Shown here piece after piece: positions 1 to 64,000 of a stretch of DNA of 64,000 nucleotides. The notes under the pieces are model-generated. The model had not been told where the DNA came from. It worked only from the letters and a program-made list of their open reading frames with translations, and did not search any database. Source of the stretch: Minisyncoccota bacterium (lineage in GTDB: Bacteria; Patescibacteriota; Microgenomatia; UBA1400; UBA12028); the NCBI GenBank assembly GCA_003487265.1, contig DNEP01000013.1:230706-294705 (forward strand), read 5' to 3'. Made by a program: the position numbers and the translations under genes. Within the stretch, counting starts at the first letter, position 1, and the number at the start of each line of letters is the position of its first letter.

Positions 1-1
1 T

Positions 2-719
2 ACTGCACAGCCATTTGCACAACCAACGCCACAAGCAAAAGAACGGTTGAATCACCCGCTAACCCTTGAAGAAGTTGAAGGAAAATTCCCATAATCCATC
101 CAAGTATGATTAAAAACCCAAATCGCAATAAAATGCTCAAAAAAGAAGATCGTACAACACGCAAACTTTCCTTCATCGAAGCAACGACGCCCATATTATC
201 CAACACAAGTGCGTACATCGACATCATGAGCCAAATTGAAATGAGAAACCCTGGAACAATAAGTAGCCACATACCACCCATCATAAGAAACGTTGTACTC
301 AGTGAAAGTCCAATTACCGCCGGTATTACCCTAATTATCTTCCCGAGTTCAGCATTTGTTTGAAATTCCTTGTTCTGATTTTTAAAATCGACGTATCGAA
401 TGATGAGGAATTGGATCACCATCATCACAATGGTGAGAAGAAAAAACAATACAAAAAACACTCCAATCACAGTGGGATTCGTCAATTTCGAAATGAGTTG
501 CATTGGATCAATTTTTTCTGAAGAAAGCGCTGAAATAAATGTTGTTGACAAAACCGTCAGTGCAATTCCAAAAACCGCAACAAATGACAACGCCATTCCG
601 ATTAACACGGCAAATAATTGAAACTTCCATGTTTTTTTTAACAATTCCCAAGAGGCATGTACCAACTCACTAATCGGTCGCATCGATTTTTTTGTTTGTG
701 TGACTGCCGATTCGTCCAT
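2..719 (-). CDS. Hypothetical polytopic membrane protein (3' end off-window)
   Basis: Hand translation of the minus strand from the ATG at 719 gives about 239 codons with no stop running off the left edge. The product is very hydrophobic with several predicted TM helices. The plus-strand track ORFs 106-363 and 400-621 are antisense to it and less plausible. Confidence 0.4.
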   Translation of the reverse strand, partial: MDESAVTQTKKSMRPISELVHASWELLKKTWKFQLFAVLIGMALSFVAVFGIALTVLSTTFISALSSEKIDPMQLISKLTNPTVIGVFFVLFFLLTIVMMVIQFLIIRYVDFKNQNKEFQTNAELGKIIRVIPAVIGLSLSTTFLMMGGMWLLIVPGFLISIWLMMSMYALVLDNMGVVASMKESLRVVRSSFLSILLRFGFLIILGWIMGIFLQLLQGLAGDSTVLLLVALVVQMAVQ

Positions 720-819
720 TGCGCTCCTCTGTATTCAACTTCTCTAGTAACTGAAGTATACACCAAGAAAAAAGAAAAGAGCAAGAAGAGAGCAAGGGAA
801 GCTCATTGATAAAAAAGAT

Positions 820-1794
820 CTAATTTCCCAACTTCCATCTCCGATCAAACATTTGTCTTTGAGCTTGTAACTCAGATCGCATTTGCGCAACTCTCTCTTT
901 CAAGATATTTTCATTGCCTTCAATTTCCGCTTGAAATCTACGAAATAGCAAATTGTATTCATACATATCATAGATAAGATCACCATATGGTTCGCTCATG
1001 GATCCATAAGTTTCATAATGTTTATTCACTAATTCTCTGATCTGTTCGAAAGGTAAATGGAACAGAGAAGGCACTTGTAATACACGCACTAAATCGTTAA
1101 CCACCTGTGCTTCAAAAACATATACTGTCTTCGTTCTCATGGAAACTTGTCCGCAACTTGTCTCAATTTCCTGAGCTTTTGCTTGGATTATTCCCTCATT
1201 CAATATTGTAGTTGCATCTGTGTCTAATCTATTTCTTTTTCTTACCTGATGACCAAGTTCGTGAATCACAACATCAAACAATTGTGCAGTTTCAGTATTA
1301 AGATCTTGTGAATCTTGAGGTATTAGTATTTCCCCAATATCACCTTTCATAGTATAAGCCAAGTCATCTCGGCGATTTCCGACAATATTTTGGATTCTTT
1401 GTTCAGGTAAAAAAAATAAACTATTTGGATCAAAAGAGCCAGCAAAAAGACCATGCTCCTTAATGTTTTCGTTTAATGCTTCATACGCACGTTGAACAAT
1501 TTCTATTCTTTCTGAGGTTAATGCCTCAACACGATACGTATGTAAAATAGGCACAATATCGGTTGCTACAAAATTATCTGGGATACCAATAGTCGACAAC
1601 ATATGAAGTACATATTCTTCTGGTAGAATTGTTTTCCAATCTCCTTGAAAATTTGGCGGTCGGTAAATTTGATTTTCTACTCCGTTTCCCCTAGATACCC
1701 ATTCATCATATAGCTTTATGACTTTCTCATAAAAACCATTTTCTCTTACAGTTACCTCTAGTACGGTGGAAAATGTTACAAGGGGTTTTTCCAT
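820..1794 (-). CDS. ImmA/IrrE-family (DUF955-like) zinc metallopeptidase-like protein
   Basis: HEXXH motif (VIHELGHQV) in the context typical of the ImmA/IrrE COG2856 family. The track ORF (820-1905) runs through the tRNA-Ser gene, so the start was moved to the internal ATG at 1794 (MEKPLVTF...). An XRE repressor gene sits nearby on the same strand. Confidence 0.6.
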   Translation of the reverse strand: MEKPLVTFSTVLEVTVRENGFYEKVIKLYDEWVSRGNGVENQIYRPPNFQGDWKTILPEEYVLHMLSTIGIPDNFVATDIVPILHTYRVEALTSERIEIVQRAYEALNENIKEHGLFAGSFDPNSLFFLPEQRIQNIVGNRRDDLAYTMKGDIGEILIPQDSQDLNTETAQLFDVVIHELGHQVRKRNRLDTDATTILNEGIIQAKAQEIETSCGQVSMRTKTVYVFEAQVVNDLVRVLQVPSLFHLPFEQIRELVNKHYETYGSMSEPYGDLIYDMYEYNLLFRRFQAEIEGNENILKERVAQMRSELQAQRQMFDRRWKLGN

Positions 1795-1839
1795 TTTTAT
1801 TTCTAAGATACATCTTCTAAAAACTTCAATCTTTATTCT

Positions 1840-1926
1840 TGGCGGAGGAGGCGGGATTCGGACCCGCGAGTGCTTTCGCACACACGCTTTCCAGGCGTGC
1901 GCCATGGACCACTAGGCGACTCCTCC
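1840..1926 (-). tRNA. tRNA-Ser (anticodon GGA), 87 nt with encoded CCA
   Basis: Hand-folded cloverleaf. Acceptor stem GGAGGAG/CTCCTCC with discriminator G and CCA. D-arm GCCTAGTGGTC, anticodon loop CU-GGA-AA, long variable arm (type II), T-loop GGTTCGAATCC-like (GGGTCCGAATCCC). Confidence 0.85.
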
Positions 1927-1962
1927 TACTTGGTACAAAAATGTAGAGGTATTGTATCGCAC

Positions 1963-2253
1963 TTATTTCTTTTTTGTTTTGATGATTTTTCGGATCTGCT
2001 CAAGTTCTCGACCGATTTGGTCAAGTTTTGCTTCTATGGAAGATTGATCGAGTCCGAGAAAGTACGTGATTGGATGTTGTGTTGTCAGACTGATTTTTTT
2101 CAACACGTCGATTGGAGGATCAATTCGTCCCACTTCATACGCCGAGATCGTTTTATCCGAAACCCCAATCGCATGCGCGAGTTGTTGTTGAGAAATGCGC
2201 AAACGCATTCTCGCTTCTTTGATCTTTTCTCCAATGGCGTCTTGTTTTTTCAT
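1963..2253 (-). CDS. XRE-family helix-turn-helix transcriptional regulator
   Basis: HTH_XRE signature (ISQQQLAHAIGVSDKTISAYEVGRIDPPIDVLKKI). Internal ATG at 2253 (MKKQDAIGEK) has a GGGGA-type RBS. Same strand as the ImmA-like peptidase, separated from it by tRNA-Ser. Confidence 0.8.
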   Translation of the reverse strand: MKKQDAIGEKIKEARMRLRISQQQLAHAIGVSDKTISAYEVGRIDPPIDVLKKISLTTQHPITYFLGLDQSSIEAKLDQIGRELEQIRKIIKTKKK

Positions 2254-2331
2254 ATCCCCACCCACATATTCGTGTTGACACTGATATCTATCGACTGTAG
2301 AGTAGATTCTATAGAGAATAGAAGATAAAAC

Positions 2332-2685
2332 ATGACCTATCCTCATCTCCTCTGCCTGTCTCAACATTCTACTATGCGTAGAGAATATCTGCAATTCGTA
2401 GAATCACTTTCGTGTGAAGTGAAAGTTTGTTCAACCATTGAAGAGGCGCTCGTGCAGTGCGTCGTCTCACTTCCCAACATTCTTATTCTTGATGATTCTT
2501 TTTCCGTATATGAAGTTTCTGTGTTAGTACGTGTCTTTCAAGAAAAAAAGGACTGGCAAACGGTATCGATGTTTGTCGTGGGAAATGTTGAAAAACACCT
2601 TTTTCCCAAGGAAACGGTTTTTGTCCAATCAATACACGAACTTGTAAACTCGTTGAAAGATGTGTTTGATACGTTGTATTCGTGA
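2332..2685 (+). CDS. Hypothetical protein, possibly a degenerate (pseudo-)receiver domain
   Basis: The ATG ORF fills the XRE-RadC gap and its stop overlaps the radC GTG start (GTGA coupling). The sequence resembles the REC-domain core (STIEEAL ... ILILDD ... SMFVVGN ... KH) but lacks the N-terminal acidic DD pair. Confidence 0.35.
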   Translation: MTYPHLLCLSQHSTMRREYLQFVESLSCEVKVCSTIEEALVQCVVSLPNILILDDSFSVYEVSVLVRVFQEKKDWQTVSMFVVGNVEKHLFPKETVFVQSIHELVNSLKDVFDTLYS

Positions 2686-3341
2686 ACCAACTCCAACGCC
2701 AATCTTCAGAAAAACCCAGAGAAAAACTCATTCGTGGGGGCGTTGAATCGCTCTCAACACAAGAACTACTCATGGTGTTGATTGGAACGGGTATTAAAAA
2801 CAAGTCCGTTCGGTCACTCGCGCAACAGCTCCTTCCCATCTTCCGTTCTGCAGAGGGCAAATCCCTTTCTTTTCAAGATTTCCGATCTATTCGGGGAATC
2901 GGTATGGCAAAATCATGTCTTTTTATCGCCGGTCAAGAATTATTTTATCGGCTCCAACAAAAAAAGGCGTTTTCGTTCCAATCTCCCGAGGCGGTGTTAA
3001 GTCAACTTCAAGATTTACGTTTTTCTACAAGAGAAAAAATGGTGTGTCTGTATTTGTCTGCACGGTATCGACTCGTTCATAAAGAAATCATCGCGGTAGG
3101 ATCGCTAAATCAAATCATCATTCAACCAAGAGATATTTTCACTCCCTCGAAAGGATTACCCATTGCGTGGGTGATCATTGCGCATAATCATCCGTCTGGC
3201 TCTTGTGAACCATCGCAAGATGACATCGCGTTCACTAAACGTGTTGCGGAAGCAGGGAAACTGCTTGGAATTGAGCTGCTCGATCACATTGTGGTAACTG
3301 AAAAAGAGCATCGATCATTAAAAAGTATGGGGATTTTATGA
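2682..3341 (+). CDS. radC: RadC-family JAMM/MPN+ domain protein
   Basis: C-terminal JAMM motif HNHPSG...S..D (IAHNHPSGSCEPSQDD) and an N-terminal HhH-like region (PREKLIRGGVESLSTQELLMVLIGTG). Apparent GTG start overlaps the upstream ORF's stop. Confidence 0.85.
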   Translation: MNQLQRQSSEKPREKLIRGGVESLSTQELLMVLIGTGIKNKSVRSLAQQLLPIFRSAEGKSLSFQDFRSIRGIGMAKSCLFIAGQELFYRLQQKKAFSFQSPEAVLSQLQDLRFSTREKMVCLYLSARYRLVHKEIIAVGSLNQIIIQPRDIFTPSKGLPIAWVIIAHNHPSGSCEPSQDDIAFTKRVAEAGKLLGIELLDHIVVTEKEHRSLKSMGIL

Positions 3342-3354
3342 AGAATGACATTGA

Positions 3355-4215
3355 TTACGCGTTGCGAAACTCCTCGAGAAGAGTGCGCTGTTTACGACTG
3401 ATTCTTTCGGGAATATCGATAATAATACGAACATAATGGTCGCCACGACTGGAAGAGCGGAGATGTTTAATGCCTCGTTCTCGTAGTCGAATCATTGTGT
3501 GTGATTGCGTTCCTGGACGAATCTTGAGTTCGAGTTTTTCATCAATCGTTTCAACTGTCACGACTCCACCTAAAATCGCGGTAATGAGATCGATATGCGC
3601 ATCGGCATAGATATCAGCGCCTTCTCGTTGAAATGTTGTATGAGGCTGAACATCGATCGTCACATCAAACTCGTCGAATCGAATACGCGTTCCATCATCG
3701 ACACCCGCGGGGATCTTAATCGAACGACGTTTTCCGTCAATCTCAACGGTTTTTTCAACACCTTTCACCGCTTCCATAAATGGAAGCGTCATGCTGTATC
3801 TTGGGCGACGTTGCTGACGCGAGGAAAACGGGTTTCCACCAAAAAAACTTTCAAAAATCTGAAAAGGATCGCCAAAATCTCCCGAAGAAGCTCCGCCGAA
3901 CGGGTTTCCTCCACCATACGAGTAGGTGTACGTGAACGGCCCCTGTTGCGCGCCACCGGCGAACGGATTTCCTCCCATGCCCGCAGAGGGATCAAATGCT
4001 GAATGACCAAATTGGTCATAGGTCTTTCTTTTTTCTTTATCACCGATTACTTGATACGCCTCGTTGATTTCTTTAAATTTTTCCTCTGCATCCGAAGCCT
4101 TGTTTCTGTCGGGATGGTATTGAAGCGCGAGTTTACGATAGGCAGCCTTAATCTCCGCGGGAGTCGCGGTTTTTGAAAGACCCAATATTTCGTAATAGTC
4201 GCGCTTCGTCGCCAT
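3355..4215 (-). CDS. dnaJ: DnaJ-like co-chaperone (J domain + C-terminal substrate-binding domains, no Zn-finger CxxCxGxG repeats; CbpA-type)
   Basis: J domain with HPD (KRDYYEILGLSKTATPAEIKAAYRKLALQYHPDRN), a G/F-rich linker, no cysteine repeats. ATG at 4215 has an AAGGA RBS. It is the last gene of the hrcA-grpE-dnaK operon. Confidence 0.85.
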   Translation of the reverse strand: MATKRDYYEILGLSKTATPAEIKAAYRKLALQYHPDRNKASDAEEKFKEINEAYQVIGDKEKRKTYDQFGHSAFDPSAGMGGNPFAGGAQQGPFTYTYSYGGGNPFGGASSGDFGDPFQIFESFFGGNPFSSRQQRRPRYSMTLPFMEAVKGVEKTVEIDGKRRSIKIPAGVDDGTRIRFDEFDVTIDVQPHTTFQREGADIYADAHIDLITAILGGVVTVETIDEKLELKIRPGTQSHTMIRLRERGIKHLRSSSRGDHYVRIIIDIPERISRKQRTLLEEFRNA

Positions 4216-4263
4216 ATATCCTTTTTTGCTCGTCAAAAAACAGTACTGTTTACCCTGCAGGAA

Positions 4264-6213
4264 TTATTCTGCGATCTCGCCTTCTTCAACAGGTCCATCG
4301 GTTTTTTTGGAAGACTGATCTTCTGTTTTTTCTGAAGACGATGTCGTGTCCGATGCATTTTCGGTTTTTGCCTGAGCATCTGCTCCTGCTTGCCCCGCTT
4401 TCGCCTGTGCTTCTTGAGCCTGACGCATCACTTCTCCGATTTTTTGAGCCGATTGATACGTCGATTCAATCGCTTTTTCAAGATCTTCTTTTGAAGACTC
4501 TGGTTTTTCTGCGAGTTCGCGCAATTTTTGCACGTTTTCTTCAATGGATTTTTTATCATTCTCATTGAGTTTGTCACCGTATTCCTTCAACTGCTTTTCG
4601 ATCTCGAACGCAACGCCTGTTGCTTTGTTTCGCGTCTCCACTGTTTCTTTTTTGATTTTATCTTCCGCAGCGAATTTTTCTGCTTCAGCCTTCATTCGCT
4701 CAACTTCCTCTTCGGAAATATTTGTGGAGTTTTGAATCGTGATCTTTTGTTCTTTCCCCGTCGTTTTTTCTTTTGCCGAGACGTGGAGAATTCCGTTTGA
4801 ATCGATATCAAATGTCACATCGACTTGAGGAATACCGCGTTGCGCGGGGGGAATACCGTCGAGAATAAATCGGCCGAGCGACTTGTTATCCGCCGCCATT
4901 TCGCGCTCACCTTGAAGCACGTTGATCTCCACCGAGGTTTGGTTATCCGCAGCAGTCGAGAAAACTTGCGATTTGCTGGTAGGAACGGTTGTGTTTCGCT
5001 GAATAAGAGCGGTGCGCACACCTCCAAGCGTTTCAAGTCCAAGCGTGAGTGGAGTAACATCTAGCAACACCACATCTTTCACATCGCCCGTAATCACACC
5101 CGCTTGAACTGCGGCTCCAACCGCCACCACTTCGTCGGGATTTACCCCCTTATGAGGTTCTTTCCCAAAGAATGCTTTCACGCGTTCTTGCACTTTCGGC
5201 ATACGCGTCATTCCGCCAACCAACACAACTTCGGAAATTTCCGATGCTTTGACTTTGGCATCGTCAAGCGCTTTTTGGACAGGAACAAACGTTTTTTCAA
5301 TCAGAGCATCGACAAGCTCCTCCAACTTTGATCGAGTAAGCGTCATTGTTAAATGGAGTGGCCCATTTGGTCCCTGCGCGATAAATGGCTGATTGATCTC
5401 TGTTTGCTGTGCAGAAGAAAGTTCAATCTTCGCTTTTTCGGCGGTGTCACGAATGCGCTGCAACGCCTGAGGGTCGGATTTTAAGTCGACACCGTTCTCT
5501 TTTTTAAACTCGGATGCGATGTAATCAATAATAACCGCATCAAAATCGTCCCCTCCTAAGAAGGTGTCTCCATTGGTAGACTTCACTTCGAACACTCCAC
5601 CACCAATCTCCAAGATCGAGATGTCAAACGTGCCTCCACCCAAATCGTAGACCGCGATCACACCTGACTCTTTTTTATCTAAACCGTACGCAAGCGCGGC
5701 AGCGGTGGGTTCATTCAAAATACGTTCCACTTTCAAACCAGCGATCTCTCCCGCTTGTTTGGTTGCCTGCCGTTGCGCATCATCAAAGTACGCAGGAACA
5801 GTAATCACCGCTGAATCAACTGTTTCTCCCAAATATGCTTCTGCATCTGTTTTCGCTTTTGCGAGAATTTTCGCGGAGATTTCTTGTGGCGTGTATTTCT
5901 TTTTGTTGATTTCCACCACGGCCATATCGTCTTTGCCTGCAACAATAGTGTACGCAACGCGTTCGATTGTTTTTTTGACTTGAGCATCGCTGATTTTGCG
6001 ACCCATCAATCGCTTCACAGACATCACTGTGTTCTTTGCGTTCAACACAGCCTGTCGTTTCGCGGATGTACCAACCAAGTTTTTAATTGGCTCAACAATC
6101 GAAGGGAAGGTGTTCGCACCTTCTGCGGTTGTAATAACAACGGGCTTTCCCTGCTCCATAACCGCAACTGCTGAGTTTGTTGTTCCTAAATCAATACCAA
6201 TGACCTTTGACAT
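4264..6213 (-). CDS. dnaK: Molecular chaperone DnaK (Hsp70)
   Basis: Canonical Hsp70 signatures ([32 protein letters not shown]) and a strong AGGAGGA RBS. 649 aa. Confidence 0.97.
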
Positions 6214-6226
6214 AGATCCTCCTATA

Positions 6227-6793
6227 TTATTCTGTTACTTTTTTTACGACATCTTCCAAAGCTCCGGTTCCAACCTCAACCTTCGCAGGTCGGAGCACGA
6301 GGTCATACATCATGTATCCTTTTTGTTGTACTCGAATAACCACATCTTTTTTTCCCTGTACTTGGGCAACTGCCTCCATACGGTCTGGGTCAAAAAGTTC
6401 CCCTACAATCTGCATTTCTTGTATCCCTTGAGACTCAAGTGATTGTGAAAACGATCGCGCGATCATCTCAATTCCCGAATCTTTTGTATGCTCAAGAGCT
6501 AAATATAAATGATCCAACGGCTCGAGAATCGCCAAAGCGAGTTCTTTTGAAGCCAACTTGATCATTTTCTCTTGCATTCCTTGTGTCCTGCGGCTCAAAT
6601 TTTGATAATCCGCAACCGTGCGTAGGTATTTTTGCTCCATCTCGTGTAACTGCGTTTTACACTCTTCATGTTGGTCTGCCAAAGCGTCATCTGAATTGAG
6701 TTTTGCATTTATGTCATCACTCAGATTTTCACTATCACGAAGTAAAGCATCATCTTGTTGTTGCATATCAGCAACCGTTTGATTGTTTGTCAT
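6227..6793 (-). CDS. grpE: Nucleotide exchange factor GrpE
   Basis: GrpE-like coiled-coil N-terminus and a C-terminal beta domain ([14 protein letters not shown]..., [13 protein letters not shown]). Sits in the conserved position between hrcA and dnaK. GAAAGGAA RBS. Confidence 0.9.
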
Positions 6794-6810
6794 ACATTCC
6801 TTTCACCACA

Positions 6811-7542
6811 TTACGATAAAGATGGATGAAACTCTTCGAGTAATCCATGCATGTATTCCAAAAATGGAATCATATACGCATAATCGATCCTACTTGATCC
6901 GATCACACCCAACATGCACCTCTGATCAGCACATTGAAATTCGGTAAACAAAATCCCCACAGGTTCGAGATATCGATTACCAAGATCTCCACCAAAAACC
7001 ATATGCACCATGTCGCCACCCCAATCCCGCAGAAAAATCGATTCCAACTGACGCGTTTCTTCGAGCAACTGAAAAACCGTTCTCGCAACATCCAAATCCT
7101 CGAACTCGGGAATCGAAAGTAAATGCGAATACCCCGAATGAAAGGCTTGGTGATCGGCGGTTACCGCAACTCCAACCGACTGCGCGCGTTCCGAAAGTAC
7201 ACGAGTCGCTTCGTGGAGCATGGAATCAAATTTGTGACGCGATTCCCACATCCTCTCCTTTACCGAAACCTCGTCCGCCACCGAAAGATCCTTCTTGTTC
7301 ATCAACTCCTGAACGTACAGTTTCAACGCCATTGGAGTAGGAACGCGTCCAGCTGAAGAGTGCGGTTGCTTCAAGTATCCTTGGTCTCCCAAGTACGCAA
7401 GTTCACTTCGAATCGTCGCGGGACTTACCCCAAGATTAAATTTGCGATCAATTGTGTCGGATCCAATCGGCTCAGCTGTTTTTAAGTATTCCTCAATCAC
7501 AGCTTTTAAGATTTGAATCTGGCGAGAAGTGAGATCAATCAT
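6811..7542 (-). CDS. hrcA: Heat-inducible transcription repressor HrcA (short form, 243 aa)
   Basis: N-terminal winged-helix typical of HrcA (LTSRQIQILKAVIEEYLKTAEPIGSDTI...ATIRSELAYLGDQGYLKQPHSSAGRVPT). It is the first gene of the dnaK operon and a CIRCE element lies directly upstream. Confidence 0.85.
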   Translation of the reverse strand: MIDLTSRQIQILKAVIEEYLKTAEPIGSDTIDRKFNLGVSPATIRSELAYLGDQGYLKQPHSSAGRVPTPMALKLYVQELMNKKDLSVADEVSVKERMWESRHKFDSMLHEATRVLSERAQSVGVAVTADHQAFHSGYSHLLSIPEFEDLDVARTVFQLLEETRQLESIFLRDWGGDMVHMVFGGDLGNRYLEPVGILFTEFQCADQRCMLGVIGSSRIDYAYMIPFLEYMHGLLEEFHPSLS

Positions 7543-7545
7543 AGA

Positions 7546-7572
7546 TTAGCAGAATGGTAACATGACTGCTAA
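7546..7572 (-). promoter_or_regulatory. CIRCE-like operator (TTAGCAGAA-N9-GACTGCTAA) upstream of hrcA
   Basis: 27-bp inverted repeat matching the CIRCE consensus TTAGCACTC-N9-GAGTGCTAA at 14 of 18 arm positions. It lies 4 nt upstream of the hrcA start codon. Confidence 0.55.
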
Positions 7573-7655
7573 ACCTCTGTCAAGCGCGGAGATTTTTCAA
7601 AACACGCGCGCTCAACATCTTGTCATTCTGTTCCTGCTCATGTCATACTTCATCA

Positions 7656-9062
7656 ATGATGAGACAGTATCACATCAAACGGTTAAAACGTGTTTTTCCA
7701 ATCGTCGTACTTATCTTTATATTGGCGATCACCGCATTCCAAGTGCCTGTCGTTCGTGAATTTTTCATTGGCGCTTCGGGTGTTGAAGCAAATATTTTTG
7801 TCGATCTTTCTGGTACATTGGGTCACATGCCACAACCGTGGAAAAATCTCGCACAGGGAGGAGAAGACCACGCGTGGACCGTTGCACAAGTTCAAAATGA
7901 GGTACAACATCTTCAACCTGAATATATTCGCATCGATCATTTGTATGATTTTTATGATCCTGTAACAATCGTCAACGGTCAACCTGTCTACTCTTGGGAA
8001 AAAGCAGACGCCGCAGTTCAAGCGATCCTCGCAACGGGCGCAAAACCGTATCTTTCACTTTCATATACCCCAACTCCGCTGATTCAGACAGACATTGTTG
8101 GTGAACCATCAGATTATTCGATGTATCAAAGGATTATTCGTGACACGATTCTTCATTATAGTAAAACACTTGCGATAGAGGATGTGATATACGAAATGTG
8201 GAACGAACCTGATCTTTTTGGTGGATGGAAAGTGTACGGTCCAAAAAACTATTTAAAATTGTACGAATACGCAGGCCGAGGAGCTCTTGAGGCGCGGACA
8301 GAAAACGCCCTTCCGTTTACTTTTGGAGGACCAGCAATCACAGCACTCTACAAAAATTGGGTGGATGCTCTTGTTAAGAAATCAATTGAACAAAACCTTC
8401 CACTCGATTTCATTTCTTGGCATCGATACACCACAGACGTTGATCAATACGAAAAAGACGCCCGAGATGTTCGAGAATGGCTTGACGCATATCCACAACT
8501 TCTCAATGTTGAGTTGCACATCACTGAATGGGGACATGACTCGAATAATCAAGCGGGATATGACACGCAATATGGCGCCGCACACACCGTTCTAGGGGGA
8601 CTTGCGATGATAGGAAAAGTTGACCGCGGTTTTGTGTTTGAAATTCAAGATGGAAAAGATCCAGCGGGGAATGCAAAATGGGGGCGATGGGGACTTCTCA
8701 CGCATTCTTCTGGAGGTGCGGAGAAAAAACCACGCTACAACGCGATACTTGAACTTAACCAACTTGAAGGAGAGTGGCTTCCTGTCGCAGGAAACGGGAG
8801 TTGGGTAAAGGCGGGGGCCAGTCAAGTTGGAGCGGAATATCGTATTTTGTTGGCGAACTTTGACGAAGCGGGAACGCACCGCGAAACGGTTCCCCTCACG
8901 CTCACGAACATCCCAGCGCAGACACTTCGAGTAAGGCAAAAATCAATCTCGGGGATTGTACAAGAATCCGAAGTCGCGACAACCGAAGCCGATATTCGGT
9001 TGGAGATTCCGATGGAGCCACTGAGTGTGGTAATGGTGACTATCACGGAGATTGTTGAATAA
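7656..9062 (+). CDS. Clan GH-A glycoside hydrolase (GH39/GH5-like) with N-terminal signal anchor
   Basis: Catalytic acid/base motif MWNEPD and nucleophile motif ITEWG typical of (beta/alpha)8 clan-A glycosidases. N-terminal basic stretch plus TM (KRLKRVFPIVVLIFILAITAF). The track start at 7620 is TTG; the first ATGs are at 7656/7659. Confidence 0.7.
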   Translation: MMRQYHIKRLKRVFPIVVLIFILAITAFQVPVVREFFIGASGVEANIFVDLSGTLGHMPQPWKNLAQGGEDHAWTVAQVQNEVQHLQPEYIRIDHLYDFYDPVTIVNGQPVYSWEKADAAVQAILATGAKPYLSLSYTPTPLIQTDIVGEPSDYSMYQRIIRDTILHYSKTLAIEDVIYEMWNEPDLFGGWKVYGPKNYLKLYEYAGRGALEARTENALPFTFGGPAITALYKNWVDALVKKSIEQNLPLDFISWHRYTTDVDQYEKDARDVREWLDAYPQLLNVELHITEWGHDSNNQAGYDTQYGAAHTVLGGLAMIGKVDRGFVFEIQDGKDPAGNAKWGRWGLLTHSSGGAEKKPRYNAILELNQLEGEWLPVAGNGSWVKAGASQVGAEYRILLANFDEAGTHRETVPLTLTNIPAQTLRVRQKSISGIVQESEVATTEADIRLEIPMEPLSVVMVTITEIVE

Positions 9063-10143
9063 TATCTCGAATCTCCCGTTCAAATCTCTCTTCTGAATAT
9101 TTTTGCGCCATTTTTTTGATCTTTTCATGATCCCATTGTATATTTTGTGATTCTTGAATCGCGTCGATCATGCTTTGCGTTTTGAAATCGTCAACAAACA
9201 GTCCGTTTTCACCTTCAACAACCGTCTCAAGGAAACCTCCCGATCGATGCACAATGGCGGGAGTTCCATACATCATCGCCTCAATTGGGATCATGCCAAA
9301 ATCTTCATCCTCTGCGGGGTAGATCACCGCACGCGCACCTGCATATAATTTTGCAAGCTCAAGATCAGAAACCGCGCCCAGAAACGAAACAGTCTTTCCC
9401 GCGCGCGCCTTCAACTCCTCAACGCTTTCACCAATTCCAACAACCTTCAACTTCACTCGTAGTTGTGTACACGCATCGATCACAAGATTGGGATGTTTAC
9501 TGTACACCACTCGTCCCACAAAAAGATAATAATCTTCTCGTTTTTGATCCACATCCAGCGATGAAATTGGTGGATAGATCACCACACTATCGCGTCGATA
9601 AAACTTTTGAATTCTTTTTTGCACTTCTTGTGAGTTCGCAATCATCACGGTTGGATTTTGCGCGGAATAATAATCAACAATGCGTAAAAAATGATTTGCA
9701 ATCTCGCCTAACACATGCATCCACTTTTTTTCTTTCCAGTTTGATTTTGTGGTGTATCCGTACAACGAGCGCGGGGGAGTATGACAGTAACACAGGTGCA
9801 TCGCGTCTGGGCGCATACGCACCGCTTTTGCCATATACATATTTGAGGAAGAAATCACAACGTCGTAGGCAAACAAATCCAACGAACGAAAAAAATTCGA
9901 AGCGAACACGCGCAATGGCGAGAAGAGCTTTTTGATGAAGGGAATCTTGGTTGCCCAAGTTTCACGTATATCCCAAGAAGAAAAACGCGTCCAATGTTTT
10001 CCCAACGCTTGCTTGTCAACAAACGCAACGTACACGGGCGCCTCAGGAAACATTTTGTGGAGTTTTTCCAACACCCGTTCGGCTCCACCATATTCGCGGA
10101 GATAATCGTGAACTAACGCGACTTTCATGTTTGAACGATTCAT
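9043..10143 (-). CDS. GT4-family glycosyltransferase
   Basis: GT-B fold family 4 C-terminal signature (EDFGMIPIEAMMYGTPAIV...GGFLETV..G..G). Its ATG overlaps the stop of the upstream exonuclease gene (ATGA). Confidence 0.85.
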   Translation of the reverse strand: MNRSNMKVALVHDYLREYGGAERVLEKLHKMFPEAPVYVAFVDKQALGKHWTRFSSWDIRETWATKIPFIKKLFSPLRVFASNFFRSLDLFAYDVVISSSNMYMAKAVRMRPDAMHLCYCHTPPRSLYGYTTKSNWKEKKWMHVLGEIANHFLRIVDYYSAQNPTVMIANSQEVQKRIQKFYRRDSVVIYPPISSLDVDQKREDYYLFVGRVVYSKHPNLVIDACTQLRVKLKVVGIGESVEELKARAGKTVSFLGAVSDLELAKLYAGARAVIYPAEDEDFGMIPIEAMMYGTPAIVHRSGGFLETVVEGENGLFVDDFKTQSMIDAIQESQNIQWDHEKIKKMAQKYSEERFEREIRDIIQQSP

Positions 10144-11096
10144 ACAAACAGCGCCTCCTGCACTCCAAGCTCAAACGCGTCTAAAGGAAGGAGAGGTAAT
10201 AATGTGCGAAAGCCAAGCTTTTCAAACATTGAAACGGCTTTATCTTTTTCATATCCCGAAACACGACAGGCTTCCAGATCAAATTGAAGTGGAACAGCGC
10301 AATCAATCGTCGCTAACTGCTGACTTAACTTTGCTGCCTCATAATCTTCGGACAGTAACTTAACCAAGCGAGGAGTAAGAACCTTTTTCTGCTCTGCGGT
10401 GAGCGAGGTTGGAGCGGTGAGTTTTTTATAGATCTCATCGACCGTTCCAAACGCTTTTATAAGCGAAGTAGCCGTTTTTTCTCCAACTCCTTTGACCCCA
10501 GGGATATTATCAGATGCATCTCCTGCGAGCGCTTTATAATCCACAATCTCATGAGGGCCAATTCCCATACGTTCCTCAACATCTGCCGAAGAATACTCGC
10601 GCGCTTCCTCGCGATGATGCGCGGGCATGTACACCGTCGTTTTTTCATCTCGAATCAGTTGATAGGCATCACGATCACCTGTGAGAATAATCGTGCGAAC
10701 AGTATTGTATTGCTCGTTTTGTGCGATTTTTTCTGAAATTGTTCCAATCACATCGTCTGCTTCATATCCCTCAACGCCAAAAATGGGAATGTTTAACGTT
10801 TCCACAACTTCGCGCACGCGACCAAGTTGAGAGATGAGATCGGTCGGCGTTTCTTTACGTTGTGCTTTATATCCCGCAAAGCTCGCATGACGAAAGGTGG
10901 GTTTTCCCATATCGAACGCCACCGCAATATATTCAGGGTGCAAATCTTTGATCACCTTCAACAGAATACGAGAAAACCCATACACCGCATTAACCAATTC
11001 GCCTTCTGGCGTTGTAAGCGGTGGAAACGCGTGGTACGCGCGGTACACAACCGCATGACCATCAACAACAACAAAAATGTCTTTATTCGAAAGCAT
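10140..11096 (-). CDS. 5'-3' exonuclease (FEN/PolI N-terminal domain family)
   Basis: PIN-like 5'-nuclease motifs (VVVDGHAVVYRAYHA, GYEADDVIGT) and an H3TH region (ASDNIPGVKGVGEKTA). Confidence 0.85.
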   Translation of the reverse strand: MLSNKDIFVVVDGHAVVYRAYHAFPPLTTPEGELVNAVYGFSRILLKVIKDLHPEYIAVAFDMGKPTFRHASFAGYKAQRKETPTDLISQLGRVREVVETLNIPIFGVEGYEADDVIGTISEKIAQNEQYNTVRTIILTGDRDAYQLIRDEKTTVYMPAHHREEAREYSSADVEERMGIGPHEIVDYKALAGDASDNIPGVKGVGEKTATSLIKAFGTVDEIYKKLTAPTSLTAEQKKVLTPRLVKLLSEDYEAAKLSQQLATIDCAVPLQFDLEACRVSGYEKDKAVSMFEKLGFRTLLPLLPLDAFELGVQEALFV

Positions 11097-11177
11097 GCAC
11101 GCATTGTAACAGGGAAAAATTTACAATTCCATTATTCGACGTGTTATGCAATTGCTATCACGTTCAGCTCTTTCACA

Positions 11178-11507
11178 TTATGCTCTGGCTGACAATTCAA
11201 ACCATCTTCGCACAGTATCTAGGCTAACCTGAAACTCATTTGCAATTAGTTCCATCTCGCCAGTAACGCTAGGAGTAATTTTTTTTGAAGAATACGCGAC
11301 AATTTTCTTACAAAGTTCTTCAATTTTTTTACGATACATCGAATCTAATCCCATCTCATTAATTTTAGCATATTCTGGAATTTGAAAAAAAGCCTTCTTA
11401 TAACCAGAAGTTACTAAATCTTGCATGACGAGCTGTCGAACTAATTTAGATTTAGACTCGGAAGCGTCTCCATCTCGTGAAAAAAAACTTTTGTCTGGAA
11501 AAGACAT
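11178..11507 (-). CDS. Hypothetical protein
   Basis: 109-aa ORF with an ATG start and no recognizable catalytic motif. The C-terminus (SLDTVRRWFELSA) is HTH-like. Confidence 0.4.
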   Translation of the reverse strand: MSFPDKSFFSRDGDASESKSKLVRQLVMQDLVTSGYKKAFFQIPEYAKINEMGLDSMYRKKIEELCKKIVAYSSKKITPSVTGEMELIANEFQVSLDTVRRWFELSARA

Positions 11508-11605
11508 ATAGATCCTTCGTTAGCGAATACTGCTCTTAGTAAATACTTTCCCCCTGTAAAAGTCAAGAAGTTAGGCATCAAGCAAAATTCTGTTATCATA
11601 CGTAT

Positions 11606-12025
11606 ATGTCCTGGCTACTTCCCGCAATTCTCTCTGCCCTATTTGCCTCACTTGTTACGATTCTCGCAAAAATTGGAATTAAAGGAGTTGACAGTAATCT
11701 CGCAACTCTTATTCGCACCCTAGTCATTCTTCCGTTCATCTTTTTTATTGTGCTTGCACAAGGCCACCTCAAAGAAATCGGCTCACTTTCAAAAACAACC
11801 TTGATCTTTTTGGTTCTTTCTGGACTCGCGACAGGATTATCTTGGCTTTTCTACTTTCGCGCGCTACAGATCGGCGACGTTCATAAAGTTGTACCCATCG
11901 ATAAATTGAGTTTCGTGTTTTCGATTCTTTTGGGTGTGCTTGTTTTCCACGAAAAAATCAGCGCATATGGAATCTTCGGAATAGCCTTGCTCGTTTTGGG
12001 AACGCTACTTGTCGTTTTCGTTTGA
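11606..12025 (+). CDS. EamA-like small (4-TM) DMT-superfamily transporter
   Basis: 139 aa, four hydrophobic helices, EamA/DUF6-type sequence (ILAKIGIKGVDSNLATLIRTLVILPF...). Confidence 0.7.
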   Translation: MSWLLPAILSALFASLVTILAKIGIKGVDSNLATLIRTLVILPFIFFIVLAQGHLKEIGSLSKTTLIFLVLSGLATGLSWLFYFRALQIGDVHKVVPIDKLSFVFSILLGVLVFHEKISAYGIFGIALLVLGTLLVVFV

Positions 12026-12475
12026 TTTTTTTGTAGCAGAATTTTCTGTAGCAGATTGAATCATGTGATCGTTCTTTTTGTTCAACATCGCAACACTTTG
12101 TTCCAACCGATCAATGCGTTCGAATAAGCGAAACCACAAATATTCTTCTTGTCGCTTACTCATTGTGATTCCAATAATTCCAATGATCAATCCAAACATC
12201 ACCACACCACTAATCTCCAGAATTCCACCAAGAATGCGCCCCGCGGTGGTGATCGGGAAAAAATCGCCGTACCCAACGCCTGTGATTGTGGTCACCGTCC
12301 ACCACAAACTTTGCTCGAGTGTCTGGATGCGCGCGGAAGGATTGGATGACTCAACAATTAAAATCAACACAGAAATCAACAGCGATAATCCCAATAGCAT
12401 CAAAAGCGTATTTCGAAACGAGCGGTGATTAATAAGTCGATACGAAAACGTGTGATGATTACTCGCGTGATTCAT
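12005..12475 (-). CDS. Potassium channel protein (2-TM pore, KcsA-like)
   Basis: K+ selectivity-filter signature TGVGYGD, flanked by two TM helices. Confidence 0.8.
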   Translation of the reverse strand: MNHASNHHTFSYRLINHRSFRNTLLMLLGLSLLISVLILIVESSNPSARIQTLEQSLWWTVTTITGVGYGDFFPITTAGRILGGILEISGVVMFGLIIGIIGITMSKRQEEYLWFRLFERIDRLEQSVAMLNKKNDHMIQSATENSATKKSNENDK

Positions 12476-12513
12476 GTACTCATGATACCGAATTCTCGGG
12501 CGTAATGAAACAG

Positions 12514-14466
12514 TTAGTTATCGAGATCAACTCGCGACTTCTTCTGCCCCATCACTTTTTCAAACTCTTCTGCTTCAAGCGTCTCCACTTCGAGCAGTTT
12601 CTCTGCAACCGCGTCGAGTTCTTTTCGATACTGCAACAGCAGTTTTTCCGCGCTGTTTTTTGCGTGTTCGATGATCTTTGCAATTTCTTTATCAACTTTG
12701 CCCTGCATCTCTTCACTTGGCTTTTCGGGACCGTACAACACACGACTATAATCGCTCGTATCACTCTGAGGGCCAAGATTCACCGGTCCAAGCTCGGACA
12801 TGCCATAATACACAACCATTGCACGAGCAATCGAGGTTGCATGTTGAATATCACTACTTGCTCCACCTGTAAGTTCACCAAAAACCTGTTTTTCTGCGGT
12901 ACGTCCGCCAAGCAAAACAACAATTTCTTCTTCCAGTTCGGACTGCGTGCGCTGGTACTTATCCTGTTCCGGAGGAGTCATGGTAAATCCAAGCGCTTGT
13001 CCGCGGGAAACAATCGAGATGCGATGCACGGGATCGGTGTGGGGAAGGACATGCGCGAGTACCGCGTGACCGCCTTCGTGATACGCGGTCATCTTTCTTT
13101 CGAGTTCTGACTGCAATTTTTTCTTTTGAGGCCCAAGTTTCACTTTAAGTGCCGCTTCCTCAATATCTTTGGACGTAATCTCTTTTCTACTCTCGCGAGC
13201 AATGAGAATCGCAGCCTCATTCAACATATTTTCAAGATCCGCCCCACTAAATCCGACCGTTCTTCGCGCAACTCGTTGCCAGTCCACTTCTTTCGAGATT
13301 GGTTTATTTTTGTTATGGATATTCAAAATAAACTTGCGCTCTTCAAGATCTGGAAGATCGAGCGTCACCCGACGGTCAAATCGCCCAGGGCGCACAAGCG
13401 CGGGATCAAGGAGATCGCCACGGTTTGTCGCGGCTAACACAATCACCGCATCATTTGGCGTAAATCCATCCATCTCAACTAAAATTTGATTCAACGTTTG
13501 TTCTCGTTCATCGTGACCGCCCATCGACCCATATCCTCGCATACGACCAATCGCATCGATCTCATCAATAAAAATAATCGATGGAGCGGCCTTTTTTGCG
13601 GTCTCAAAAAGATCACGTGCACGCGACGCACCAACGCCAACAAGCATTTCCATAAATTCAGATCCCGCCATAGACAAGAAGGGGACATTCGCCTCACCAG
13701 CAACCGCTTTCGCGAGCATCGTTTTTCCCGTTCCACTTGGGCCGACTAACAGTACGCCTTTGGGAACACGCGCGCCAACATCTTTGTATTTTTTTGGGTT
13801 CTTCAAAAAATCAACAACTTCTTCAAGTTCCTGTTTTGCCTCTTTCAACCCACCAACGTCGGGAAATTTCACATTTTGTTTTCCCTTATTAAACAGTTTT
13901 GCTTTCGATTTTCCCATCGCAAACAAACCACCATCACCACCCATCTGCCGACGCATGATAAAGAGAAGCAAAAATCCAAGGAAAAGCATTGGCAAAATAT
14001 AATTCACAAAAAAGACAAGTATTTTCTGAAGGAACGAAGGAGTGGTGATCTGCGTTTCGACAGCAGAAAGATCAATACTCGAAGCTTGCAAAATTTCATT
14101 CAGATTTTCATTTGCTTCTTTGCGGGAGTATTTCACACTCGCATCTTTGTAGGTCAGTTTTAAGTTTTGCTCTGTCACCTCAACTTTTTGAACCTTTGCA
14201 TCGCGAATATCAGAAATAACCTGAGAAAGTGCAATAGAATCCGACGCCCTACCAGAAAAAAGACGCATGAGGTAGGGAGCGAACAGTAACAAAATCAGTC
14301 CCCATACAAACAGTTTCTCTGGGGTGAGAAAGATTTTTAACTCAAACTTCTTCGTTTTCCCGTTTTTCTTTTGAGGAATCTCTTTCGAAGAACTCTCTTT
14401 TGTGGACGTTTCTTTGTGAGATGCGTCTTTTTTGGGTTGCGTTGTGTTGTTCATTGTTTGTTCCAT
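12514..14466 (-). CDS. ftsH: ATP-dependent zinc metalloprotease FtsH
   Basis: N-terminal TM helices, AAA+ Walker A ([18 protein letters not shown]), Walker B/SRH, and the HEGGH zinc-protease motif (HEGGHAV). The track start at 14475 is TTG; the first ATG is at 14466. Confidence 0.95.
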
Positions 14467-14478
14467 AATCTGCAAAGA

Positions 14479-14874
14479 TTATCTGATTACCGTTCCATTT
14501 GCAACTGGCGTTTGTAATGGTGTTAAGGTGGGTCTTGCAGAATCATCAAGATTCCCATCGATTGTATCCGCCATCAACATCATTCCCTGACTCTCTTCGT
14601 CACCCATTTTCTTTGGTTGTAAATTAAACACAAACGGATATTGTTTTCCTATGAGATCCTCGGGTGAGTACCACGCACGAATTCCAGAAAAAAGCGTGCG
14701 TTTCCCGAGTGGACCAAAATCCACAATATATCGAATGAGTTTTTTGGACCAATCGGGCAGAGATGCCTCGATTACCGTACCTGCACGAATATCGAGTTTT
14801 GAAAATTCATCGTAAGAAATTGTTGGTTTTAAAGCCAAATCGTCCAGATTATTCATGTCTGCAGATTGTACCAT
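14479..14874 (-). CDS. tRNA-binding domain protein (CsaA/Trbp111/MetRS C-terminal-domain-like OB fold)
   Basis: Motifs LDIRAGTVIEA...KLIRYIVDFG...YSPEDLIGKQYPFVFNLQPKKMGDEESQGMML are typical of the Myf/EMAP tRNA-binding domain. Located immediately downstream of trpS. Confidence 0.75.
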   Translation of the reverse strand: MVQSADMNNLDDLALKPTISYDEFSKLDIRAGTVIEASLPDWSKKLIRYIVDFGPLGKRTLFSGIRAWYSPEDLIGKQYPFVFNLQPKKMGDEESQGMMLMADTIDGNLDDSARPTLTPLQTPVANGTVIR

Positions 14875-14881
14875 GATGCGC

Positions 14882-15859
14882 CTAGAGTGGCATCCCCATT
14901 TTTTCTTTCACCTCTTGAAGTGTTTTGGATGCAATGAGTCGGGCTCTTTGCGCACCATCCGCAATCACATCATCCACAAATGATATATTTTGTTCAACCG
15001 CGCGGTGTTTTTCTTGAATAGATTCGAGATCGTGATAAATCGCGTCTGCCACTGCATCTTTTAACTCAACAAATTTTAAGGTTCCTTTTTGAAATGCATT
15101 TCGATAATTCTCAACCTGATCTGGAAGAAAAAGTTCCGCAAAAGAAAAAAGAGACCGCAGTCCACCCGTAAGCTCGCCACCCGCAACCGTGGCCGTTGGA
15201 ATTGAGCGAATTTTCTTTGTGATTTCCTCGTGCGAATCGGTGAGATTGATATAACTTCCCTCGACCGATTTACTCATCTTCCCCTCACCACTCAAAGAGG
15301 GAACATACTCTCCTTTTGTTGCAAAGCGACGGGGTTCAGGAAAACTGGTCCCGTATTCTTGATTCATACGTCGAGCAACTTCTCTCGCAATTTCGAGGTG
15401 AGGCTCTTGATCAATTCCAACTGGAACAAGCGAAGCTTTGTAGAGCAAAATGTCCGCCGACATAAGCACAGGATAGTTCAACAACGCCATTGTGACATGC
15501 TCAGGATGTTGCTTCACTTTATCTTTGAATGTGGTGACGTGTTGCATTTTGGCAACCGTGGTAACCGTCGAAAAATAATATGACAACTCAATGTGTTCGT
15601 GAACCATTGATTGGATAAACAAGGTTGATTTTTGAGGATCAAGGCCAGCGGAAAGATAATCGATAATGATATTGCGAATCGAACCTCTCAAGGTTGTTTT
15701 TTCATACGGAGTCGTGACCGTATGCAGATCCGCAACCATATAGTACGTCTGAAAATCATCTTTATCTTGTAGTTCAAGCATGCCCTTAACCGCACCTAAA
15801 TAATTTCCCAGATGAAGTTTTCCTGTAGCACGAATTCCAGATAACACTGTTGATTTCAT
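14882..15859 (-). CDS. trpS: Tryptophan--tRNA ligase
   Basis: Class I HIGH-type motif (GKLHLGNY) and KMSKS motif; 325 aa; strong GGAGGA RBS. Confidence 0.95.
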   Translation of the reverse strand: MKSTVLSGIRATGKLHLGNYLGAVKGMLELQDKDDFQTYYMVADLHTVTTPYEKTTLRGSIRNIIIDYLSAGLDPQKSTLFIQSMVHEHIELSYYFSTVTTVAKMQHVTTFKDKVKQHPEHVTMALLNYPVLMSADILLYKASLVPVGIDQEPHLEIAREVARRMNQEYGTSFPEPRRFATKGEYVPSLSGEGKMSKSVEGSYINLTDSHEEITKKIRSIPTATVAGGELTGGLRSLFSFAELFLPDQVENYRNAFQKGTLKFVELKDAVADAIYHDLESIQEKHRAVEQNISFVDDVIADGAQRARLIASKTLQEVKEKMGMPL

Positions 15860-15921
15860 ATTCCTCCTTAGGCAAACACTAAGTATAGCAGAGGAAAGTG
15901 GGGAAACCTAGGAGAAAAAGA

Positions 15922-17121
15922 CTACTTGTTTCCCGTATTATTTCTCAATCGCAATCCAACTGGCAAAATAACAATCACAGTAAAAATTCCCATCAAACTC
16001 ATCACTGCACCTACACCAAACCGATCAGAAATTTGCCCTGCAACAAGCACGTACGCAACATACAACAATCCAATCCCCATACTCAGTGTGGATATTGCAG
16101 TCGCGCGATTTTTTGAACTAAACTCCTCGTTCGTGTACTTTCCAAGCAATACCCATCTTGCGGTGGAAAGAATCGACATAATCGCAATTGAAATAAAGGC
16201 TATCTGCATTGAAAACCAAATCGCTGGAAGTAACGCTACCACCAACAGAAGCGGAAACAACACATACACGCGTTTCCTCGAAAGCCATCCGCGCTTAATT
16301 GATTGAAACAAAACAACTCCATTCACGATTCGCATGATTGGAAAAAGAATTCCCAAGAGTTCAGGGGAATATCCTCTTGTGGCAAGATACATCGTTCCAA
16401 AAACGAGTTGCGTCGACCACGTTACCGATCCCACCAAAATATAAAAGAGAGAAATTAATCGAATGTGTTCATTTTTCCCCAATTCTTTTATACCATTTCG
16501 AATCTGAGAAAGATATGATTTAACCGTAAATTTTTCCGAATCAATCAATGGCTCCTCGAAAAACATACTCGTAATCGCAGAACAAACAAGAGCGATCGCA
16601 TACATTAGAAGTGGAATCTGTAATCCAAACTTCGAAACTGCACCACCGATGAATGTGCCAATCGCAAGTCCATATTGAAAAATCATAGAACCTTTTGAAG
16701 CAACCTTCGAAAAATCATCGCTTTTTCCCAACTCTTTCAACGAATCAAAAGTTAAGGCTTCGCGCGAACCCGAAACAAGCGCCTCACCGATACCGACAAG
16801 TATTGCCATTCCCAAAAACATCTCAAATGATCGAGAATAATAATACACAACCATACCGACAGCAGAGAAGAGAAGCCCCATCGTCGTTGAAAATCTTCGC
16901 CCAAAAATATCTGCAATCGCCCCAGTTGGAAGCTCTAACACCAACTGTGTGATCATAATTACTGCCTCAACCGTCATCATTTGTGAGAGAGAAATATATT
17001 GAAGCTCAAACGCAACCCAAACAGGAATGATAAAAATCAACGAACGAAAAAAGTCGCTGATATACAAAAGTGGTACATTTCTTTTGAGTTTTGTTCTATG
17101 GACATCATTCATTTTGTTCAT
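15922..17121 (-). CDS. MFS transporter
   Basis: 399 aa with about 12 predicted TM helices and MFS-like loop motifs (GAIADIFGRR). Confidence 0.85.
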   Translation of the reverse strand: MNKMNDVHRTKLKRNVPLLYISDFFRSLIFIIPVWVAFELQYISLSQMMTVEAVIMITQLVLELPTGAIADIFGRRFSTTMGLLFSAVGMVVYYYSRSFEMFLGMAILVGIGEALVSGSREALTFDSLKELGKSDDFSKVASKGSMIFQYGLAIGTFIGGAVSKFGLQIPLLMYAIALVCSAITSMFFEEPLIDSEKFTVKSYLSQIRNGIKELGKNEHIRLISLFYILVGSVTWSTQLVFGTMYLATRGYSPELLGILFPIMRIVNGVVLFQSIKRGWLSRKRVYVLFPLLLVVALLPAIWFSMQIAFISIAIMSILSTARWVLLGKYTNEEFSSKNRATAISTLSMGIGLLYVAYVLVAGQISDRFGVGAVMSLMGIFTVIVILPVGLRLRNNTGNK

Positions 17122-17657
17122 CCTTCACTCCACAGCGTGTGCGTGTCTTTTCCAAACCATATCCCCACCGCCAACCGCACGAGCGAGGCATACGCTTCGG
17201 GACGCGTCACCGCTCCCCCCGTCAGAACGCCAATCATGCCGCGACCTTTTTTGATATCTTTTTCTTGGATGAGTTCATCAAGCGCGGGTCCCATTTCTTC
17301 ACCAGCTTGAATTTTTTGTGCGAGCTTTTTTGGTAAGGGGAAACGCTCCCCGTTTACAAACCAAGTTTTCCCCATTCGATCGGCAACGCACACCCAAACC
17401 GAGTTGTACAACACACCATCATATATTTGAACTCCTCCCTCTAAACCAATTGCCAACTCAACATCTTTCAACTTTTCTAGCGCGTGAATAGCCCTGTTCA
17501 TCGCTCCTTTTTTTGTTTCTTTATCTGACATTGGTTGAACTGAAACACCCGAGTCCACGTCAACAGCAATCACTTCTGCGTCAGGAATAACCCGTTTCAC
17601 TCCTATTTCTGCAGCGAGTTTTTTGGTGGGATTCGTACTTCCTATTACAACTTTCAT
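17118..17657 (-). CDS. Inosine/xanthosine triphosphatase (YjjX/DUF84 family non-canonical purine NTP phosphatase)
   Basis: N-terminal VIGSTNPTK motif and DUF84-like length (179 aa). Its stop overlaps the MFS start codon. Confidence 0.7.
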   Translation of the reverse strand: MKVVIGSTNPTKKLAAEIGVKRVIPDAEVIAVDVDSGVSVQPMSDKETKKGAMNRAIHALEKLKDVELAIGLEGGVQIYDGVLYNSVWVCVADRMGKTWFVNGERFPLPKKLAQKIQAGEEMGPALDELIQEKDIKKGRGMIGVLTGGAVTRPEAYASLVRLAVGIWFGKDTHTLWSEG

Positions 17658-18719
17658 TTATGTCCTTTCATATCTCACTTCTGTTAATGGTAGCGTTGGA
17701 TCTCGATCTATCGTGTTTGGTTCTGAAAATCTTTTCAAACGAAAAGCAACACTTCCCGCAACTCCAATCATCGCTGCGTTGTCCATGGCATATCGTTTTG
17801 ACCGAGGAAAATACACGTTCATTTTTTGAGATTTTGCAAACGCACGAAGCTTTTTTCGCAACAACAGATTTGCCGACACTCCACCCCCACATATGATCGT
17901 CTTTGGATGAACAAGTCGAGTCGCATACTCCACTCGCTCCATAAGATGTAATATTGCGACACGCTGAAAAGATGCCGCGATATCCTGAATCTGCGTTTTT
18001 GATAACGGTGACTCTTGTTGTAATAACTGAATTTGCCTCGATACCGACGCTTTTAATCCAGAATAACTAAACTCACAGTTTTTTCTATCCCGAAGCGGAA
18101 TTGGAAACTCAAACGCTCGATCGTTTCCCTTTTCGGCCAACTGTGCGAGCACCGCACCACCAGGATATCCCAACCCCAACATGCGCGCGACTTTGTCAAA
18201 CGCTTCTCCAACTGCGTCATCCAAGGTTTCTCCTAACAGTTCATACACACCATTGTCTCGCATAAAATGAAGTTCGGTGTGTCCACCGGAAACCAATAAA
18301 ACTATTGCGGAAAATTGATCATGAACGAATTGAAAAGATTCTGCGGGAGAACAGAGTACCGAATACAGATGACCTTCCATGTGGTTTATCGCGATAAGTT
18401 TCTTGTCGTATTTTTTAGCTAGTTCTTTTGCGGTTTTAATGCCCACCTCTAACGCGATTGCCAATCCCGGACCAATCGTCACCGCAATTGCATCAAGCGC
18501 TTCCAGATTTACTCCCGCTTTCTCTAATGAAAGTGCTACGCATTGATCAATTCTTTCTGCATGTGCGCGTTTTGCAAGAATGGGAACAACGCCACCATAC
18601 TCAGCATGTAGTTCGTGTTGAGAAGAGATAATGTTCGACAACACGCGTGAACCGCGCACCACGGCAACAGAAGTGTCGTCGCAAGAAGTATCAATGGCCA
18701 ATAGGAGTGGTTCGCGCAT
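17658..18719 (-). CDS. tsaD: tRNA N6-adenosine threonylcarbamoyltransferase TsaD (Kae1/YgjD)
   Basis: ASKHA-fold TsaD signatures (LLLAIDTSCDDTSVAV, GPGLAIALEVG, HMEGHLY). Confidence 0.92.
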   Translation of the reverse strand: MREPLLLAIDTSCDDTSVAVVRGSRVLSNIISSQHELHAEYGGVVPILAKRAHAERIDQCVALSLEKAGVNLEALDAIAVTIGPGLAIALEVGIKTAKELAKKYDKKLIAINHMEGHLYSVLCSPAESFQFVHDQFSAIVLLVSGGHTELHFMRDNGVYELLGETLDDAVGEAFDKVARMLGLGYPGGAVLAQLAEKGNDRAFEFPIPLRDRKNCEFSYSGLKASVSRQIQLLQQESPLSKTQIQDIAASFQRVAILHLMERVEYATRLVHPKTIICGGGVSANLLLRKKLRAFAKSQKMNVYFPRSKRYAMDNAAMIGVAGSVAFRLKRFSEPNTIDRDPTLPLTEVRYERT

Positions 18720-18760
18720 GGAGAGTATTGTACTATGTCACGTCATGTTATGCTTTTGAA

Positions 18761-19363
18761 ATGAAACTAAAGAAAAGAACGATCAAAAAACTCCTAGGGT
18801 TGGTGTTTTTTCTTATCATTATGTCTTTTTTCTCTCAAGAAAAAACTTCCCCATTTTTTCACACACCTTTTCCCAGTGAAACTTCTAAGCCACAAATCGT
18901 TTTGTCATCACCTACACTCATCTCCACTTCATCTGCAAATCTGTATTCTGTTGAGCGAGTTGTTGACGGCGATACGATTCGCGTGACTGTGGATGGAAAG
19001 TCAGAATCTGTTCGAATCGTTGGAATTGATGCACCAGAAAGCGTCGCCCCCAATCAACCCATAGAATGCATGGGAAAAGAGTCATCTGCGTTTCTCACAA
19101 GTTTACTCGAAAACAAACAAGTTCAACTGGAAAAAGACGAAACACAACAGGATCGGGACAAGTACGGCCGTTTGCTTCGATTTGTTTTTTTGGAAGACAA
19201 TGTTGATGTTGGCCTACAAATGATCGAAAAAGGATTCGCCGAAGAAAAACTGTACACGACAAAACCGTACCTGTTTCGCACACAGTACCTTGAAGCGCAG
19301 AAATACGCACAGGAACAAAAACTGGGGATTTGGAGCGAGCAGTGTATCGTCACCACGAAATAA
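18761..19363 (+). CDS. Thermonuclease (SNase-like) family secreted nuclease
   Basis: SNase motifs (VVDGDTIRV, RIVGIDAPES, DRDKYGRLLRFVF) after an N-terminal signal/TM (MKLKKRTIKKLLGLVFFLIIMSFF). An internal ATG was used rather than the track start. Confidence 0.8.
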   Translation: MKLKKRTIKKLLGLVFFLIIMSFFSQEKTSPFFHTPFPSETSKPQIVLSSPTLISTSSANLYSVERVVDGDTIRVTVDGKSESVRIVGIDAPESVAPNQPIECMGKESSAFLTSLLENKQVQLEKDETQQDRDKYGRLLRFVFLEDNVDVGLQMIEKGFAEEKLYTTKPYLFRTQYLEAQKYAQEQKLGIWSEQCIVTTK

Positions 19364-20411
19364 CACGATCGTTTTCACACGAACCAACAGCAATATTCAC
19401 CCAAACAACAACTGCTTCGCGTTCGATACGTTCAAGCGCGGACATCGTTCGATCTGCCCACTCAATCGCAATGACCGCATTTTCTTGAAGCATTTTCTCA
19501 AATCCGAGTGAAAACAACTCGTGTTCTTCGGACAATCTCCACGCGTCAATGTGAATACATGGAATGATTTTTCCTTCAGCCTCAAACTGATATTCCTTGC
19601 AGAGAACGTAGGTCGGAGAAGATATCGTTCGGGCAATCTTCAGTGCGGATGCGATCCCTTTCACGAACTGCGTTTTTCCAGCCCCCATCTCTCCCCGCAA
19701 TGCAAAAATAATCGGTTTGTGACCAAAATGATTTTTTTGCTGAAGCGCACAGAGTTCACCCAGCTCCTTCGTTCGATCAACCGAGTGCGATATAAACTCA
19801 TTTTTTGCATGGACGGGAGATGCTCCTTGTCTCAATATAATTGGATTATCAAGTGTGGTGTCGATGATTGTTGAGGGTTCAACATGAGGAAGCTCACCAA
19901 CATCAATCACCGCATCAATAAGATTTTGTTGTGTATCATCAAGAAATGAAAACACATCTACTATTGAGTATGGACGTTTCTGATCACTTGCATTTGCACC
20001 TGTTGCAGTAATCGGTTTTCCGAAGGCATAAACAATCTCATTCACCAACGGATACGAAGAAATGCGAATCCCCAAGGTTCCATGGTTGGACTCAACAAAC
20101 GTCGCAACGCGGTGTTTTCCCGATGAAATCACTGTCACCGGTCCGGGCAAGAACTGTTTGTACACATTTCGTGCAACGTTGTTCAGTACAACGTATTTTT
20201 CAGCCATCTGGATATCCGCTACTGCTATAGATAGTGGTTTGCCATCACGTCTTTTTTTATATTGTAAAAGTTTCTGAACCGCTCGTTCATTCGTTGCATC
20301 AACTCCTAGTCCATATGTTGTTTCGGTTGGATAGATAATCATTCCACCAGAAGAAAGAATATGCACAACTTGCGAGAGAAAATCAATCGAAGAAGGGATA
20401 AGGACATTCAT
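19350..20411 (-). CDS. Fused L-threonylcarbamoyladenylate synthase TsaC (YrdC/Sua5 domain) and TsaE (YjeE P-loop ATPase) protein
   Basis: N-terminal YrdC domain (IYPTETTYGLGVDATNERAVQKL...KPLSIAV) followed in the same frame by a TsaE Walker-A domain (GEMGAGKTQFVKGIA) and a C-terminal TsaE-like region. Confidence 0.8.
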   Translation of the reverse strand: MNVLIPSSIDFLSQVVHILSSGGMIIYPTETTYGLGVDATNERAVQKLLQYKKRRDGKPLSIAVADIQMAEKYVVLNNVARNVYKQFLPGPVTVISSGKHRVATFVESNHGTLGIRISSYPLVNEIVYAFGKPITATGANASDQKRPYSIVDVFSFLDDTQQNLIDAVIDVGELPHVEPSTIIDTTLDNPIILRQGASPVHAKNEFISHSVDRTKELGELCALQQKNHFGHKPIIFALRGEMGAGKTQFVKGIASALKIARTISSPTYVLCKEYQFEAEGKIIPCIHIDAWRLSEEHELFSLGFEKMLQENAVIAIEWADRTMSALERIEREAVVVWVNIAVGSCENDRVISW

Positions 20412-20420
20412 GATTCTGTT

Positions 20421-20792
20421 CTATTTTGCATCCATGTCTAACTGTTTAACTGCTTTAATCGGAATCATCAAGCACTTTTCACGAGTTGGTGCGATTGTAG
20501 AAATTCCCATACGTTTCATCACATGAATCGCGTCGAGTTTACGTACTTCCTCGAGTGATAACCCTTGAATCATCTCAGAAACAATACTCGCACTCGCCGT
20601 TGAGATCGCACATCCAACTCCACGCCATTTTACCTCAAGGATTTTGTTATCTTGTACAAGCAAATAAAACTCAACCATATCGCCACAACTTGCGTTCATT
20701 TCTCGAAATGTGTGCGTGGGAGACTGTAAAACACCAAAATTACGAGGATGCTGCGCGTGATCGAGGATGACTTCCTGATAAAGATCATTCAT
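20421..20792 (-). CDS. sufU: SUF Fe-S cluster assembly scaffold/sulfur-transfer protein SufU (IscU-like)
   Basis: NifU/IscU-like cysteine motifs (NASCGDMVEF..., GVGCAISTASAS). Located immediately downstream of sufS. Confidence 0.85.
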   Translation of the reverse strand: MNDLYQEVILDHAQHPRNFGVLQSPTHTFREMNASCGDMVEFYLLVQDNKILEVKWRGVGCAISTASASIVSEMIQGLSLEEVRKLDAIHVMKRMGISTIAPTREKCLMIPIKAVKQLDMDAK

Positions 20793-20804
20793 ATCGGTAT
20801 TGTA

Positions 20805-22049
20805 TCATCCAAGATTGAAAACAGATTTCACTTTTTCCAATCCTGAAACAAGCACATCAACATCAGTTTTTGTTGAGTACACACTGAAACTCGCTCTTGT
20901 TGATGCGGCCCATGCGAATTTTCGATGTAATGGCATGGTACAGTGATGACCAGAACGCACCGCAACCCCCTCGCTATCCAGCACCTGCGCGACGTCATGC
21001 GCGTGCACTCCATCCAGAAGGAACGCCACACTTCCAACTCGTTTATTCGAATCGAGAGATCCGAGTATTTTGACATGTTCTACCGCGGATATCTTTTCCA
21101 GTGTATACACCACAAGTTCACGATCGTATTGTTCAACATCATTCATGTTGAGATGCGTTAAATACGCACACGCTTTTGCAAGCCCAACGGCTCCCGCAAC
21201 ATCCGGAGTTCCTGCAATAAAACGATCGGGAAGGTCTGCGTATGTGGTGAGATCAGTCGTCACCTCATCAATCATTCCCCCTCCAAACAACACGGGATTC
21301 ATCTGCTCAAGCATATGTTGAGAAACAATCATTCCTCCAATACCCATGGGTCCCAACATTTTATGCCCACTAAATGCAAACACATCTGCCCCAAGTGAGG
21401 GAAAAGAAATTGGAAGATGAGGCGCGCTCTGCGCGCCGTCAATCACGACCATCGCGCCAACTTCATGCGCCATTTTTGCAATTAACTCAACGGGGTTGCG
21501 CGTGCCAATCGCATTCGAAACATGAACAACCGCCACCAACTTCACACGTAAACCATCTTTTCGATGCAGTTTCAGAGACAAATCTTGAAGATCAAGGAGG
21601 CCTTCTTGCGTAACCGAGACCACCTCAAACTTTGCGCCTGTTCGCTTACACACTTCTTGCCAAGGAACAAAGTTTGAATGATGTTCCATCTCCGTCGTAA
21701 TCACAACATCCTTTTCAGAAAGATGGTCAAGTGCCCACCCCCAAGCAATCAAGTTCAACGCCTCTGTGGTGTTTCTCGTTAAAATCAATTGATTTTCGGT
21801 TGCTCCAAAAAACTGCGCAATGCGTTGTCGAGACTCATGAAAAATATGCGTGCTTTCGTCACCCAGTACATGAATTCCTCGATGAACATTTGCATTGTGC
21901 AGTTGATAATATTCCTGAATCGCATCAAGAACGACCTTCGGTTTTTGGGAAGTTGCGGCAGAATCAAGATAAACGAGCGGTTTTTGATCGTGAATCTCTC
22001 GGGATAAAATGGGAAAATCCGCACGACAGTTTTGTAATTGTGTATTCAT
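20805..22049 (-). CDS. sufS: Cysteine desulfurase SufS
   Basis: Class V aminotransferase, PLP-lysine region (SGHKMLGPMGIGG) and SufS active-site cysteine loop (RSGHHCTMPL). Confidence 0.92.
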   Translation of the reverse strand: MNTQLQNCRADFPILSREIHDQKPLVYLDSAATSQKPKVVLDAIQEYYQLHNANVHRGIHVLGDESTHIFHESRQRIAQFFGATENQLILTRNTTEALNLIAWGWALDHLSEKDVVITTEMEHHSNFVPWQEVCKRTGAKFEVVSVTQEGLLDLQDLSLKLHRKDGLRVKLVAVVHVSNAIGTRNPVELIAKMAHEVGAMVVIDGAQSAPHLPISFPSLGADVFAFSGHKMLGPMGIGGMIVSQHMLEQMNPVLFGGGMIDEVTTDLTTYADLPDRFIAGTPDVAGAVGLAKACAYLTHLNMNDVEQYDRELVVYTLEKISAVEHVKILGSLDSNKRVGSVAFLLDGVHAHDVAQVLDSEGVAVRSGHHCTMPLHRKFAWAASTRASFSVYSTKTDVDVLVSGLEKVKSVFNLG

Positions 22050-22105
22050 GTGAGCATTTTACAACCATTCATTCCAAGAAAGAAGAACACACTCACATCC
22101 TACAA

Positions 22106-22582
22106 TCACGCCGTTTTTTCTTGAGGGGTATGTAAAAATCCTTGAATGAGAAGATTTAACGCAACGTCTTTTGCAATACCTCTCGATTGTAAAAAGTGAA
22201 GATGTTGAGAGGAAACAAGCGAGATTGAAGATGCGTGCGAGCATTTCACATCATCTGACTGAATTTCGAGATTTGGAATCGCTTCTGCTTTTGCCGTTTC
22301 ATCACAAAGCAGTATTTCCTCTTTCAAAAAAGAATCCGTGTGGAAGGCGTTTTTTTCCACCAAGATTTTTCCTCGAATCGACAAATATCCGCCACCAAAA
22401 ACCACCCCTCGAAGGGTAATTTTCGCGGAGGTGTGAGGAACCGCGTGCACAATTGTCACCACAACTTCTTTTTTTTCTCCATGAGCAACAAGAAACGAAC
22501 CAACAACCTCGATTTGTTCACTTTCGCTGGAAAGTGTAATGTTGACTGGCTCTAGTTGATTGGAAATATCAATTTGCTTCAT
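22106..22582 (-). CDS. sufD: Truncated SufD-like protein (158 aa)
   Basis: Only the C-terminal SufB/SufD beta-helix signature is present (DDVKCSHASSISLVSSQHLHFLQSRGI). Sits between sufB and sufS and its ATG overlaps the sufB stop. Confidence 0.6.
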   Translation of the reverse strand: MKQIDISNQLEPVNITLSSESEQIEVVGSFLVAHGEKKEVVVTIVHAVPHTSAKITLRGVVFGGGYLSIRGKILVEKNAFHTDSFLKEEILLCDETAKAEAIPNLEIQSDDVKCSHASSISLVSSQHLHFLQSRGIAKDVALNLLIQGFLHTPQEKTA

Positions 22583-23979
22583 CCCACCGATCCTTCCATC
22601 TCCAAATCAATAAATCGATTTAATTCAACTGCATACTCCATCGGAAGTTTTTTTATCAGCGGATCTGCAAAACCGCGAACAATCATCGCGCGAGCCTGAC
22701 TTGCAGTTAACCCGCGCGACATCAAATAAAAAAGTTGTCGCTCGCCAATTTTTGACACGGTCGCTTCGTGTGTAATCGTTGCGTCACCGGTAAATACGCG
22801 TTGCGTAGGATACGTGTTTGAAATAGAATTTTTATCTAGTAAGAGCGCGTCGCAACTCACATGATTTTTCGCATGATGTGCATTTGGGCCAATCGAGATC
22901 AACCCACGATATGAAGTAATCCCACCACCTTGAGAAATTGATTTACTCACAATCGAGGATGTTGTGTATGGCGCAAGATGAATCGCCTTACTTCCCGTAT
23001 CTTGGATCTGATTTGCTCCGGCAAATGCAAGCGATAATGTTTCCCCATGCGCTGCTTTTCCCGCAAGAATATAAGACGGATACTTCATGGTGATTTTTGA
23101 TCCCAAGTTACAGTCAGTCCAGACCATAACCGCCTCTTCTTTCACAAGCGCGCGTTTCGTGACTAGGTTGTACACATGTTTGTACCAATTTTGAATCGTG
23201 ATGTACTCAACATGCGCGCCTTTTTCAACAATAATCTCAACAACAGCAGAATGAAGACTCGATGTGGAAAAAGAAGGGCTCGTACATCCCTCAATATAGG
23301 TCACCTTCGACCCCTCGTCTGCGATAATCAAGGTTCGTTCAAACTGACCAGCGCGCTCAGCATTTATCCGAAAATACGCTTGAAGTGGTAAAGAAACCTC
23401 AACATTTTTAGGAACATAAATAAAACTTCCACCACTCCAAACCGCAGAGTTTAAGGACGCAAAAACATTATCACCAGAGGGAATAACTGAACCAATGTGT
23501 TTGCGTACAAGGTTGGGATGTTTTTTCAACGCTTCGTCCATCGATAAAAAAATCACCCCTTTTTCTTCCCAGATTGGTTTGAGTTGCCCCTGAACAACTT
23601 CGCTGTCAAATTGATTTTTTATTCCTGCTAAATATTCTCTTTCAGCTTGTGGCGTGCCAAGTCGATCAAATGTTTTTTTAATAGAGTCGGGAACATCGTC
23701 CCATGTTCGTTTCTCTCCATCAGTGGGTTTGACATAATATCGAATGTCATCAAATGAAAGTGATGAGAGATCGGGACCCCACGATGGGAGTGTTTTTTGA
23801 AGATACAATGCATACGCATCCAAACGGAATTTTTTCATCCATTCCGGCTCTGCTTTCATTGATGAAAGTGTTTCGATTGTTTTTTTTGTGAGCCCACGTT
23901 CGGAAATATACGCGTAATCAAGTGGAACAGAAAATCCATGTGTGTACGTGGGAGATTGAATTGAAGGAAGTTGTTTCAT
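22579..23979 (-). CDS. sufB: Fe-S cluster assembly protein SufB
   Basis: 466 aa with SufB-conserved regions (DAVVEIIVEKGAHVEY..., C-terminal GFADPLIKKLPMEYAVELNRFI). Confidence 0.92.
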   Translation of the reverse strand: MKQLPSIQSPTYTHGFSVPLDYAYISERGLTKKTIETLSSMKAEPEWMKKFRLDAYALYLQKTLPSWGPDLSSLSFDDIRYYVKPTDGEKRTWDDVPDSIKKTFDRLGTPQAEREYLAGIKNQFDSEVVQGQLKPIWEEKGVIFLSMDEALKKHPNLVRKHIGSVIPSGDNVFASLNSAVWSGGSFIYVPKNVEVSLPLQAYFRINAERAGQFERTLIIADEGSKVTYIEGCTSPSFSTSSLHSAVVEIIVEKGAHVEYITIQNWYKHVYNLVTKRALVKEEAVMVWTDCNLGSKITMKYPSYILAGKAAHGETLSLAFAGANQIQDTGSKAIHLAPYTTSSIVSKSISQGGGITSYRGLISIGPNAHHAKNHVSCDALLLDKNSISNTYPTQRVFTGDATITHEATVSKIGERQLFYLMSRGLTASQARAMIVRGFADPLIKKLPMEYAVELNRFIDLEMEGSVG

Positions 23980-24779
23980 AACTCAAGTTTTTTCATGACG
24001 GAATCAAATCCGTCTCGCATAATCTGATCAGCGAGTGATGTATCTCCAGAAGTAACAATCGATCCCTTCGACATAAGGTGTACCGCATTGATGGGAAGAT
24101 ATTTCAACAATCGTTCATAATGCGTGATAATCACACAACCCATTTGTGAATCTGCAACCATTTCCTTGAGATATTGAGAAACCATGGTGATCGCGTCAAC
24201 GTCCAGTCCCGAATCGATTTCGTCGATAAACGCAAAACGTGGTTTTAAGAACTTCATTTGTAACAGCTCTAGTCTCTTTTTTTCTCCTCCACTAAAACCT
24301 TCATGAATGCTTCTGTGCATGGAAGCGGTTGGAATACCCAGTAGCGTCGCCTCTCGTTCAACCTCATGGTAAAAATTCAACACATTTTCAATAAGACCAA
24401 ATTTTTGTTCATACGCTGTTTTGATTAATTGAAAAACAGAAACGCCCGCAATCTCTATTGGTGTTTGAAATGAAACAAACAATCCCGCGCGTGCTCGCTC
24501 ATCAGCGGAGAGCGTAACGAGTTCCGTCTTTTCCAACACGCAAGATCCAGAATCAATCACATAATCGGGATGTCCAGAAAGTGCCATCGCGAGTGTTGAT
24601 TTTCCAGAACCATTTTTTCCCATTAATACGTGAATTTCTCCAGATCTCATACGACAAGAAACATCTTTCAAAATACCTTTTTTTTGTGACGTTTGAGGCT
24701 CGATAATCGCCGATACTCCAAGGTGAGAAATGATCAGTTCTGATTTGGTTATGTTTTTGGATATGTTCGTATTGCGCAT
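23976..24779 (-). CDS. sufC: Fe-S cluster assembly ATPase SufC
   Basis: ABC ATPase Walker A (GKNGSGKSTL), signature motif (FSGGEKKR) and Walker B (FIDEIDSGLD). Confidence 0.92.
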   Translation of the reverse strand: MRNTNISKNITKSELIISHLGVSAIIEPQTSQKKGILKDVSCRMRSGEIHVLMGKNGSGKSTLAMALSGHPDYVIDSGSCVLEKTELVTLSADERARAGLFVSFQTPIEIAGVSVFQLIKTAYEQKFGLIENVLNFYHEVEREATLLGIPTASMHRSIHEGFSGGEKKRLELLQMKFLKPRFAFIDEIDSGLDVDAITMVSQYLKEMVADSQMGCVIITHYERLLKYLPINAVHLMSKGSIVTSGDTSLADQIMRDGFDSVMKKLEL

Positions 24780-25252
24780 CGTGCCTCGTTTTTTATTGAT
24801 TCGCGGGTACTCAACGTGAGTAAGTCTTGTTCAGAAAACCAACCAATTGCAGTCGCTTCTGTCGTTTCATGTTGAATGTCAAGATTTTCATCTATCGCTC
24901 GTACAAAATACGCAAAAACGTAATGTTGTTCACAAATCTCACCATTCGATCGCGCCTTGTGTTCTCCAGGCTTATTAATCCAATGAAGATCTGCATAAAA
25001 GGGTACGGGAAGAAACTCCGAAGTTTCTGATTCCAACACGGGTAGTGCGCTTATCGCGCGAACGCGAAGATTCGTTTCCTCAAAAAACTCACGTTCAATC
25101 GCAAAATTTGGCACTTCATTTGGCTCAACATGTCCCCCTGGAGCAAGCCAAATTCCCAACATGCGATGTTTGATGAGTAAAACTTTGCCATCACGAACCA
25201 ACCACCCCGCAACGGTAAAACATCTTTTGGATACTGTGTCGTGAAGAATCAT
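24749..25252 (-). CDS. NUDIX hydrolase
   Basis: Nudix box GGHVEPNEVPNFAIEREFFEETNL. Confidence 0.8.
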   Translation of the reverse strand: MILHDTVSKRCFTVAGWLVRDGKVLLIKHRMLGIWLAPGGHVEPNEVPNFAIEREFFEETNLRVRAISALPVLESETSEFLPVPFYADLHWINKPGEHKARSNGEICEQHYVFAYFVRAIDENLDIQHETTEATAIGWFSEQDLLTLSTRESIKNEARCAIRTYPKT

Positions 25253-25303
25253 CCAGGTATTTTACCATCTCTTCAGTCCTAATATGCTCAGAATTGTTGA
25301 ATT

Positions 25304-25615
25304 CTATTCGTTTTTCCATAGAGAGGCAGTTAAATCGACTTTTTCACCCATAAATACCACACCCTCTTGAAGTAACATGTGTTTCTTTTGTGCAAGACCA
25401 CCTTGGGCAGAATATCCCGTAAGCGCCCCGTCCGAAGCAACCACGCGATGACAGGGAATGGTGGGAGCATTTGGATTTTTCTTCATCGCCATCCCGACCG
25501 CCCGTGACGCGCGGGGACTTCCCACAAGTTTTGCGAGTTGATGATACGTCGCAACTTTCCCAATGGGAATGCGCGCGCACAATGAATAGACACGATCGAA
25601 AAATAAACTACTCAT
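25304..25615 (-). CDS. MGMT-family protein (methylated-DNA-protein-cysteine methyltransferase DNA-binding domain only)
   Basis: 103 aa with the HTH and the PCHRVV active-site motif. No N-terminal Ada/Ogt domain. Confidence 0.7.
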   Translation of the reverse strand: MSSLFFDRVYSLCARIPIGKVATYHQLAKLVGSPRASRAVGMAMKKNPNAPTIPCHRVVASDGALTGYSAQGGLAQKKHMLLQEGVVFMGEKVDLTASLWKNE

Positions 25616-25644
25616 CTCGTTTTCTCCTCAAAACCATACTCCAA

Positions 25645-25962
25645 TCATTCCTCGAGTTTCCAGAAATCAATTGCCGGTTCTTCATAAGGATGTACCTCTC
25701 GAATTGCTCGAACTACATCAGTGATACTATCAGTAAAACAGATCATCTCTATCTTCACCTCTGTTTCTGTAGATGTTTCGCCAACTTTTCCAATAAACGG
25801 ATGAGCTCCCTTTTCAGATTTCCATGTTCCCACACCTTTTGTGATGAAAGCACAATGTGAATATTTTCCCATCACACCCGCACCAGCTTGTGAGGCGACA
25901 TCTATTAATCTTTCTATCATTTTTGGATTATCTGGAGCAAAAATACAGAGTTTGTATTTCAT
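25645..25962 (-). CDS. Stand-alone PII/CutA-like domain protein resembling the NIF3 (YqfO) insert domain
   Basis: Sequence KYSHCAF...GTW...G..PFIG..GE....EVKIEM.....I..V..A....HPYEEPA.D resembles the inserted domain of NIF3-family proteins. Confidence 0.45.
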   Translation of the reverse strand: MKYKLCIFAPDNPKMIERLIDVASQAGAGVMGKYSHCAFITKGVGTWKSEKGAHPFIGKVGETSTETEVKIEMICFTDSITDVVRAIREVHPYEEPAIDFWKLEE

Positions 25963-26456
25963 TGTAATTTCTTTCGCATGATCAATCCATCGTTCTTAAA
26001 TCCTTGATTTAAATACAGTTCGTGTGCGTTTGAATTTTTGTACGCAACAAGTAAATCAACAAAAACGCAATGATGTTGTTTAAAGAAAGATTCGCTTTCC
26101 TGTAATAATTTTGCACCGATCCCGTGACCTCGCCAATCTTCCAACACATACAGATCATCGATAAATCCCAATTTCATCGGATAATATTCCAATAGATCGT
26201 CGCCTGTTTTTTCAATAATTTTTCCAGCAATGCAACCAACAACCTCTACATCAATTGTTGCGAGATATATACACGCTTTTTCATTTTTAAACAAATTCAC
26301 GTATTCTTCTAAATATTTTGATCCATACATTGATCCAGCATGCACTCTCCGCAACTCATTGTATTGAGCGACATCATCCACAAGCAGAATCAACAAATCC
26401 TCAACTTGTGCTTTGTACTTCTCGTGATATGCAACAATCTGTACATCGTTATTCAT
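25959..26456 (-). CDS. GNAT-family N-acetyltransferase
   Basis: Acetyl-CoA-binding motif (LEDWRGHGIGAKLL). 165 aa. Its stop overlaps the downstream gene's start. Confidence 0.85.
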   Translation of the reverse strand: MNNDVQIVAYHEKYKAQVEDLLILLVDDVAQYNELRRVHAGSMYGSKYLEEYVNLFKNEKACIYLATIDVEVVGCIAGKIIEKTGDDLLEYYPMKLGFIDDLYVLEDWRGHGIGAKLLQESESFFKQHHCVFVDLLVAYKNSNAHELYLNQGFKNDGLIMRKKLQ

Positions 26457-26571
26457 TTTTACCTCAACGTTTCATGTTCTAATAACATTTCAATACCATC
26501 TATTTTCTGTAATGGAATCTCTATGCCACCGAACATCAATCGGTACATACGCGAAATAATACATCGTTATC

Positions 26572-27843
26572 TTACGTTTTTCGAGCAACAATTCTGCAAT
26601 CCTTTCGAAGTTTCTCCCAATGCACAAACTCACACGAAAGAAGAAAAAAAGAAATCACCGTCATCAGCTGGTTGCGATACGTAAACAACACGTGAATATA
26701 AGAATGTTCCGCTGCAAAAAAATACCACGCGTAAGGAAGGAAACCTAAGCCTAGAAAAATAATAACGCGCTCAAACCTTGCGGAACGAAACGTAAGATAT
26801 CGCAACATAAATATCGAATATCCAATTCCCAAATATAAAAGTGCAAATTTATTGCGTTTGTCGTATCCGCGGAACTGTAAAAAGTTTCGTTTTACTGCAA
26901 CAACACGACTAAACTCAGCATCAACTGGACTCATCATACGATCCTCAACTTTTGTATATCCTGAGGTTATCGCTCCCCGAACATAGGTGAACTCGGCAAG
27001 AAACCATTTGCTCGCCCAAAGTGATGAATAACCAACCATCCAAAAAAACGCGAGAAGCGCCACTTTTTGAACAAGCTTCCCCCGTATTCGTTCAACCGCA
27101 ATAAACAATAACAAGCTCAACCCAACAAGTGGTGCCGAAAGAAAATCAATATATGAGGTCACGCCTCCCATAATAAAAAAGAAAATGAGTGTACTTGAGA
27201 AAGACCAATGTTGATTTTTCAACAAAATATACGATCCAATCATTCCTGTCATAAAAACATTGGAGAGTTGCAATGATTCTCCAATCCAAAAGAAATCAAC
27301 CGCAATCAAGCCAATCAAAAAAGCAAAAGCTGCTCGAATACCCACTCTTTTTCGCATCTCAACAAACACCAATCCTGCAAGAATATACAGCGCAATCGAC
27401 CAAACGACGCGGACATGAGCATATGACCCAATCGTCAATAATGGTCGAAGGAAAATCAAGTACCCATGCCAATATCGCTCGTACACCGTTTCATGAACAC
27501 CAGATTTTTGACCGATTTTTTCAAGATTCAGCGCCTGATCCTCTGCTTTTTCATCTCCATCATGCTGAATTGTCCGAATCGAAGAACGAAGAGGATCATT
27601 CGAATCCACCGAATACGCAACATTCAACATAATTGCATCGGTAAAGTTGTCCAATACAATCTTTCTCCAAGAAATACCCCGCGAAGGATACATTCCCTCA
27701 TGTTTGATAACTGCAACAGAACCCTCGAGGTTTTTCCTCACCATTTCCGTTGGGATATTATTCACGACATACAACGATCCAACAAAAATCAACAACAATA
27801 CGACATAACTCAACACAATACGGTAAATCACCTGTAGCATCAT
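26572..27843 (-). CDS. Polytopic integral membrane protein (uncharacterized)
   Basis: 423 aa, at least 9 TM helices, an N-terminal signal-anchor followed by a soluble loop. No catalytic motif recognized. Confidence 0.55.
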   Translation of the reverse strand: MMLQVIYRIVLSYVVLLLIFVGSLYVVNNIPTEMVRKNLEGSVAVIKHEGMYPSRGISWRKIVLDNFTDAIMLNVAYSVDSNDPLRSSIRTIQHDGDEKAEDQALNLEKIGQKSGVHETVYERYWHGYLIFLRPLLTIGSYAHVRVVWSIALYILAGLVFVEMRKRVGIRAAFAFLIGLIAVDFFWIGESLQLSNVFMTGMIGSYILLKNQHWSFSSTLIFFFIMGGVTSYIDFLSAPLVGLSLLLFIAVERIRGKLVQKVALLAFFWMVGYSSLWASKWFLAEFTYVRGAITSGYTKVEDRMMSPVDAEFSRVVAVKRNFLQFRGYDKRNKFALLYLGIGYSIFMLRYLTFRSARFERVIIFLGLGFLPYAWYFFAAEHSYIHVLFTYRNQLMTVISFFLLSCEFVHWEKLRKDCRIVARKT

Positions 27844-27895
27844 CTGATTATGACACTCTCACGAATAAAAATACAAATCAAGGTATAATGCGCAG

Positions 27896-29188
27896 ATGCT
27901 CCTTCGTAATATTCAAAAAAAAGGCCCCCTGCTCATCGGCATCGCCGCAATCCTCTGGGCGTTTGACGGAATCCTTCGAAGAAGTCTGTACTCACTCAAT
28001 CCTCTTATCATCGTTTTTGGTGAACACGCTGTCGGAGCCGTGTTACTTGTTCCAGTTTTATGGAAGAAAAAATCCAATCTATTCGCTTTTCGAAAGGGCG
28101 AGTTGCTTTCGATGTTTTGGATTTCGCTTTTCAGTGGACTTTTGGGAACATTGTGGTTTACCACTGCATTACTTCAGACGAGCTTTATCTCGTTCAGTGT
28201 TGTATTTTTACTTCAAAAAACACAACCCATTTTCGCCGTGATATCGGCGAGAATACTGTTGAAAGAAAAAATCTCGCGAAGGTATTTATTTTGGGCAGGA
28301 GTCGCAATGATTGCGGCTTTCTTTGTGACCTTTCCAAATGGAAAGATTAATTTTGAAACTGGATCTGGAACAGTTTTTGCGGGACTTTACGCACTCGGAG
28401 CCGCATTCGCCTGGGGAAGTTCGACTGCATTTTCTAAGCGCGCGTTACAAGGGAAAGATTCAACAGTAATTACGGGAATGCGATTTTTCTTTACAACTGT
28501 TCTTGCGTTTGTTGGAGTATTGTTATTTCAAAAAACCACTCAACTTACTCATATTTCACCAATTCAATTTAGCACCTTTGTTGGTATCGCGCTTTCAACG
28601 GGAATGGTTGCGCTTTGGATTTACTACAAAGGACTTTCACAAACAGAAGTGAAAACTTCGACAATTGTTGAACTATTATTTCCTGTGTCCGCCGTGTTCT
28701 TAGATGCGATTGTGTATCATTCCTTTTTATCCCCATCACAGTATCTCGCGACAATTGTTTTACTATTTGCTTCAACAAAAATCAGTTATTTACACACACA
28801 AAAATTCACGTTCATCACGACACAAATACGGGGTAAAGGTCGCGGGAAAAAGATTGGAGTTCCAACAATAAATCTCAAGATTCCAACAACACTCACACTA
28901 AAAGAAGGAGTCTATTCCTCCTCCATCGTGATTAATAATCGAAAATACGACGGCGCTCTTCACTATGGTTCAATTCCAACATTTCATGAATCTCAAAAAA
29001 ACATGGAGGTTCATCTCATCAATACCACTTCATTTTCTGAAGTGATCACCGAAACCACACCCATTCAAGTAAAAATTCAGAAATACATTCGACCGATTCA
29101 ATTTTTTGAGAACACGCATGATTTAGTCAAACAAATCCAAGATGACATCGCTTTAATTACTGACGAACGTTTATCCTCGCAAGAATAA
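27896..29188 (+). CDS. Fusion protein: EamA/DMT-family 10-TM transporter (RibN-like) + C-terminal riboflavin kinase (flavokinase) domain
   Basis: Residues 1-300 are a duplicated EamA domain. Residues about 305-430 match the riboflavin kinase fold: GKGRGKKIGVPTINL ... GVY ... HYGSIPTF ... EVHLI ... DLV.QIQDD. Confidence 0.75.
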   Translation: MLLRNIQKKGPLLIGIAAILWAFDGILRRSLYSLNPLIIVFGEHAVGAVLLVPVLWKKKSNLFAFRKGELLSMFWISLFSGLLGTLWFTTALLQTSFISFSVVFLLQKTQPIFAVISARILLKEKISRRYLFWAGVAMIAAFFVTFPNGKINFETGSGTVFAGLYALGAAFAWGSSTAFSKRALQGKDSTVITGMRFFFTTVLAFVGVLLFQKTTQLTHISPIQFSTFVGIALSTGMVALWIYYKGLSQTEVKTSTIVELLFPVSAVFLDAIVYHSFLSPSQYLATIVLLFASTKISYLHTQKFTFITTQIRGKGRGKKIGVPTINLKIPTTLTLKEGVYSSSIVINNRKYDGALHYGSIPTFHESQKNMEVHLINTTSFSEVITETTPIQVKIQKYIRPIQFFENTHDLVKQIQDDIALITDERLSSQE

Positions 29189-29419
29189 TCTACTCACAAA
29201 AAGCGTTACAAGCGCTCCACCCACCGCAACAACAAACGAGGTGAGATTAAAACCCGTAACTCCGACTCCAAAAAATCGTTCACCTAAGTATCCACCGACA
29301 ACCGCCCCGATGATTCCCAAGATTATCGATCCAACGAATCCTCCTTGGGAACTTGGCGCGATGAAGTTGGCGACACTTCCCGCAATCAGTCCAAACACAA
29401 TCCAATATAAAAGAGACAT
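29171..29419 (-). CDS. GlsB/YeaQ/YmgE-family (transglycosylase-associated) small membrane protein
   Basis: Motif LLYWIVFGLIAG...GGFVGSIILGIIGAVVGGYLG. ATG at 29419 has an AAGGA RBS. Confidence 0.75.
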   Translation of the reverse strand: MSLLYWIVFGLIAGSVANFIAPSSQGGFVGSIILGIIGAVVGGYLGERFFGVGVTGFNLTSFVVAVGGALVTLFVSRLFLRG

Positions 29420-29469
29420 TTTTTCCTTCTTTCTATTACTTGAGAATACCCAAATAGACAACGCAGTAT

Positions 29470-29877
29470 TTACGCGGATTCTTGCTTCTCACCCGAAAGC
29501 ACACGTACAAGCGCAACAATTCCCCACGCAAGCACCGCATACACGAGCATTGCAACAATCGTTGCAGGTTCAAGAACCGAGGTCGTTTCAATTCCCTGAG
29601 AAAATCCTTTTCGAAAAATCCCATCAAATGGAAGAGTAAAAATTCCAGACAGTCCGTAGATAAAACGCACAAACGAACTCGAAAGACTCGCACCCATAAG
29701 TTTTAATATCAATCGAAACGAAAGTAAAATCTCAACCGTTCCAAGAATGAAATACAGAATGTATTCCGTCGACTGCGAACTCGTTGCTTCTGTCGTTGTT
29801 GAAGGTTGTGCGGAATTACTTGCCGTTTCCGCTCGCGTCACCGTAGTTTCTTTCATTATTTCTGACATATGATTCAC
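29470..29877 (-). CDS. YggT-family membrane protein
   Basis: YGGT repeat (ILKLMGA...FIYGLS...PF.GIF) and an AAAGGTGA RBS. Confidence 0.7.
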   Translation of the reverse strand: MNHMSEIMKETTVTRAETASNSAQPSTTTEATSSQSTEYILYFILGTVEILLSFRLILKLMGASLSSSFVRFIYGLSGIFTLPFDGIFRKGFSQGIETTSVLEPATIVAMLVYAVLAWGIVALVRVLSGEKQESA

Positions 29878-29903
29878 CTTTTGTTACCAGTTCTACATTA
29901 CAG

Positions 29904-30071
29904 TTAAATTTCCGGTTTTATGATGACAATTTCTTTTGGCAAATAGTGTATGAGCGCTTTTTCGATTAAATCGGTAAGCGTGCGATCTTCCACGACAGCC
30001 TGAGCCCTTGCGAGCTTAATTAAATCAGGATGAAAAAAAAGCGTGGTTCGTTGTTTATCCTTTGTTGTCAT
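29904..30071 (-). CDS. Ribbon-helix-helix (CopG/antitoxin-like) small protein, 55 aa
   Basis: Found by hand; it is below the ORF-track size cutoff. Sequence MTTKDKQRTTLFFHPDLIKLARAQAVVEDRTLTDLIEKALIHYLPKEIVIIKPEI has the RHH pattern (R-T-h-x-h, then LxxLAxxxA, then SLsxLIExAL). Confidence 0.5.
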   Translation of the reverse strand: MTTKDKQRTTLFFHPDLIKLARAQAVVEDRTLTDLIEKALIHYLPKEIVIIKPEI

Positions 30072-30173
30072 ACTACACACTGTACACTTACTTGTAGTAG
30101 TTGTCTATAGACAACTTGTTCGAGTACTGCTCGTCAAAACACAAAAAGAAAACGATGATCTATAATACGCCTC

Positions 30174-31274
30174 ATGTTTTTAGAATCTTCATCCGATTTT
30201 ATTCCACCGTATACCTCTGAACTCGGATTGTTGTACGACAGTTATCGCTCGCGCTTAGAGAAGCTTCTTGGAGGATCCATTACTGGCCAACTAATCTCAC
30301 TCCCTCATTTCTCCGCACGAAACGAGTCCAATCGAGCAATACGTGTTCGCACCAGAGAGCAAATTGACTTCGAAAAATATACAGCGGTTTGTTTTTGCGA
30401 TCACGACGACACACTCGAACGATATTCGCCGCGTAAAGAATCATATGTTCAAGAGTTATGTCCAATGATACCCTCAGGAGATCGCGACGCATGTTCCACC
30501 ACACTACGCATACTCAACGCTGTGTGTCGCATACGTCCAATCACGGGGAAGGGACCGGATCGATACTCCCCGCTTCTTGAGATGATCGCGTGTAGCACAT
30601 TACTCGACTCACAAATATCTGCGTTGAAATTACAGAAGATATCAGATGTGCAATCGGCAAAAGAATTTATCATTCAAACCGTTCTCCCTCAATTTGCGGG
30701 AATGCTTGAATACAACGAACGTGGATTTTTTCGAGAAGTAAAACATCAAGCATTGGCAATCCAATGGGATACAAAACCATCTCGTGTAGCCAAGATCGTA
30801 TGGGACACATATCGCAAACACATGACGCAATCAACAATACCAGATCAGGAACTTGCAGGACTCAATATCGATCCAGCTATTTACTGGATTATCACCACGT
30901 ATGGAGAAATTGGATTTCAACCTGAAAAAGTGATAAACGCATTAGAATATCTCCAAACTCATTCTTATCGCATGCCAAACGAGCTTCTTTTTTTGCTTCG
31001 AGGAACAAAAGAGCCAGTTGTTTCACATGTACTCCAATCTTTTCCTGAAACCATTCCCGTACTCGCGATTGATGATCGTCTTGACCAACTAGAGCAATAT
31101 CGAACGAATCCCCGAATCGTTCCAATTCAGGCGAAACGCGAGATCCCATTTCAAACGAGAAATGATGCGCAACCCGATCATTCTCTTTTCACATATCCTG
31201 TTATTCAAATGGATCAAGGAAACTTCAATGAAAAATTAGTGAAAATCGTTTCTTCACTCAGTGCATCCACATAG
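30174..31274 (+). CDS. Hypothetical protein with HAD-hydrolase-like motifs
   Basis: Possible HAD motif I (FCDHDDTL = DxDxT), motif III K (GTKEP) and motif IV (VLAIDDR). A TATAAT box lies 7 nt upstream of the ATG. Confidence 0.4.
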   Translation: MFLESSSDFIPPYTSELGLLYDSYRSRLEKLLGGSITGQLISLPHFSARNESNRAIRVRTREQIDFEKYTAVCFCDHDDTLERYSPRKESYVQELCPMIPSGDRDACSTTLRILNAVCRIRPITGKGPDRYSPLLEMIACSTLLDSQISALKLQKISDVQSAKEFIIQTVLPQFAGMLEYNERGFFREVKHQALAIQWDTKPSRVAKIVWDTYRKHMTQSTIPDQELAGLNIDPAIYWIITTYGEIGFQPEKVINALEYLQTHSYRMPNELLFLLRGTKEPVVSHVLQSFPETIPVLAIDDRLDQLEQYRTNPRIVPIQAKREIPFQTRNDAQPDHSLFTYPVIQMDQGNFNEKLVKIVSSLSAST

Positions 31275-31281
31275 CAAACGA

Positions 31282-32262
31282 TTAAAAAATCCAGTTAAAG
31301 AGATACCCCATCATCATAATTCCCGTTATTGTAATCCCAAAGAACAATCCTAATAACTGCCAGCGCATCACCTTTTTCAAAATCATCCCCTCAGGAATAG
31401 AGATCGTAACAATTGCCGTCATAAACGCGAGCGCTGTTCCGAGTGGCACCCCCTTACGTACCAAAGCCTCCATAATGGGAATAACGCTCACTGAATTTGC
31501 ATAAAGCGGTGCACCAAGAAAAGTTGCAAAGGGGATTGAGTACCAAGACGTATCAGAAAGATATGTTTCTACAACTCTCGCGGGTACAAATCCATGAATC
31601 ACCGCACCAACTCCAACCCCAAGAATCACATACGGGAAAATCGTTTTCGTAATCTGCATGCCATCTTGCCACCAATATCGCATCAATGTGAAAAGTGGTA
31701 ACGTATTGCATTTATTTTCTGTTTCCACATCAATGTGAGATTTCATTCGCAACAATTCCTGTTTGATATATTTTTCGACATGAAGGCGTGAAATGAGCAT
31801 CCCTCCAAGAATACTTATTCCTATTCCAACAATGTTGTAGAGTAACGTCACCTTCCATCCAAACATCGCGGGAAACAAATACATGGATGATTCATTCACC
31901 AAAGGTGAACTAATCAAAAATGCAAACGTAACAGCCAAGGGAATACCCGCCCGCACAAATCCAATAAAAAGAGGAATTGAAGAACAAGAACAAAACGGTG
32001 TGATTACTCCCAAAACTGCCGCCAACACATACTCAATGCCGTACCACCTTCGTTTCGATAACATATCTCGCACTTTTTCCATTGGAAAATAATATCGTGT
32101 CATAGCCATGACATAGTTGATAACGATGAGGAGAACGCCTATTTTAATCACATCATAGATAAAAAAAGCTGTCGCACTTCCCAAATAACTATCTCTTTCC
32201 ATTCCAAACCATTTGTATGAAACCGAATCTGCAAAAAATTGTATTGGTCGAAAAATATCCAT
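31282..32262 (-). CDS. UPF0718/ArsP-like permease (CxC-motif permease)
   Basis: Polytopic membrane protein with the TPFCSCSS motif. Paired with the downstream small thioredoxin-fold protein, as is typical for this family. Confidence 0.8.
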   Translation of the reverse strand: MDIFRPIQFFADSVSYKWFGMERDSYLGSATAFFIYDVIKIGVLLIVINYVMAMTRYYFPMEKVRDMLSKRRWYGIEYVLAAVLGVITPFCSCSSIPLFIGFVRAGIPLAVTFAFLISSPLVNESSMYLFPAMFGWKVTLLYNIVGIGISILGGMLISRLHVEKYIKQELLRMKSHIDVETENKCNTLPLFTLMRYWWQDGMQITKTIFPYVILGVGVGAVIHGFVPARVVETYLSDTSWYSIPFATFLGAPLYANSVSVIPIMEALVRKGVPLGTALAFMTAIVTISIPEGMILKKVMRWQLLGLFFGITITGIMMMGYLFNWIF

Positions 32263-32264
32263 AG

Positions 32265-32510
32265 TTATGCTTTGCGTAACGCGCCTTTTATTTTTTCGAT
32301 GTCGGGAATAAACCCGACCATTGCCACCTTACCATCAATCACCAACACCGGACTACTCATGACTCCCAACTCGATCATCTTCTGTATGCCATCGTCACCG
32401 GTGATGTATTCCACCATATCTTTCATTCCTAGGTCACGCGCAACACTCACCACCATTTCGTACATTTTTTTACACTTCAAACAACCTGTCCCCAGTACTT
32501 GAACGCGCAT
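32265..32510 (-). CDS. Thioredoxin-family small redox protein (redox-active disulfide protein 2-like)
   Basis: 81 aa with a GCLKC redox motif (MRVQVLGTGCLKCKKMYE...). Adjacent to the CxC permease. Confidence 0.8.
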   Translation of the reverse strand: MRVQVLGTGCLKCKKMYEMVVSVARDLGMKDMVEYITGDDGIQKMIELGVMSSPVLVIDGKVAMVGFIPDIEKIKGALRKA

Positions 32511-32650
32511 ATTTTTCTCCTGTGTTACGGTGGTTATACGTACGTATTCTTCAATGATAACCTATACTTGATTGACAATGTGTGAAGAAATCTTTTTTCA
32601 GTCATTCGTCAATGTCAAACTCGGATCCTTAGTTTGCACTGTTTCATTTG

Positions 32651-33136
32651 CTAAGTAAACTCAGTAAACCCCATCATGGGTTTTTGAGAATCCACCCATT
32701 TTTCCGCTTTTTCGAAAAGTTCTGGATGCTGTTCTCTTCCTGTTTGGGGATCAAGCGCAACTTCACGAGCATGCTCAATATTACCCGTTTCTATTAGAGA
32801 AGCAATCACATTATGCTCAACCATGCTTCTAAGTTTCATAATTGAAACAGAAATTCCAGTTCTATCACTTAACAAAACAGTTGCTTCTAATCTTTCAGCT
32901 TCAAATCGATGACCGAAGAACGATTCGATTGCCGCATTTGTCATGCTTTCACTCAACTGAAAACTTCGATGATTTAGTGCTTCTGCTACTAGTTTTTCCC
33001 GTTCTCGTTTCTCTTTTTCTTCTGGGGAAAGCGTTTCCCACTCTCTCTTTTCAGCTATACGTCTTGCTTGAATGGCTGTATTTATTTTCTCCATGTCGAA
33101 CACGGGTCTTTGCCCATTGTTTTCCATTTTATTCAT
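32651..33136 (-). CDS. Hypothetical protein
   Basis: ATG at 33136 is preceded by a perfect GGAAAGGAGGTGA RBS. Glu/Lys-rich soluble protein with no recognized motif. Confidence 0.5.
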   Translation of the reverse strand: MNKMENNGQRPVFDMEKINTAIQARRIAEKREWETLSPEEKEKREREKLVAEALNHRSFQLSESMTNAAIESFFGHRFEAERLEATVLLSDRTGISVSIMKLRSMVEHNVIASLIETGNIEHAREVALDPQTGREQHPELFEKAEKWVDSQKPMMGFTEFT

Positions 33137-33243
33137 TTTTATCACCTCCTTTCCAAAAAACCCTCGCACCCATCTATTCAAAGAAGAATAGACAAGGGCG
33201 AGGGTTCTACAACACACGCGGTACCACCTTGTTTTTCATTTAG

Positions 33244-33278
33244 TACAAAAAAGGCATTCCTGTTTCCTTGGAATGCCT
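33244..33278 (-). terminator. Rho-independent terminator (9-bp perfect stem AGGCATTCC/GGAATGCCT + U7 on the minus strand)
   Basis: Plus-strand sequence aaaaaAGGCATTCCtgtttccttGGAATGCCT. On the minus strand the hairpin is followed by TTTTTTT. Confidence 0.6.
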
Positions 33279-33495
33279 CGAAATTTTTGCAATAAATGCT
33301 CATTTTCGAGTGCTCCGACAGTGCCGACACACTCTTTCAGCTGTCACGGGCATACCCGTAAACCTTAATTGATGTGTATCTTTAGGGTTTAGGCTCAAGA
33401 GGGTAATTCAAACATGATCGTTCGGGAAGACTTGCACCTACCGCTTCCTCTCTCTTGTCACCGATACTGCTCTACTATTTCTCTGTCAAAGCTTG
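33245..33495 (-). ncRNA. Candidate small RNA (about 250 nt) with its own promoter and terminator
   Basis: Minus-strand TTGCGA-N16-TATAAT promoter at about 33496-33523, no ORF longer than 17 codons, internal hairpins (CGGGTATGCCCG), ending at the strong terminator at 33244-33278. Confidence 0.3.
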
Positions 33496-33628
33496 TCGGA
33501 GTATTATACGCGAAAGAAGAGATATCGCAATATGCAAGTTTGTTACTCAATTGTGAACCAATTTTGTCCTTGGTAAAAATCGTACGCCCACCATATTCAT
33601 ACTTGCTCGATTAGTCTATTATTAACTC

Positions 33629-34078
33629 ATGAATCTTTTTCAATGGTTTTTGATTGTTTTTGCTTTAGGTAACCTGTTTCTTTTTGTTAAAGCACGCAAA
33701 GAATGTCAAAACAGTAATTCGTATGGATTAACAAAGGCTCTTTTTCTGTTGGGGATGTACGTTTGGGGTGATGTTCTTATTTTTAGTCTTTTCTGGACAA
33801 GTGTTGCGCTCATCTGCCTGATTGTTAACAATGTGTATCTCTTTTTTACCTTTGTCAGTCTTTTTTGGGTGGTGAGGAGTTTTGGTGAAACAATGTATTG
33901 GTTTCATCAGCAATTTTCAACGGTGAGAAGAGAGCCTCCAGAGAAAGTTGAACTCTATTCACTTGTTCACAACGATTCCGTTTGGTTTATTCAGCAAGTC
34001 AAAAATCAATGCATAACTATTCTTTCGCTCGTGATGTCCATTTATTTTTCTGTGCTTTGGATCAAGACGGGATTTTGA
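33629..34078 (+). CDS. Hypothetical membrane protein
   Basis: 149 aa, ATG start, four hydrophobic helices, no known motif. Confidence 0.45.
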   Translation: MNLFQWFLIVFALGNLFLFVKARKECQNSNSYGLTKALFLLGMYVWGDVLIFSLFWTSVALICLIVNNVYLFFTFVSLFWVVRSFGETMYWFHQQFSTVRREPPEKVELYSLVHNDSVWFIQQVKNQCITILSLVMSIYFSVLWIKTGF

Positions 34079-34174
34079 GTTCATCTGGAAAACACAAAAG
34101 AACAAATACAGATATAATTATCTGCTGTTCCATAATCCATAGCATCATTCTGCTGAGTTCATAACGAGCAAACT

Positions 34175-34474
34175 CTAAATTTGACCGAAAAAAAGCAAAA
34201 GTAAAACAACAACTGTAATAATTGCAAAAACGCTAACCGTTTTCGCAAATAGATCAACCGCTTCTTTTTTCTTTCCTTCAATAAAAAATTGGAGTGGCTG
34301 GTAAAAAAACAAAAACGCCATTACCACAACTGAAAGGACAAGTACAAATAAAACCATGATTGGTGCAAAAAAAGTATCAGGTTTGGCCTTTAAAGGTTCA
34401 GTCGCAAAGGTCATAACAAAGACAACCAAAACAATATACACTGAAGCACTTAACGCATTAACAATGGGATTCAT
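34175..34474 (-). CDS. Hypothetical small membrane protein
   Basis: About 100 aa with three hydrophobic helices. ATG at 34474 (the track start is TTG). Confidence 0.45.
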   Translation of the reverse strand: MNPIVNALSASVYIVLVVFVMTFATEPLKAKPDTFFAPIMVLFVLVLSVVVMAFLFFYQPLQFFIEGKKKEAVDLFAKTVSVFAIITVVVLLLLFFGQI

Positions 34475-34550
34475 TGACACATGCAAATTTTATCACATTT
34501 GGCACCTAGAAGGTTGGTACTCGAATGAGGGGGTGGATTGAGAAACGGAT

Positions 34551-34778
34551 CTACAACTCGCTCACATCTTCAACATATTCAAATCGAGGAATCGCTCGAC
34601 CGTCAACGATCACGTTCTCTTGAAACTTGTTAAGTGGTCGTACCCAGAGTTGACCTTTTGGGTTGGGATATAAGCAATAGTAGACAACGAGTTGTTCTTG
34701 AGTTTCGCTATGCAACGCCACACCAATCACTTGATAGTATTTCCCTTTATAGTGTTTGTAAGTTCCCAATCGTAGCAT
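34551..34778 (-). CDS. DUF1653-family protein
   Basis: 75 aa with YKHYKGKYYQV...LVVYYCLY signature. Confidence 0.7.
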   Translation of the reverse strand: MLRLGTYKHYKGKYYQVIGVALHSETQEQLVVYYCLYPNPKGQLWVRPLNKFQENVIVDGRAIPRFEYVEDVSEL

Positions 34779-34817
34779 CGCATGCTCCTAGTGACAATTT
34801 AATTTTCATTATTCCTC

Positions 34818-35102
34818 TCATCCTGCACTGACTCCATTTGGAACGTCTTTTTCGGGCATTGTAAGAACAGGGGTAATTCCATTTGTATATCCAATATCAA
34901 ACAGCATCCCTTCAGAAACTTCCCCCGCCATCTTTCTTGGTTCGAGGTTCACAACAAATAATGCTTGCTTTCCAACGATTTCGCTACAATCTTGACGTTC
35001 TTTCTTCATTCCAACAAGAATCGTGCGTCGAAATGTGCCGAAATCAACCATAAGTCGAATGAGTTTATCTGAACCAGAAATATCATCAATTTGCTCACTT
35101 GG
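34818..35102 (-). pseudogene. N-terminally truncated paralog of the tRNA-binding-domain protein (CsaA/Trbp111-like)
   Basis: In-frame translation upstream of the ATG at 35051 continues the domain (PSEQIDDISGSDKLIRLMVDFG...) up to a TAA stop at 35103-35105. No start codon covers the first beta-strand. It is homologous to the intact copy at 14479-14874. Confidence 0.45.
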
Positions 35103-35468
35103 TTATATAAGAACAGATTCTTTTTTCTTGGCTGTGGCGGGGGAAATACAAACGGAATCGTCACTATTTCAAACAAACCGTGGTGTCTTAACGACAAAAT
35201 GTTCCACTTTTCCGATATGCTTTTCCAAGCCCACTTTATTGTTTCAATATGTCTTTCGATAAGCGCAGTCAGCCTTGCACTTTACTGTCGACTCGTTGAA
35301 AAGAAACCACTTCAGGCAAAACATGTGTGGATACTGCTTTTGAGTGAGATTCCGATCCTATTCATTTTTCTGGTGATGAGTTTATGGAAGTGAGTTGAAA
35401 ATGACAAGATTTACGAGGTGGGTGGAAAATTATTTCATTAGAGTGTCTAGGGCATACGTTTAAGGAAA

Positions 35469-36215
35469 TCAATCACTTCTTGCATGCTTGAAAGATTTCA
35501 ACAACGGCTTTTCCCAGCCAAAACATGTTTCTCGATTTTTCAACTTATCAAAAGCATTGATACAACTCGGGTCCAGCTTAACAAATTCCTGCAAAAGAAC
35601 AACTACTTCCTCAATAAACCCGCCTACCTCACCATCCGAGTCATCAACTCCGCCAGTACATAGCTTCTTGTCTAATCTTAAGAGTAAATCAATCAACAAC
35701 CCTGCTGTTTGAATACTTACGGGCAAATCAGAGATGACAACAGATAAACGATTGCAACCTTCGGAGAGCGAATTTTGGTAGGCAAACCAAGTACGAGACG
35801 GACCAGTGTAGGCTTTGATGTATTTCAGGGAAGATGTAATCGTCTTTTTTGCAGCGATCAGCTCATTCTGTGATAAGGTTCCCAACTTTCCACTACAAGT
35901 TGGATTTGGGACCAGTTTCTTATCATTATCGGTCAATGGCTTTCCATCCTGAACCACATAAATTGCCAAAGCAACCATGTGCTTGCAGAGCGTGCCGTTG
36001 ACCCCTAAATAACAAGTACAGTGGCCATAATCATATCGTCGGGCTTCTACTGAGACTTGGTATGGTTTTGTTCCTTTGACAACAGCTGTGTACGATCGAA
36101 TACCCTCTTCTACTTGGGTGACTTTATCACTTTCGTATAAGCCCACTGCTTTCTCGAATGTTGATCCATCTGTGGCGAACTTGATTTTATCGAGGGTAAA
36201 GTCAGGCTGGTTCAT
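35469..36215 (-). CDS. SWIM zinc-finger domain protein
   Basis: SWIM CxC...CxH motif (YDYGHCTCYLGVNGTLCKHMVALAIY). Its start overlaps the last 14 nt of the upstream Fic gene. Confidence 0.7.
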   Translation of the reverse strand: MNQPDFTLDKIKFATDGSTFEKAVGLYESDKVTQVEEGIRSYTAVVKGTKPYQVSVEARRYDYGHCTCYLGVNGTLCKHMVALAIYVVQDGKPLTDNDKKLVPNPTCSGKLGTLSQNELIAAKKTITSSLKYIKAYTGPSRTWFAYQNSLSEGCNRLSVVISDLPVSIQTAGLLIDLLLRLDKKLCTGGVDDSDGEVGGFIEEVVVLLQEFVKLDPSCINAFDKLKNRETCFGWEKPLLKSFKHARSD

Positions 36216-37365
36216 TTGATTTTTTAATTTCTTCTTTGCTCACAAACAAATCCAGATATTTCTTATACCAAAATTCCCTGCCGTACTCGATATCTTTATC
36301 TCTTTGTTCAAGAATTCCCAACTCGACAAGTTTTTTAACTAATTCATTGGCCTGAGGACGTGAAAGCTCCGTCCACTCTTCAACTTTTTTAACGCTAACA
36401 ATCGGAAGCTTATAAAGGTTTTCCAAGACCGTCATACCAGTTATTGTTCTCCTGCCTAAAGATTGAATTTTTATAGTATCTGTTTGACGTAAGATGTTGA
36501 TTTTTTTCGATGCTTTAATTGCTTCTGCAGCTATGATAGCAACACCATCCAAAAAGAAGTCAAGCCAGCCAGAAACGTCAGCATTTTCCTGATGATAGGA
36601 ATTTAATGATCCATAATATGTCTTTTGATTATTCAAAAAATATTCAGATAAATAAAGTACTGGCCTCTCCAGGATTCCTAGCTTGCATAGGTAGAAAGTA
36701 GTTAAAAGCCGCCCAGTTCTACCATTACCATCTAGAAATGGATGGATTGTTTCAAATTGGGCATGAGCTAAAGCTGCCTTAATAAGTGGCGGATATTCGT
36801 CAGTAGTATGCAGAAATTTTTCAAAATCATCTAAACACCGATTCATTTCCGTATGTGTTGGTGGCACAAACTTCGCAGTATTTGGAGAACCTCCTCCAAT
36901 CCAGTTTTGCGAAATTCTAAATTCACCCGGCGTTTTGCCAGGAGCATCGATCGTGCCACCAATCAATACCTTGTGAATTTCTCGTATAAATCTAAGCGAC
37001 AGAGGTAGCGTCTCTAATCTTTTCAAACCATATTCCATTGCGTGGATATAATGAACAATCCTCTCGACATCTTGAGGAAAACGGCTTTCAATTTGTGCCT
37101 CACTTTTAATAACGTCGATAATAGTTGCTTGGGTGCCTTCAATTTCACTTGACCGAGCCGCTTCTTTGCGAATGTACATAAAAATGAAGAAGTCTAAATC
37201 AGGCAGCAGCTGGGTAATACCATCTAATTTGCCCAACATAAGGGCAGCCTTGGCATGAAGCTGTTGAGTTTTGGAACTCAAGACAATCTGTTCCTTTGGA
37301 GGGAACTTATCTGGGATAAATGCCTGGTACCCACTAGGTTGTTGGATGAGTTTACCGATTTTCAT
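36202..37365 (-). CDS. Fic-family protein (class II, with inhibitory S/TxxxEG helix; DUF4172 N-terminus; C-terminal winged helix)
   Basis: Fic motif HPFLDGNGRTGRLL, inhibitory motif SSEIEG, N-terminal YQAFIPDKFPP (DUF4172-like). 387 aa. Confidence 0.85.
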   Translation of the reverse strand: MKIGKLIQQPSGYQAFIPDKFPPKEQIVLSSKTQQLHAKAALMLGKLDGITQLLPDLDFFIFMYIRKEAARSSEIEGTQATIIDVIKSEAQIESRFPQDVERIVHYIHAMEYGLKRLETLPLSLRFIREIHKVLIGGTIDAPGKTPGEFRISQNWIGGGSPNTAKFVPPTHTEMNRCLDDFEKFLHTTDEYPPLIKAALAHAQFETIHPFLDGNGRTGRLLTTFYLCKLGILERPVLYLSEYFLNNQKTYYGSLNSYHQENADVSGWLDFFLDGVAIIAAEAIKASKKINILRQTDTIKIQSLGRRTITGMTVLENLYKLPIVSVKKVEEWTELSRPQANELVKKLVELGILEQRDKDIEYGREFWYKKYLDLFVSKEEIKKSNEPA

Positions 37366-37490
37366 ATGCCTAACATCTTTCTATTAGATGTAAGGATTAT
37401 AATAACTATTCCTTACATCTGTCAAGTGGATGTTAGGTTTGGACTTTATGTCAGTTTGTGTAATTTAGTGGTTGTTTCGGTTAGTTACTG

Positions 37491-37562
37491 CTCCCCGACG
37501 TGGATTCGAACCACGAACCATCTCGTTAACAGCGAGCCGCGCTACCGTTGCGCCATCGGGGA
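37491..37562 (-). tRNA. tRNA-Asn (anticodon GUU), 72 nt, CCA not encoded
   Basis: Hand-folded cloverleaf. Acceptor TCCCCGA/TCGGGGA, D-arm GCGC-AACGGTA-GCGC, anticodon loop CU-GUU-AA, T-arm CGTGG-TTCGAAT-CCACG. Confidence 0.8.
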
Positions 37563-37644
37563 TCGTACAAACAGTTGTTTTTACATCTCGAGATCGCATT
37601 GTCCGATCGATCAAGATGCGAATATTGTACCATGATTTTTCGGT

Positions 37645-38538
37645 TCAAAAGAGGAACAGTCCAACCTTTTCCCAGCATCCGGGATACTCGACTGTCGCCC
37701 CCCCAAACCGCAGCTTAAACTCGGTGAAACCCCGCCAGCTTTTAATCGGGAAGCGGTCGTCGAGGATTCCATCAAAATCGTAGGTTTTTCTGCCCAATTT
37801 TTTGGCATACAAAAAGCTTTTCCAGACCGTCCACGTGTGCAACCGATGTTTTCGCGACACCTCGTCGCCGAACGCGCGAAAATAATAGATCGCATCGTCC
37901 GAACTCAACAGCAATATCCCGCTGTGCATCTCTCCAGTCGCAGTATTTCGCGTGATTGCCAGATCAAGCTTGTCGCCGTATCCCCCAACAAGCGCCTGAA
38001 ACTGCTTTTGGTTAAACCACCAAAACTTTCCATCCTGAATACCTTTTGCCTCAAAAGCATCAAACTCTTTTTTACGCGCCAAAAACTCGGCACCATTGAT
38101 CATCACTGTTTCATACCCCGATCGCATTGGTTTCGACAGAATGCGCTTGGGATTTTCACGCAGATCTTCTAGGAGCGAAGATTCTGTTTGTGTGAGATCG
38201 ATGCGCAGTGTTTTTGTGCAGATGTATCCGAATTTACTTTGGCGTAATCCCAACCGCTTCACAAATTTTAGTAGCGCGTTCTTCTCTACATCCTCAGCAG
38301 GCTCAACGCAAAGATACCGTACACCCCATTTTTTCATCAACCCTCGCAATTCCTTAAGATCGGGAATTGATCGAAATCGCTGAATTTTCATCGCCGAGAA
38401 AAAATAGAAATTAAAAATATGCAAAATCGGCCGAATATACACCTGAATCACCGAACCATCTTCAACATGTACATGCTCAACTTTCCACCCCTGTAGCCGT
38501 AGGAACTGCGCGTGTTGAGGAGATTGGCGAATGTCCAT
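37645..38538 (-). CDS. FemAB-family peptidoglycan aminoacyltransferase (lipid II peptide-bridge formation)
   Basis: FemAB/GNAT-like architecture, about 300 aa (…WWFNQKQFQALVGGYGDKLDLAITRN…, C-terminal FKLRFGG). Family-level call from overall similarity. Confidence 0.7.
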   Translation of the reverse strand: MDIRQSPQHAQFLRLQGWKVEHVHVEDGSVIQVYIRPILHIFNFYFFSAMKIQRFRSIPDLKELRGLMKKWGVRYLCVEPAEDVEKNALLKFVKRLGLRQSKFGYICTKTLRIDLTQTESSLLEDLRENPKRILSKPMRSGYETVMINGAEFLARKKEFDAFEAKGIQDGKFWWFNQKQFQALVGGYGDKLDLAITRNTATGEMHSGILLLSSDDAIYYFRAFGDEVSRKHRLHTWTVWKSFLYAKKLGRKTYDFDGILDDRFPIKSWRGFTEFKLRFGGATVEYPGCWEKVGLFLF

Positions 38539-38554
38539 AGAATTCGCTTGAAAT

Positions 38555-39655
38555 TTACTCTAAATAATCCTGCAACATTTTTCGTTTGCTTGGATGTTTG
38601 AGTTTTCTTAAGGCTTTCGCTTCGATCTGGCGAATACGCTCGCGCGTCACACCAAATTTTTGCCCGACTTCTTCCAACGTCATCGGTTGCGCGTTGTTCA
38701 ATCCAAAACGCATGCGCAACACGCGCGCCTCTCGATCGGAAAGCGTTGACAAAACCTCTTCAATATTTTCTTTAAGCAGTCGTTTGCTCGTTGCATCGTA
38801 GGGAGAGGTTTGTGATTCATCGGCAATAAAATCACCAAGGTAAGAATCATCGTCGTCACCAATAGGCGTTTCTAATGATGTTGTCTTCTGGCTGATTTTT
38901 TGAATTTCGCGAACGCGATCGGGATCTACGCCTTCCAACCCCTCGGAAATTTCCTCGGCGGTGGGTTCACGACCCAGTTCTTGCATCAGTTTTCGAGAAA
39001 CGCGCATCAACTTATTAATCGTTTCAACCATGTGAACGGGAATACGAATCGTACGTGCTTGATCGGCGATCGCACGGGTAATAGCTTGTCGGATCCACCA
39101 TGTTGCGTAGGTTGAGAACTTGAACCCTTTTGTCCAGTCATATTTTTCGACAGCGCGGATCAATCCTTTATTTCCCTCTTGAATCAAATCCAAAAAAGTC
39201 ATTCCGCGACCAATGTATTTTTTCGCAATCGAAACCACCAAACGCAGGTTTGCAGAAACCAACAGGTCTTTTGCATTTTGATCACCTTGTTCGGTGCGTT
39301 GTGCCAAATCAATTTCCTGCTCTCGGTTTAAAAGGGGAATACGACCAATTTCCTTGAGGTACATGCGAACGGGGTCCGAAACGGAGTGATCGTCTAATGT
39401 TGTTAAAAGTTCAAGCTCTTTCTCAAGTTCCGAAGAAACGCTCACATCGTTACGATACTGTTCCTCCTCGATTGTCTCAAAAACATCAATTCCTTCTGAA
39501 AAGAGAATGTCGTACAGATAGTCGAGCTCTTCGAGGTGTTCTTCGGGCAACACGAAAAAGGCCAAGATCGCCTCTTGCGTAAGGTAGCCTTGCGCTCGAG
39601 CCTTCTTGAGCAATTCATCGAGTTTTTTTTGTTGAGAAGCAGTTAGTTTAACCAT
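38555..39655 (-). CDS. rpoD: RNA polymerase sigma factor RpoD (sigma-70)
   Basis: Regions 1.2 to 4 are present ([74 protein letters not shown]). Downstream of dnaG. Confidence 0.95.
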
Positions 39656-39751
39656 AAGAAGTCTGCAAGTGTACCAGAGAAGGCTATTGGAAGCAATCTC
39701 GAGTATCTTTCCGCTTTCTTTTATGCGAATGTGATCTGCGTATTATGCTCC

Positions 39752-41515
39752 TCAATTGCTCACAAGTCGAGTACTTATTTCTGACATCTCGTTTTGAAGC
39801 GTTTCAATCACCTTTTGTTGTTCAACCGACTGATTGGGAGAATTCTCAAGTTTCTTGAGTTGCTGTCCAAGTGCGGTGAGGCGGTCAGACGCGATCATGT
39901 GGCGCAGTCTTGTCCTTGCATCCACAAACGTCTTTTTATCATTCCCAACTTGTTCCGATTCTAAATACAAATCAGAAAATGCGGGCTTAAGTTCATCATT
40001 CAACGCTTCTGATACTGTTTTTGGATCGGTCGAGTTCGTTTTCTGCATAAAAGTAAATATTTCTTTACATACTCCATTCGAAAAGTCTTCTGAGGAAATA
40101 TCGCTATCTTCAATAGTAGTAGAACCATTCAATAACGACAAAATCATAAATCGTTCAAGTCTCTCGCGTGGCGAGTTCGTTTCCACAACAACCGATGGTG
40201 TTTTTTGTTTTGATAAAGATCCACCCATCTCATTTTTCTTTTTTTGTTTTTCGAGTTCTTGAAAAACAACGTCGGGCTTCACTTCAAAACGATCTGCGAT
40301 CATCGAAACATAATGCGATTGCTCGATTGCGTTTGCAATCTGTGAAAGAATGGGCATTATTTCTTTTGAGGCCAAGCGCTTTCCTTCACCAGATTGTAAA
40401 TCATATTTTTTTAATGCAGACTCAACCAAAAATTCAAACGCGCTCACGGTGTGTTTTACCATTTCCCGCCACTCAGCTGGATTTTCTCGTGCGATTTCAT
40501 CGGGATCTTTTCCCCCAACAATCGGCAATACGCGCAAAGAAAGATCAAACTGTTTTGAAGTCTCGATTGCTCGCTTTGTGGCCTCAACTCCCGCCGAATC
40601 CGCGTCCAACGAAAGAACGACACGCTTCACCGTTCGAGAGAGTAATCGAAATTGCTGTTCGGTAAACGCTGATCCTTTAATCGCAACTACATTCTTCACA
40701 CCTGCTTGATATGAGGAAATCGCATCGAGCTCACCTTCCACAACCACAACCTCTTCCTCTTTTCGCATGAATTGCTTGAGCACAGAGTATCCAAACAACA
40801 ACTCGCTTTTGTGGTACAGCGCCGTTTCGGGTGAATTGATATATTTCGCTTCTTTTTCATTTGGATTCAGCACGCGACCAGAAAAACCAACGGTTGCTCC
40901 AGTGGCGTGCGTTAATGGAAACATCACGCGATCTCGAAACCGATCGTAATATCTGCCCCCCGAAGAATGAATAATCAGCCCTGCATCCTCAAGTTCAAGT
41001 TGCGAAAACTTCTTTTTTCCGATCAAAAACTTCTGCACCGCATCCCAACTGTTTAATGCATAGCCTAACTTAAATGTTGTGATCGAATCAGAAAAAACAC
41101 CTCGATTTTTTAAGTATTCGCGCGCAGGAGCGCCCGATTCATGTGAAGTTAAAAGGTAGTGATAATACTCTGATGCAAGATCCAAAACCTCAAATAATGT
41201 TTTTCTGTGTTGATCTTCTTTTGAAAATGTTTTCTTTTCAAGTCTAATCCCCGCACGATCCGCAAGCAATTGAAGCGCGTCTGGAAATGGCAGCGATTCG
41301 TATTCTTGAATAAAATTTAAAACATCTCCAGATTTTCCACACCCAAAACACTTATATCGTTGCATATCTGGGGTAACAAAAAATGAAGGAGATTTTTCTG
41401 AATGAAATGGACAAAGACCGCGTAAGTTTTTTCCCGAACGCGTTAACTTGACACGCTCGCCAATAATTGTGGCGATATCCACGGCGTTTTTGATTTCTTG
41501 TACTTGAGAAGACAT
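39752..41515 (-). CDS. dnaG: DNA primase DnaG
   Basis: CHC2 zinc finger (CPFHSEKSPSFFV...KCFGCGKSGD) and a Toprim domain (EGELD..S). Start set at the ATG at 41515 (MSSQVQEIK). Confidence 0.92.
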   Translation of the reverse strand: MSSQVQEIKNAVDIATIIGERVKLTRSGKNLRGLCPFHSEKSPSFFVTPDMQRYKCFGCGKSGDVLNFIQEYESLPFPDALQLLADRAGIRLEKKTFSKEDQHRKTLFEVLDLASEYYHYLLTSHESGAPAREYLKNRGVFSDSITTFKLGYALNSWDAVQKFLIGKKKFSQLELEDAGLIIHSSGGRYYDRFRDRVMFPLTHATGATVGFSGRVLNPNEKEAKYINSPETALYHKSELLFGYSVLKQFMRKEEEVVVVEGELDAISSYQAGVKNVVAIKGSAFTEQQFRLLSRTVKRVVLSLDADSAGVEATKRAIETSKQFDLSLRVLPIVGGKDPDEIARENPAEWREMVKHTVSAFEFLVESALKKYDLQSGEGKRLASKEIMPILSQIANAIEQSHYVSMIADRFEVKPDVVFQELEKQKKKNEMGGSLSKQKTPSVVVETNSPRERLERFMILSLLNGSTTIEDSDISSEDFSNGVCKEIFTFMQKTNSTDPKTVSEALNDELKPAFSDLYLESEQVGNDKKTFVDARTRLRHMIASDRLTALGQQLKKLENSPNQSVEQQKVIETLQNEMSEISTRLVSN

Positions 41516-41561
41516 CGATGAGTGGAGTATATCACGACTCAACGCGTATAATACGCAAGAT

Positions 41562-42248
41562 ATGACTGATTCTTTTATTCTTCCAATCAACAAACCGCCA
41601 GCGATGTCTTCGTATGATGTTATTCGACGCGCAAAACGACACGTACTTCCATCCCTTTCTCCAAAAACAAAGATCGGTCACGCGGGAACGCTCGATGTTT
41701 TTGCTGATGGTTTACTCTTGTTATTATTTGGATCCGCCACAAAAAAATTCGATCAATTCCAAACTTCTGCGAAAACGTATCGCGCGGTCGCGCGATTGGG
41801 CGCGTCGACACCAACGCTAGACACCGAAGGAGTAGTGAGTATGCAACAAAATACTCCTCGAATTTCGCGAGAACAAATGTTAGAAATGATACCAACATTT
41901 CTTGGTTCATTTGATCAGAAAATCCCCGCGTTTTCCGCAACAAAAAGTGACGGGAAAACAATGTATGAACTCGCGCGAAAAGGAGTCGAACTCAACAAAA
42001 CAAAGGCCGTCACCGTTCATTCAATTCAACTCGTTTCGTATATGAGCACTCTCGCGTGTCTTGAGGTAACGGTGTCGTCGGGAACATATATTCGACAGTT
42101 AAGCTATGATCTTTTTCGCACACTGGGTGTTGAAAGTTTTCTCACCTCACTCACACGAACGCAAATCGGAGAGGTCACCCTTCGGCAGAGTTGCGAACTG
42201 CGCGAATTAGAATCCAATGGATGGGAAAAATACGCAATCGTGGTTTAG
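41562..42248 (+). CDS. truB: tRNA pseudouridine(55) synthase TruB
   Basis: Motif LPINKPPAMSSYDV...IGHAGTLD (catalytic Asp). A TATAAT box at 41547-41552 lies 9 nt before the ATG. Confidence 0.9.
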   Translation: MTDSFILPINKPPAMSSYDVIRRAKRHVLPSLSPKTKIGHAGTLDVFADGLLLLLFGSATKKFDQFQTSAKTYRAVARLGASTPTLDTEGVVSMQQNTPRISREQMLEMIPTFLGSFDQKIPAFSATKSDGKTMYELARKGVELNKTKAVTVHSIQLVSYMSTLACLEVTVSSGTYIRQLSYDLFRTLGVESFLTSLTRTQIGEVTLRQSCELRELESNGWEKYAIVV

Positions 42249-42580
42249 TTTTTTTTCTTATCTAATGCGTCAATCTTGAGAATACGGATAACGAGATACA
42301 CCACGCACGCAATCACAATAAAATCCACAATCGCGGCCAAGAAACTCCCCCAAAGAATTGACACATTTCCCACATTCAACTTCATTTCTTTTAAATTTTC
42401 TGTTGAGCCAAGCAAAATACTCAAAATGGGATTCACAATGTCGCTTACAAGCGACGCAACAACTTTTGTTACCGCAGTTCCGAGGACAAATCCAATAGAA
42501 AGACCAATAACCCCCTGTTCACGAATGAAATCGAGAAAACCATGAACATGTGTTGTTCCCACGGTGAAAATTTTTTTCAT
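42245..42580 (-). CDS. mscL: Large-conductance mechanosensitive channel MscL
   Basis: Motif FREFL-like N-terminus, GVIGLSIGFVLGTAVTKVVASLVSDIVNPIL. 112 aa from the ATG at 42580, AGGT RBS. Confidence 0.85.
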   Translation of the reverse strand: MKKIFTVGTTHVHGFLDFIREQGVIGLSIGFVLGTAVTKVVASLVSDIVNPILSILLGSTENLKEMKLNVGNVSILWGSFLAAIVDFIVIACVVYLVIRILKIDALDKKKN

Positions 42581-42725
42581 ATATTTACCTTTATGAACAT
42601 AATGATAATGCATTTTCTGAAAAGAACAAACTGACACAAATCTAAGGGAAACTGTAATATTTGTACTCGTCCAAGATATTTTCCAATAACTTCCAATAAC
42701 TTCCAATCGGAGCTATGATAACGAA

Positions 42726-43706
42726 ATGCAGTATAGATGGACAATATCACAAGAATCTAACAATCAGCTTACAGAAATAGATATGCAAAAACGCATGTTT
42801 GACGTTCTTCCTCCGCTTAATAAATCAACACAACACTTTGTTCATGAATCAACAATGAAAAGTTCGCTGTACTCGGCAAAAATCGAAGGGAATCCGCTTA
42901 CTGAAACACAATTCTCTCAAAATGAAGGTCAAGGACAGCACTTGCTGGAAGTCCAAAATCTAACACAGGCGTATGATCAAATCTCAAAAATGGAAAATAC
43001 GATCACGTTCTCACAAATCAAAAAACTGCATGCGATTGTGATGAACGCCCTATCCTCTTCTACAGGACAGTTTCGAAAAGAAATGGTTGCCGTGTACAAC
43101 AAGGCAGGAATCGTGGAATACCTTGCACCCCCTTGGCAAGAAATTGAGACGCGGATAACTCAACTTCTTGCTCAAATAGGTGACAGCTCCATTCATCCGA
43201 TCGTCGCTTCAGCAGTGTTGCATTTTGGTTTTGAAAAAATTCACCCCTTTATGGATGGAAATGGACGTGTTGGCAGACTACTCGCTTCAGCTTTTCTTAA
43301 TAAATCTGGATATGGATTCCGTGGAACATTGTCAATTGAAGAGCAACTCCATGAGCAAAAAAGTGAATATTATGACGCGCTTTCTTTTTCTGATGCGAAT
43401 GCAACTGAGTTTGTAACATTCTGGATTCGCGCAGTGCGAGACCGCGCTCTTCATGTATTTGAACAATACACTCAACTCAAATCACTACCAGAAAGAAAAG
43501 AGGATTCGCTCCTTCCTCGTCGAAGAGAGATTCTGTTGATCATTCGAGATCATAAACAAGTAACTTTTGATTTTCTGCATCGGCGATTTCTTCGCATTCC
43601 CTCAAGTACGCTTCATTTTGATCTCGAGCAACTTCAAAACGAGGGGTTTGTGACAAAAGTCGGTCAAACTCGAGGAGCGTTTTATATTGAAAGCCAAAAA
43701 ACGTAA
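42726..43706 (+). CDS. Fic-family protein (class II, second copy)
   Basis: Fic motif HPFMDGNGRVGRLL, inhibitory motif SAKIEGN, C-terminal wHTH-like region. Confidence 0.85.
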   Translation: MQYRWTISQESNNQLTEIDMQKRMFDVLPPLNKSTQHFVHESTMKSSLYSAKIEGNPLTETQFSQNEGQGQHLLEVQNLTQAYDQISKMENTITFSQIKKLHAIVMNALSSSTGQFRKEMVAVYNKAGIVEYLAPPWQEIETRITQLLAQIGDSSIHPIVASAVLHFGFEKIHPFMDGNGRVGRLLASAFLNKSGYGFRGTLSIEEQLHEQKSEYYDALSFSDANATEFVTFWIRAVRDRALHVFEQYTQLKSLPERKEDSLLPRRREILLIIRDHKQVTFDFLHRRFLRIPSSTLHFDLEQLQNEGFVTKVGQTRGAFYIESQKT

Positions 43707-43772
43707 CTCGTGCGATGCAAAATGTAATTTTTTTCTCCTTTTGTGCGTATTACACGTAGAAAGGAGCAAACA

Positions 43773-44147
43773 ATGACTATCTCAAAATCAGTGATTGCTT
43801 TGTCTGTAGCGAGTGTTGTACTCGGTGGCTTTTTCCTCGCGAAGCCCGTTTCCGCAAAGTGGGGTGATCCCGCGGTTCGTGGAGCGAACTACTCCGAGGA
43901 GCGCCATACCGCAATGCAAGCCGCGTTCGACGGAAAAAATTATGACGCATGGGTCAAACTTATGGAAGATCGCCCAATTGTGAATTCAGTCACACGCGAA
44001 AACTTCGCAAAGTTTGTCGAAGCGCACGCACTAGCCGTTGATCAAAAGATCGATCAAGCAAATGCGATCCGTGCAGAAATAGGACTTCCTCCCATTGGCC
44101 AACGCCTTGGAACAGGTAATGGCATGCGAAGAGGAATGGGAAGATAA
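43773..44147 (+). CDS. Hypothetical secreted/membrane-anchored protein
   Basis: Strong AAAGGAG RBS and an N-terminal signal peptide (MTISKSVIALSVASVVLGGFFLAKPVSA). Located immediately upstream of the ECF sigma factor. Confidence 0.5.
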   Translation: MTISKSVIALSVASVVLGGFFLAKPVSAKWGDPAVRGANYSEERHTAMQAAFDGKNYDAWVKLMEDRPIVNSVTRENFAKFVEAHALAVDQKIDQANAIRAEIGLPPIGQRLGTGNGMRRGMGR

Positions 44148-44155
44148 TACAGCCT

Positions 44156-44725
44156 GTGAAAGCAGCATGTACTACATATAGCGATCAGGAGCTTGTGAAA
44201 ACTGTCTGTGATGGGAATCTTGAGGCATATGCGCAGATTGTCCGCAGATATGAATCCAAGCTCCTTCGCTATGCCAACTCGATTGTAAAAAATCCCGAAG
44301 ATGCGCAGGATTGCGTTCAAGAATCGTTTATTTCTGCATATAAAAATCTTCGCAGTTTTGATCTCGCAAAACCTTTTTCGAGTTGGATCTATCGCATTGT
44401 GCATAATCAGGCAATTTCAAAATGGAGAAAGAAAAAAGAAGTTTCCATGGAAATACTAGGCGACACCATTGAGTCGACAGAAAATCTGGAAGAATCGTTT
44501 GAACAAAAAACAACGATCAAACAAGTACGCGACTGCATTCAGCATCTTCCGGTCGTATATGCAGAAGTCGTGTATTTACACAATATTGAAGGATATTCGT
44601 ATGAAGAAGTTTCGGCAATTGTTCAAAAACCAAAAGGAACGGTATCGGTATTGATCATGCGGGCAAAAAAAATGCTTCGCGTGTTGTGTGAAAAGGAGAA
44701 ACATGAGCCCAACAGTAAAAGATGA
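44156..44725 (+). CDS. ECF-type RNA polymerase sigma factor (sigma-70 family, regions 2 and 4)
   Basis: Region 2 (YAQIVRRYESKLLRYANSIV...DAQDCVQESFISAYKNL) and region 4 (EGYSYEEVSAIVQKPKGTVSVLIMRAKKML). Apparent GTG start. Confidence 0.8.
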   Translation: MKAACTTYSDQELVKTVCDGNLEAYAQIVRRYESKLLRYANSIVKNPEDAQDCVQESFISAYKNLRSFDLAKPFSSWIYRIVHNQAISKWRKKKEVSMEILGDTIESTENLEESFEQKTTIKQVRDCIQHLPVVYAEVVYLHNIEGYSYEEVSAIVQKPKGTVSVLIMRAKKMLRVLCEKEKHEPNSKR

Positions 44726-45203
44726 GCCTCGTTCAATTGAGTCTGAGGTTATGCGCGTAATTCGATCGCAACACATTACCATGCGTCCACGTGCGTATTT
44801 TGTGTTGATCAGCGTATTCGCGATTCTTGGATTTGTTGGAACGTTTGTTTTTGCAACGTTCATGACATCTCTACTCATTTTTTCACTTCGTCAGCATGGG
44901 CCAATGGGTGAGATCCGTTTTGAATATCTTCTCTCACAATTCCCATGGTGGACAATGATTATGGGAGGCGTTGGGGGAGTGGGAACGCTGTTTTTCTGGA
45001 AACGATTTTCGTTTTCGTATCGATACCCCACAAGTTGGATCGTGGCGATATTTCTTGTCGCTGTTATGATTTCTGGATTAATTCTTGATCGTATCGGATT
45101 AAGCGCGAGATTTTCAGAGAGTCCTGTGGGAAGAAGGTTCTTTCGTCAAGAACTGTTGCGAAAGTCGCAAAGCCCCAGGCCGTTTAGGGAGAGAAGGTTT
45201 TAA
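44703..45203 (+). CDS. Putative membrane anti-sigma factor
   Basis: AAGGAG RBS and a start overlapping the sigma-factor 3' end. Short cytoplasmic N-terminus followed by TM helices. Called from its position in the sigma/anti-sigma arrangement. Confidence 0.45.
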   Translation: MSPTVKDEPRSIESEVMRVIRSQHITMRPRAYFVLISVFAILGFVGTFVFATFMTSLLIFSLRQHGPMGEIRFEYLLSQFPWWTMIMGGVGGVGTLFFWKRFSFSYRYPTSWIVAIFLVAVMISGLILDRIGLSARFSESPVGRRFFRQELLRKSQSPRPFRERRF

Positions 45204-45228
45204 GCGAATATATGTTGCTGTCTTTTTG

Positions 45229-45299
45229 CTGCGGGACAGGGACTCGAACCCCAATTCTCGCGTCCAGAGCGCGATGTCCTACCCTTAGACGATCCCGCA
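45229..45299 (-). tRNA. tRNA-Gln (anticodon CUG), 71 nt
   Basis: Hand-folded. Acceptor TGCGGGA/TCCCGCA, D-arm GTCT-AAGGGTA-GGAC, anticodon stem TCGCG/CGCGA with loop CU-CUG-GA, T-loop TTCGAGT. The T-stem has two G-U pairs. Confidence 0.7.
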
Positions 45300-45398
45300 A
45301 ACTTCTCTGTAGGAGAAGCCTTATTGTACCCCAGCAGAGGTGAATTGTCATCGATCTTGAGGTACACAACTGCCTCAAGCATTATGGTAAAATACCCT

Positions 45399-45950
45399 AT
45401 GGACACCATTTCTTTCCATAAACTCTCATGGCAGGACGTTGAACGCGATTGCATCGGATTGGCCCGAACGATCCCTCCGGATTCTATCGACACGATCGTC
45501 GCGATCTCGCGCGGAGGACTCGTGTTCGCGCGGATTCTCTCTGATTTGCTCAACAAACCGATTTCCCATATCACAATTACCAGTTATGATGATCTTCAAA
45601 AAACAAAAGTGCCATTTATTGACGAAACCCCCTCAAAAATGTTTCGCGGGGAATCAATTCTTATTGTTGATGAAATCTGCGATACGGGGAAAACGTTTGA
45701 ACGCGCAAAGTCATATTTTGAAAACTTCCCACTTCGAAAAATTTTTACTGCAACACCGTACCTCAAACCGCACGCCACCTTTGTACCAGACTTTTGGGTG
45801 AAAAAAGTTGAAGGTTGGATTGTATTTCCATATGAACTGCGGGAAACAGCCGAGGCAATTCAGAAAATGACAGGGGATCGGGAAAAAACAGTGGAACGAT
45901 TAACAGCGATTGGATTCGAGGAGTGGGAAACGGAAGCGGTGGTGAAGTAG
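45399..45950 (+). CDS. Phosphoribosyltransferase (purine PRT-like)
   Basis: PRPP-binding motif ILIVDEICDTGKT. Start set at the ATG at 45399 after the tRNA gene. Confidence 0.75.
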   Translation: MDTISFHKLSWQDVERDCIGLARTIPPDSIDTIVAISRGGLVFARILSDLLNKPISHITITSYDDLQKTKVPFIDETPSKMFRGESILIVDEICDTGKTFERAKSYFENFPLRKIFTATPYLKPHATFVPDFWVKKVEGWIVFPYELRETAEAIQKMTGDREKTVERLTAIGFEEWETEAVVK

Positions 45951-45970
45951 TGAGTCAAAACAGAAATATA

Positions 45971-46801
45971 TTATCCAACAGTGTTCATGCTCATACGAAT
46001 CTCATGATCTGATACTTGAGCCTCATGTGGAGTTAAGCCTTTGTGCTCAACTGCAATTGTTGAAATTTTTCCTGAATCACGGGTCACGTCGGTTTTATTG
46101 GAAAATTCAACATTTGATACGTATTTTAATAGTTTTTTTTGAGCTACTACTGCGTAAGGATCCGAAATTCCATACGGGGATAACATACCACCAACAGTAT
46201 ATAAAACGTTATAGTCTTCCTGCCCAAGCCACACCTCTCGTGCTCCTACAACAGCAAGATAATGTCCCACCTTCCCAGAAGATATATACGGCGCAAATAT
46301 TGGAGCTTGAATCAAAAGAAATTTTTGATTTGATAGAGTGTTCTGAATCCTTTCGGGTAATTCTGCGGGCTCAACAAACACCTCGTCCGTTTCGCATTCA
46401 TTAGCAACCAACTCCGAAAAATCGGAACCAATTGTAGACTCTCCTTTAGAAAGTTTGGCACGAAGAATAGCGTAAAGAAGTTGCCAATCCATTTTGCAGT
46501 TCATTACCTTAGATTGAAACCAATCAAACCCACACAGCAAAGCAACCGGAAAACATAGATAAAACCCTTGACCTTGAGTATCGGTGCGAATTAATTCTTG
46601 TATTTGTTTCCAGTTGTCTTGAAATAACAGTCTCCTCTCATCCGCATGACTCACATATTCAACAGGTAATTGTTTCTTATTCCATTCCATCATTCGTTGA
46701 ATTTCTTCTTGTGATGGATTGCGAAGCTCCATTGCCTGACTTAATTGATTATTTCGCACACACCAATTCCAATACCCTTGCTGGAACGATTCTAAACTCA
46801 T
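45971..46801 (-). CDS. Hypothetical protein with papain-like (C39/BtrH-like) Cys-His-Asp arrangement
   Basis: Motif QGQGFYLCFPVAL (Gln about 7 residues before Cys), GHYLAVVGA and a downstream QEDYN Asp. Confidence 0.35.
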   Translation of the reverse strand: MSLESFQQGYWNWCVRNNQLSQAMELRNPSQEEIQRMMEWNKKQLPVEYVSHADERRLLFQDNWKQIQELIRTDTQGQGFYLCFPVALLCGFDWFQSKVMNCKMDWQLLYAILRAKLSKGESTIGSDFSELVANECETDEVFVEPAELPERIQNTLSNQKFLLIQAPIFAPYISSGKVGHYLAVVGAREVWLGQEDYNVLYTVGGMLSPYGISDPYAVVAQKKLLKYVSNVEFSNKTDVTRDSGKISTIAVEHKGLTPHEAQVSDHEIRMSMNTVG

Positions 46802-48234
46802 ATCTTCTCTTTTGCTTCTCGCAGTCGCTCAATCGTCTTCTCTCGCCCCAACACCTCCATCGTTTCAAACAGGGGTGGAGTCGCGGTTTTTCCCGTAACA
46901 GCAACGCGAATCATCATAAAATATTGTGATTTTTTCCAGTCGTATTTTTCTTGCAATGATCGCAAACATGTTTCAAGCTCAGCAACACTCCATTGCGACA
47001 GTTGTTCAAGCTCAGCAATTGTTCGCGTAAGTTGTTCTGTCACCACACCCGCTTCAGATTTTTTCAACAATTCAGCAGGATTAACCGAAATATCTCGATA
47101 GAAAAAGTCGGTGAGCGATTCGAGATCACTTAAAAGCACCAAGCGTTCGCGAACCAATGGCAAGATTTTCCCCATGAGATCCATTGGAAAATCGGTGGGG
47201 GTAAACGGTTGTAATGCTTCAATGAGCTGGTCCTGCGTCAATTTTTCGCGAATATAGATGCCGTTCATCCATGCGAGTTTATTCAAATCAAAAATAGGAC
47301 CAGTTGTTTGCATACGATCAATTGTGAACACGCGTCGAAACTCATCGAGATTGAAGATGTCCTTTCCCTCAGGATGCGACCATCCCATCAAACATAAAAA
47401 GTTGATCAAGGCTTCGGGAATATATCCCTTGTTCATATAACTAATCAGCGACACATCATTTTTTCGTTTTGAAAGTTTCGAGTGATCGGCATTCCGAAGT
47501 AACGGCATGTGCGCGAAAGTTGGTGTCTCCCACCCAAAAGCCTCATACAAAAACAAATGTTTTGGTGTTGAGCTGATCCATTCTTCACCTCGAATCACAT
47601 GCGAAATCTGCATCATATGATCATCAACAACAACGGCGAAGTGATAGGTTGGAAATCCATCTGACTTCAACAGAACTTGATCATCAATCAGCGCATACTC
47701 AAACGAAACGTGACCCCGAATCGCATCCTCCCATTCAGCTTTTCCTGAATCGGGCATACGCAAACGAACAACGTGTTTTTCATGTTTGGCGCGCTTCTTG
47801 GCCTCCGCATAGGGGATATGCGAGCATCGCCCATCGTACATTGGAAGTTGCTTCTGTTTTTGTTGCTCAGCGCGCATAGCCTGCAACTCTTCTGGCGAAC
47901 AAAAACAATAATACGCCGTTCCGTTCTCCAAGAGTGTCTCAACATGCTGATGATAAATCTCTAGTCGCTCCGACTGTCGATATGGTTCAAACGGGCCTCC
48001 CAAATCAACACCTTCGTCGTGAGGAATCTTCAACCAAGTAAGTGCATCGTAAATAACCTGCTCCGCGCCCTCAACAAACCGCCCTCTGTCCGTATCTTCG
48101 ATACGAATAATAAATTTTCCATTATGATTTTTCGCAAACACGTAGTTGAATAACGCGATATACGCAGTTCCAACATGTGCAATCCCTGTCGGAGAGGGGG
48201 CGATACGGGTTCGAACGGTTAAAAAGGAACTCAT
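46798..48234 (-). CDS. gltX: Glutamate--tRNA ligase
   Basis: HIGH-type motif (PSPTGIAHVGTA) and KMSKS-type motif (KLSKRK). 478 aa. Confidence 0.95.
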   Translation of the reverse strand: MSSFLTVRTRIAPSPTGIAHVGTAYIALFNYVFAKNHNGKFIIRIEDTDRGRFVEGAEQVIYDALTWLKIPHDEGVDLGGPFEPYRQSERLEIYHQHVETLLENGTAYYCFCSPEELQAMRAEQQKQKQLPMYDGRCSHIPYAEAKKRAKHEKHVVRLRMPDSGKAEWEDAIRGHVSFEYALIDDQVLLKSDGFPTYHFAVVVDDHMMQISHVIRGEEWISSTPKHLFLYEAFGWETPTFAHMPLLRNADHSKLSKRKNDVSLISYMNKGYIPEALINFLCLMGWSHPEGKDIFNLDEFRRVFTIDRMQTTGPIFDLNKLAWMNGIYIREKLTQDQLIEALQPFTPTDFPMDLMGKILPLVRERLVLLSDLESLTDFFYRDISVNPAELLKKSEAGVVTEQLTRTIAELEQLSQWSVAELETCLRSLQEKYDWKKSQYFMMIRVAVTGKTATPPLFETMEVLGREKTIERLREAKEKI

Positions 48235-49342
48235 GGCGCGTATTGTATCAGATTTTGATATGATGATTGATATGGAGAACGAGTCCTCGGCGGTAACGTT
48301 AAGCGATGTCGCGTACGTGTCGCGACTGACTATTAAATGGGGAACGATTGGGTTTATCGTTCTTTTTTTTCTACGAACAATTGTTTCATTGCTCGCATCA
48401 ATTCTGTTGATTTTAAACCCACCTAAGCCACCTGGACCAACCTATGGATTCGGCATTCTTCCAAAACTCACCTTCGATCAATCGGCGTTCACCGTTTCTA
48501 GTATTTCCGATGAGATTCCCTCAAGTAACAAAGCGTCAATTACAGAAACACAACTTCCTGTCTATTTTGTTCCAGAAAAAAAGATTCATCTGTTTTCGAA
48601 TGCTGAAGCAAATACGATTGCCAAAGCATTTGGATTTCTCGAACCAAGCGTTTTAGACGAAAAAACGACCTACACTTGGACAACCTCGCAACCGATGCAT
48701 ACACAACTCAAAATGGATGTCAGCACTAAACAGTTTTCGTTAACAACCGACTGGATCAATCACCTCGACAAGTTTTCTGGTCAACCCATGCAAAAACCAC
48801 AGGCTATCGCACAGTTACGATCTACATTGCGAACTGCCGAAATTTTGTCGCCCGACATTGCGACCAGTGAAGCGAAAACGCAATATCTCACTGTGCAGGG
48901 AACAGAGTTTAGTCCTGTCGACAACGTAAGTGACGCGCAATTTATCCGCGTTGATCTTTTTCGATCTTCCATTCTTTCGCGCTATCCCGTATATCGCACA
49001 AATCCTTCAGAGGGAAGCGTGTGGGCAATTTTTTCGGGAGCAACAGACAACGCACTTCGCATTCTCCAAGCATCATATCAGTTGAAAACCGTTGAATATG
49101 ATCAATCAGAAACATATCCCATACTGACTCCCGAAGAAGCAGTTTCACGCGTTGTACGAGGGGAAGGATATGTTGCTCAATACTCCGGAAGCACCGGTCA
49201 GGGTGTTGTACGAAGGATGTTTCTTGCGTATTTTGAAGAAAATGTTTCGCAACAGTATCTCCAACCCATGTATGTGTTCACGGGAGACGACGGTCTCGTG
49301 GTGTATTTACCTGCAGTTGTATCAACTCCTCCAAAAAAATAA
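48233..49342 (+). CDS. Hypothetical membrane-anchored protein
   Basis: AAAGGA RBS. The ATG at 48233 overlaps the gltX start as CATG. One TM helix (IGFIVLFFLRTIVSLLASILLIL) followed by a soluble domain of about 300 aa. Confidence 0.5.
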   Translation: MARIVSDFDMMIDMENESSAVTLSDVAYVSRLTIKWGTIGFIVLFFLRTIVSLLASILLILNPPKPPGPTYGFGILPKLTFDQSAFTVSSISDEIPSSNKASITETQLPVYFVPEKKIHLFSNAEANTIAKAFGFLEPSVLDEKTTYTWTTSQPMHTQLKMDVSTKQFSLTTDWINHLDKFSGQPMQKPQAIAQLRSTLRTAEILSPDIATSEAKTQYLTVQGTEFSPVDNVSDAQFIRVDLFRSSILSRYPVYRTNPSEGSVWAIFSGATDNALRILQASYQLKTVEYDQSETYPILTPEEAVSRVVRGEGYVAQYSGSTGQGVVRRMFLAYFEENVSQQYLQPMYVFTGDDGLVVYLPAVVSTPPKK

Positions 49343-49353
49343 CGTTCTGTGTA

Positions 49354-50352
49354 TTATTCGACTTGATACATTTTCCATTCGTGTGCATTGAATGCCCATT
49401 CGATCAATGTACGTGTTTCTCCAAATCGATCATCGCTTGCCAGCACGACGGTGATTATTGTGTGACCATCTCGAGTTGTTTGCGTTACTAAACACTCTCC
49501 CGCTTGATCGGTCCACCCCGTTTTTATTCCTTCAATTCCTTCAATGCGAGATAACAATTGATTCGTTGATTCAATTGTTCGTTCCTGTCCTGATTTTTGC
49601 TCTACGATACGCGCAGATTTTAGCCTGACAATTTCTTGAAAGACTTCATTTTTCATCGCCACTCGCGCTAAGGTCGCAATATCCCGCGCGGTTGTGCTGT
49701 GCCCTTCTTGTTCAACGCCTGAAACATTCAAATATGTTGTGTGATTCATCGATAATTCTTTCGCACGTTGATTCATTCGTTGAACAAATGCAAAGTATCC
49801 ACCCTCATACGCCGAAGCAAGTGCAAATGCCGCGTCGTTCCCCGAAGGAATAAGCGTTGCCTTTAACAAATCGGAAATGGTGTACTGCTCGCCTGTTTGA
49901 AGATGTGCTGTGTTTCCAATCGCTTGACTTTCTTCCTGAATAGTAACAACTCGAGAAGGATCGTATGACTCGATTGCAACGAGTGCGGTCATCATTTTTG
50001 TAAGCGATGCTGGATATCGAGATTCATCTGGATTTTTTTCAAAGAGGACGGCACCGGACTCGCGATCAATGATCATGATGGAATTCGCGGTAAACTGTTC
50101 TTTTGTGAGGGTGTTTTTTGTTCGAGTTGGCAACAATACTTCTGTCGGGAGAGTGAAGAGTTCTTGCCGTATACGAGGAGGTTCGTACTCGTATCGCACA
50201 GCGTGAATGGGATGGAAGGGTTGATGAAAAAACAAAAACATCGTGAATAAAAGCGCGTACCATTTTGTGAAAAAGAATCGAAAAAACTGCGATACTCGCA
50301 ACTGTTCTATTTTTTGTGTTTTTCCACTATGTTTTCGGGGTTGTTTCTTCAA
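49354..50352 (-). CDS. dacA: D-alanyl-D-alanine carboxypeptidase (peptidase S11, PBP5/DacA-like)
   Basis: SxxK (ASLTKMM), SGN (LIPSGND) and KTG (KTGWT) motifs. N-terminal signal anchor. Apparent TTG start. Confidence 0.85.
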   Translation of the reverse strand: MKKQPRKHSGKTQKIEQLRVSQFFRFFFTKWYALLFTMFLFFHQPFHPIHAVRYEYEPPRIRQELFTLPTEVLLPTRTKNTLTKEQFTANSIMIIDRESGAVLFEKNPDESRYPASLTKMMTALVAIESYDPSRVVTIQEESQAIGNTAHLQTGEQYTISDLLKATLIPSGNDAAFALASAYEGGYFAFVQRMNQRAKELSMNHTTYLNVSGVEQEGHSTTARDIATLARVAMKNEVFQEIVRLKSARIVEQKSGQERTIESTNQLLSRIEGIEGIKTGWTDQAGECLVTQTTRDGHTIITVVLASDDRFGETRTLIEWAFNAHEWKMYQVE

Positions 50353-51739
50353 GCTTCACTCCCAACTCTTGCAGTTGTTCTGCATGCACACGTGCAGGAG
50401 CATCCATTATCGCTGTTTTTCCCGAAGAAGTCATTGGGAACGCAGTCGCCTCTTTTAACGAGGTTTCCTGTGCAAGCAACATCGCCAATCGATCTATTCC
50501 CAACGCAATCCCACCATGCGGTGGTGTGCCCGAACGAAATGCCTCAAACATATGTCCAACCTGCGCTTGAATTTCTTGATCAGAATATCCCATAATTTTA
50601 AATGTTGCGGACAACAATTCGGGGGTATGCGCGCGCACGCTACCACCACCAACCTCGAATCCATTACACACAAGATCGTACTGCGCTGTCTCGATCTCAC
50701 CAATATGTTCACCGTTGAGATGCCATGCCATATGTTCCGCGATTGGCGTGCTGAACGGATTATGCGTGAAAGTCCATCCGCTTTTTCCATCGCGTTTTTC
50801 GGCCTCATCGGCTACATCAACCTTCTTGAAAAAGGGGAAGCCGACTACCCACGCAAATGCCAAAACCCCTTGTTGTTTTTCTTCTTCAGTGCGAAGGTCA
50901 AACTTATCCGCACCATATTTGGCGATCGCATCTTTGTATCGAATAACGGGAAATGGTTCTTGTTTGAGTACTCCACCAACTGCCTTCACAGCGAATGTCA
51001 CCGCCTGCTCAACAATCCGCATAATCTCTTCTTGTGATGAAAAACTCATTTCGAGATCAAGTTGTGTGAACTCAAATCCACGATCCGCGCGAAGATCTTC
51101 ATCGCGAATACATCGTGCGAATTGAATGTATCGCTCAAACCCCGCCGTCATAAGGAGTTGTTTGTATTGTTGCGGACTTTGGGGAAGCGCATAAAATTTC
51201 CCTTTTTGAAGACGAGAGGGGACAAGGAAATCGCGGGCGCCTTCTTTTGTTGACTTTGTTAACATTGGCGTTTCAATCTCAACAAAATCGTGATCATAGA
51301 AGAATTCGCGAAGCTTGTGTGAAAACGTCGAACGCTTTCGTAACGTTTTTTGCATGCGTTCACGTCTGAGGTCAATGTAGCGATATTTCAATCGAATTTC
51401 TTCAGAAATATCTTTTCCATCACCTTGGACTTCAATTGGGAGAAGTGTTGCTTTGTTTAATACACTATACGAAAGTACCTCGATTTCGATTGTTCCTGTT
51501 GGAATATTCGGATTGATGAGTTTTTCGGGGCGCTCTTTTACTTTTCCAACAAGCTCCACAACCGATTCTGGGGTGAGTTCGCCCATCATTTGATATCCAA
51601 CACACTGAACTTTTCCCGATCTATCGCGCAAATCAATGAAGGTTAGTTTTCCGTGATCGCGTTTGATATCAACCCAACCTTGGAGTAATACTTGTTCGCC
51701 AATATGATTTTTTGATTCAGAAATAAGTGTCCTATGCAT
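50327..51739 (-). CDS. aspS: Aspartate--tRNA ligase (short form, 470 aa)
   Basis: Class II aaRS motifs (FTQLDLEMSF, GFEVGGGSVRAH, GGIALGIDRLAMLL) and an N-terminal OB anticodon-binding domain. GGAGG RBS. Confidence 0.93.
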   Translation of the reverse strand: MHRTLISESKNHIGEQVLLQGWVDIKRDHGKLTFIDLRDRSGKVQCVGYQMMGELTPESVVELVGKVKERPEKLINPNIPTGTIEIEVLSYSVLNKATLLPIEVQGDGKDISEEIRLKYRYIDLRRERMQKTLRKRSTFSHKLREFFYDHDFVEIETPMLTKSTKEGARDFLVPSRLQKGKFYALPQSPQQYKQLLMTAGFERYIQFARCIRDEDLRADRGFEFTQLDLEMSFSSQEEIMRIVEQAVTFAVKAVGGVLKQEPFPVIRYKDAIAKYGADKFDLRTEEEKQQGVLAFAWVVGFPFFKKVDVADEAEKRDGKSGWTFTHNPFSTPIAEHMAWHLNGEHIGEIETAQYDLVCNGFEVGGGSVRAHTPELLSATFKIMGYSDQEIQAQVGHMFEAFRSGTPPHGGIALGIDRLAMLLAQETSLKEATAFPMTSSGKTAIMDAPARVHAEQLQELGVKLEETTPKT

Positions 51740-51789
51740 GTGCCTCCAAAAAAGAAAATCTGATGAGAAGATACCACAGCATCAACATA

Positions 51790-51818
51790 TTGACAACGCG
51801 CGAATCTTTTTATATGAT
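51790..51818 (+). promoter_or_regulatory. Sigma-70-like promoter TTGACA-N17-TATGAT
   Basis: Near-consensus -35 and -10 hexamers with a 17-nt spacer on the plus strand, in the 390-bp aspS/recJ intergenic region. Confidence 0.4.
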
Positions 51819-51920
51819 CCTTCTCATGTTTTCTATGTGTAAACACCAGATTACCTTTATTCTTCGTTGGAACGAGGGGGTTTTGGTGCAATAGAAAACA
51901 ATCACATTGTAAAAGCCAAA

Positions 51921-51947
51921 ACCTCCGAATACACGGAGGTTTTTTTG
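51921..51947 (+). terminator. Intrinsic terminator hairpin CCTCCG-AATACA-CGGAGG + T7 (could also act on the minus strand for recJ)
   Basis: Sequence aaaaCCTCCGaatacaCGGAGGttttttt. The reverse complement also has a partial T-run (TTTTGGCTTTT), so it may be bidirectional. Confidence 0.5.
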
Positions 51948-52126
51948 TATTTGAAAGGAAAAAATGAGACATGCGGAAGGGTTTCGAGGAAGAGGTGTGG
52001 GCGGATTGGAATCACTTATCCCACATATCGATGCGCGAAGCGACTGGACACCAGAGCTCGCCAGCGCGGTTATTCGAGCAAGACTGGTGCAAATTGTACA
52101 AGAAAGAAAAAATAAAAGGAGACAAA

Positions 52127-52294
52127 ATGAGCGTTGAAAATAGTGGGCCAAAATATATAGACGGACCACAAATGAAATATGTTGCTCCAGAGGTTTTTGT
52201 TCAGGCAATGGCAGCTTTAGCAGAATCCCCCTCTGATCAATTATCACAAATGGAACCAAAGAAAGAACTTGGAGATAATACTTTAATGGCTTAA
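52127..52294 (+). CDS. Hypothetical small protein (55 aa)
   Basis: Strong AAAGGAG RBS 6 nt upstream of the ATG (MSVENSGPKYIDGPQMKYVAPEVFVQAMAALAESPSDQLSQMEPKKELGDNTLMA). This is the internal-start version of track ORF 51971-52294. Confidence 0.35.
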   Translation: MSVENSGPKYIDGPQMKYVAPEVFVQAMAALAESPSDQLSQMEPKKELGDNTLMA

Positions 52295-53985
52295 TCAGCT
52301 CGCTTCATTCTCAGCTGGACCGACTCGGATCCATTCCACCGGTTCAGCTGAAGCGAGACGATACTGTCGATCCCCGCTTTCTCTCGCAAACGATCCTCCG
52401 TTTCCAGATCGCAACCAAACCACATCGCTTGAATTGTTGATCCAGTGTGCAATCGAACGATCAACTTGAGATGTTGTTTTTCTCGTCCAACGCGAGTCAT
52501 GGAAATAATCGTCAAGTCTTTTACAAGAAAAACTGGAGGAAAGTTTTCTTGACCATATGGCTCGAACTTTTCAAGCATTTGCGCGGTCTCGGTTACGATG
52601 AGCTCATGTGGAAGAACGCAATCAACTTCCACAGAATCAACGAGTAAGGCGGGATCAATCGTTTTTTCAGCAAGTTGAAAGACGTGTGAGCGAAAATCCT
52701 CAAGTTTCTGATGCGTAAGGGAAAATCCGCACGCCATCGGATGACCACCGATATCGATAAGATCTTCACGAACCTTGCGCAAAAAATCTGTAAGATGAAT
52801 TCCGCGGATCGAACGACCACTCCCTTTAATCGAGCGCTGACCAATACTTAACGCAAGTGCGGGGCGGTGATATTTTTCTGAAAGTTTTCCCGCAATGAGT
52901 CCAATCACCCCCTCGTGATACTCTTCGCTCGCCACCACTATTATTGATGATAGCGATGTTTCCTCAACTGAAGAAATCGCATCTTCTAATGCTTGTGAAA
53001 CTAAATCTTGGCGATCGGTGTTCGTTTTGTTTAATACCGAAGCGTATTTTTGCGCCACAGATAATTTTTCTGAAACCATAAAACGGAGCGCGTCCATTGC
53101 ATCGGCGATACGACCCATCGCGTTAATGCGAGGAACGATTCCATAATTTACGGTTTGAGCGGTGATTTCTTGTTGTTTGATCTGCGCGATCTCGAATAAC
53201 GCCAACAAACTCGGACGCGATGTGTGTTTTACGGCCTGTAGTCCGTGCAATGCAAAACTTCTATTTGCTTCGAGTAACGGAACTTGATCTGCTATCGTGG
53301 CGATACCACATAAATCGAGCAACTCAACGGCATATTGTGCGGACAGCTCGCGCGCGAGCATCCACGCAACGGTGGTCCCGCATAACTTTGTCGTGTGCAC
53401 GACCGCATCGGCAACTGGAAAACCATCTACATCAACTTGGTGATGGTCGGTAATGATTGTTTGTATCCCCAGCGATCGCAGTCGCTCGAACGGCTTATAC
53501 GCAACGATTCCGTTATCAACCGTGATGATAAGATCTGGTTTTTGTGTTGAAAGAATATCATCAATCGCCAAATCACTTACACCATATCCATGTTTTTCTC
53601 GCGAAGGGATAAATGGTTTTACCTTTGCACCAAGTGAATACAACGTTTTCCACAACACAGTCGTCGCGCAGATCCCATCAGCATCATAATCGCCAAACAC
53701 CAGAATATTTTTTTTGTTTTGAATTGCATCATGAATAATAGAAGTTGCGCGTTGCATCTGCAGGTGATCAATTGCAACCGCGTCAACGGTTATTGTTGAA
53801 GGATGGGTGGGATGAAGGAACTCTTGTTGTTGCTGAGTTGTTTCAAGTCCGCGAAGAGAAAAAAGAATCCTGAGTAGTTTTTCTTGTGAGGTTGGGGCAG
53901 ATTGTTGACGAAGTACGATCGACATGTGATAGGTATGATACCAGAAACTCGCACAAATATTTGTTATGATAACCATGTGAATCAT
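52291..53985 (-). CDS. recJ: Single-stranded-DNA-specific exonuclease RecJ
   Basis: DHH motifs (VFGDYDADGICAT, ITDHHQVD) and a DHHA1 region. An alternative ATG at 53925 would avoid overlap with the divergent cca start. Confidence 0.9.
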   Translation of the reverse strand: MIHMVIITNICASFWYHTYHMSIVLRQQSAPTSQEKLLRILFSLRGLETTQQQQEFLHPTHPSTITVDAVAIDHLQMQRATSIIHDAIQNKKNILVFGDYDADGICATTVLWKTLYSLGAKVKPFIPSREKHGYGVSDLAIDDILSTQKPDLIITVDNGIVAYKPFERLRSLGIQTIITDHHQVDVDGFPVADAVVHTTKLCGTTVAWMLARELSAQYAVELLDLCGIATIADQVPLLEANRSFALHGLQAVKHTSRPSLLALFEIAQIKQQEITAQTVNYGIVPRINAMGRIADAMDALRFMVSEKLSVAQKYASVLNKTNTDRQDLVSQALEDAISSVEETSLSSIIVVASEEYHEGVIGLIAGKLSEKYHRPALALSIGQRSIKGSGRSIRGIHLTDFLRKVREDLIDIGGHPMACGFSLTHQKLEDFRSHVFQLAEKTIDPALLVDSVEVDCVLPHELIVTETAQMLEKFEPYGQENFPPVFLVKDLTIISMTRVGREKQHLKLIVRLHTGSTIQAMWFGCDLETEDRLREKAGIDSIVSLQLNRWNGSESVQLRMKRAD

Positions 53986-55347
53986 CCCATTCCCTCACCA
54001 GTTGCCGAGATTATCAAACGATTCGTTGTTGCAAAATATGAAATCTACATTGTTGGTGGCGCAGTTCGCGACATTTTACTGAAACGCGCGGTAAACGATT
54101 GGGACTTCACAACAAATGCTACTCCAGATCAAATTCGCGCATTATTTGGTGACAGCTTTTACGATAATGAGTTTGGAACCGTAGGTGTAGCAGGAAAGTA
54201 CCTCGGTGATGCAGAAAATCCCGAAGAAGTGTACGAAATCACCACCTTTCGATCCGAAGGCCTCTACTCCGACCACCGCCGCCCCGATCAAGTAGTTTGG
54301 GGGTCATCCCTTGACGAAGATCTTCAACGTCGAGACTTCACCATAAACGCGATGGCGATTGGGATTCACGATGGCGCATTTCACCTTTACGATCCTTATG
54401 AGGGCAAAAAAGATTTAGAAGCCAAAACAATTCGCGCAGTTGGTAACCCCAGCGAGCGGTTTGGGGAAGACGGACTCCGCATGATGCGCGCGATCCGATT
54501 TGGCGCACAACTGGGATTTTCAATCGAGATTGAAACGTTGAACGCGATCCAGGCGCACGCGGGTGAACTTCATCACATTAGTTGGGAAAGAATTCGAGAT
54601 GAATTCTTAAAGATCCTCGCGTCCTCGTACCCCGAACAAGGGTTACAACTCTTAGATTCAACGGGATTACTCGCGACAATTCTGCCCGAGTTTCTTGATA
54701 CGAGGGGAGTTGAGCAATCTCGACATCATATCTATGACGTTTGGACACACACAATAAAAGCGGTGCAATCTTGCCCCAGCACCGATCCCATCGTTCGACT
54801 TTCCGTACTTTTGCACGACATTGGAAAACCGCAAACAGCACGACTTGAAAACACAAAAGAAGGAAAGATTTGGACCTTTTTCAATCATGAAGTTGTGGGC
54901 GCTCGAATCGCAAAACGCGTGGCCGACCGATTGCGGTTGTCGAAACGCGAGGCGCAACGCGTGTTTACGCTCGTTCGATGGCATATGTTCGTATACGATC
55001 GCCACATGACCGATGCGTATATTCGTCGTTTTATCCGCAGAGTTGGGATTGAGAATATTCCAGACATGCTCGCACTGCGAGAGGCTGATCGCGTGGGAAG
55101 TGGATCAAATCGAACAAGTTGGAGGCTTGAGGAATTAAAAGAACGCGTTGAAGGTCAGTTGCATCAGCCGTTTAGCATTCGCGATATGGTCGTTGATGGT
55201 GAAGATGTGATGCGCAGTTTGCGCATAAAAGCGGGACCAAAAATCGGGCAAATATTGAAAACTCTTTTTCAGGAAGTGCTGGATGATCCTTCAAAAAATA
55301 CGAGAGAGTACCTTCTTGGAATGATCGAAAAACTCGGAAAAAAATAG
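53935..55347 (+). CDS. cca: CCA-adding tRNA nucleotidyltransferase with HD domain
   Basis: Pol-beta NTase head (IVGGAVRDILL...DWDF) and HD domain (LLHDIGKP). The track start is TTG; the first ATG is at 53935. Confidence 0.85.
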   Translation: MIPETRTNICYDNHVNHPIPSPVAEIIKRFVVAKYEIYIVGGAVRDILLKRAVNDWDFTTNATPDQIRALFGDSFYDNEFGTVGVAGKYLGDAENPEEVYEITTFRSEGLYSDHRRPDQVVWGSSLDEDLQRRDFTINAMAIGIHDGAFHLYDPYEGKKDLEAKTIRAVGNPSERFGEDGLRMMRAIRFGAQLGFSIEIETLNAIQAHAGELHHISWERIRDEFLKILASSYPEQGLQLLDSTGLLATILPEFLDTRGVEQSRHHIYDVWTHTIKAVQSCPSTDPIVRLSVLLHDIGKPQTARLENTKEGKIWTFFNHEVVGARIAKRVADRLRLSKREAQRVFTLVRWHMFVYDRHMTDAYIRRFIRRVGIENIPDMLALREADRVGSGSNRTSWRLEELKERVEGQLHQPFSIRDMVVDGEDVMRSLRIKAGPKIGQILKTLFQEVLDDPSKNTREYLLGMIEKLGKK

Positions 55348-55348
55348 A

Positions 55349-56230
55349 CTACTTCTTCCCTTTCCACAACAACAAAAGCGGAGCGGCAACAAACGGTGAT
55401 GAATACGTCCCAGTGACCGTTCCGATCAACAACGCAAGCACAAACATCCGAAGCGTTTCCCCACCTAGCAGCCACAGTGCAAACAACATCAAAATAATAG
55501 TCATGGAGTTGTTAAATGATCTTCCCAATGTCTCCGTTACCGCCATGTCGATCGTTTCTTCAAAACTGCGCAACGCATCTTTTGCGCGTAGTTCTCGAAT
55601 ACGGTCGTATACCACAATGGTGTCGTGAACACTAAACGAAAGAATCGTTAACAACGCCGTAACAAAAAGAAGGTCAACCTCAACACCGAATCGCCATCCA
55701 AGCAATGAAAAACTTCCGATCAGCACCATCGAATCATGCAACATTGCAACAACCGCAGACACTCCATAGCGCAACTGTTGAAAGCGATACCCAACATATA
55801 TCGCAATGCCACCAGCAGAAAGAAGAACGGCGGTTAACATTTTAATCAACAGCTCTTTCCCCGCAACCGGTCCGATCATTTCGTAACGTAGCTCTTGTGT
55901 CGCTATCTCGTTTTCCAGTAACGAACTGTACATCGTGTTTCGAGTCGTTGCATCGATTGCATTCGTTGTTTGAATGGTATATTCAACTGCCGTTCCACCG
56001 ATTTTTTTCTCAACATGCAGATCATTTCCCAATAAAAGAATGGCTGAATCAATATGTGTCTGCATTTCCTCTGGAGACAATCCCGAGCTTGTAACAAACT
56101 GCAACGAAGAACCTCCGGTAAAATCAATTCCCAATGTGAGCCCATGCATCATCAATGAAAAAATTCCCGACAAAATTACGAACAGAGAAATGAAAAAATA
56201 AAATACACGATACTTCATAAATCGAATCAT
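55349..56230 (-). CDS. secF: Protein translocase subunit SecF
   Basis: Motif GIDFTGGSSLQF, 6 TM helices. Its ATG overlaps the secD stop. Confidence 0.92.
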   Translation of the reverse strand: MIRFMKYRVFYFFISLFVILSGIFSLMMHGLTLGIDFTGGSSLQFVTSSGLSPEEMQTHIDSAILLLGNDLHVEKKIGGTAVEYTIQTTNAIDATTRNTMYSSLLENEIATQELRYEMIGPVAGKELLIKMLTAVLLSAGGIAIYVGYRFQQLRYGVSAVVAMLHDSMVLIGSFSLLGWRFGVEVDLLFVTALLTILSFSVHDTIVVYDRIRELRAKDALRSFEETIDMAVTETLGRSFNNSMTIILMLFALWLLGGETLRMFVLALLIGTVTGTYSSPFVAAPLLLLWKGKK

Positions 56231-57684
56231 CGAACACCTCCCAAAACGTGACTATCTCTCCCCACGCGTTTCAACGAATCATCTCGCAAAAATAATCGCA
56301 ACAATGTGCGCGTCACAACAATCCCCGTAAACAGGCTTACCACAATTCCCAACGCGAGCGTGAGCGCAAATCCTCGAACCATCCCCGAGCGGCTCAAAAA
56401 ATCCCATTCAAGCGGATTGAATAAAATAAAACAGGTGAATAACGTTGCAGTATTCGCATCTTTAATACTGTCCCAAGCGCGACCAAAACCAAGCTCCATC
56501 GCCTGCTTAAACGGTCGTCCAGCGCGCATCTCTTCTTTCATGCGCTCAAAGATCAAAATATTTGAGTCCACCGCCATCCCGATCGACAACAACAATCCCG
56601 CTAATCCAGGTAAACTTAAGGTAACGGGAATCAATTTATACAATGCAACCGTAATAAGCGCATACATTACTAGCGCAAGATCAGCAATGACCCCTCGCCA
56701 TCCGTACAGAAGAATCATAAACACCATCACCACACCTACTCCAAGAAGCCCCGCCAAAAATGTTTGATTCACCGCTTCGTTTCCAAGGCTTGCCCCAATT
56801 GATTCCTGTTGTTCCACGATAATTGGAACAGGGAGCGCCCCCGCATTCAGTTGCACGCTCAGCTCCTTTGCGCCTTCTTCGGTAAAACCGCCACTAATCA
56901 CCGCCTCACCGTTCAAAATTGGTTCGTTCACATTTGGAACAGTTACTGGAAAACCGTCTAAAAAGATTCCAACTGGCTTACCAACATTCCGTTGTGTAAT
57001 CTCGGCAAATTTTTTCTTTCCTTCTTCGGTAAACACGAGAGACACCACAGGTTGCCCATTTTCTGTACTGTACTGCACGCTCGACTTCTTGAGGTCTTTT
57101 CCTGTGAGATCTGTAGGTGAAAAGGAAGAAATCCACGCGATTGTTGCAGAAGGCGAAGCGGGGTCGGGGAAAATTGAATCATCGGGATTCTCTCGAAAAT
57201 CGAGTTGCGCTGTTGTCCCAATGAGATTCAGCGCTTGGTTGGAATCAGACAAACCCGGCATCTCAACAATCAATCGATACTGATCCCCCGCCATCGAGGT
57301 GCGCACCACCGCCTCCGAAACTCCAAACATATCAACACGACGAGAAATAATCTCCCTCGCACTCTCGAGCGCATCCGCACGATCGTCTTTTGGAATATTT
57401 TGCATATCCGCGGTTAACGAAACGCGCGTACCACCTTGAATATCGAGTCCCATCTTCCATTCTAAGTCGCGATACACGCGCAACGATCCCAAGGAAAAAT
57501 CAATTGGTGGACGAATGATGGTTCGATCAACAGAAAACGATTTTCCCGCAATGGACGGTGTCGAGAACACAACCGGAAACGACGAGGGAAGAGCAATATA
57601 CAGCGATACAAAAAAAATACATGCAATAAACAAAAACAACTTTATGTTTCGGGATACTCGTGGTTTTACTAATCTCCCTTTCAT
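56227..57684 (-). CDS. secD: Protein translocase subunit SecD
   Basis: Motif LGLDIQGG, periplasmic domain, C-terminal 6-TM RND-like region. Confidence 0.92.
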   Translation of the reverse strand: MKGRLVKPRVSRNIKLFLFIACIFFVSLYIALPSSFPVVFSTPSIAGKSFSVDRTIIRPPIDFSLGSLRVYRDLEWKMGLDIQGGTRVSLTADMQNIPKDDRADALESAREIISRRVDMFGVSEAVVRTSMAGDQYRLIVEMPGLSDSNQALNLIGTTAQLDFRENPDDSIFPDPASPSATIAWISSFSPTDLTGKDLKKSSVQYSTENGQPVVSLVFTEEGKKKFAEITQRNVGKPVGIFLDGFPVTVPNVNEPILNGEAVISGGFTEEGAKELSVQLNAGALPVPIIVEQQESIGASLGNEAVNQTFLAGLLGVGVVMVFMILLYGWRGVIADLALVMYALITVALYKLIPVTLSLPGLAGLLLSIGMAVDSNILIFERMKEEMRAGRPFKQAMELGFGRAWDSIKDANTATLFTCFILFNPLEWDFLSRSGMVRGFALTLALGIVVSLFTGIVVTRTLLRLFLRDDSLKRVGRDSHVLGGVR

Positions 57685-58280
57685 GCGAGTGTTGGCTTCC
57701 TCTCTAACAACTTTTCCTCTTCGCCAATAATCATCACGCGCGGGAGTTCAAGAATGCTCAACAAGAATGGATCGCGTCGGGCTTTTCGAAACTCGAACTC
57801 TTCTAAACTCATTACCGTGTAGTTAATTTCCCGACCGCGCACCTGTTCTTCCGCGCGAATAAGTTCGGCTAACTCGGGGAGCACAACATCTCCAATTGCG
57901 AGCACATCAACTTCATCATTTGAGTGCGACATCTTTTTTGCAAACTTTCCCGCAAATACGATATACTCTACTTTTCCAAGTTTGGAACGATTTTTCTTCA
58001 TCTGTTTCCCTAATCCAGTCGTTTTTGAAACCAGTTTTAATAAATCAGAATAAAAATCATATGCAGGATTCAAGAAATAATATTTTCGATTTCCTCGCTC
58101 CTCACTCTTCAACATGCCATCCGTTTGAAGTTTATCGAGTTCACGACGTACCGCGTTGATCTCTTCATCAATGTCGCGTGTAATCTGGCGAACGTACCAC
58201 ATCTCCGTTGGATTTTGGAAAAAATACTCGATGAGCTTCACACGAACTTTCGATGTAATGAAATCTAGCAATGATGCCAC
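57681..58280 (-). CDS. Winged-helix + minimal nucleotidyltransferase-fold protein
   Basis: N-terminal wHTH (VKLIEYFFQNPTEMWYVRQITRDIDEEINAVRRELDKL) and an NTase-like G-x(n)-D-x-D (AGKFAKKMSHSNDEVDVLAIGD). GTG start with a strong GAGGAGG RBS. Its stop overlaps the secD start. Confidence 0.5.
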   Translation of the reverse strand: MASLLDFITSKVRVKLIEYFFQNPTEMWYVRQITRDIDEEINAVRRELDKLQTDGMLKSEERGNRKYYFLNPAYDFYSDLLKLVSKTTGLGKQMKKNRSKLGKVEYIVFAGKFAKKMSHSNDEVDVLAIGDVVLPELAELIRAEEQVRGREINYTVMSLEEFEFRKARRDPFLLSILELPRVMIIGEEEKLLERKPTLA

Positions 58281-58358
58281 AGCGCCTCCTCGGTAAAAGA
58301 ATAAAAGGCAGATTCAGCGAGATTATAATACTAATCTGAACACATTTTAAGGATCAAT

Positions 58359-59567
58359 TTAGTAGCTGGGTTTATCTGACTTATCATTCACGACACTAAT
58401 CCAAACCATTCCACGCGCAAACGCAACATCTTTACCTTTTGCATCGGTAAATACAGTTCTTGATTCGCGGTTTTTCTTGGACCAGTTTATTTCTTGCGCT
58501 TCGCCATTAGCGAACAGGTATGCTTTCCCCGATGAAGATGTTTTTATGAAGTTGTGATGATGAATATCAACAGAGAATTCTTCTTTTGCGACCTGCACAA
58601 TGACGTTTTTCGCGGAAATTTGCTTACCCGTTTCAAGATCAAGATGTGCTTGTCCTCCCATAAATCGTTTGTACTCATTTGTAGATGGATCGTATTCCCA
58701 ACGAACCGCTTGATCGGGATAGCCTGACCAAAATTCGTAACTTATTGAGTTCACTGATCCTTTTTCTGCTTTATCATCAGCAAACTTCCAAGGAGTAAAA
58801 GCTTCTCGCCAATCTTTTCCTTCTACGATTTTCCCTTTAACTTTTGTGTCGGGACTTGTATTTGTGTACCCACGTTTCACGCCGAGCGCCCAAAGACGCT
58901 CCGTGCTTGACTCCATCGTGTGTTCTGTGGCGATATCTTTTCCAGCAATACGATCGTAGTTGCGAATAAAGGTTGGTGCACCAATGCTGAATTGGTTCAA
59001 ATCATTTCGAAGTGTCCAACCATAGTCCGCCAAATGTTCAAGTCCACGAACTCGAGGGTCGGTATCCTCTCCATTTGATCCACCAACGTGAACATATAAC
59101 GGCATGTTGTATTCCGAAGCCCAATCAATAAATGCCTGTCGCGCGGATCGCACCGGCGCAACTAACGTGTCTTTCGCTTGAACCTCACAATAGTACATCG
59201 GCATGAATCGCGTAATTCCACCCTCAACCACCGCTTCATATACCACATCTGCCTTGATCAACCCAGATTGTGGACGTGCATCCAGATGATTTTCGATCAT
59301 CACCGCAAGTGGGCGACGCGTATCCCAAGATTCTCGCTCGGCAACCGTGTAATATTTTCCATTCAATGGACATTCCTCAGTCTTTGGAGCATCGGGAGCA
59401 ATGACAATACGATTTGAAGGATCGGGTGTTGGTACGGCTTGCTGGATCACTCCACCACTTCCCAAAAATCCCGAGGCTTGCTGAGAAAGAAAAAACGAGA
59501 ACGCGACATATGATGTTACGGTCGAAACCGCATAAAGCGCGAGCATGGGTGCTGTCATTGACTTCAT
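58359..59567 (-). CDS. DUF3048-domain (YerB-like) secreted/lipoprotein
   Basis: DUF3048 signature (RPLAVMIENH..ARPQSGL..ADVVYEA..EGGITRF) after an N-terminal signal/TM. Confidence 0.7.
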   Translation of the reverse strand: MKSMTAPMLALYAVSTVTSYVAFSFFLSQQASGFLGSGGVIQQAVPTPDPSNRIVIAPDAPKTEECPLNGKYYTVAERESWDTRRPLAVMIENHLDARPQSGLIKADVVYEAVVEGGITRFMPMYYCEVQAKDTLVAPVRSARQAFIDWASEYNMPLYVHVGGSNGEDTDPRVRGLEHLADYGWTLRNDLNQFSIGAPTFIRNYDRIAGKDIATEHTMESSTERLWALGVKRGYTNTSPDTKVKGKIVEGKDWREAFTPWKFADDKAEKGSVNSISYEFWSGYPDQAVRWEYDPSTNEYKRFMGGQAHLDLETGKQISAKNVIVQVAKEEFSVDIHHHNFIKTSSSGKAYLFANGEAQEINWSKKNRESRTVFTDAKGKDVAFARGMVWISVVNDKSDKPSY

Positions 59568-59770
59568 GAATTATCCTTTCACTACCACAACAGTATGTGC
59601 AAAATACGATTGTAACAAGAATATAGAAAAAGATACACTATACGAAGATGGGAGTAAAGAGAATGGAAGATGTTGTTTGAAAAAAACATAAACAATACTG
59701 TATCAATGATATACTGCATCTGAGAAAATCAAATAATTTTTTGTTTGTCCTCACAAAAGAAAGGTGATCT

Positions 59771-60016
59771 ATGTCGATTCGCAGAACTCGAACGCAAAAA
59801 GAGCACGCTGAACTGCAAAGAGAAACCCAAAAGATTGCATATTCATACAGTCCTAACACATCTCAAAAACAACGCGTGCCTCGCATAACAACTCCTTCAA
59901 TGAAAAAAGGGGGAGATGAGGGAAAATACGTGATACACGATCTCAAACGATCGTTGTTTATCAGTGTATTGATGATTGTTGGAATAGTTGCAATGAAAAT
60001 ATATCTGTTTTCTTGA
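59771..60016 (+). CDS. Hypothetical small membrane protein
   Basis: AAAGGTGAT RBS. Basic N-terminus and a C-terminal TM helix (LFISVLMIVGIVAMKIYLF). Confidence 0.35.
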   Translation: MSIRRTRTQKEHAELQRETQKIAYSYSPNTSQKQRVPRITTPSMKKGGDEGKYVIHDLKRSLFISVLMIVGIVAMKIYLFS

Positions 60017-60050
60017 TTCATTCATCACAGTGAAAAATCGTCGTTAAGAA

Positions 60051-61124
60051 TTACAAACACACAATCTTGCCGTTTTGAAGAATCAGCGTATCATCCGCCC
60101 AAACTTCACTTCCTTTTCCACGCATATCTTTCACAATATCCATATGCAGTGCTGACTTATTTGTTCCTTTACATTCCTCATACGCCTCACCAAGCGCCAT
60201 ATGAACCGTTCCCGCGATTTTTTCATCAAACAACATGTTGTACATATAATGTTTGACGCCCGCGTTCATTCCAATTGCGAGTTCACCTAAAAACTTTGAT
60301 CCATGATCGGTGGCGATGAGTTTTCGTAAAAGCTGCTGGTTTTCGGAAGCGGTCGCTTGAACCACCACACCATCTTTAAACTCGAGTCGGATATCGCGCA
60401 TCACTTTTCCCTGCTTTAACAATGGAAAATCAAATGTCACCACACCGTTCACCTTATCCTCGATTGGCGCGGTAAAGACTTCACCGCCAGGCATGTTGTA
60501 CTTTCCATCGTCAGCAATCCAAGCTCTTCCTGCAACAGACAGGCGAATATCAGTTCCTTTTCCGATCACGTGAATTTCTTTTTTTGAGTTGAGGATCTTC
60601 GCGAGTTTCACACATCGAGCGGATTCTTTCACCCAATCGCGATTACACGCGGAGAAATAAAAGTTCACATAACTTTCGTATGACATATTCGCGTCTTGCG
60701 CGAGTGCGTGCGTCGGGTAGGTTGTTAACACCCAAGGTTTTTTCATGGTGATGTCGCGAATGGGCTTGAGGATTTTTGCTCGCTGATTGAGTTTGTCGGG
60801 ATCACATCCGGACATTTCTCTCGTGTTGCGTTGCGCGTCGATCACCGCGGATTTATCGGCCCAGTTTGCGAGAAACTCAGAAACTTCAGGTTTATTTTTG
60901 AGTTGATCCTGTGTCGCGTGATCAAAAAAATACACACCTGTGCGCTCATCTTGAATTTCGAGATGCGCGAACGCACCCGCATCGATAATTCTCTTCACAA
61001 CCTCGCGGGCGAGCGGAAGCCCTTCGGACGAGGTCACCTTCACCCAAATCTTTTCACCCTTTTTAACATCGAGTGAGTAGGAAACGAGTACGCGAGAGAG
61101 TTTTGTGAGACGTGGATCGTTCAT
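60051..61124 (-). CDS. Aminopeptidase (peptidase M29, AmpS/PepS-like)
   Basis: M29-like conserved C-terminal region (GTVHMALGEAYEE...ALHMDIV). 357 aa. Confidence 0.75.
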   Translation of the reverse strand: MNDPRLTKLSRVLVSYSLDVKKGEKIWVKVTSSEGLPLAREVVKRIIDAGAFAHLEIQDERTGVYFFDHATQDQLKNKPEVSEFLANWADKSAVIDAQRNTREMSGCDPDKLNQRAKILKPIRDITMKKPWVLTTYPTHALAQDANMSYESYVNFYFSACNRDWVKESARCVKLAKILNSKKEIHVIGKGTDIRLSVAGRAWIADDGKYNMPGGEVFTAPIEDKVNGVVTFDFPLLKQGKVMRDIRLEFKDGVVVQATASENQQLLRKLIATDHGSKFLGELAIGMNAGVKHYMYNMLFDEKIAGTVHMALGEAYEECKGTNKSALHMDIVKDMRGKGSEVWADDTLILQNGKIVCL

Positions 61125-61145
61125 GGGGGAAATGATACCACAGAT

Positions 61146-61730
61146 TTATGACTGCAGTTGCAAAAACTTCTTCACCTGTCCCCACGCGCGCGCGCGATGC
61201 GAGATCTCGTTTTTGAACGCGCTCCCCAACTCGGCAAATGTTTTTTGATCTGAGTTATTTTCTTTGGGAATAAAGATTGGATCAAAACCAAATCCATCCG
61301 ATCCACGCATTTCGGTTGCAATCGATCCGCGGACTTCACCAAAAAACGATTGGGACTCGTTTTTGATTGGATCATAGATCGCACAGACGCATACAAATCG
61401 CGCACCTCTATTTGATTCGTTCTTCATTTGATCCAAGACATATTGCATTTTTTCTTGATCTGATCCATCCAAAACACGCGCCGTTTTCACACCTAAAAGA
61501 TGTGGGAGCACCTCGACCTCCAACCCTGCATCCTCACCAATCGCCAACGTGTGCGAAAATTCAGCAACAGCTTTAGCTTTTATCATTGCGTTTTCTAAAT
61601 AGGTATCGCCCGTTTCCTCGGGAAAAACGAACTCTTTTTCTACACCCAGAATTTCAAATTGTGGTTCGTTCAACAAAGCACGAATCTCGCGGAGTTTTCC
61701 TTGGTTCAAGGTGGCGATGGTAATCTGCAT
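61146..61730 (-). CDS. rdgB: Non-canonical purine NTP pyrophosphatase (RdgB/Ham1, dITP/XTP pyrophosphatase)
   Basis: Motifs ATLNQGKLREI, FGFDPIF, SHRARA. Start at the ATG at 61730. Confidence 0.85.
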   Translation of the reverse strand: MQITIATLNQGKLREIRALLNEPQFEILGVEKEFVFPEETGDTYLENAMIKAKAVAEFSHTLAIGEDAGLEVEVLPHLLGVKTARVLDGSDQEKMQYVLDQMKNESNRGARFVCVCAIYDPIKNESQSFFGEVRGSIATEMRGSDGFGFDPIFIPKENNSDQKTFAELGSAFKNEISHRARAWGQVKKFLQLQS

Positions 61731-61744
61731 GGTAGAATTCTGGC

Positions 61745-62398
61745 ATGGATTCGCAACAATCACAAGAGAAAATTGTGGAAACGCTTTCGATCTTGCGCAC
61801 ACAATACCCGTCACACCCGATGCACGATGCGTTTGCGCATGATCCGTGGAAAATGCTGGTTGCGGTCATCCTTTCTCAACGCGCAACTGATCTTGCAACA
61901 ATTAAGGTCGCCTCAACGTTGTACGCGCAAGCTGATACACCACAAAAATTGCTCACACTTTCAACACAACAGCTTGAATCAATCATCAAACCTATTGGAT
62001 TTTTTCATCAAAAAACTAGAGGACTACAGAAACTCGCAAACATCATCATTAAAACGCATGCAGGACAAGTCCCCCTCGAAGAACCAGCGCTCCTCGCACT
62101 CCCGATGGTTGGTCAAAAAACGACCAATATTATGCTCAGTTTGTACACAGGCACTCCAAAGATTGCGGTGGATATTCATGTGCATCGTATCAGCAACCGA
62201 TTGGGATGGATCAACTCAAAAACACCGAAAGAAACCGAGAAAAAACTCACCAAGATGATTCCAAAAGACTGGATTGCCATCGTGAACCAAATCTTTGTGC
62301 GCCATGGACAAGAAATCTGTCGACCAATCTCGCCCAAATGCTCGATCTGTCCCATTCACCATCTCTGCAAACGACTCGGTGTTTCTTCACATCGATAA
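61745..62398 (+). CDS. nth: Endonuclease III (Nth)
   Basis: HhH-GPD motif and a C-terminal [4Fe-4S] cluster loop (CRPISPKCSICPIHHLC). Confidence 0.92.
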   Translation: MDSQQSQEKIVETLSILRTQYPSHPMHDAFAHDPWKMLVAVILSQRATDLATIKVASTLYAQADTPQKLLTLSTQQLESIIKPIGFFHQKTRGLQKLANIIIKTHAGQVPLEEPALLALPMVGQKTTNIMLSLYTGTPKIAVDIHVHRISNRLGWINSKTPKETEKKLTKMIPKDWIAIVNQIFVRHGQEICRPISPKCSICPIHHLCKRLGVSSHR

Positions 62399-62415
62399 TG
62401 CTATAGTAAAAAGAT

Positions 62416-63354
62416 ATGAAAACTTCTGCCCAGTTTTCCTCGTTAAAGATCGGCATTGTTGGATGCGGAAAAGTTGGCATGACTGTCGCGTACACCATGT
62501 TACTCGACGGCACGCCGTCGGAAATTGTGTTGTACAACCGTGATCTTTCAAAAATAGTTGGTGAAAAACTCGATCTCGAACACGCCATCCCTTTTCTCGA
62601 TTCTGTAAAAATAACCGCAACCGATTCTTTTCAGGATTTGGCTGGCTGTCATATGATTTTTTACACCGCGGGGAGCGCACAAAAACCTGGAGACACTCGA
62701 CTTGACCTTGTTGATGCAAACATTGCCATATTAGAGTCGATCTTACCAAAAATTGTTGAGGCGGCACCAAACGCAATCATTGTGATGATTGCAAATCCCG
62801 TTGATGTCATGACATATCACGCAAATAAAATGTTCCCACAGATGAAAGGAAAGATTTTTGGATCGGGGACCTTGCTGGACACCGCGAGATTTCGTTTTCA
62901 CTTGTCAGAAATTATCGGAGTCAACTCACATAACATTCACGCGTACATCCTTGGGGAACACGGAGATAGCTCGTTTCCTGTCTACGCATACGCGACCGCA
63001 GGCGGAAAACCGTTAATGGAGTACGATCGCATGAATCGTGCGATGGTTTTTTCTGCATTCGAACGTGCAAAAAACGCCGCGTATGAAATCATTAAATCAA
63101 AAGGAGCGACGTACTACGCGATCGGCGTTGTGGCAAAACGGATCGCACAGATGATCTTTTCGGATGCTAAAGCGATCTTGCCGTTGTCGATGCCACTAGA
63201 TGGTGAGTTTGGAATTCAAGGCGTTTCATTAAGTCTTCCACGCGTGATCGGGGCACAGGGGATCGAACGCACAATACTACCAAATCTCTCTGCCGAGGAA
63301 CGGTTATTCTTAGAAAAATCAGCCGAAACACTCCAACAATATTGCAAATCATAA
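62416..63354 (+). CDS. L-lactate/malate dehydrogenase (LDH/MDH family)
   Basis: Rossmann motif IGIVGCGKVGMTVA, catalytic region (LDTARFR, GEHGDS). Confidence 0.9.
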   Translation: MKTSAQFSSLKIGIVGCGKVGMTVAYTMLLDGTPSEIVLYNRDLSKIVGEKLDLEHAIPFLDSVKITATDSFQDLAGCHMIFYTAGSAQKPGDTRLDLVDANIAILESILPKIVEAAPNAIIVMIANPVDVMTYHANKMFPQMKGKIFGSGTLLDTARFRFHLSEIIGVNSHNIHAYILGEHGDSSFPVYAYATAGGKPLMEYDRMNRAMVFSAFERAKNAAYEIIKSKGATYYAIGVVAKRIAQMIFSDAKAILPLSMPLDGEFGIQGVSLSLPRVIGAQGIERTILPNLSAEERLFLEKSAETLQQYCKS

Positions 63355-63362
63355 CGACGCCT

Positions 63363-64000
63363 ATGATTACCGTCCGAAAAGCAAATGGAAAGTTCGAACC
63401 GTATAGTCAGGAAAAACTGTATCGATCGCTTCAGCGTGCTCGAGTGAGTAAAGATCACCAACATCAACTCGTCAAACAAATCGAGTCGCGACTGTACGAT
63501 GGAATCCCCACCCGCTCAATATATTCACAAATTTCTCAAACACTTCAAGAACAGGAGTTCGCTGAGGCGTGTTCCTATAATCTCAAGCAGGGAATTATGA
63601 AACTAGGACCTACGGGGTATCCATTTGAAAAATACGTTGCTTCTATTTTGGAACATCAGGGATACTCAACGCAGACAAGTCAAATGGTTCAGGGAAAATG
63701 CGTCGCACATGAAGTAGATGTGATTGCAACAAAACCACACGAACGGTATATGGTCGAGTGTAAATTTCACAATCAGTCAGGAATGCAGTCTGATGTAAAG
63801 GTGGCCTTGTACGTTCAGGCACGATTTCAAGATGTTACATGGAGATGGAGTAAAGAAAATACTGCCCCTGAATATCACGCAATGCTTGTCACAAACACGC
63901 GATGTTCAAGTGATGCAATCGCGTATGCAGAGTGCGTTAATATGACAATACTCGGGTGGGGATATCCCGAAAAAGGAAATTTACAAGATTTAATTGAATC
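63363..64000 (+). CDS. ATP-cone domain + Mrr-like restriction-endonuclease-fold protein (C-terminus off-window)
   Basis: ATG at 63363. ATP-cone-like N-terminus (MITVRKANGKFEPYSQEKLYRSL), then a PD-(D/E)xK-like region (VDVIATKP..YMVECKF). The frame stays open to the window end. Confidence 0.55.
   Translation, partial: MITVRKANGKFEPYSQEKLYRSLQRARVSKDHQHQLVKQIESRLYDGIPTRSIYSQISQTLQEQEFAEACSYNLKQGIMKLGPTGYPFEKYVASILEHQGYSTQTSQMVQGKCVAHEVDVIATKPHERYMVECKFHNQSGMQSDVKVALYVQARFQDVTWRWSKENTAPEYHAMLVTNTRCSSDAIAYAECVNMTILGWGYPEKGNLQDLIE

Follow-up and report, generated by a model that had tools for sequence, protein, structure and literature searches.

An unclassified gluzincin-type peptidase gene beside tRNA-Ser, an XRE regulator and radC in an uncultured Microgenomates bacterium

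In the ImmA-ImmR, IrrE-DdrO and Rir-Crh systems (MEROPS M78, COG2856, PF06114), a zinc peptidase is partnered by a repressor of the XRE family. ImmA and Rir are 122–169 aa long, and IrrE consists of a peptidase and a GAF domain (PMC12828697). In TP-J34, where crh and rir form a true pair, 6 nt lie between the repressor gene and the abutting gene of the peptidase. Here we analyzed a locus of comparable appearance in a 64,000-nt stretch of DNA (the window) from an uncultured groundwater bacterium of the Microgenomates/Pacebacteria (CPR). A preliminary description had listed five genes, for a peptidase, tRNA-Ser, an XRE regulator, a 117-aa open reading frame (ORF) and RadC, and all five are present where it had placed them.

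The 2.5-kb block is flanked by the housekeeping genes dnaJ, dnaK, grpE, hrcA, nadE, nadD, dinB and metK. The same gene arrangement is found on contigs from several samples, and the genome occurs in samples of the Rifle aquifer; the retrieved contigs carrying the block are all at least 99.7% identical and therefore represent one and the same population. No close relative came up when genomes and metagenomes were scanned. With RadC as bait, the genome collection yielded only an Aquifex locus (37% identity) and a Ruminococcus locus (27%), leaving no relatives for a comparison of synteny.

The zinc peptidase and its family

The longest ORF of the peptidase gene (820–1905, reverse strand; 361 aa, containing VIHELGHQV) does run over the tRNA gene, as first described, but the true start is ATG 1794, giving a protein of 324 aa (820–1794, reverse strand). 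Public gene calls concur, and the conserved part of the family alignment begins around residue 21. Because both fit a start at ATG 1794, the 361-aa frame through the tRNA is a longest-ORF artefact.

The protein, predicted to be cytoplasmic, has the zincin fold with an HEXXH helix and a Glu-bearing helix that defines gluzincins (clan MA(E)). HELGH occupies residues 178–182, and the third ligand, Glu200, lies 18 residues past the second histidine in an M1-like 'NEG' context. In an alignment of 23 family sequences, H178, E179, H182 and E200 are invariant. H178, H182 and E200 would bind the zinc and E179 would act as the catalytic base; we infer zinc binding and peptidase activity from these invariant catalytic residues only. 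We suggest that it works on its own in the cytoplasm as a zinc metallopeptidase and belongs to a rare and unclassified gluzincin family. In the protein, a thermolysin/M1-like catalytic core would be preceded by an extra helical module. This module amounts to about 90 aa, instead of the uncharacterized N-terminal domain of about 180 aa proposed earlier.

The family is small and patchy in distribution, and its two named members are both CPR/Patescibacteria (Microgenomates, Dojkabacteria). No model in Pfam (E ≤ 1), NCBIfam, PHROG or PADLOC matched the 324-aa protein, PF06114 (M78) included. The Pfam M78 cut-off of 22 bits is passed by one of the 23 family members, the most divergent one (P0025, 23.0 bits), and when the family was compared by hhalign with Rir, an M78 protein, 31 columns around the HELGH helix aligned with a probability of 45%. 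The family may thus be very distantly akin to ImmA/IrrE. Searching the PDB with a sequence profile of the family, and running phmmer on P0025, returned nothing credible, with IrrE absent, and Foldseek with the peptidase model found zero matches in the PDB at E ≤ 0.001. Searching proteins by word index with the profile of the family contributed a single further sequence. For scans of loci, the alignment of 23 sequences proved too divergent; the 9-sequence version used for these found one metagenome contig (1.5 kb) and no viral contig.

Thermolysin-like and M1 gluzincins (clan MA(E): aminopeptidase N, ERAP1, LTA4 hydrolase) share only 10–15% identity with the 324-aa protein. Unlike M1 enzymes, it lacks a GXMEN exopeptidase motif in the strand ahead of the active-site helix, an N-terminal beta domain and a C-terminal ARM-like domain. 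Comparison with small zincins covered YbeY, SprT/Spartan, ArdC / MPTase-PolyVal and the minigluzincins (selecase). The third ligand of YbeY and SprT is a histidine (HxxxHxxxxxH and HExxHxxxxxH, respectively), whereas in this family it is the invariant Glu, and the C-terminal helical half is much larger than in the small zincins.

The XRE regulator and the divergent gene pair

The XRE-family HTH regulator (1963–2253, reverse strand) is 96 aa long, with a C-terminal helix and a match to Pfam HTH_3 over residues 11–57 (6e-13). Its open frame extends to 2394 (1963–2394), and public gene calls use an upstream start at 2367, which gives 134 aa and would overlap the 117-aa ORF. The start is most likely at MKKQ (2253), since the HTH begins at residue 7. 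NCBIfam, PHROGs and PADLOC gave generic XRE matches only, all under the family cut-offs, and neither the XRE protein nor the 117-aa ORF gave a specific viral match.

A divergent intergenic region of 78 nt (2254–2331) separates this gene from the pair on the forward strand. The promoter scan identified a promoter-like TTGACA-17-TAGAGT at 2275–2303 on the forward strand, facing the 117-aa/RadC pair. On reading the sequence we noted a palindrome, GTGTtgACAC (2272–2281), that covers the -35 hexamer; TCTATAGA is located at 2308–2315. Both are possible XRE operators. As an operator, however, the palindrome TCTATAGA did not stand up to counting: the window has two copies where 0.32 are expected, a number that 3 of 100 shuffles also reach and that is therefore not significant. 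The XRE protein would be a small dimeric repressor that most likely regulates its own gene and the promoter in the 78-nt region, and with it, presumably, the divergent 117-aa/RadC operon.

That promoter would drive two genes, a 117-aa orphan of flavodoxin-like fold, possibly a degenerate receiver, and a conserved, housekeeping RadC. The 117-aa ORF (2332–2685, forward strand) and the 219-aa RadC gene (2682–3341, forward strand) overlap in GTGA, with the GTG start of RadC at 2682–2684 and the TGA stop of the ORF at 2683–2685, confirming by sequence reading the translational coupling described before.

RadC matches PF20582 (2e-18; 66.8 bits, cut-off 27.1), PF04002 (7e-33; 113.5 bits, cut-off 22.1), the PRK00024 equivalog NF000642 of NCBIfam (188 bits, cut-off 180) and TIGR00608 (183.8 bits, cut-off 133.85), and was correctly recognized as a JAMM/JAB protein. 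Like canonical RadC (YsxA/YicR; PRK00024, TIGR00608), it combines a UPF0758 HhH N-domain with a JAB domain and an intact HNHPSG...SQDD; in the translation, the intact JAB metal motif (E ... HxH ... S..D) reads 'REKMV ... AHNHPSGSCEPSQDD'. The HhH N-domain is typical of the chromosomal form of RadC (Iyer et al., 2011; PMC3239186). Judged by its full-length HhH and JAB architecture and equivalog score, this RadC is the canonical chromosomal type and not the short mobile-element form; RadC-like JAMM proteins had been mentioned as recurrent cargo of mobile elements. Unlike canonical radC loci, the gene is overlapped upstream by an orphan ORF and stands tail-to-tail with dnaJ. The Aquifex radC lies between ubiD-like and uvrA genes, without a small partner ORF.

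The 117-aa ORF had been likened to a receiver domain that lost its acidic pocket. A low-confidence model predicts a (beta-alpha)5 fold, but receiver and B12-binding domains match it equally well, and no Pfam family was matched at E ≤ 1, neither Response_reg nor B12-binding. The sole trace of a receiver (REC) profile is a match to NCBIfam LuxO (E = 0.058) over the LuxO receiver region. The phosphorylation residues of receiver domains are an acidic pair (DD) following strand 1, an Asp following strand 3, Thr/Ser following strand 4 and Lys following strand 5. With the register inferred from predicted secondary structure, the ORF keeps only D54/D55 behind strand 3; behind strands 1, 4 and 5 it has S10-Q11, V83/G84 and Q99. 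Cobalamin-binding Rossmann-like domains carry a DxHxxG motif, which the ORF lacks, reading SQHSTM instead. Because the predicted fold fits both domain types alike, 'pseudo-receiver' is plausible but unproven, an interpretation and not an observation.

A different explanation is that the 117-aa ORF is non-coding, a long leader of RadC, and that the receiver-like model is an artefact of single-sequence prediction. Identical copies are its only homologues among 5.8e9 proteins, which together with the missing Pfam match, the pLDDT of 43–61 in four of five AF2 models and a codon score of 0.051, 2.4 sd under the mean of real genes, would fit such a leader. However, the frame is the best of six and scores above all wrong-frame control chunks (maximum 0.038). 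Its stop codon runs into the start of RadC, 29 nt upstream there is a promoter-like site, and public callers annotate a gene here, but of 103 aa. We consider a non-coding leader unlikely. The 117-aa protein may interact with RadC; if so, their coupling could give a handle on RadC.

Pairing of the XRE and peptidase genes

As in ImmA/IrrE loci, an HEXXH zincin with a Glu ligand is encoded just 3' of a small XRE-family gene on the same strand; the tRNA-Ser(GGA) gene lies between the two, as the preliminary description had claimed. HEXXH with a downstream Glu ligand does not discriminate for M78, since it is common to all gluzincins. The label 'ImmA/IrrE-type' holds as far as an HEXXH zinc-peptidase-like protein is concerned but not for membership in M78, and is an interpretation and not an observation. 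Unlike ImmA/IrrE, the 324-aa protein has no PF06114 match and carries extra N- and C-terminal helices, the pair is split by a tRNA gene, the adjacency is not kept in the peptidase family, and the locus has no mobile-element or prophage context.

The XRE and peptidase genes are 168 nt apart, and neither a promoter nor a terminator was recognizable between them by promoter scan and RNA folding; the folded junction contains the tRNA alone (z = -1.6). A functional link is therefore possible. One could envisage a functional analogue of ImmA/IrrE-XRE, serving this CPR bacterium as a damage switch of the IrrE/DdrO kind, in which a non-M78 gluzincin cleaves XRE on some signal and derepresses the 117-aa/RadC operon. 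Besides the spacing of 168 nt on one strand with no terminator seen in it, it would be consistent with the C-terminal helix of XRE, which could be a cleavable dimerization element, with RadC, a repair-associated protein, in the divergent operon, and with the distant family member just over the M78 threshold. The peptidase of the window, however, has no M78 match itself, its Glu ligand has the M1-like spacing and context, and a tRNA gene intervenes. Furthermore, no XRE/HTH gene is adjacent in any of 11 other family contexts, where the neighbors differ in every case, whereas the true pair of TP-J34 has its 6-nt gap. The XRE-peptidase adjacency is found only here, which also speaks against the proposed ImmA/XRE-controlled module. 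We regard such an analogue as very unlikely. The full scheme, in which a CPR-restricted gluzincin is co-transcribed with XRE and tRNA-Ser, cleaves XRE and switches on a degenerate receiver-fold/RadC operon, is highly improbable. One of these contexts (L023) seemed to share nadD as a neighbor, but this did not hold: the CTP_transf_like proteins of the two loci are not orthologous and have only a nucleotidyltransferase motif of 29 residues in common (E 7e-4).

The tRNA gene and the genomic setting

The tRNA-Ser(GGA) gene (1840–1926, reverse strand; CCA encoded) was identified with ARAGORN and Rfam RF00005 (54.4 bits). It starts 36 nt past the XRE stop and ends 45 nt ahead of the peptidase start. 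Because these gaps are short and no terminator is visible, this ordinary gene may be co-transcribed with its neighbors, XRE and the peptidase, and RNase P/Z would cut it out.

In the peptidase family, a tRNA-Ser gene is beside the peptidase gene in the window and in one other context (L015); in a third (L001) it lies 3.2 kb upstream. The anticodons differ (GGA, CGA, GCT). Adjacency to tRNA-Ser was weighed as a family trait and left as a minor observation; it is absent from 8 other DNA contexts besides L015 and L001.

The block had also been viewed as the edge of an integrated element. In such a scenario the block would be the edge or remnant of an island that had inserted at the tRNA-Ser 3' end, with the peptidase, and perhaps genes beyond, as cargo. 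The peptidase start 45 nt past the tRNA 3' end fits this, as do the 40%-identical homologue in L015, 70 nt past a tRNA-Ser within a tRNA cluster, and the patchy distribution of the family. GC content is also lower locally, 37–38% over the window's first 2 kb, while the other 1-kb blocks have 37–48%, mostly >40%. Codon scores fall below average for the peptidase, for RadC and for the 117-aa ORF; together with the low GC, these would fit accessory or recently acquired genes and count against the explanation we favor. However, no integrase, recombinase or transposase (Pfam families) was found within 8 kb on either side of the block. With up to 3 mismatches allowed, 17 kb contain the 26-nt 3' end of the tRNA a single time, with no repeat in the 9 kb downstream, and no long direct repeats were found. 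Downstream of the peptidase are genes for a membrane protein and an exchanger, nadE and nadD. IMG/VR viral contigs yielded no relative of the peptidase family, and in 9 other DNA contexts no tRNA is beside the peptidase gene. An island edge is very improbable.

The identities of the genes, their conserved motifs, the fold class, the lack of a conserved linkage and the lack of mobile-element marks were established here. The block probably consists of small transcription units of independent function, packed closely on a streamlined CPR chromosome, and would be neither an ImmA/XRE switch nor a mobile element. As the evidence points to ordinary neighboring genes, the block matters little as a module. 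Its one unusual item is the rare unclassified zinc-peptidase family.

HEXXH next to XRE is by itself insufficient for calling an ImmA/IrrE switch. If the gluzincin did act on XRE, the two would amount to a protease/repressor damage switch that arose independently in a bacterium whose regulatory repertoire is minimal. The rare zinc-peptidase family that the 324-aa protein defines has no relative in Pfam, NCBIfam or the PDB, and the confident structural model of the protein could seed a definition of the family.

Family and predicted structure of the HEXXH protein

All five features named in the preliminary description were found by the ORF list, the tRNA and Rfam searches and reading of the sequence, including the GTGA overlap. 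On the minus strand lie an ORF containing VIHELGHQV (820–1905), a tRNA-Ser(GGA) gene (1840–1926) and an HTH ORF of the XRE type (1963–2394). On the plus strand, a 117-residue ORF (2332–2685) runs into a 219-residue RadC ORF (2682–3341), with GTG at 2682–2684 and TGA at 2683–2685. The 361-residue peptidase ORF overrunning the tRNA exists as described, but it is a mere longest-ORF extension. The gene itself is placed at the ATG at 1794, giving 324 residues, because public gene calls use this start and conservation in the family alignment begins near residue 21. A hypothetical protein of ‘Microgenomates group bacterium GW2011_GWF2_45_18’ matches it at 100% identity. Together with the Pacebacteria copy of the 117-residue ORF described below, this assigns the window to an uncultured CPR/Patescibacteria genome.

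The ImmA/IrrE-type label (M78, PF06114) originally given to this protein did not hold. The window protein fell outside M78 in the family test, with no Peptidase_M78 match in Pfam at E ≤ 1; its only Pfam trace was a sub-threshold MPTase-PolyVal match (E = 0.023), and NCBIfam, PHROGs and PADLOC gave none. A word-index search of 5.8 billion proteins returned only the protein itself and one homologue of 54% identity. This pair then served as the query against 1.84 billion representatives in an exhaustive HMMER search, in which 29 proteins reached E ≤ 1e-3 and 14 of these E ≤ 1e-30. The family is rare, and its two named members come from Microgenomates and Dojkabacteria. Across a 23-sequence alignment H178, E179, H182, R185 and E200 are invariant, and G70, R133, A146, G201, Q204, Y225, L235 and W320 nearly so. 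Judged from sequence, the family signature is that of a gluzincin: HEXXH, then a Glu 18 residues past the second His. This Glu sits in an ‘(N/E)EGI(I/V)Q’ context, which resembles the ‘WLNEGFA’ motif of M1. Compared with Pfam one by one, the 23 members gave weak matches to MPTase-PolyVal (four), M1 (two) and M78 (one). The M78 match belongs to the most divergent member, P0025, exceeds the cut-off of 22 with a score of 23.0 bits and spans the strand, the HEXXH and the Glu region. An hhalign comparison of the family with Rir, a genuine M78 peptidase of phage TP-J34, aligned 31 columns around ‘EILIP...HELGH’ at 45% probability, and PDB sequence-profile searches with the family gave nothing significant. 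A very remote kinship with M78 is conceivable; we conclude that the protein belongs to a new, small gluzincin family.

The AlphaFold2 model built from the 23-sequence alignment is confident (pLDDT 89.2, pTM 0.86). It contains a disordered part (residues 1–17), three helices (20–90), a backing helix (94–114), a small three-stranded sheet (126–129, 147–148 and 156–159), the active-site helix (169–187), the Glu helix (196–213) and further helices up to residue 319. The uncharacterized N-terminal domain, put earlier at about 180 residues, shrinks in the model to an extra part of about 90 residues of helices. Comparison with known structures gave scores of 8.5 for M30 lugdulysin, 8.3 for LTA4 hydrolase, 7.8 for Spartan, 7.5 for selecase, 7.0 for ArdC and 6.9 for thermolysin; IrrE was absent from the top 60, and Foldseek returned no significant match. 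The sequence as read shows neither a signal peptide nor a membrane segment, which points to a probable cytoplasmic location.

Neighbourhood of the peptidase and XRE genes

COG2856/XRE pairs have been described as recurrent (PMC12828697). In true repressor/peptidase pairs the genes abut, those for Crh and Rir in TP-J34 being 6 nt apart, whereas the XRE and peptidase genes in the window are 168 nt apart with the tRNA gene between them. Eleven other family contexts were inspected, and in none (0/11) does an HTH gene adjoin the peptidase gene. The neighbours also differ: a radical-SAM gene and a gap of about 1 kb before the peptidase, with OmdA and an M14 peptidase after it (L001, P0002); a tRNA cluster (L015, P0004); recR, tmk, DHFR and thyA (L023, P0013); small genes of no known function (L024, P0014); and an FHA-domain gene after the peptidase (P0023 contig). 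L016–L022 are short contigs. Gene order around the peptidase is thus not conserved in the family, and an adjoining XRE gene is peculiar to the window genome. With these contexts and the intervening tRNA, the proposed ImmA/XRE-controlled module is not supported; despite the marginal M78 match of P0025, it is very unlikely that the peptidase is a functional ImmA analogue.

The nearest HTH gene in the other contexts is in an XRE and reverse-transcriptase pair 1.2 kb from the L024 peptidase, separated from it by two genes, one on the opposite strand. That region (6384–9473 and 9772–12123) encodes a 92-residue XRE, a reverse transcriptase (RVT_1, 292 residues) and a 657-residue protein, followed by another XRE and a serine recombinase; its content resembles that of a retron/DRT-type defence or mobile region, and it does not adjoin the peptidase. 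L017 and L020, which carry two distant family members, share a conserved, all-helical upstream protein of about 110 residues (29% identity, E = 4e-15; 190–537 and 378–710), whose gene overlaps the peptidase gene or lies 4 nt from it. It has no Pfam family, is missing from the window and could serve this subfamily as a partner or an inhibitor. In L001, the roughly 1 kb upstream of the peptidase (6990–8000) holds no ORF of at least 70 residues, tRNA or Rfam match, an uncommon feature in a compact CPR genome.

The three closest family members each have a same-strand tRNA-Ser upstream. In the window, Ser(GGA) lies 45 nt upstream of the peptidase gene (820–1794); in L015 (2075–3485), Arg(GCG)-Ser(CGA) precedes the gene by 70 nt and Arg(CCG) closely follows it; in L001, Ser(GCT) (4711–4802) lies 3.2 kb upstream. 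In more distant members no tRNA lies close to the gene. The pattern may reflect ancestral synteny, a landing site or chance. The minus strand showed no sigma-70-like promoter and no terminator in the XRE-tRNA-peptidase gaps, so co-transcription of the three genes is possible.

The 96-residue XRE protein (1963–2253) matches Pfam HTH_3 (6e-13); its matches in NCBIfam, PHROGs and PADLOC are confined to generic models for regulators and antitoxins, each scoring far under the cut-off. Counted from a start at MKKQ (2253), the divergent region measures 78 nt and holds a promoter-like TTGACA-17-TAGAGT (2275–2303, plus strand), whose -35 hexamer is overlain by the palindrome GTGTtgACAC. Because small XRE proteins usually behave in this way, we infer that this one may repress the divergent promoter and its own. 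The region also contains the palindrome TCTATAGA (2308–2315), present twice in the window against 0.32 expected, which is not significant; the other copy (30104–30111) lies about 63 nt upstream of an ORF at 30174–31274 (plus strand).

The 117-residue ORF and RadC

The 117-residue ORF has an identical copy in ‘Candidatus Pacebacteria bacterium RIFOXYB1_FULL_44_10’; no homologue beyond identical copies and no Pfam match were found. By codon-usage log-odds trained on 27 long window ORFs, its frame is the best of six (0.051). This value exceeds all 430 wrong-frame control chunks (maximum 0.038) and lies at the very bottom of the 86 true-frame chunks (mean 0.267, s.d. 0.089, minimum 0.042), which makes the ORF a probable, if atypical, coding sequence; that it is a non-coding leader is unlikely. 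Its only profile trace is NCBIfam LuxO (E = 0.058), over the receiver region. With predicted strand ends as the register, the Asp after b3 (D54/D55 in ‘PNILILDD’) is the only receiver residue retained; the other receiver sites read S10-Q11, V83/G84 and Q99. At the B12-binding DxHxxG motif the sequence is SQHSTM. The name ‘pseudo-receiver’ is thus fair though unproven, and ‘flavodoxin-like orphan’ is the safe one for the predicted fold. The fold requires the ATG at 2332; the public 103-residue call would drop strand 1.

The RadC forms that recur on mobile elements are short and carry the JAB domain alone. The window protein has a UPF0758 HhH N-domain and a RadC JAB domain (Pfam), an intact ‘HNHPSG...SQDD’ motif and scores above the NCBIfam cut-offs (equivalog 188 versus 180 bits, subfamily 183.8 versus 133.85 bits). 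Iyer et al. (2011; PMC3239186) describe the HhH-fused architecture from several of the major lineages of bacteria. RadC is convergent with dnaJ, their stop codons 13 nt apart, and a complete hrcA-grpE-dnaK-dnaJ heat-shock operon (3355–7542, minus strand) lies tail-to-tail with it. No terminator-like hairpin was reported at this junction in a scan up to 3600.

Evidence on a mobile origin

The block had also been read as a possible edge of an integrated element. Called genes within 8 kb are GH39, hrcA, grpE, dnaK and dnaJ on one side and a 529-residue membrane protein, a Na/Ca exchanger, nadE, nadD, two unknown genes, dinB and metK on the other; none is a recombinase. The 26-nt tRNA 3' end occurs once in 17 kb at ≤3 mismatches, and no long direct repeats were found. 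IMG/VR viral contigs yielded no relative of the gluzincin family, and the 117-residue ORF and XRE had no specific viral match. These results argue against an element edge. The first 2 kb of the window have 37–38% GC, against 37–48% (mostly >40%) in other 1-kb blocks, and together with somewhat low codon-usage scores this weakly favours acquisition; that the block is a remnant of a tRNA-Ser island is nonetheless highly improbable. Comparably low-GC stretches occur at 26–27 kb and 34–37 kb. The same arrangement is present on contigs from several samples at identities of at least 99.7%, so these contigs are one population; scans of the genome collection and of metagenomes returned no close relative.

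A unifying ImmA/XRE-controlled or mobile-module interpretation is not supported. The block is likely to consist of four small units, independent of one another and packed into a compact genome, and the only new element in it is the rare, unclassified gluzincin family.

Follow-up and report, generated by a model that had tools for sequence, protein, structure and literature searches.

The window (the whole 64,000-nucleotide stretch of DNA analysed here) comes from a small-genome groundwater bacterium of the Patescibacteria (CPR), and carries on its forward strand, at 27896..29188, a single open reading frame encoding 430 amino acids, with no internal stop codons. Its product combines a ten-helix transporter of the EamA/DMT type (residues 1-298) with an ATP-type riboflavin kinase domain (residues 303-429), the two being connected by a linker of approximately five residues. 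The features of the locus are:

27884..27889 (+): TATAAT -10-like box, probable promoter of a leaderless mRNA (read in the sequence)
27896..29188 (+): complete coding sequence of the fused ImpX-like transporter and riboflavin kinase, 430 amino acids plus stop (ORF list, Pfam)
27899..28330 (+): first EamA repeat, TM1-TM5, residues 2-145 (AlphaFold2 helices, invariant alignment columns)
28364..28789 (+): second EamA repeat, TM6-TM10, residues 157-298 (Pfam match at 163-293, AlphaFold2, invariant alignment columns)
28790..28804 (+): short linker, approximately residues 299-303, from TM10 to the first beta-strand of the kinase (AlphaFold2 secondary structure)
28802..29185 (+): ATP-dependent riboflavin kinase (flavokinase) domain, residues 303-430, predicted cytoplasmic (Pfam PF01687, Foldseek, K+R count)
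28832..28873 (+): Gly-rich loop and PTxN motif, G313-K-G-R-G317-K-K-I-G-V-P323-T324-I-N326 (80-sequence alignment)
29006..29008 (+): codon of Glu371, invariant in 80/80 sequences and aligned with mEtHi of human RFK
29090..29092 (+): codon of Arg399 in the 'iRp..kF' flavokinase segment, invariant in 80/80 sequences and aligned with ylRPekn of human RFK

Taking the protein from its N-terminal end, the Pfam EamA family matches two stretches of the transporter half (E 1.3e-29, 103.6 bits against a cut-off of 28.2), the better of them covering residues 163-293; with the AlphaFold2 model and Foldseek, this gives the 10-TM DMT/EamA fold expected of the ImpX family. Structural matches among DMT carriers include LicB (7paf; TM-score 0.83), YddG (5i20; 0.75-0.79) and SLC35. 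In an alignment of 80 fused proteins, W21, D24, R28, R29, E43, Q107, K108 and Q110 of the first repeat are invariant, as are W173, R196, Y243, Y244, E259, D270 and Q282 of the second. A positive-inside count (20 K+R residues inside versus 4 outside) indicates an N-in/C-in topology, and hence places the kinase in the cytoplasm.

The original prediction had called the transporter ‘RibN-like’, a label that we drop in favour of ImpX. The transporter half is similar along its full length to an ImpX orthologue of Fusobacterium vincentii (37% identity over 294 amino acids with 2 gaps, E 1e-56), a gene that we recognise as ImpX because it has an FMN riboswitch upstream (RF00050, 118 bits) and is flanked by the site of the published ImpX reverse primer. 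A profile built from the transporter half scores this orthologue at 234 bits, as against 21 bits for Aeromonas RibN and no match for Vibrio RibN; BLASTP against RibN finds, at best, approximately 30% identity over 82 residues, and tblastn at E<=1e-3 leaves the Vibrio records unmatched whilst matching Fusobacterium. (The RibN set comprised the 5' end of V. cholerae ribN, located via published primers, and full-length orthologues from Vibrio sp. and Aeromonas caviae.) Membership of the RibN family is therefore rejected; on sequence grounds we assign the transporter half to the ImpX family, its common ground with RibN being confined to the DMT superfamily fold. ImpX of F. nucleatum restored growth to a riboflavin auxotroph of E. 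coli (PMC4418817), and riboflavin is likewise the likely substrate of the fused carrier. The regulatory hallmark of bacterial ImpX, the FMN riboswitch through which the family was first identified, is missing from the fused gene, and this counts against the reading of function that we favour below: at Rfam gathering thresholds RF00050 is absent from the window, where just 52 nt of intergenic DNA precede the fused gene, and is equally absent at two other fused-gene loci and at four loci of unfused CPR relatives.

The TATAAT box lies, as originally read, 6 nt before the ATG (27884-27889). Across the window, 14 of 64 genes have a box of the form TAnnnT that ends 6-7 nt before the start codon, versus roughly one at each other position, which lends support to the earlier suggestion of a leaderless message and makes such a transcript plausible for the fused gene. 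A scan with the sigma-70 consensus does not list the box at 27884, owing to the absence of an acceptable -35 element; the leaderless idea thus rests on the positional enrichment of TAnnnT rather than on that scan.

Moving to the kinase half, the match to Pfam Flavokinase (PF01687; EC 2.7.1.26) runs from residue 303 to 420 and exceeds the curated threshold (E 1.7e-23, 83.6 bits against a cut-off of 19.6; profile positions 4-119 of 124), and human RFK is found in the PDB by sequence (E 3e-5). The model has the beta-barrel fold of riboflavin kinases with a local pLDDT of 83-96, and superposes on 1q9s (TM-score 0.69, rmsd 2.4 A) and 5a8a (0.68), with 1n06 and 5a89 also matched. The strings quoted in the original prediction can all be located: GKGRGKKIGVPTINL at residues 313-327, GVY at 338-340 and EVHLI at 371-375. 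The first of these covers the glycine-rich loop and PTxN motif, which align with GfGRGskqlGiPTAN of human RFK; Glu371 aligns with the residue that we take, from established RFK structures, to be the catalytic-base glutamate of riboflavin kinases. G313, G317, P323, T324, N326, G338, Y340, E371, R399 and D417 are invariant in 80/80 fused proteins, such that the whole catalytic signature (G-rich loop, Thr and Asn of PTxN, catalytic Glu, conserved Arg) is intact and the predicted identity of the domain is upheld. Pfam finds no FAD_syn match, i.e. the FMN adenylyltransferase domain of RibF is absent, and the NCBIfam RibF models align by their C-terminal halves only (positions ~172-192 onward), far below their equivalog cut-offs; a kinase that travels without this domain raises the question of how FAD is supplied.

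That the two halves truly form one in-frame protein, as predicted, is borne out by the uninterrupted reading frame, by Pfam and by the AlphaFold2 model (pLDDT 91.5, pTM 0.86), in which a beta-barrel and then a C-terminal helix come after ten transmembrane helices. Searching the PDB with this model through Foldseek matches the parts separately, to DMT carriers and to riboflavin kinases, and returns no chain that spans both together. The alternative of a frameshift or assembly error joining two genes artificially is refuted: at least 24 contigs in independent assemblies (JGI and ENA) encode the identical 430-residue protein, a conserved junction is shared by 99 full-length fused homologues that have diverged from it (42-55% identity), and we found nothing that speaks for an artefact. 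These homologues show the fusion to be widespread in Patescibacteria; in all cases their existing annotation is ‘EamA family transporter’ and nothing more. Q282 and G313 lie 29-33 residues apart in 80/80 fused proteins, which constrains the linker to within +/-2 residues across the family. The genomic setting is not conserved, the contexts of the fused homologues P0050 and P0016 and that of the window all differing from one another (three loci compared).

Relatives of the transporter half are found in several other arrangements. Among close unfused relatives (56-60% identity), one arrangement has a stand-alone flavokinase gene directly upstream of, and overlapping, the transporter gene; in another lineage the two genes converge and overlap at their 3' ends; and in Levybacteria the transporter gene comes at the end of a ribE-ribH-ribA cluster. 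A further relative, joined to a HAD hydrolase, adjoins ribE-ribH, and some unfused relatives have no flavin gene as a neighbour. Two points count against import: exporters are frequent among DMT/DME proteins, and those relatives that are sited in biosynthesis clusters would also fit export or the transport of a precursor. A neighbour-joining tree of transporter halves interleaves fused and unfused forms with approximately 16 changes of state, although, being crude, lacking support values and including some ‘unfused’ entries that are incomplete gene calls, it is to be read as showing interleaving and not as a count of events. Lastly, four diverged proteins (P0158, P0274-P0276) carry a CTP-dependent riboflavin kinase, PF01982, at the same C-terminal position; one of their contigs encodes an archaeal RNase P subunit, and this archaeal form scores 243 bits with the transporter profile of the fused family. 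Within the 64-kb window itself, two Pfam scans covering most ORFs turned up neither rib genes nor an FAD synthetase, nor a second flavokinase; the ORFs outside these scans were recognised by eye (DnaK, GrpE, FtsH, SufC, RpoD, DnaG, GluRS, AspRS, RecJ, SecD and SecF). Patescibacteria are, in general, poor in cofactor synthesis.

Our preferred reading, to which we give a probability of roughly 0.75, is that this single polypeptide imports riboflavin and traps it as FMN on the cytoplasmic side. Such a coupling of uptake to FMN formation had been suggested by the original prediction, and remains the most economical reading of the domains, the catalytic residues, the homology to ImpX and the genomic links to riboflavin genes. 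The N-terminal 10-TM ImpX-family module would carry riboflavin across the membrane and, with both termini predicted to be cytoplasmic, the kinase would hang on its ~5-residue linker directly below the cytoplasmic face of the carrier. The C-terminal ATP-dependent kinase would then convert imported riboflavin to FMN which, being charged, would not be expected to return through the transporter; net accumulation would thus be driven by ATP instead of, or besides, an ion gradient (‘metabolic trapping’ or ‘vectorial phosphorylation’). Here we infer both the direction of transport and the enzymatic activity. A stronger version, in which the flavin pocket docks on the exit of the carrier, riboflavin is handed over directly and turnover is gated by phosphorylation (‘group translocation’), we regard as tentative and on balance unlikely. 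Were it true, ATP (CTP in the archaea) would directly energise uptake where membrane energetics are weak, and CPR bacteria and DPANN-like archaea would have arrived at the mechanism convergently, with two different kinase families.

The alternative that we take most seriously, at somewhat less than an even chance, keeps the same function but sees in the fusion only a means of expressing the two parts at a 1:1 ratio and of holding the kinase at the membrane, with no direct channeling or gating; carrier and kinase would then work as independently as where two genes merely adjoin. Close relatives do manage with separate genes, in three arrangements, and the interleaving of fused and unfused forms in the crude tree suggests that fusion and fission come easily and are functionally neutral. 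Set against this are the very short linker of constrained length, the pTM of 0.86, suggesting a fixed arrangement of the domains, and the archaeal C-terminal fusion to a different kinase family, which argues that proximity itself has been selected.

The remaining alternatives change the function itself. It is very improbable that the carrier takes a substrate other than riboflavin (for instance a flavin analogue, a lumazine precursor or some metabolite unconnected with flavins), with fusion to the kinase being incidental: EamA substrate ranges are broad, one relative bears a HAD hydrolase in place of the kinase, intermediates of the pathway could be the cargo of relatives in rib clusters and some unfused relatives lack a flavin neighbour, but two riboflavin-specific kinase families have been fused to one carrier clade, a flavokinase gene lies adjacent in two further arrangements, and the homology to an experimentally confirmed riboflavin importer is full-length. 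Export is very improbable in our view. In such a scheme the membrane would be the site at which the kinase makes FMN or binds flavin, and the flavin secreted by the DMT module might, for example, shuttle electrons outside the cell or be shared with a host; the best NCBIfam model for the transporter is TIGR00950, which, like most characterised DME-type DMT proteins, represents exporters, and some relatives lie within riboflavin biosynthesis clusters. The validated homologue ImpX, however, is an importer and sits behind an FMN riboswitch, an element that shuts genes down once FMN is abundant, which is what an importer would call for; flavin synthesis genes were not seen in the 64-kb window, and the general poverty of Patescibacteria in cofactor synthesis also speaks against secretion. 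Nor is a place in a rib operon peculiar to exporters, the genes of the known importers RibM and RfnT being found there as well (PMC4418817). We think it just as improbable that the flavokinase domain is non-enzymatic, acting as a flavin or nucleotide sensor that gates the carrier. Archaeal RbkR provides a precedent for reuse of a riboflavin kinase domain as a ligand sensor, yet RbkR itself retains kinase activity (PMC5397151); in the fused proteins the residues at known catalytic positions are invariant (80/80), and the window showed no further flavokinase.

Returning to import with trapping, a search of the full-text literature found no description of a transporter-riboflavin kinase fusion, in keeping with the original view of it as an uncharacterized architecture, and to our knowledge no vitamin carrier has been described as one polypeptide with its trapping kinase. 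The archaeal transporter-RibK fusion is, as far as we could find, itself undescribed. The assignment provides a functional annotation for hundreds of Patescibacteria proteins labelled only as EamA family transporters, and brings CPR bacteria and DPANN-type archaea within the range of the ImpX family. ImpX has been reported only from Proteobacteria, Firmicutes and Fusobacteria, in host species that possess the riboflavin pathway (PMC4418817); if hosts of the fused protein lack that pathway, as is generally assumed, they stand in contrast to this restriction. The fusion is probably how these small-genome organisms obtain FMN, and may provide the only riboflavin kinase in those fused lineages where RibF is absent. 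The parallel fusion of a CTP-dependent kinase in archaea suggests selection on physical proximity itself, making the fused protein a compact natural model for a possible mechanical coupling of transport to phosphorylation outside the sugar PTS.

Among known systems, RibN (Rhizobium, Vibrio cholerae, Aeromonas) is likewise a 10-TM riboflavin importer of the DMT/EamA type, although its likeness in sequence to the fused transporter half is at superfamily level only, and its reported distribution is restricted to Proteobacteria (PMC4418817). ImpX (Fusobacterium nucleatum, Desulfitobacterium) shares the duplicated 10-TM EamA fold and, amongst the residues visible in the alignment, also carries W21, D24, Q107-K108-x-Q110-P111, R196, Y243-Y244, E259, D270 and Q282; it differs in being a stand-alone protein of ~300 amino acids under control of an FMN riboswitch, whereas the patescibacterial protein has a C-terminal kinase and no riboswitch. 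Bacterial RibF (FAD synthetase) and the monofunctional eukaryotic RFK have in common with the fused kinase the PF01687 beta-barrel, the G-rich loop, the PTxN motif and the Glu/Arg pair, but where RibF normally has an N-terminal FMN adenylyltransferase, the fused protein has a membrane transporter. The archaeal fusion matches that of the Patescibacteria in carrier clade, in the C-terminal position of the kinase and in presumed function, and differs in its hosts and in its kinase, which is of the CTP-dependent RibK type (PF01982), a family distinct from PF01687. Uptake of riboflavin followed by its phosphorylation is textbook metabolic trapping, a scheme known from the pairs PnuC and NadR (for nicotinamide riboside), RibM/PnuX and RibF, and mammalian RFVT and RFK. 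The logic there is the same, with a facilitator admitting the vitamin and a cytoplasmic kinase phosphorylating it such that exit is blocked; in those pairs, however, carrier and kinase are separate proteins, whereas here they are joined covalently through a linker of some five residues.

The fused gene is one uninterrupted reading frame, as the original prediction had it, in which Pfam recognises two EamA repeats (E 1.3e-29) followed by a Flavokinase domain at residues 303-420 (PF01687; 83.6 bits, with the curated cut-off at 19.6); the sequence strings first quoted for the kinase lie at residues 313-327, 338-340 and 371-375. NCBIfam models for RibF, the bacterial bifunctional riboflavin kinase/FAD synthetase, match the C-terminal kinase halves only, at scores far below their equivalog cut-offs, indicating that the FMN adenylyltransferase part is absent; amongst solved structures, the closest in sequence are riboflavin kinases from human and yeast, together with the kinase modules found in bacterial FAD synthetases. 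From an 80-sequence alignment, AlphaFold2 gives a confident model (pLDDT 91.5, pTM 0.86). The features of gene and model are:

27896-29188 (+), fused coding sequence, 430 codons in one open reading frame
residues 2-298, ten transmembrane helices (model)
about 5 residues, linker (model)
residues 304-399, six-stranded beta-barrel (model)
residues 407-429, C-terminal helix (model)

Moving along the model from its N-terminus, we see that TM4 and TM9 are broken, as in other DMT carriers, and Foldseek searches of the PDB pair this part with LicB (TM 0.83) and YddG (TM 0.75-0.79), as well as with SLC35 and triose-phosphate translocators. The C-terminal part matches riboflavin kinases—1q9s (TM 0.69, rmsd 2.4 Å), 1n06, 5a8a and 5a89—in agreement with the fold first proposed for this region; no single solved chain in the PDB spans both parts. 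Loops on one side of the membrane carry 20 Lys and Arg residues against 4 on the other, which places both termini, and hence the kinase, in the cytoplasm. Ten residues of the kinase domain (G313, G317, P323, T324, N326, G338, Y340, E371, R399 and D417) are invariant in 80/80 fused proteins and align with the Gly-rich loop, PTAN motif, Glu and Arg of human riboflavin kinase (RFK); the catalytic roles of these positions are established from RFK structures, and the domain therefore looks, from its sequence, catalytically competent. The spacing between Q282 in TM10 and G313 is 29-33 residues in every fused member; a near-constancy that fits a rigid tether.

An assembly artefact is ruled out: independent JGI and ENA assemblies, a groundwater metagenome among them, contain at least 24 contigs that encode the identical 430-aa protein amid the same neighbouring genes. 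Searching 5.8 billion proteins returns approximately 80 full-length homologues (410-436 aa, 42-55% identity), all with EamA plus Flavokinase, named solely ‘EamA family transporter’ or ‘DMT-like permease’ and hosted by Patescibacteria (Gottesman-, Komeili-, Lipton- and Pace-/Paceibacteria). When 1.84 billion cluster representatives are searched with a profile, 397 relatives with E<=1e-30 are found, among them some 15 additional full-length fused clusters defined at 50% identity; in total, the full-length relatives gathered are 99 fused and 136 unfused.

The carrier was originally described as RibN-like, a label that does not hold. Primers in the supplement of PMC5312566 gave the 5' end of ribN from V. 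cholerae, which was then located in a V. cholerae genome, where, as in Vibrio sp. THAF191d, a glutaredoxin-domain gene comes next; full-length orthologues from Vibrio sp. THAF191d and Aeromonas caviae were used for comparison. By BLASTP, RibN aligns with the transporter half (residues 1-298) at ~30% identity over 82 residues only, and a profile of this half does not match Vibrio RibN and scores Aeromonas RibN at 21 bits; the two have the superfamily fold alone in common. Vibrio records in PLSDB likewise give no tblastn match to the transporter half, in contrast to a Fusobacterium vincentii replicon (37% identity, 97% of the query, E 3e-41). The gene matched there is preceded by an FMN riboswitch (RF00050, 118 bits) and followed by the ImpX reverse primer site of Gutierrez-Preciado et al., and is thus the ImpX orthologue; its pairwise alignment with the transporter half covers 294 residues and has two gaps (E 1e-56), and it scores 234 bits with the profile. 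On these comparisons, the transporter half is a member of the ImpX family, whose F. nucleatum representative is a validated importer able to rescue an E. coli strain auxotrophic for riboflavin (PMC4418817). The published survey of such transporters in bacteria reports ImpX only from Proteobacteria, Firmicutes and Fusobacteria, and only from riboflavin-proficient species, and notes possible under-detection of the family (PMC4418817).

Other Patescibacteria have close unfused relatives of the transporter half (56-60% identity), amongst which linkage to flavin genes recurs and takes several forms. One group has a free-standing flavokinase gene of 131 aa, its product 35% identical to the kinase domain in the window, which lies directly upstream and extends 11-23 nt past the start of the transporter gene; in Woesebacteria a 147-aa flavokinase gene is convergent, the two 3' ends sharing 8 nt. 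A Levybacteria transporter (58% identity; GCA_016180725.1, locus L006, 2360-4963) comes last in a ribE-ribH-ribA cluster encoding riboflavin synthase, lumazine synthase and GTP cyclohydrolase II; the 6 kb covered shows neither ribD nor ribB, and the 530-nt gap upstream lacks an FMN riboswitch. Directly upstream of riboflavin synthase and lumazine synthase genes, the relative P0127 (L020, 6001-7725) joins an ImpX-like carrier to a HAD hydrolase, which could be the pathway phosphatase or an FMN hydrolase. Two other unfused relatives have no flavin-related neighbour.

An archaeal relative, P0158 (L018, 8001-9287), has a carrier of the same ImpX-like clade (243 bits with the transporter-half profile) fused at its C-terminus to PF01982, the CTP-dependent riboflavin kinase of archaeal RibK type; an archaeal RNase P subunit is encoded on the same contig. 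The same architecture is seen in three more diverged proteins (P0274, P0275 and P0276), whose unfused relatives carry names from Aenigm-, Micr-, Woese- and Nanoarchaeota. The carrier is thus fused, at one and the same position, to riboflavin kinases of two different families, the second type of fusion being apparently independent and apparently undescribed. A neighbour-joining tree of transporter halves intersperses fused with unfused forms (~16 parsimony changes) and places the window protein as sister to the clade with the upstream stand-alone kinase; since the tree is crude, lacking support values, and includes truncated gene calls amongst its ‘unfused’ entries, we draw from it only that fusion and fission or rearrangement occurred more than once.

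No FMN riboswitch is detected in the window or in the CPR (Patescibacteria) loci tested, and the intergenic region upstream of the fused gene is just 52 nt. It holds the TATAAT originally noted as a sign of a leaderless transcript (27884-27889, 6 nt before the ATG), missing from the output of a consensus promoter scan because there is no -35 element. Amongst the 64 window genes of >=100 aa, TAnnnT ends 6 nt before the start in 10 and 7 nt before it in 4, against a background of ~1 per position, and most of these genes have no Shine-Dalgarno sequence. Examples of genes with the box and no Shine-Dalgarno sequence are:

10140-11096 (-)
11606-12025 (+)
20421-20792 (-)
20805-22049 (-)
24749-25252 (-)
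30174-31274 (+)
46798-48234 (-)
60051-61124 (-)

The pattern suggests widespread use of leaderless mRNAs in the genome, and the fused gene fits with these genes, making its leaderless transcription plausible as part of a genome-wide habit; of two related fused genes, one has AATAAT-N6-ATG whereas the other has no such layout.

Pfam searches of most other ORFs in the window reveal typical Patescibacteria housekeeping genes (including DnaJ, HrcA, TrpRS, TsaD, SufS/B/D, TruB, MscL, two Fic proteins, lactate/malate dehydrogenase and an M29 aminopeptidase), and no riboflavin biosynthesis gene, FAD synthetase or second flavokinase. The two Fic/DOC-domain proteins, one with Fic_N, are encoded less than 7 kb apart at 36202-37365 (-) and 42726-43706 (+). 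One ORF at 19350-20411 (-), close to TsaD (17658-18719), fuses two t6A tRNA-modification proteins, Sua5/YrdC (TsaC) and TsaE. A 139-aa, half-size DMT protein with a single EamA repeat, at 11606-12025 (+), is unrelated to the fused transporter's clade. A 423-aa multi-pass membrane protein divergent from the fused gene (26572-27843, -) and a 366-aa protein downstream of it (30174-31274, +) have no Pfam match and are conserved in all contigs of this organism; the fused gene's 3' end overlaps by 18 nt (29171-29188) that of a convergent gene for a small Transgly_assoc (GlsB/YeaQ-type) membrane protein.

The best-supported reading of the fused protein is a sequence of import, phosphorylation and trapping: riboflavin would enter through the ImpX-type carrier, a direction we infer, and be converted to FMN by the tethered cytoplasmic kinase, perhaps with direct channelling, the charged product then being held inside the cell. 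Accumulation would thereby depend on ATP; an arrangement that could suit fermentative organisms with small genomes. A rival reading, that the fusion serves co-expression only, with no physical coupling, is compatible with the split gene arrangements amongst relatives. Flavin export, a purely regulatory kinase domain and a substrate other than riboflavin are disfavoured, given that ImpX complements the auxotroph, that FMN-riboswitch control follows the logic of an importer, that the catalytic residues are invariant and that the carrier is fused to riboflavin-specific kinases of two kinds.

As originally supposed, the architecture appears uncharacterised: we find no description of a transporter-riboflavin kinase fusion in the full-text literature searched. 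Its components and the logic of metabolic trapping are already known; the novelty lies in the covalent architecture, in its spread among CPR bacteria and in the convergent counterpart that archaea possess.

Follow-up and report, generated by a model that had tools for sequence, protein, structure and literature searches.

The region described here lies on the minus strand of a 64,000-nucleotide stretch of DNA (the window), in a gap of 492 bp (33137-33628) between two flanking genes. The original prediction, which put this non-coding gap at 410 bp, saw in it an independent sRNA of about 250 nt that was unmatched to any known family and ended at a strong terminator, and offered a cis-acting leader as the alternative. 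We find in the gap a promoter-like sequence, the structural elements of a T-box leader, an intrinsic terminator and a ribosome-binding site, followed by the gene for an orphan protein (Table 1). The host is a Microgenomates/Pacebacteria bacterium of the Candidate Phyla Radiation (CPR).

Table 1. Features of the leader region in the window and of related loci (L-numbers), with the basis of each assignment.
Feature	Position	Strand	Basis or remark
-35 box TTGCGA	33525..33530	-	promoter scan
-10 box TATAAT	33503..33508	-	promoter scan; equivalent -10 box before all homologous leaders
Stem I: GA/K-turn motif (UUUGAC ... UGA), AGUA S-turn, AG bulge, distal loop	33393..33492	-	Rfam alignment
AG bulge AGAGAG	33455-33450	-	aligns to RF00230 consensus
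Distal loop GGUGCAA (tRNA elbow platform)	33438-33432	-	aligns to RF00230 consensus
Specifier bulge GAAUUACC	33402..33409	-	Rfam alignment; 8 nt
Specifier codon UAC (Tyr)	33405-33403	-	TBDB rule; invariance in 9 leaders
Stem II, AAACC/GGUUU	33359..33391	-	Rfam alignment
Stem IIA/B element CGGGUAUGCCCGUGA	33344..33358	-	Rfam alignment
Subfamily-specific hairpin GAGUG-UGU-CGG...CGG-AGC-ACUC	33308..33334	-	covariation, 9 sequences
Long Stem III (CAUUUA / UGCAAAAA / apical 9-bp helix)	33237..33298	-	-24 kcal/mol fold
Apical Stem III hairpin and T6 run ("terminator" of the original prediction)	33247..33278	-	stem and U-run conserved in 9 leaders
T-box sequence AAGGUGGUACCGCG, 14 nt	33217..33230	-	sequence and Rfam alignment
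UGGU bulge, predicted to pair with tRNA 3' end ACCA	33226-33223	-	sequence
Antiterminator: helices AAGG/CCUU and GCG/CGC around 7-nt bulge	33194..33230	-	-10.5 kcal/mol
Intrinsic terminator GAACCCUCGCCC...GGGUGCGAGGGUU and U-run	33155..33207	-	-29.9 kcal/mol
Ribosome-binding site AAGGAGGUGA	33142..33151	-	sequence; kept in L001
Regulated gene, 161-aa orphan protein, ATG at 33136	32651..33136	-	all-helical; tyrS-linked family
tRNA-Tyr(GUA) genes	L013 335-418; L020/L021 5008-5090; L022 980-1064		13-20 nt past terminator in L013, L020
~300-aa family genes	L013 420-1319; L020 5102-6004; L022 1074-1955; L014 4435-5319; L024 665-1579		

The promoter had been correctly placed on the minus strand, but it occupies 33530..33503, 7 nt away from the 33496-33523 given originally. 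With 10 of 12 matches, TTGCGA-N16-TATAAT is the best of five promoter-like sites in 1.8 kb; such sites are no more frequent than in shuffled sequences (5 found, 4.1 +/- 1.8 expected), so that the match by itself proves little. That the region holds no open reading frame longer than 17 codons is true for ATG starts, but TTG or GTG starts mechanically yield frames of 30-50 aa, which are broken by 1-nt indels in a homologous leader.

Rfam places the region in the T-box leader family RF00230. The match covers the full model (positions 1-219) from 33498 to 33191 on the minus strand and scores 87.8 bits, with an E-value of 1.1e-19 in a local scan and 1.1e-17 when searched over the whole 64-kb window. 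Together with a fold z-score of -5.35, the latter value indicates a structured RNA at this locus far beyond chance. The window copy falls about 5 bits short of the Rfam gathering score for RF00230 (93 bits), and a scan of the window at that threshold returned three tRNAs only; the T-box surfaced with E-value thresholds. We attribute the shortfall to an insertion of about 90 nt between Stem IIA/B and the T-box sequence. Among the homologous leaders, L001/L012 (94.1 bits) and L025/L026 (97 bits) exceed the gathering score, followed by L017 (92.8 bits), L020/L021 (92), L022 (91.5) and L018/L019 (84.4). The 5' part of the L013 leader is cut by the contig end (57 bits), and L023 has an ultrashort Stem I (47 bits). 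An Rfam assignment had been named beforehand as the outcome that speaks against an sRNA, and this is the outcome obtained, with homologs above the gathering score. The alternative of a cis-acting leader proved correct: the RNA is an RF00230 leader that runs into the mRNA.

The architecture of the leader largely agrees with this assignment. RNAalifold of six leaders gives a Stem I of 24 pairs, 9 of which carry compensatory changes on both sides, and leaves the specifier bulge unpaired. The Stem II hairpin and that of IIA/B, a putative pseudoknot element, both align to the RF00230 model. The S-turn motif of Stem II is degenerate in the window allele (AAUUA versus AAGUA in L001), and the CGGG-NNNN-CCCGURA signature of Stem IIA/B is kept in all leaders.

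Between Stem IIA/B and Stem III, the subfamily carries an extra hairpin whose conserved core combines a G.A mismatch with an invariant U-G pair. As MAFFT aligned the full-length leaders unreliably in Stem III and the terminator, covariation was tested one module at a time. For the extra hairpin, 95.6% of cells are paired across nine sequences, against 70.9% in shuffles; 7 of its 10 pairs have changed on both sides, and none of 500 shuffles reaches its covariation score. When the 3' partner is shifted by 1-3 columns, pairing falls to 26-50%. A clade-restricted extra helix on an otherwise canonical T-box has a counterpart in stem Sa of staphylococcal glyS (PMC9177973). Stem Sa belongs to the terminator/antiterminator domain, whereas the hairpin described here, with a U-G / G.A core of its own, is part of the linker that joins IIA/B to Stem III.

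At the 3' end, antiterminator and terminator are mutually exclusive, with the strand CCCUCGCCCUU common to both, and the terminator is the stronger of the two (-29.9 versus -10.5 kcal/mol). A weak antiterminator combined with a strong terminator is the usual arrangement in T-boxes.

We consider it very probable that the region is an mRNA 5' leader that acts as a transcription-attenuating T-box riboswitch specific for tRNA-Tyr. Family membership, architecture, covariation, the constancy of UAC and the association in the genome with tRNA-Tyr and tyrosyl-tRNA synthetase (TyrRS) all back this assignment. It makes the element a further example of a known riboswitch class and not a new sRNA. The original prediction is thus partly supported: a promoter-driven, structured, non-coding RNA had been correctly seen, and its main reading as an sRNA is unsupported.

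Stem III and its terminator-like tip

The supposed sRNA terminator is the apical part of a long Stem III. Its perfect 9-bp stem (AGGCAUUCC/GGAAUGCCU) was confirmed at 33278-33270 / 33260-33252 on the minus strand; it closes a 9-nt loop and has a folding energy of -13.2 kcal/mol. Our terminator scan omitted this hairpin because the loop exceeds 8 nt. The U7 tail ascribed to it is shorter: of the six T at 33252-33247, the first still forms the last stem pair, and U5 remains after the 9-bp stem. Stem III stands directly upstream of the T-box sequence, and the sequence on either side of it, AUGAG ... AA, agrees at 4 of 5 positions with the RRRNG-Stem III-AA motif quoted in PMC7778990. The apical helix shows compensatory changes in L017 and L025; for instance, AGGC.../...GCCU in the window is UAGC.../...GCUA in L017.

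A GC-rich tip followed by U5-U7 is kept in all nine leaders. The window has an A-run upstream of the U-run, and the two can base-pair within the long -24 kcal/mol hairpin. In L018 the strand opposite the U-run is not A-rich, yet the U-run is still present, and in the L013/L020/L022/L023 group three A stand opposite seven U. Since the U-run is kept even without an A-run partner, it seems to be selected for more than pairing. The tip with its U-run is probably a hairpin-dependent pause site or a leaky terminator; lying upstream of the antiterminator, it might cut many transcripts short ahead of the T-box decision.

According to the literature, RNA polymerase may pause at the Stem III of T-boxes, which would leave the tRNA time for docking (PMC6197855 and PMC5570125, which both cite Grundy & Henkin 2004; PMC13001445). 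As in B. subtilis glyQS (PMC5570125, PMC6197855, PMC13001445), the hairpin described here sits just upstream of the antiterminator, where it is proposed to hold the polymerase during tRNA docking. The pause of glyQS, at position 138, is located in the Stem III loop and involves no U-run, whereas the putative pause of the window would involve the conserved U5-U7 after a GC-rich tip, as in hairpin-dependent pauses or intrinsic terminators.

These features bear directly on the reading as a free-standing sRNA of about 250 nt, extending from the promoter to the Stem III hairpin and its U-run, produced either alone or as a by-product of the leader that binds tRNA-Tyr in trans. The resemblance of the GC-rich 9-bp hairpin and U-run to an intrinsic terminator favors it, as does the conservation of both in 9 of 9 leaders, including L018 and the L013/L020/L022/L023 group, whose U-run is longer than pairing needs. 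We nevertheless regard this reading as unlikely. Directly past the 3' boundary at 33244 follow the T-box sequence, the antiterminator, the true terminator and the ribosome-binding site, all as conserved as the upstream part; that boundary splits the element, and the RNA continues to the real terminator (33207-33155) and into the mRNA. The U-run of the window is also able to pair with the A-run within Stem III, T-box Stem III has a proposed role as a pause site (PMC6197855, PMC5570125), and an efficient terminator at this position would render the downstream switch pointless.

It is also unlikely that three propositions hold jointly, namely that the leaders form a T-box subfamily of CPR's own, that they control a tyrosine regulon including a new family of TyrRS/tRNA-Tyr partners, and that Stem III is a first terminator releasing a trans-acting RNA. 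If this were true, the subfamily would be marked by the extra linker hairpin and the terminator-like Stem III, the tRNA-Tyr gene would belong to the regulon of some lineages and the ligand would be autoregulated there, and the released Stem I-III RNA of about 250 nt would bind tRNA-Tyr in trans, which would make the element both a riboswitch and a source of an sRNA.

Specifier codon and predicted mechanism

For the tyrosine T-box that we favor, the amino acid is read from the specifier loop, in which an S-turn (AGUA / GAA) is formed by AAAUAGUA / GAAUUACC. According to the TBDB rule, the specifier consists of bases 2-4 of the specifier bulge, counted from its 3' end (PMC7778990); applied to GAAUUACC, this yields UAC in the '+0' frame. 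Across the leaders the bulge occurs as GAAUUACC, GAAAUACU, GAAAUACA or a loop ..UUUACA, and UAC is its sole invariant triplet in nine leaders, both adjoining bases being variable. A purine directly 3' of the specifier is frequent in T-boxes and not absolute. The window has C at this position, as do L001, L017 and L018; L013, L020 and L022 have U, and only L025 and L023 have A.

UGGU is present in all leaders, and a discriminator A is therefore predicted for the tRNA. The tRNA-Tyr co-encoded in related operons has the anticodon GUA and the discriminator A, matching UAC and UGGU, respectively. Within the 64-kb window we found no tRNA-Tyr gene and, by tblastn, no match to TyrRS, so we infer the match of the specifier to the host's own tRNA. 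The three tRNA genes of the window, all on the minus strand (Ser-GGA, Asn-GTT and Gln-CTG at 1840-1926, 37490-37562 and 45228-45299), include no ligand of this T-box.

Specificity for another amino acid, either Leu (UUA, frame -1) or Thr (ACC, frame +1), is very improbable. It draws on the specifier bulge having 8 nt and not the minimal 7, which makes GAA-UUA-CC a possible reading, on the +1 frame being a Thr codon in all leaders (ACC/ACU/ACA), and on UGGU, since the discriminator A73 that it implies cannot tell Leu from Tyr in bacterial tRNA identity. Against it, the -1 frame differs in meaning among leaders (UUA for Leu versus AUA for Ile), the +1 frame would demand three different tRNA-Thr isoacceptors, and UAC is invariant in leaders whose operons encode tRNA-Tyr(GUA) and TyrRS and never Leu or Thr functions.

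From the tyrosine specifier and the elements downstream of it, we infer a mechanism of tRNA-dependent antitermination. Transcription would begin at about 33497/33496, some 7 nt past the TATAAT box. Stem I would offer the specifier UAC to the anticodon GUA of tRNA-Tyr, with the platform formed by the distal AG bulge and GGUGCAA holding the tRNA elbow, and the tip of Stem III with its U-run would most likely pause RNA polymerase, or occasionally stop it, shortly ahead of the decision point. A bound tRNA-Tyr that is uncharged is predicted to pair through its free ACCA end with UGGU in the T-box bulge and thus stabilize the weak antiterminator, so that the polymerase would read into the 161-aa gene. 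With charged tRNA, the much stronger terminator would form and transcription would end at about 33155.

The closest known system is the B. subtilis tyrS leader, the founding T-box. The two share the tyrosine class of RF00230 with a UAC specifier for tRNA-Tyr(GUA), a Stem I with K-turn, AG bulge and distal loop, Stems II, IIA/B and III, a 14-nt T-box with a UGGN bulge, and the competition between antiterminator and terminator, with attenuation (here predicted) as the output. Unlike its B. subtilis counterpart, the window element belongs to a CPR host and not a Firmicute, controls an orphan protein and not tyrS, and represents a subfamily with an extra covarying hairpin between IIA/B and Stem III, a very long Stem III with a terminator-like tip and U-run and, in most members, a specifier followed by a pyrimidine. 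An early survey reported T-boxes in Firmicutes (over 95% of hits), Actinobacteria, Chloroflexi, Deinococcus-Thermus and two delta-proteobacteria (PMC2494555). Our literature search of 8 million full texts for T-boxes together with CPR, Patescibacteria, Microgenomates or Saccharibacteria found no paper linking them. The leaders described here would extend T-box riboswitches to the CPR and give a candidate sRNA that had no annotation a definite identity as a regulatory element whose predicted ligand is tRNA-Tyr.

Related leaders and tyrS operons

We fetched ten distinct genomic contexts of the orphan family, and an RF00230 match lies directly upstream of the operon in eight of them. Nine of the related loci (L002-L008, L010 and L011) are 100% identical to the window, and the contig of L016 begins too near the gene to reveal a leader. 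In L009, positions 1-335 carry an L001-type leader joined to a window-type coding sequence, as an assembly chimera or a recombinant; given these mixed alleles, the nearest relatives supply only two leader alleles.

The comparison of the window with L001 is informative about selection. Their leaders are 89.7% identical, against 47% for the DNA upstream of the promoter and 72.8% for the coding sequence (dS ~1.0, dN/dS ~0.22), which indicates that leader and protein are both under purifying selection. This argues against a decaying, non-functional T-box relic left behind after the orphan gene parted from tyrS: the leader is kept across lineages whose synonymous sites are near saturation, substitutions in its helices are compensatory, and core motifs, promoter and ribosome-binding site are intact. 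The score below the Rfam gathering threshold, a tyrS without a T-box in two genomes labelled Pacebacteria and a target that is not a classical T-box gene would fit a relic, which we nevertheless hold to be highly improbable. The tyrS genes of these two genomes have an upstream gap of only ~150 nt and no T-box in it, and it seems to be the orphan gene, not tyrS, that the Tyr T-box accompanies in the Pacebacteria lineage.

In other lineages, the T-box leader is linked in the genome to genes for TyrRS and tRNA-Tyr. The orphan family adjoins tyrS in 6 of the 10 distinct genomic contexts, among them L014, which has no T-box: a TyrRS gene (PF00579 and S4) comes just after the orphan-family gene in L013, L014, L020, L022 and L023 and one gene further on in L018. 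In L013, L020/L021 and L022, a tRNA-Tyr gene is located between the T-box terminator and the first ORF; that of L013 has the anticodon GUA and the discriminator A. Because this gene lies downstream of the terminator, the T-box would control the gene of its own ligand, an arrangement of interest to riboswitch specialists. We know of no described precedent for it.

Several related loci deviate from this layout. In the L023 T-box (4389-4582), the ultrashort Stem I is a simple hairpin that carries UAC in its loop, AACUUUACA, and is reminiscent of actinobacterial ileS T-boxes; the terminator of this T-box is followed at ~4625-4700 by a tRNA-like remnant (T-arm GGUUCGAAUCC and acceptor strand) that ARAGORN did not call. 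In L014/L015 and L024, a different leader and no T-box was found upstream of the ~300-aa/205-aa-family operon; tyrS is next in L014/L015, and the L024 contig ends before that point. The leaders of L014 (4079-4435) and L024 (300-665) combine two hairpin-U7 elements with a conserved ORF of ~27 codons (MKIKQKHWKHYSYRT...) and with a pairing, GGGGGGAUU/AAUCCCCC, that resembles an antiterminator. They may represent a different attenuator in place of the T-box.

The ~300-aa proteins constitute a second orphan family, co-operonic with the small helical protein and tyrS. By eye this family resembles a degenerate class I aminoacyl-tRNA synthetase (a TyrRS/TrpRS paralog), a reading that gained no support: there was no Pfam match, no match by phmmer against PDB and a probability of 0.3% in hhalign against TyrRS. 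In two lineages, the gene after the orphan gene is of the Asp/Glu-racemase family (L001 1770-2459; L012 1248-1985; L018 5794-6471); that of L018 is flanked by the orphan gene and tyrS. This neighborhood hints that amino-acid racemization could be part of the tyrosine regulon.

The regulated protein and its surroundings

The 161-aa target had no match in Pfam, NCBIfam or PDB and none by fold, and it is not a recognized aminoacyl-tRNA synthetase, biosynthesis or transport gene. A word-indexed search found 2 clusters of its family and a profile search 17 (5.8 billion proteins); an exhaustive HMMER search of 1.84 billion cluster representatives recovered 14 family proteins. All are confined to CPR-like metagenomic contigs. 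An identical protein is recorded from a 'Microgenomates group bacterium' (two MAGs), the 90%-identity cluster of the target includes a 'Candidatus Pacebacteria bacterium' member, and the contigs come from groundwater metagenomes. Named relatives of the operon-linked TyrRS all belong to Patescibacteria, Saccharimonadia, Woesebacteria or Pacebacteria. The TyrRS apparently from L013 (P0036, 400 aa) is 72% identical to that of the L020/L021 operon. Given this kinship and the matching operon layout, the label 'uncultured Pseudomonadales bacterium' on L013 (CAYILC010000049.1) is probably wrong.

Because its family sits inside T-box(Tyr) tRNA-Tyr/tyrS operons in other CPR bacteria, the orphan protein is predicted to act when tyrosyl-tRNA is scarce. 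Induction by uncharged tRNA-Tyr, as predicted, and the tRNA-Tyr/tyrS operons elsewhere provide the first functional clue for this CPR family. Since CPR bacteria are believed to rely on hosts for their amino acids, a regulon for tyrosine starvation would offer a handle on how they sense supply. The 'aaRS-related hypothetical' genes under T-box control in Firmicutes are comparable in that specifier codon and aaRS linkage are the only clue to their function (PMC2494555, Table 2); the orphan family differs from them in being another protein family, restricted to CPR-like contigs.

Two further observations concern the neighborhood in the window, both on the minus strand. At 34818-35051, 1.7 kb from the T-box and beside a DUF1653 gene, lies a gene for a stand-alone 77-aa tRNA_bind (PF01588) protein. 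Besides an imperfect inverted repeat (TTGACATTGAC ... ATTGTCAATCAA), the 140-nt spacer between the orphan gene and a Thioredoxin_3/ArsP_1 permease pair (32511-32650) includes a promoter-like box, TTGACA, and has no obvious terminator.

Follow-up and report, generated by a model that had tools for sequence, protein, structure and literature searches.

The locus lies on the reverse strand of a 64-kb window, the term used here for the whole stretch of DNA that was analysed, and it consists of two protein-coding genes located downstream of a tRNA gene. The first gene (36202–37365, − strand) encodes a 387-residue class II Fic protein of the SoFic type, and the second (35469–36215, − strand) encodes a 248-residue short SWIM-DUF6880-like protein. 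The two open reading frames overlap by 14 nt (36202–36215). The tRNA-Asn(GUU) gene (37490–37562, − strand) was detected by ARAGORN and matches Rfam family RF00005 with 62.8 bits; it is separated by 125 nt from the Fic gene downstream, and the Rfam scan of the block identified no RNA other than this tRNA. Open reading frames, ARAGORN and Rfam place both genes, their overlap and the tRNA where the initial annotation had put them. The module ends in a conserved 3′ tail past the SWIM stop codon (35429–35468, − strand), defined by blastn end points and alignment of the 3′ flanks, at which the homology of the window to related loci stops. The flank outside the module contains a DUF1653 gene (34551–34778; Pfam E = 2.3e-25) and a 77-residue tRNA_bind fragment (34818–35051, − strand), which matches positions 23–95 of the 96 in the Pfam tRNA_bind profile, lacks approximately the first 22 of them, and has an in-frame stop just upstream. 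A paralog of the fragment is encoded at 14494–14727 of the same window, and hydrophobic small open reading frames are also present in the flanks, so the truncated paralog, the DUF1653 gene and the small membrane proteins described previously were all recovered. Housekeeping genes flank the block of Fic and SWIM, and the GC content is a little lower across 32–37 kb.

The Fic protein matches the Pfam families Fic_N (formerly DUF4172; E = 6.5e-22) and Fic (E = 1.5e-20). [quoted passage not shown] The active-site motif HPFLDGNGRTGR spans H208–R219 and fits the pattern HxFx(D/E)GNGRxxR, and the inhibitory motif SSEIEG at S72–G77 fits (S/T)xxxE(G/N), with Glu76 as the inhibitory residue; both elements are intact. 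Residues S72, I75 and E76 are invariant in an alignment of seven SWIM-linked Fic proteins, and the SSEIEG motif is paired with SSEIEN of SoFic in the phmmer alignment. The PADLOC model of SoFic matches residues 12–374 of the protein over positions 5–358 of 361 with an E-value of 1.7e-108, and a phmmer comparison with the crystal chains of SoFic (E = 5e-33) aligns residues 38–373 to chain residues 39–361. The score on the NCBIfam SoFic equivalog NF046030 is 163.5 bits against a cut-off of 550 bits. We therefore assign the protein to a distant subfamily within the SoFic family and do not regard it as an ortholog of SoFic from S. oneidensis. SoFic has been described as a single-gene anti-phage system with a toxic enzyme (PMC12249575), which AMPylates EF-Tu and whose dimer binds its own promoter less than 100 bp from the start codon (bioRxiv 10.64898/2026.07.09.737422).

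A leader of about 135 bp (37358–37497, − strand), delimited by blastn and alignment, is conserved in Fic cassettes. It contains a sigma-70 promoter (37396–37425, − strand) with TTGACA at 37425–37420, an 18-nt spacer and TATAAT at 37401–37396, which is the sole 12/12 consensus match in positions 34400–37700 and is conserved 5′ of most Fic relatives. The scan of the same interval detected no good promoter between Fic and SWIM. The co-transcription of the two genes, proposed already from their overlap, is likely because the reading frames overlap by 14 nt, the single strong promoter precedes Fic, and none of good quality separates the genes. Inverted repeats in the leader sequence define four putative 9-bp operator half-sites (37369–37437, − strand), CCTAACATC (37437–37429), GATGTAAGG (37419–37411), CCTTACATC (37395–37387) and GATGTTAGG (37377–37369), which alternate in orientation and bracket the −35 box and the 5′ UTR. 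At least four copies of an 8-mer occur within 90 nt upstream of 47 of the 78 Fic-relative loci, versus 4 of 78 shuffles, usually in the pattern ><>< at approximately 18/37/60/79. Across the 78 loci, the half-site sequence co-varies with the divergence of the Fic protein, and the variants include CTTAACAT and GTTTACAT. The putative operator is also found in front of Fic relatives that have no SWIM gene. Since the operator recurs without SWIM and co-varies with Fic, the Fic cassette appears to be self-contained. The most likely ligand of the half-sites is a dimer of Fic's own wHTH, as suggested by the covariation and by the published promoter binding of SoFic/CccR. A co-varying operator of four half-sites in about 80 natural loci provides comparative support for the recent biochemical claim that enzymes of the SoFic type repress their own promoters. 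The initial annotation had held that a Fic–SWIM two-gene module matches no standard toxin/antitoxin or defence architecture. The SoFic type of its Fic part is a described single-gene defence system, and the Fic carries its own putative operator, independent of SWIM.

The Fic locus L003 has the leader with about 96% identity, and the leader is also conserved in the Fic locus L004. In the RhuM loci L001, L002 and L005, a degenerate relic of it with 72–75% identity remains, whose −35 and −10 boxes are poor. Binding of the leader palindromes by the SWIM protein was considered because RhuM–SWIM loci retain the leader motif, and was rejected because the operator precedes SWIM-less Fic relatives and co-varies with Fic. 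In another locus (L029), an ArsR-like gene is adjacent to a palindrome that shares the core motif, which may be a coincidence.

The SWIM protein starts with an N-terminal helix and three strands, followed by a CxCx8CxH finger and an all-helical domain. None of the zinc ligands C66, C68, C77 and H79 varies among 21 short-form and 20 long-form relatives, or in an alignment of 40 sequences of both forms, and the SWIM fold, formed by strands and a helix around the zinc site, is present in the window protein. Its score on the Pfam SWIM profile (PF04434) is 18.6 bits, with a cut-off of 19.6; E-values of 0.01 or lower were obtained for 19 of the 21 family members (best 1.8e-6), and the long-form relatives reach 30.7 bits. 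The N-terminus matches the PADLOC family PDC-S62 (E = 3e-15), and further profile matches are to P0260 and P0269 (1e-13 and 1e-12). The original assignment of the two proteins to the class II Fic and SWIM families is upheld. The helical domain contains an invariant DDS(D)G motif (D191–G195), of which D191, D192 and S193 are invariant among the aligned short and long forms. The window protein ends at residue 248, so that the C-terminal half of the long forms, about 300 residues, is missing, and it has no Pfam match to DUF6880. We classify it by homology as a Patescibacteria-specific short form of the SWIM-DUF6880 family, the PADLOC candidate PDC-S62. The structure model of the protein resembles the ZSWIM8-like substrate-receptor architecture, in which a SWIM domain is combined with a helical repeat. 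A role in binding or sensing, or as an adaptor, is more likely for it than an enzymatic one, because the model combines a zinc finger with an α-helical repeat scaffold and has no recognisable catalytic fold. A phage or mobile-element origin of SWIM was rejected because no relatives were found in IMG/VR, PHROGs or GenBank phages. A literature search for DUF6880, PDC-S62 and bacterial SWIM proteins in defence returned nothing relevant.

The SWIM gene is located downstream of Fic in 5 of 55 Fic-relative loci. The 50 loci without it include relatives with 97% and 91% identity to the window Fic (L112 and L113). All other neighbours in this Fic-centred scan were singletons or pairs, and SWIM is the sole recurrent neighbour of the Fic subfamily of the window. 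When 80 SWIM loci were inspected, Fic was located upstream in eight and absent from 72. The neighbourhood comparison proposed in the initial annotation thus gave a divided answer: the adjacency recurs with four Fic subfamilies, but in a minority of the loci of either gene. The Fic–SWIM pair is co-inherited under purifying selection in three lineages. The dS values relative to L004 are 1.43 for Fic and SWIM alike, and those relative to L114 are 2.4 and 2.2; dN/dS is low for Fic (0.02) and SWIM (0.06–0.09), and the overlap is kept. Equal dS, low dN/dS and the preserved overlap are compatible with real functional coupling. The dS values of Fic and SWIM differ in L003 and L106, which points to recombination between the two genes, and a 146-residue gene can intervene between them.

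A dedicated two-component system, in which SWIM is the antitoxin or target-recognition subunit of Fic, would account for the overlap and common promoter, for the preservation of the pair across deep divergence, and for the unique recurrence of SWIM beside this Fic subfamily. It also has a precedent in AS1, the product of a downstream gene that neutralises a SoFic (PMC12249575). The occurrence of most copies of each gene without the other speaks against it, as do the recombination and the intervening gene. Furthermore, Fic has an intramolecular inhibitory helix and an operator of its own, and the near-match of the SWIM protein to the inhibitory motif, N148-SLS-E152-G153, failed because its first position is Asn, not Ser or Thr. 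We consider such a dedicated module, as envisaged previously, improbable.

The SWIM gene has diverse neighbours. Besides Fic, the upstream genes in the 80 loci are RhuM (nine), HsdS (five), HsdR (four) and AAA_14-DUF4143 (four), and, more rarely, PD-(D/E)XK (three), RT (two) and KilA-N (two). AbiEi_2 occurs in one SWIM context. A defence-type gene is present at position −1 or −2 in 35 of the 80 loci, versus one at +1 or +2. The −1 gene is encoded on the strand of SWIM in 67 of 69 loci, and the gap does not exceed 20 nt in 32 of 69. SWIM forms the distal edge of the cluster, with housekeeping genes beyond. Judging from gene order, the SWIM gene characteristically comes last and points in the direction of the very different defence or toxin genes that precede it, and this polarity speaks for a relation beyond co-location. 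Chance placement side by side, in a genome dense with genes and with SWIM unrelated to defence, would fit the compactness and long co-directional gene runs of patescibacterial genomes, the housekeeping genes around the block, and the +1 neighbour, which is also co-directional with SWIM in 51 of 65 loci. It would not explain the 35:1 asymmetry of defence-type genes, the homology to PDC-S62, or the recurrence beside SWIM of Fic genes from four different subfamilies, which are 19–30% identical to the window Fic. This recurrence indicates that the adjacency is not pure chance, and we regard that explanation as the least probable of all.

The same asymmetry raises the possibility that SWIM is a promiscuous accessory, either a common sensor or adaptor responding to a phage or host cue or a general neutraliser, shared by unrelated effectors such as Fic, RhuM, type I restriction-modification (R-M) systems, AbiE-like proteins and DUF4143 ATPases. 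The shared strand and short gaps, the co-inheritance of the pair under purifying selection, and the ZSWIM8-like architecture of the model are consistent with this role, and the literature has precedents, with hyperpromiscuous partners in one case (PMC10440598) and equivalent positions of RhuM and Doc/Fic in another (PMC3710099). SWIM is nevertheless very highly conserved irrespective of the partner gene (58–97% identity), which would be unexpected if it contacted unrelated effectors directly. In addition, about 45 of the 80 loci have no recognisable upstream defence gene, the long-form relatives are mostly solitary, and Fic, RhuM and R-M systems function elsewhere without SWIM. A shared accessory is therefore a possible but unlikely explanation. 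Fic itself is ordinary, and the interest of the locus lies in the polar association of the SWIM family with defence genes.

The initial annotation described the position behind tRNA-Asn as a classic island insertion site. The leader begins exactly at the 3′ end of the tRNA, and in L003, where no tRNA gene is present, the same leader is preceded by a fragment resembling a tRNA 3′ half. The syntenic locus L107 contains, at the same chromosomal site, RhuM, a 142-residue protein gene and SWIM behind tRNA-Asn; homology between Fic and RhuM was rejected as the cause of such a cargo swap (hhalign probability 0.1%). A tRNA-Asn gene also precedes a distant Fic–SWIM pair in L012, and several unrelated genomes have tRNA-Asn or tRNA-Gln 5′ of their SWIM modules. 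A small integrative island at the tRNA 3′ end, with the block as cargo and SWIM marking or mediating the island end, would agree with the start of the leader, the tRNA-like fragment of L003 and the tRNAs before SWIM modules, with the position of SWIM at the distal edge beside housekeeping genes, and with the slightly lower GC content. Against this, there are no direct repeats of at least 14 nt in 30–39 kb, and no second copy of the 22-nt tRNA-Asn 3′ end, the repeat expected to delimit an island, in the 64-kb window. The 15-nt tRNA end has one extra match at 48182–48196 with three mismatches, which is within chance expectation. The block contains no integrase or transposase, no integrase is present among the called genes, and the SWIM model has no recombinase-like fold. 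A tRNA is located beside the Fic cassette in 5 of 68 loci, all with different tRNAs, which is about the gene-density expectation. No empty site was found in the same species, as contigs with an identical Fic or DUF1653 protein all have one arrangement. The description as a classic island finds no support in repeats or an integrase, and we consider the integrative origin very unlikely.

Based on these comparisons, an explanation of the locus can be proposed, to which we assign a probability of about 0.52. The SoFic-type Fic cassette and SWIM would be two separable units combined in one transcription unit of a Microgenomates lineage, with Fic regulating itself. The Fic cassette would be autoregulated through the consensus sigma-70 promoter bracketed by half-sites, and the enzyme is probably kept off by its N-terminal Glu76. 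By analogy to SoFic, activated Fic may modify a translation factor, for example EF-Tu, by AMPylation and cause growth arrest, which could serve as abortive infection or as a toxin. Transcription from the Fic promoter would continue into SWIM, for which no promoter of its own was detected, so that the pair is co-expressed and stably kept together. Neither gene appears to need the other, since SWIM is missing beside most Fic relatives and most SWIM genes occur without Fic. The swap of Fic for RhuM between the window and L107 at one chromosomal site also speaks for separable units. Read this way from sequence, Fic and SWIM were combined in one lineage and do not constitute a new system that obligatorily requires both genes.

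Experimental knowledge of how Patescibacteria (CPR) defend themselves against phages is scarce. The hosts are tiny groundwater bacteria. The short SWIM proteins constitute a compact, highly conserved and uncharacterised family, and their genes are confined almost entirely to the downstream end of defence-gene clusters. We speculate that defence operons of Patescibacteria may have a "universal last gene" of their own in that of the short SWIM-DUF6880 protein, which would serve many unrelated effectors as a recognition scaffold similar to ZSWIM8, either as a common infection sensor or adaptor or as a general brake, although we consider it rather doubtful that this is so. If it were, Fic–SWIM of the window would represent a single working example of a combinatorial system, and defence loci in minimal genomes would follow a new organising principle. 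If SWIM has no such shared function, it is still a useful marker for defence cargo in CPR genomes.

The closest described counterpart of the locus is SoFic, the class II Fic AMPylase of Shewanella oneidensis (SO_4266) and E. coli H397 (EcSofic), which acts as a single-gene anti-phage system. The window Fic shares with it the SSEIE(G/N) helix, the HPFxDGNGRxGR core, the C-terminal wHTH and a putative promoter-proximal operator less than 100 bp from the start codon (bioRxiv 10.64898/2026.07.09.737422), and differs in that its host is a patescibacterium. The EcSofic–AS1 toxin-antitoxin pair (PMC12249575) likewise has a gene directly downstream of a SoFic-type gene; however, AS1 has 47 residues and an unknown fold, whereas the partner in the window is a 248-residue protein with SWIM and helical domains that is mostly found without Fic. 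In the class I modules VbhT–VbhA and FicT–FicA, the Fic toxin also has a partner encoded by a gene of its own, but there the partner provides the (S/T)xxxE(G/N) helix, which the window Fic carries itself. The interchangeability of Fic/Doc and RhuM in type I R-M loci, described by Anantharaman et al. in 2013 (PMC3710099), resembles the slot between tRNA-Asn and SWIM, which holds Fic in the window and RhuM in L107, L001 and L002. The window differs in having no R-M genes, and the constant SWIM gene at the 3′ end is absent from that description. The SWIM protein shares a homologous SWIM N-terminus and first helical domain, including D191, D192 and S193, with SWIM-DUF6880/PDC-S62, itself only a candidate defence family in PADLOC. 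The proteins of that family have about 570–600 residues and occur in many phyla, whereas the short form is restricted to Patescibacteria and lacks the insert of about 45 residues after the finger and the TPR-like C-terminal half of about 300 residues ending in a KRNF motif. The resemblance to ZSWIM8, a Cullin-3 substrate receptor (PDB 9rwz), corresponds to 15% identity and a non-significant Foldseek E-value of 0.4, and ZSWIM8 acts in a eukaryotic ubiquitin-ligase setting that has no counterpart here.

In this lineage, the Fic and SWIM genes probably constitute one operon and are kept together, but the partnership is obligate for neither. The 387-residue Fic protein is encoded at 36202–37365 on the minus strand, and its ORF shares 14 nt with that of the 248-residue SWIM zinc-finger protein (35469–36215, minus strand). 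The gene of tRNA-Asn(gtt) (37490–37562) precedes the Fic start by 125 nt on that strand. The initial annotation was correct in the coordinates and features of both genes, their overlap, and the tRNA. The identical locus recurs in many samples, and its context is unchanged throughout.

The Fic protein matches the Pfam families Fic_N (formerly DUF4172) and Fic, and the PADLOC SoFic model from end to end (E=1.7e-108). Residues 38–373 align with SoFic crystal chains (E=5e-33). The active site H208-PFLDGNGRTGR and the inhibitory motif S72-SEIE76-G, both noticed previously, are intact, and they are kept in other SWIM-linked Fic proteins. The score of 163.5 bits against the NCBIfam SoFic equivalog is well under the 550-bit cut-off, and the protein is therefore a distant SoFic-type class II member rather than an ortholog. 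SoFic has been described as a single-gene defence and a toxic enzyme, which in E. coli H397 has a downstream 47-residue antitoxin, AS1 (PMC12249575). It AMPylates switch I of EF-Tu, and its dimer binds its own promoter less than 100 bp from the start codon (bioRxiv 10.64898/2026.07.09.737422). The Fic of the window is an ordinary SoFic-type protein and is probably autoregulated. By analogy with SoFic, it would repress its own promoter through its wHTH, be auto-inhibited by Glu76, and, when activated, AMPylate a translation factor. Another class II Fic gene, of 326 residues, is located at 42726–43706 (plus strand), about 5 kb from the first; its product is 27% identical to the first, contains the inhibitory motif SAKIEGN, HPFMDGNGRVGR and a wHTH-like C-terminus, and has no SWIM neighbour.

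The leader between the tRNA and Fic contains TTGACA-18-TATAAT (37425–37396), the only perfect sigma-70 consensus within 34.4–37.7 kb. The promoter is bracketed by four 9-bp half-sites of alternating orientation, in order CCTAACATC, GATGTAAGG, CCTTACATC and GATGTTAGG (37437–37369). SWIM was suspected to bind the leader, since loci with RhuM, an alternative cargo gene in the slot of Fic, retain leader parts together with SWIM; a Fic-centred scan of metagenomes decided against this. This layout of promoter and operator precedes almost all Fic relatives at 56–98% identity, the majority of which lack SWIM. At least four copies of an 8-mer are present in the upstream 90 nt of 47 of 78 Fic loci, compared with 4 of 78 shuffled controls, and the typical half-site pattern is ><>< at approximately 18/37/60/79. 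Half-site variants (CCTAACAT, CTTAACAT, GTTTACAT, GTTCACAT) track changes in the Fic protein. Because the layout precedes SWIM-less Fic relatives and the half-sites co-vary with Fic, the operator is part of the Fic cassette, which forms a unit complete in itself. The co-variation provides independent comparative support for the predicted wHTH autoregulation. In L029, one of the related loci from other genomes or metagenomes (L-numbers, with their own coordinates), a perfect palindrome with 13-nt arms, AACATCCTTACAT-N8-ATGTAAGGATGTT (8568–8601), shares its core with a half-site of the window operator; it is located 1.8 kb downstream of SWIM, between an ArsR/MarR-like 97-residue gene and a small membrane-protein gene.

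The two genes show equal synonymous divergence from their counterparts in L004 and L114 (dS 1.43/1.43 and 2.4/2.2), with low dN/dS (about 0.02 for Fic and 0.06–0.09 for SWIM) and the overlap kept. The pair has been inherited jointly under selection. Fic genes of four other subfamilies (19–30% identical in alignment) are also directly upstream of SWIM, in L012, L046, L051/L067 and L068; in L012, tRNA-Asn, Fic and SWIM even follow one another as in the window. The two genes differ three- to four-fold in dS for L003 and L106 (0.18 versus 0.78 and 0.20 versus 0.62), where they are separated by a 146-residue gene and a 111-nt gap, respectively. Therefore, recombination does uncouple Fic and SWIM. 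The two-gene module proposed initially thus stands as a probable, co-inherited operon, but not as an obligate partnership: Fic is present in 8 of 80 SWIM loci, and SWIM in 5 of the 55 Fic loci with enough downstream sequence. No gene other than SWIM recurs beside Fic in this subfamily. The SWIM-bearing loci have Fic identities of at least 93%, except the reversed L172 (59%); L112 and L113, at 97% and 91%, lack SWIM. In L106, the Fic–SWIM block is flanked by two rve-family transposase genes (1–1888); its DNA shares 95% (Fic) and 86% (SWIM) identity with the window, and the transposase-side context is not syntenic.

The tRNA-Asn had been proposed as an island insertion site, but searches found neither a repeat of the tRNA 3′ end nor an integrase. 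Fic cassettes adjoin tRNAs, all different, in 5 of 68 loci, approximately as expected from gene density. Suggestive of an island, the conserved leader starts at the acceptor end of tRNA-Asn, and SWIM modules repeatedly lie downstream of tRNA-Asn or tRNA-Gln. A sequence resembling a tRNA 3′ half (T-arm and acceptor end) directly precedes the Fic leader of L003 (approximately 4200–4270), where ARAGORN found no tRNA. The variable region may end at a tRNA_bind-domain gene fragment (34818–35110, minus strand) that lacks its N-terminus and closely follows an in-frame stop; a paralog 35% identical to the fragment is located at 14494–14727 (minus strand). The GC content at 32000–37000 is 0.38–0.41, compared with 0.43–0.46 in most of the window. 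This segment contains small hydrophobic ORFs without family matches (33629–34078, 34175–34486, 35091–35393) and a 188-residue ORF (32651–33217) without a Pfam match.

The CxCx8CxH ligands of SWIM are invariant. The SWIM assignment of the initial annotation agrees with the Pfam model in 19 of 21 relatives, whereas the window protein is marginally under the cut-off. Homologues number 1916 at E<=1e-3, with 70–97% identity among the matches listed; the 80 genome loci (58–91% identical) come from essentially all Patescibacteria classes, and the family is compact (70 representatives at E<=1e-30 after 50% clustering). No relatives were found in IMG/VR, PHROGs or GenBank phages, and our literature search found no paper on the family. 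The AlphaFold model, calculated from an alignment that included long forms, is confident (pLDDT 89.2), and the protein shows no sign of enzyme identity. Its fold and context suggest a role as a binding or adaptor scaffold. Residues 146–157 (YQNSLSEGCNRL), invariant in the short form and not kept in long forms, resemble the Fic inhibitory motif (S/T)xxxE(G/N), but have Asn at the first position.

SWIM genes characteristically close clusters of defence genes on the downstream side. In the 80 loci surveyed, window included, a defence-type gene is present at −1/−2 in 35, versus 1 at +1/+2. The −1 gene is co-stranded in 67 of 69 loci, and in 32 of 69 the gap does not exceed 20 nt. The −1/−2 genes include RhuM (9 loci), Fic (8), HsdS (5), HsdR (4), AAA_14-DUF4143 (4), PD-(D/E)XK (3), reverse transcriptase (2) and KilA-N (2); a further allele follows an AbiEi_2 gene and a 542-residue gene. 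Downstream genes are mainly housekeeping, such as MnmA, DnaA, YceG and Lgt.

The remote relatives of SWIM are SWIM-DUF6880 proteins of about 570–600 residues from many phyla, which correspond to the PADLOC candidate PDC-S62 and match the SWIM N-terminus (E=3e-15). The SWIM domain and a helical domain, in which a DDS(D)G motif is invariant, are common to the short and long forms; the TPR-like C-terminal half is missing from the short one. SWIM represents an uncharacterised, Patescibacteria-specific short branch of this family. In L189 (Verrucomicrobia bacterium S94), a 99-residue HsdS (Methylase_S) fragment (5689–5988) lies 12 nt upstream of a long-form gene, which echoes the restriction–modification association of the short form.

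RhuM follows a degenerate Fic leader in L001 (4813–4949), L002 (1029–1154) and L005 (2137–2255). In RhuM loci this leader is a relic with poor −35 and −10 boxes. In these three loci the first three codons (MKI) are common, homology returns 10–18 nt before the SWIM ATG, and RhuM has replaced Fic ORF-for-ORF. In several close relatives of the window, namely L003 (5559–5999), L105 (138–578), L110/L111 and L107 (3559–3987), a 142–146-residue protein with no Pfam or PHROG match and no counterpart in the window is encoded between the cargo (Fic or RhuM) and SWIM. The syntenic L107 has RpoD, FemAB, tRNA-Asn, RhuM, the 142-residue gene and SWIM in the same slot. Homology between RhuM and Fic is not detectable here; the occupation of the Fic slot by RhuM in L107 parallels the equivalent positions reported for RhuM and Doc/Fic toxins (PMC3710099).
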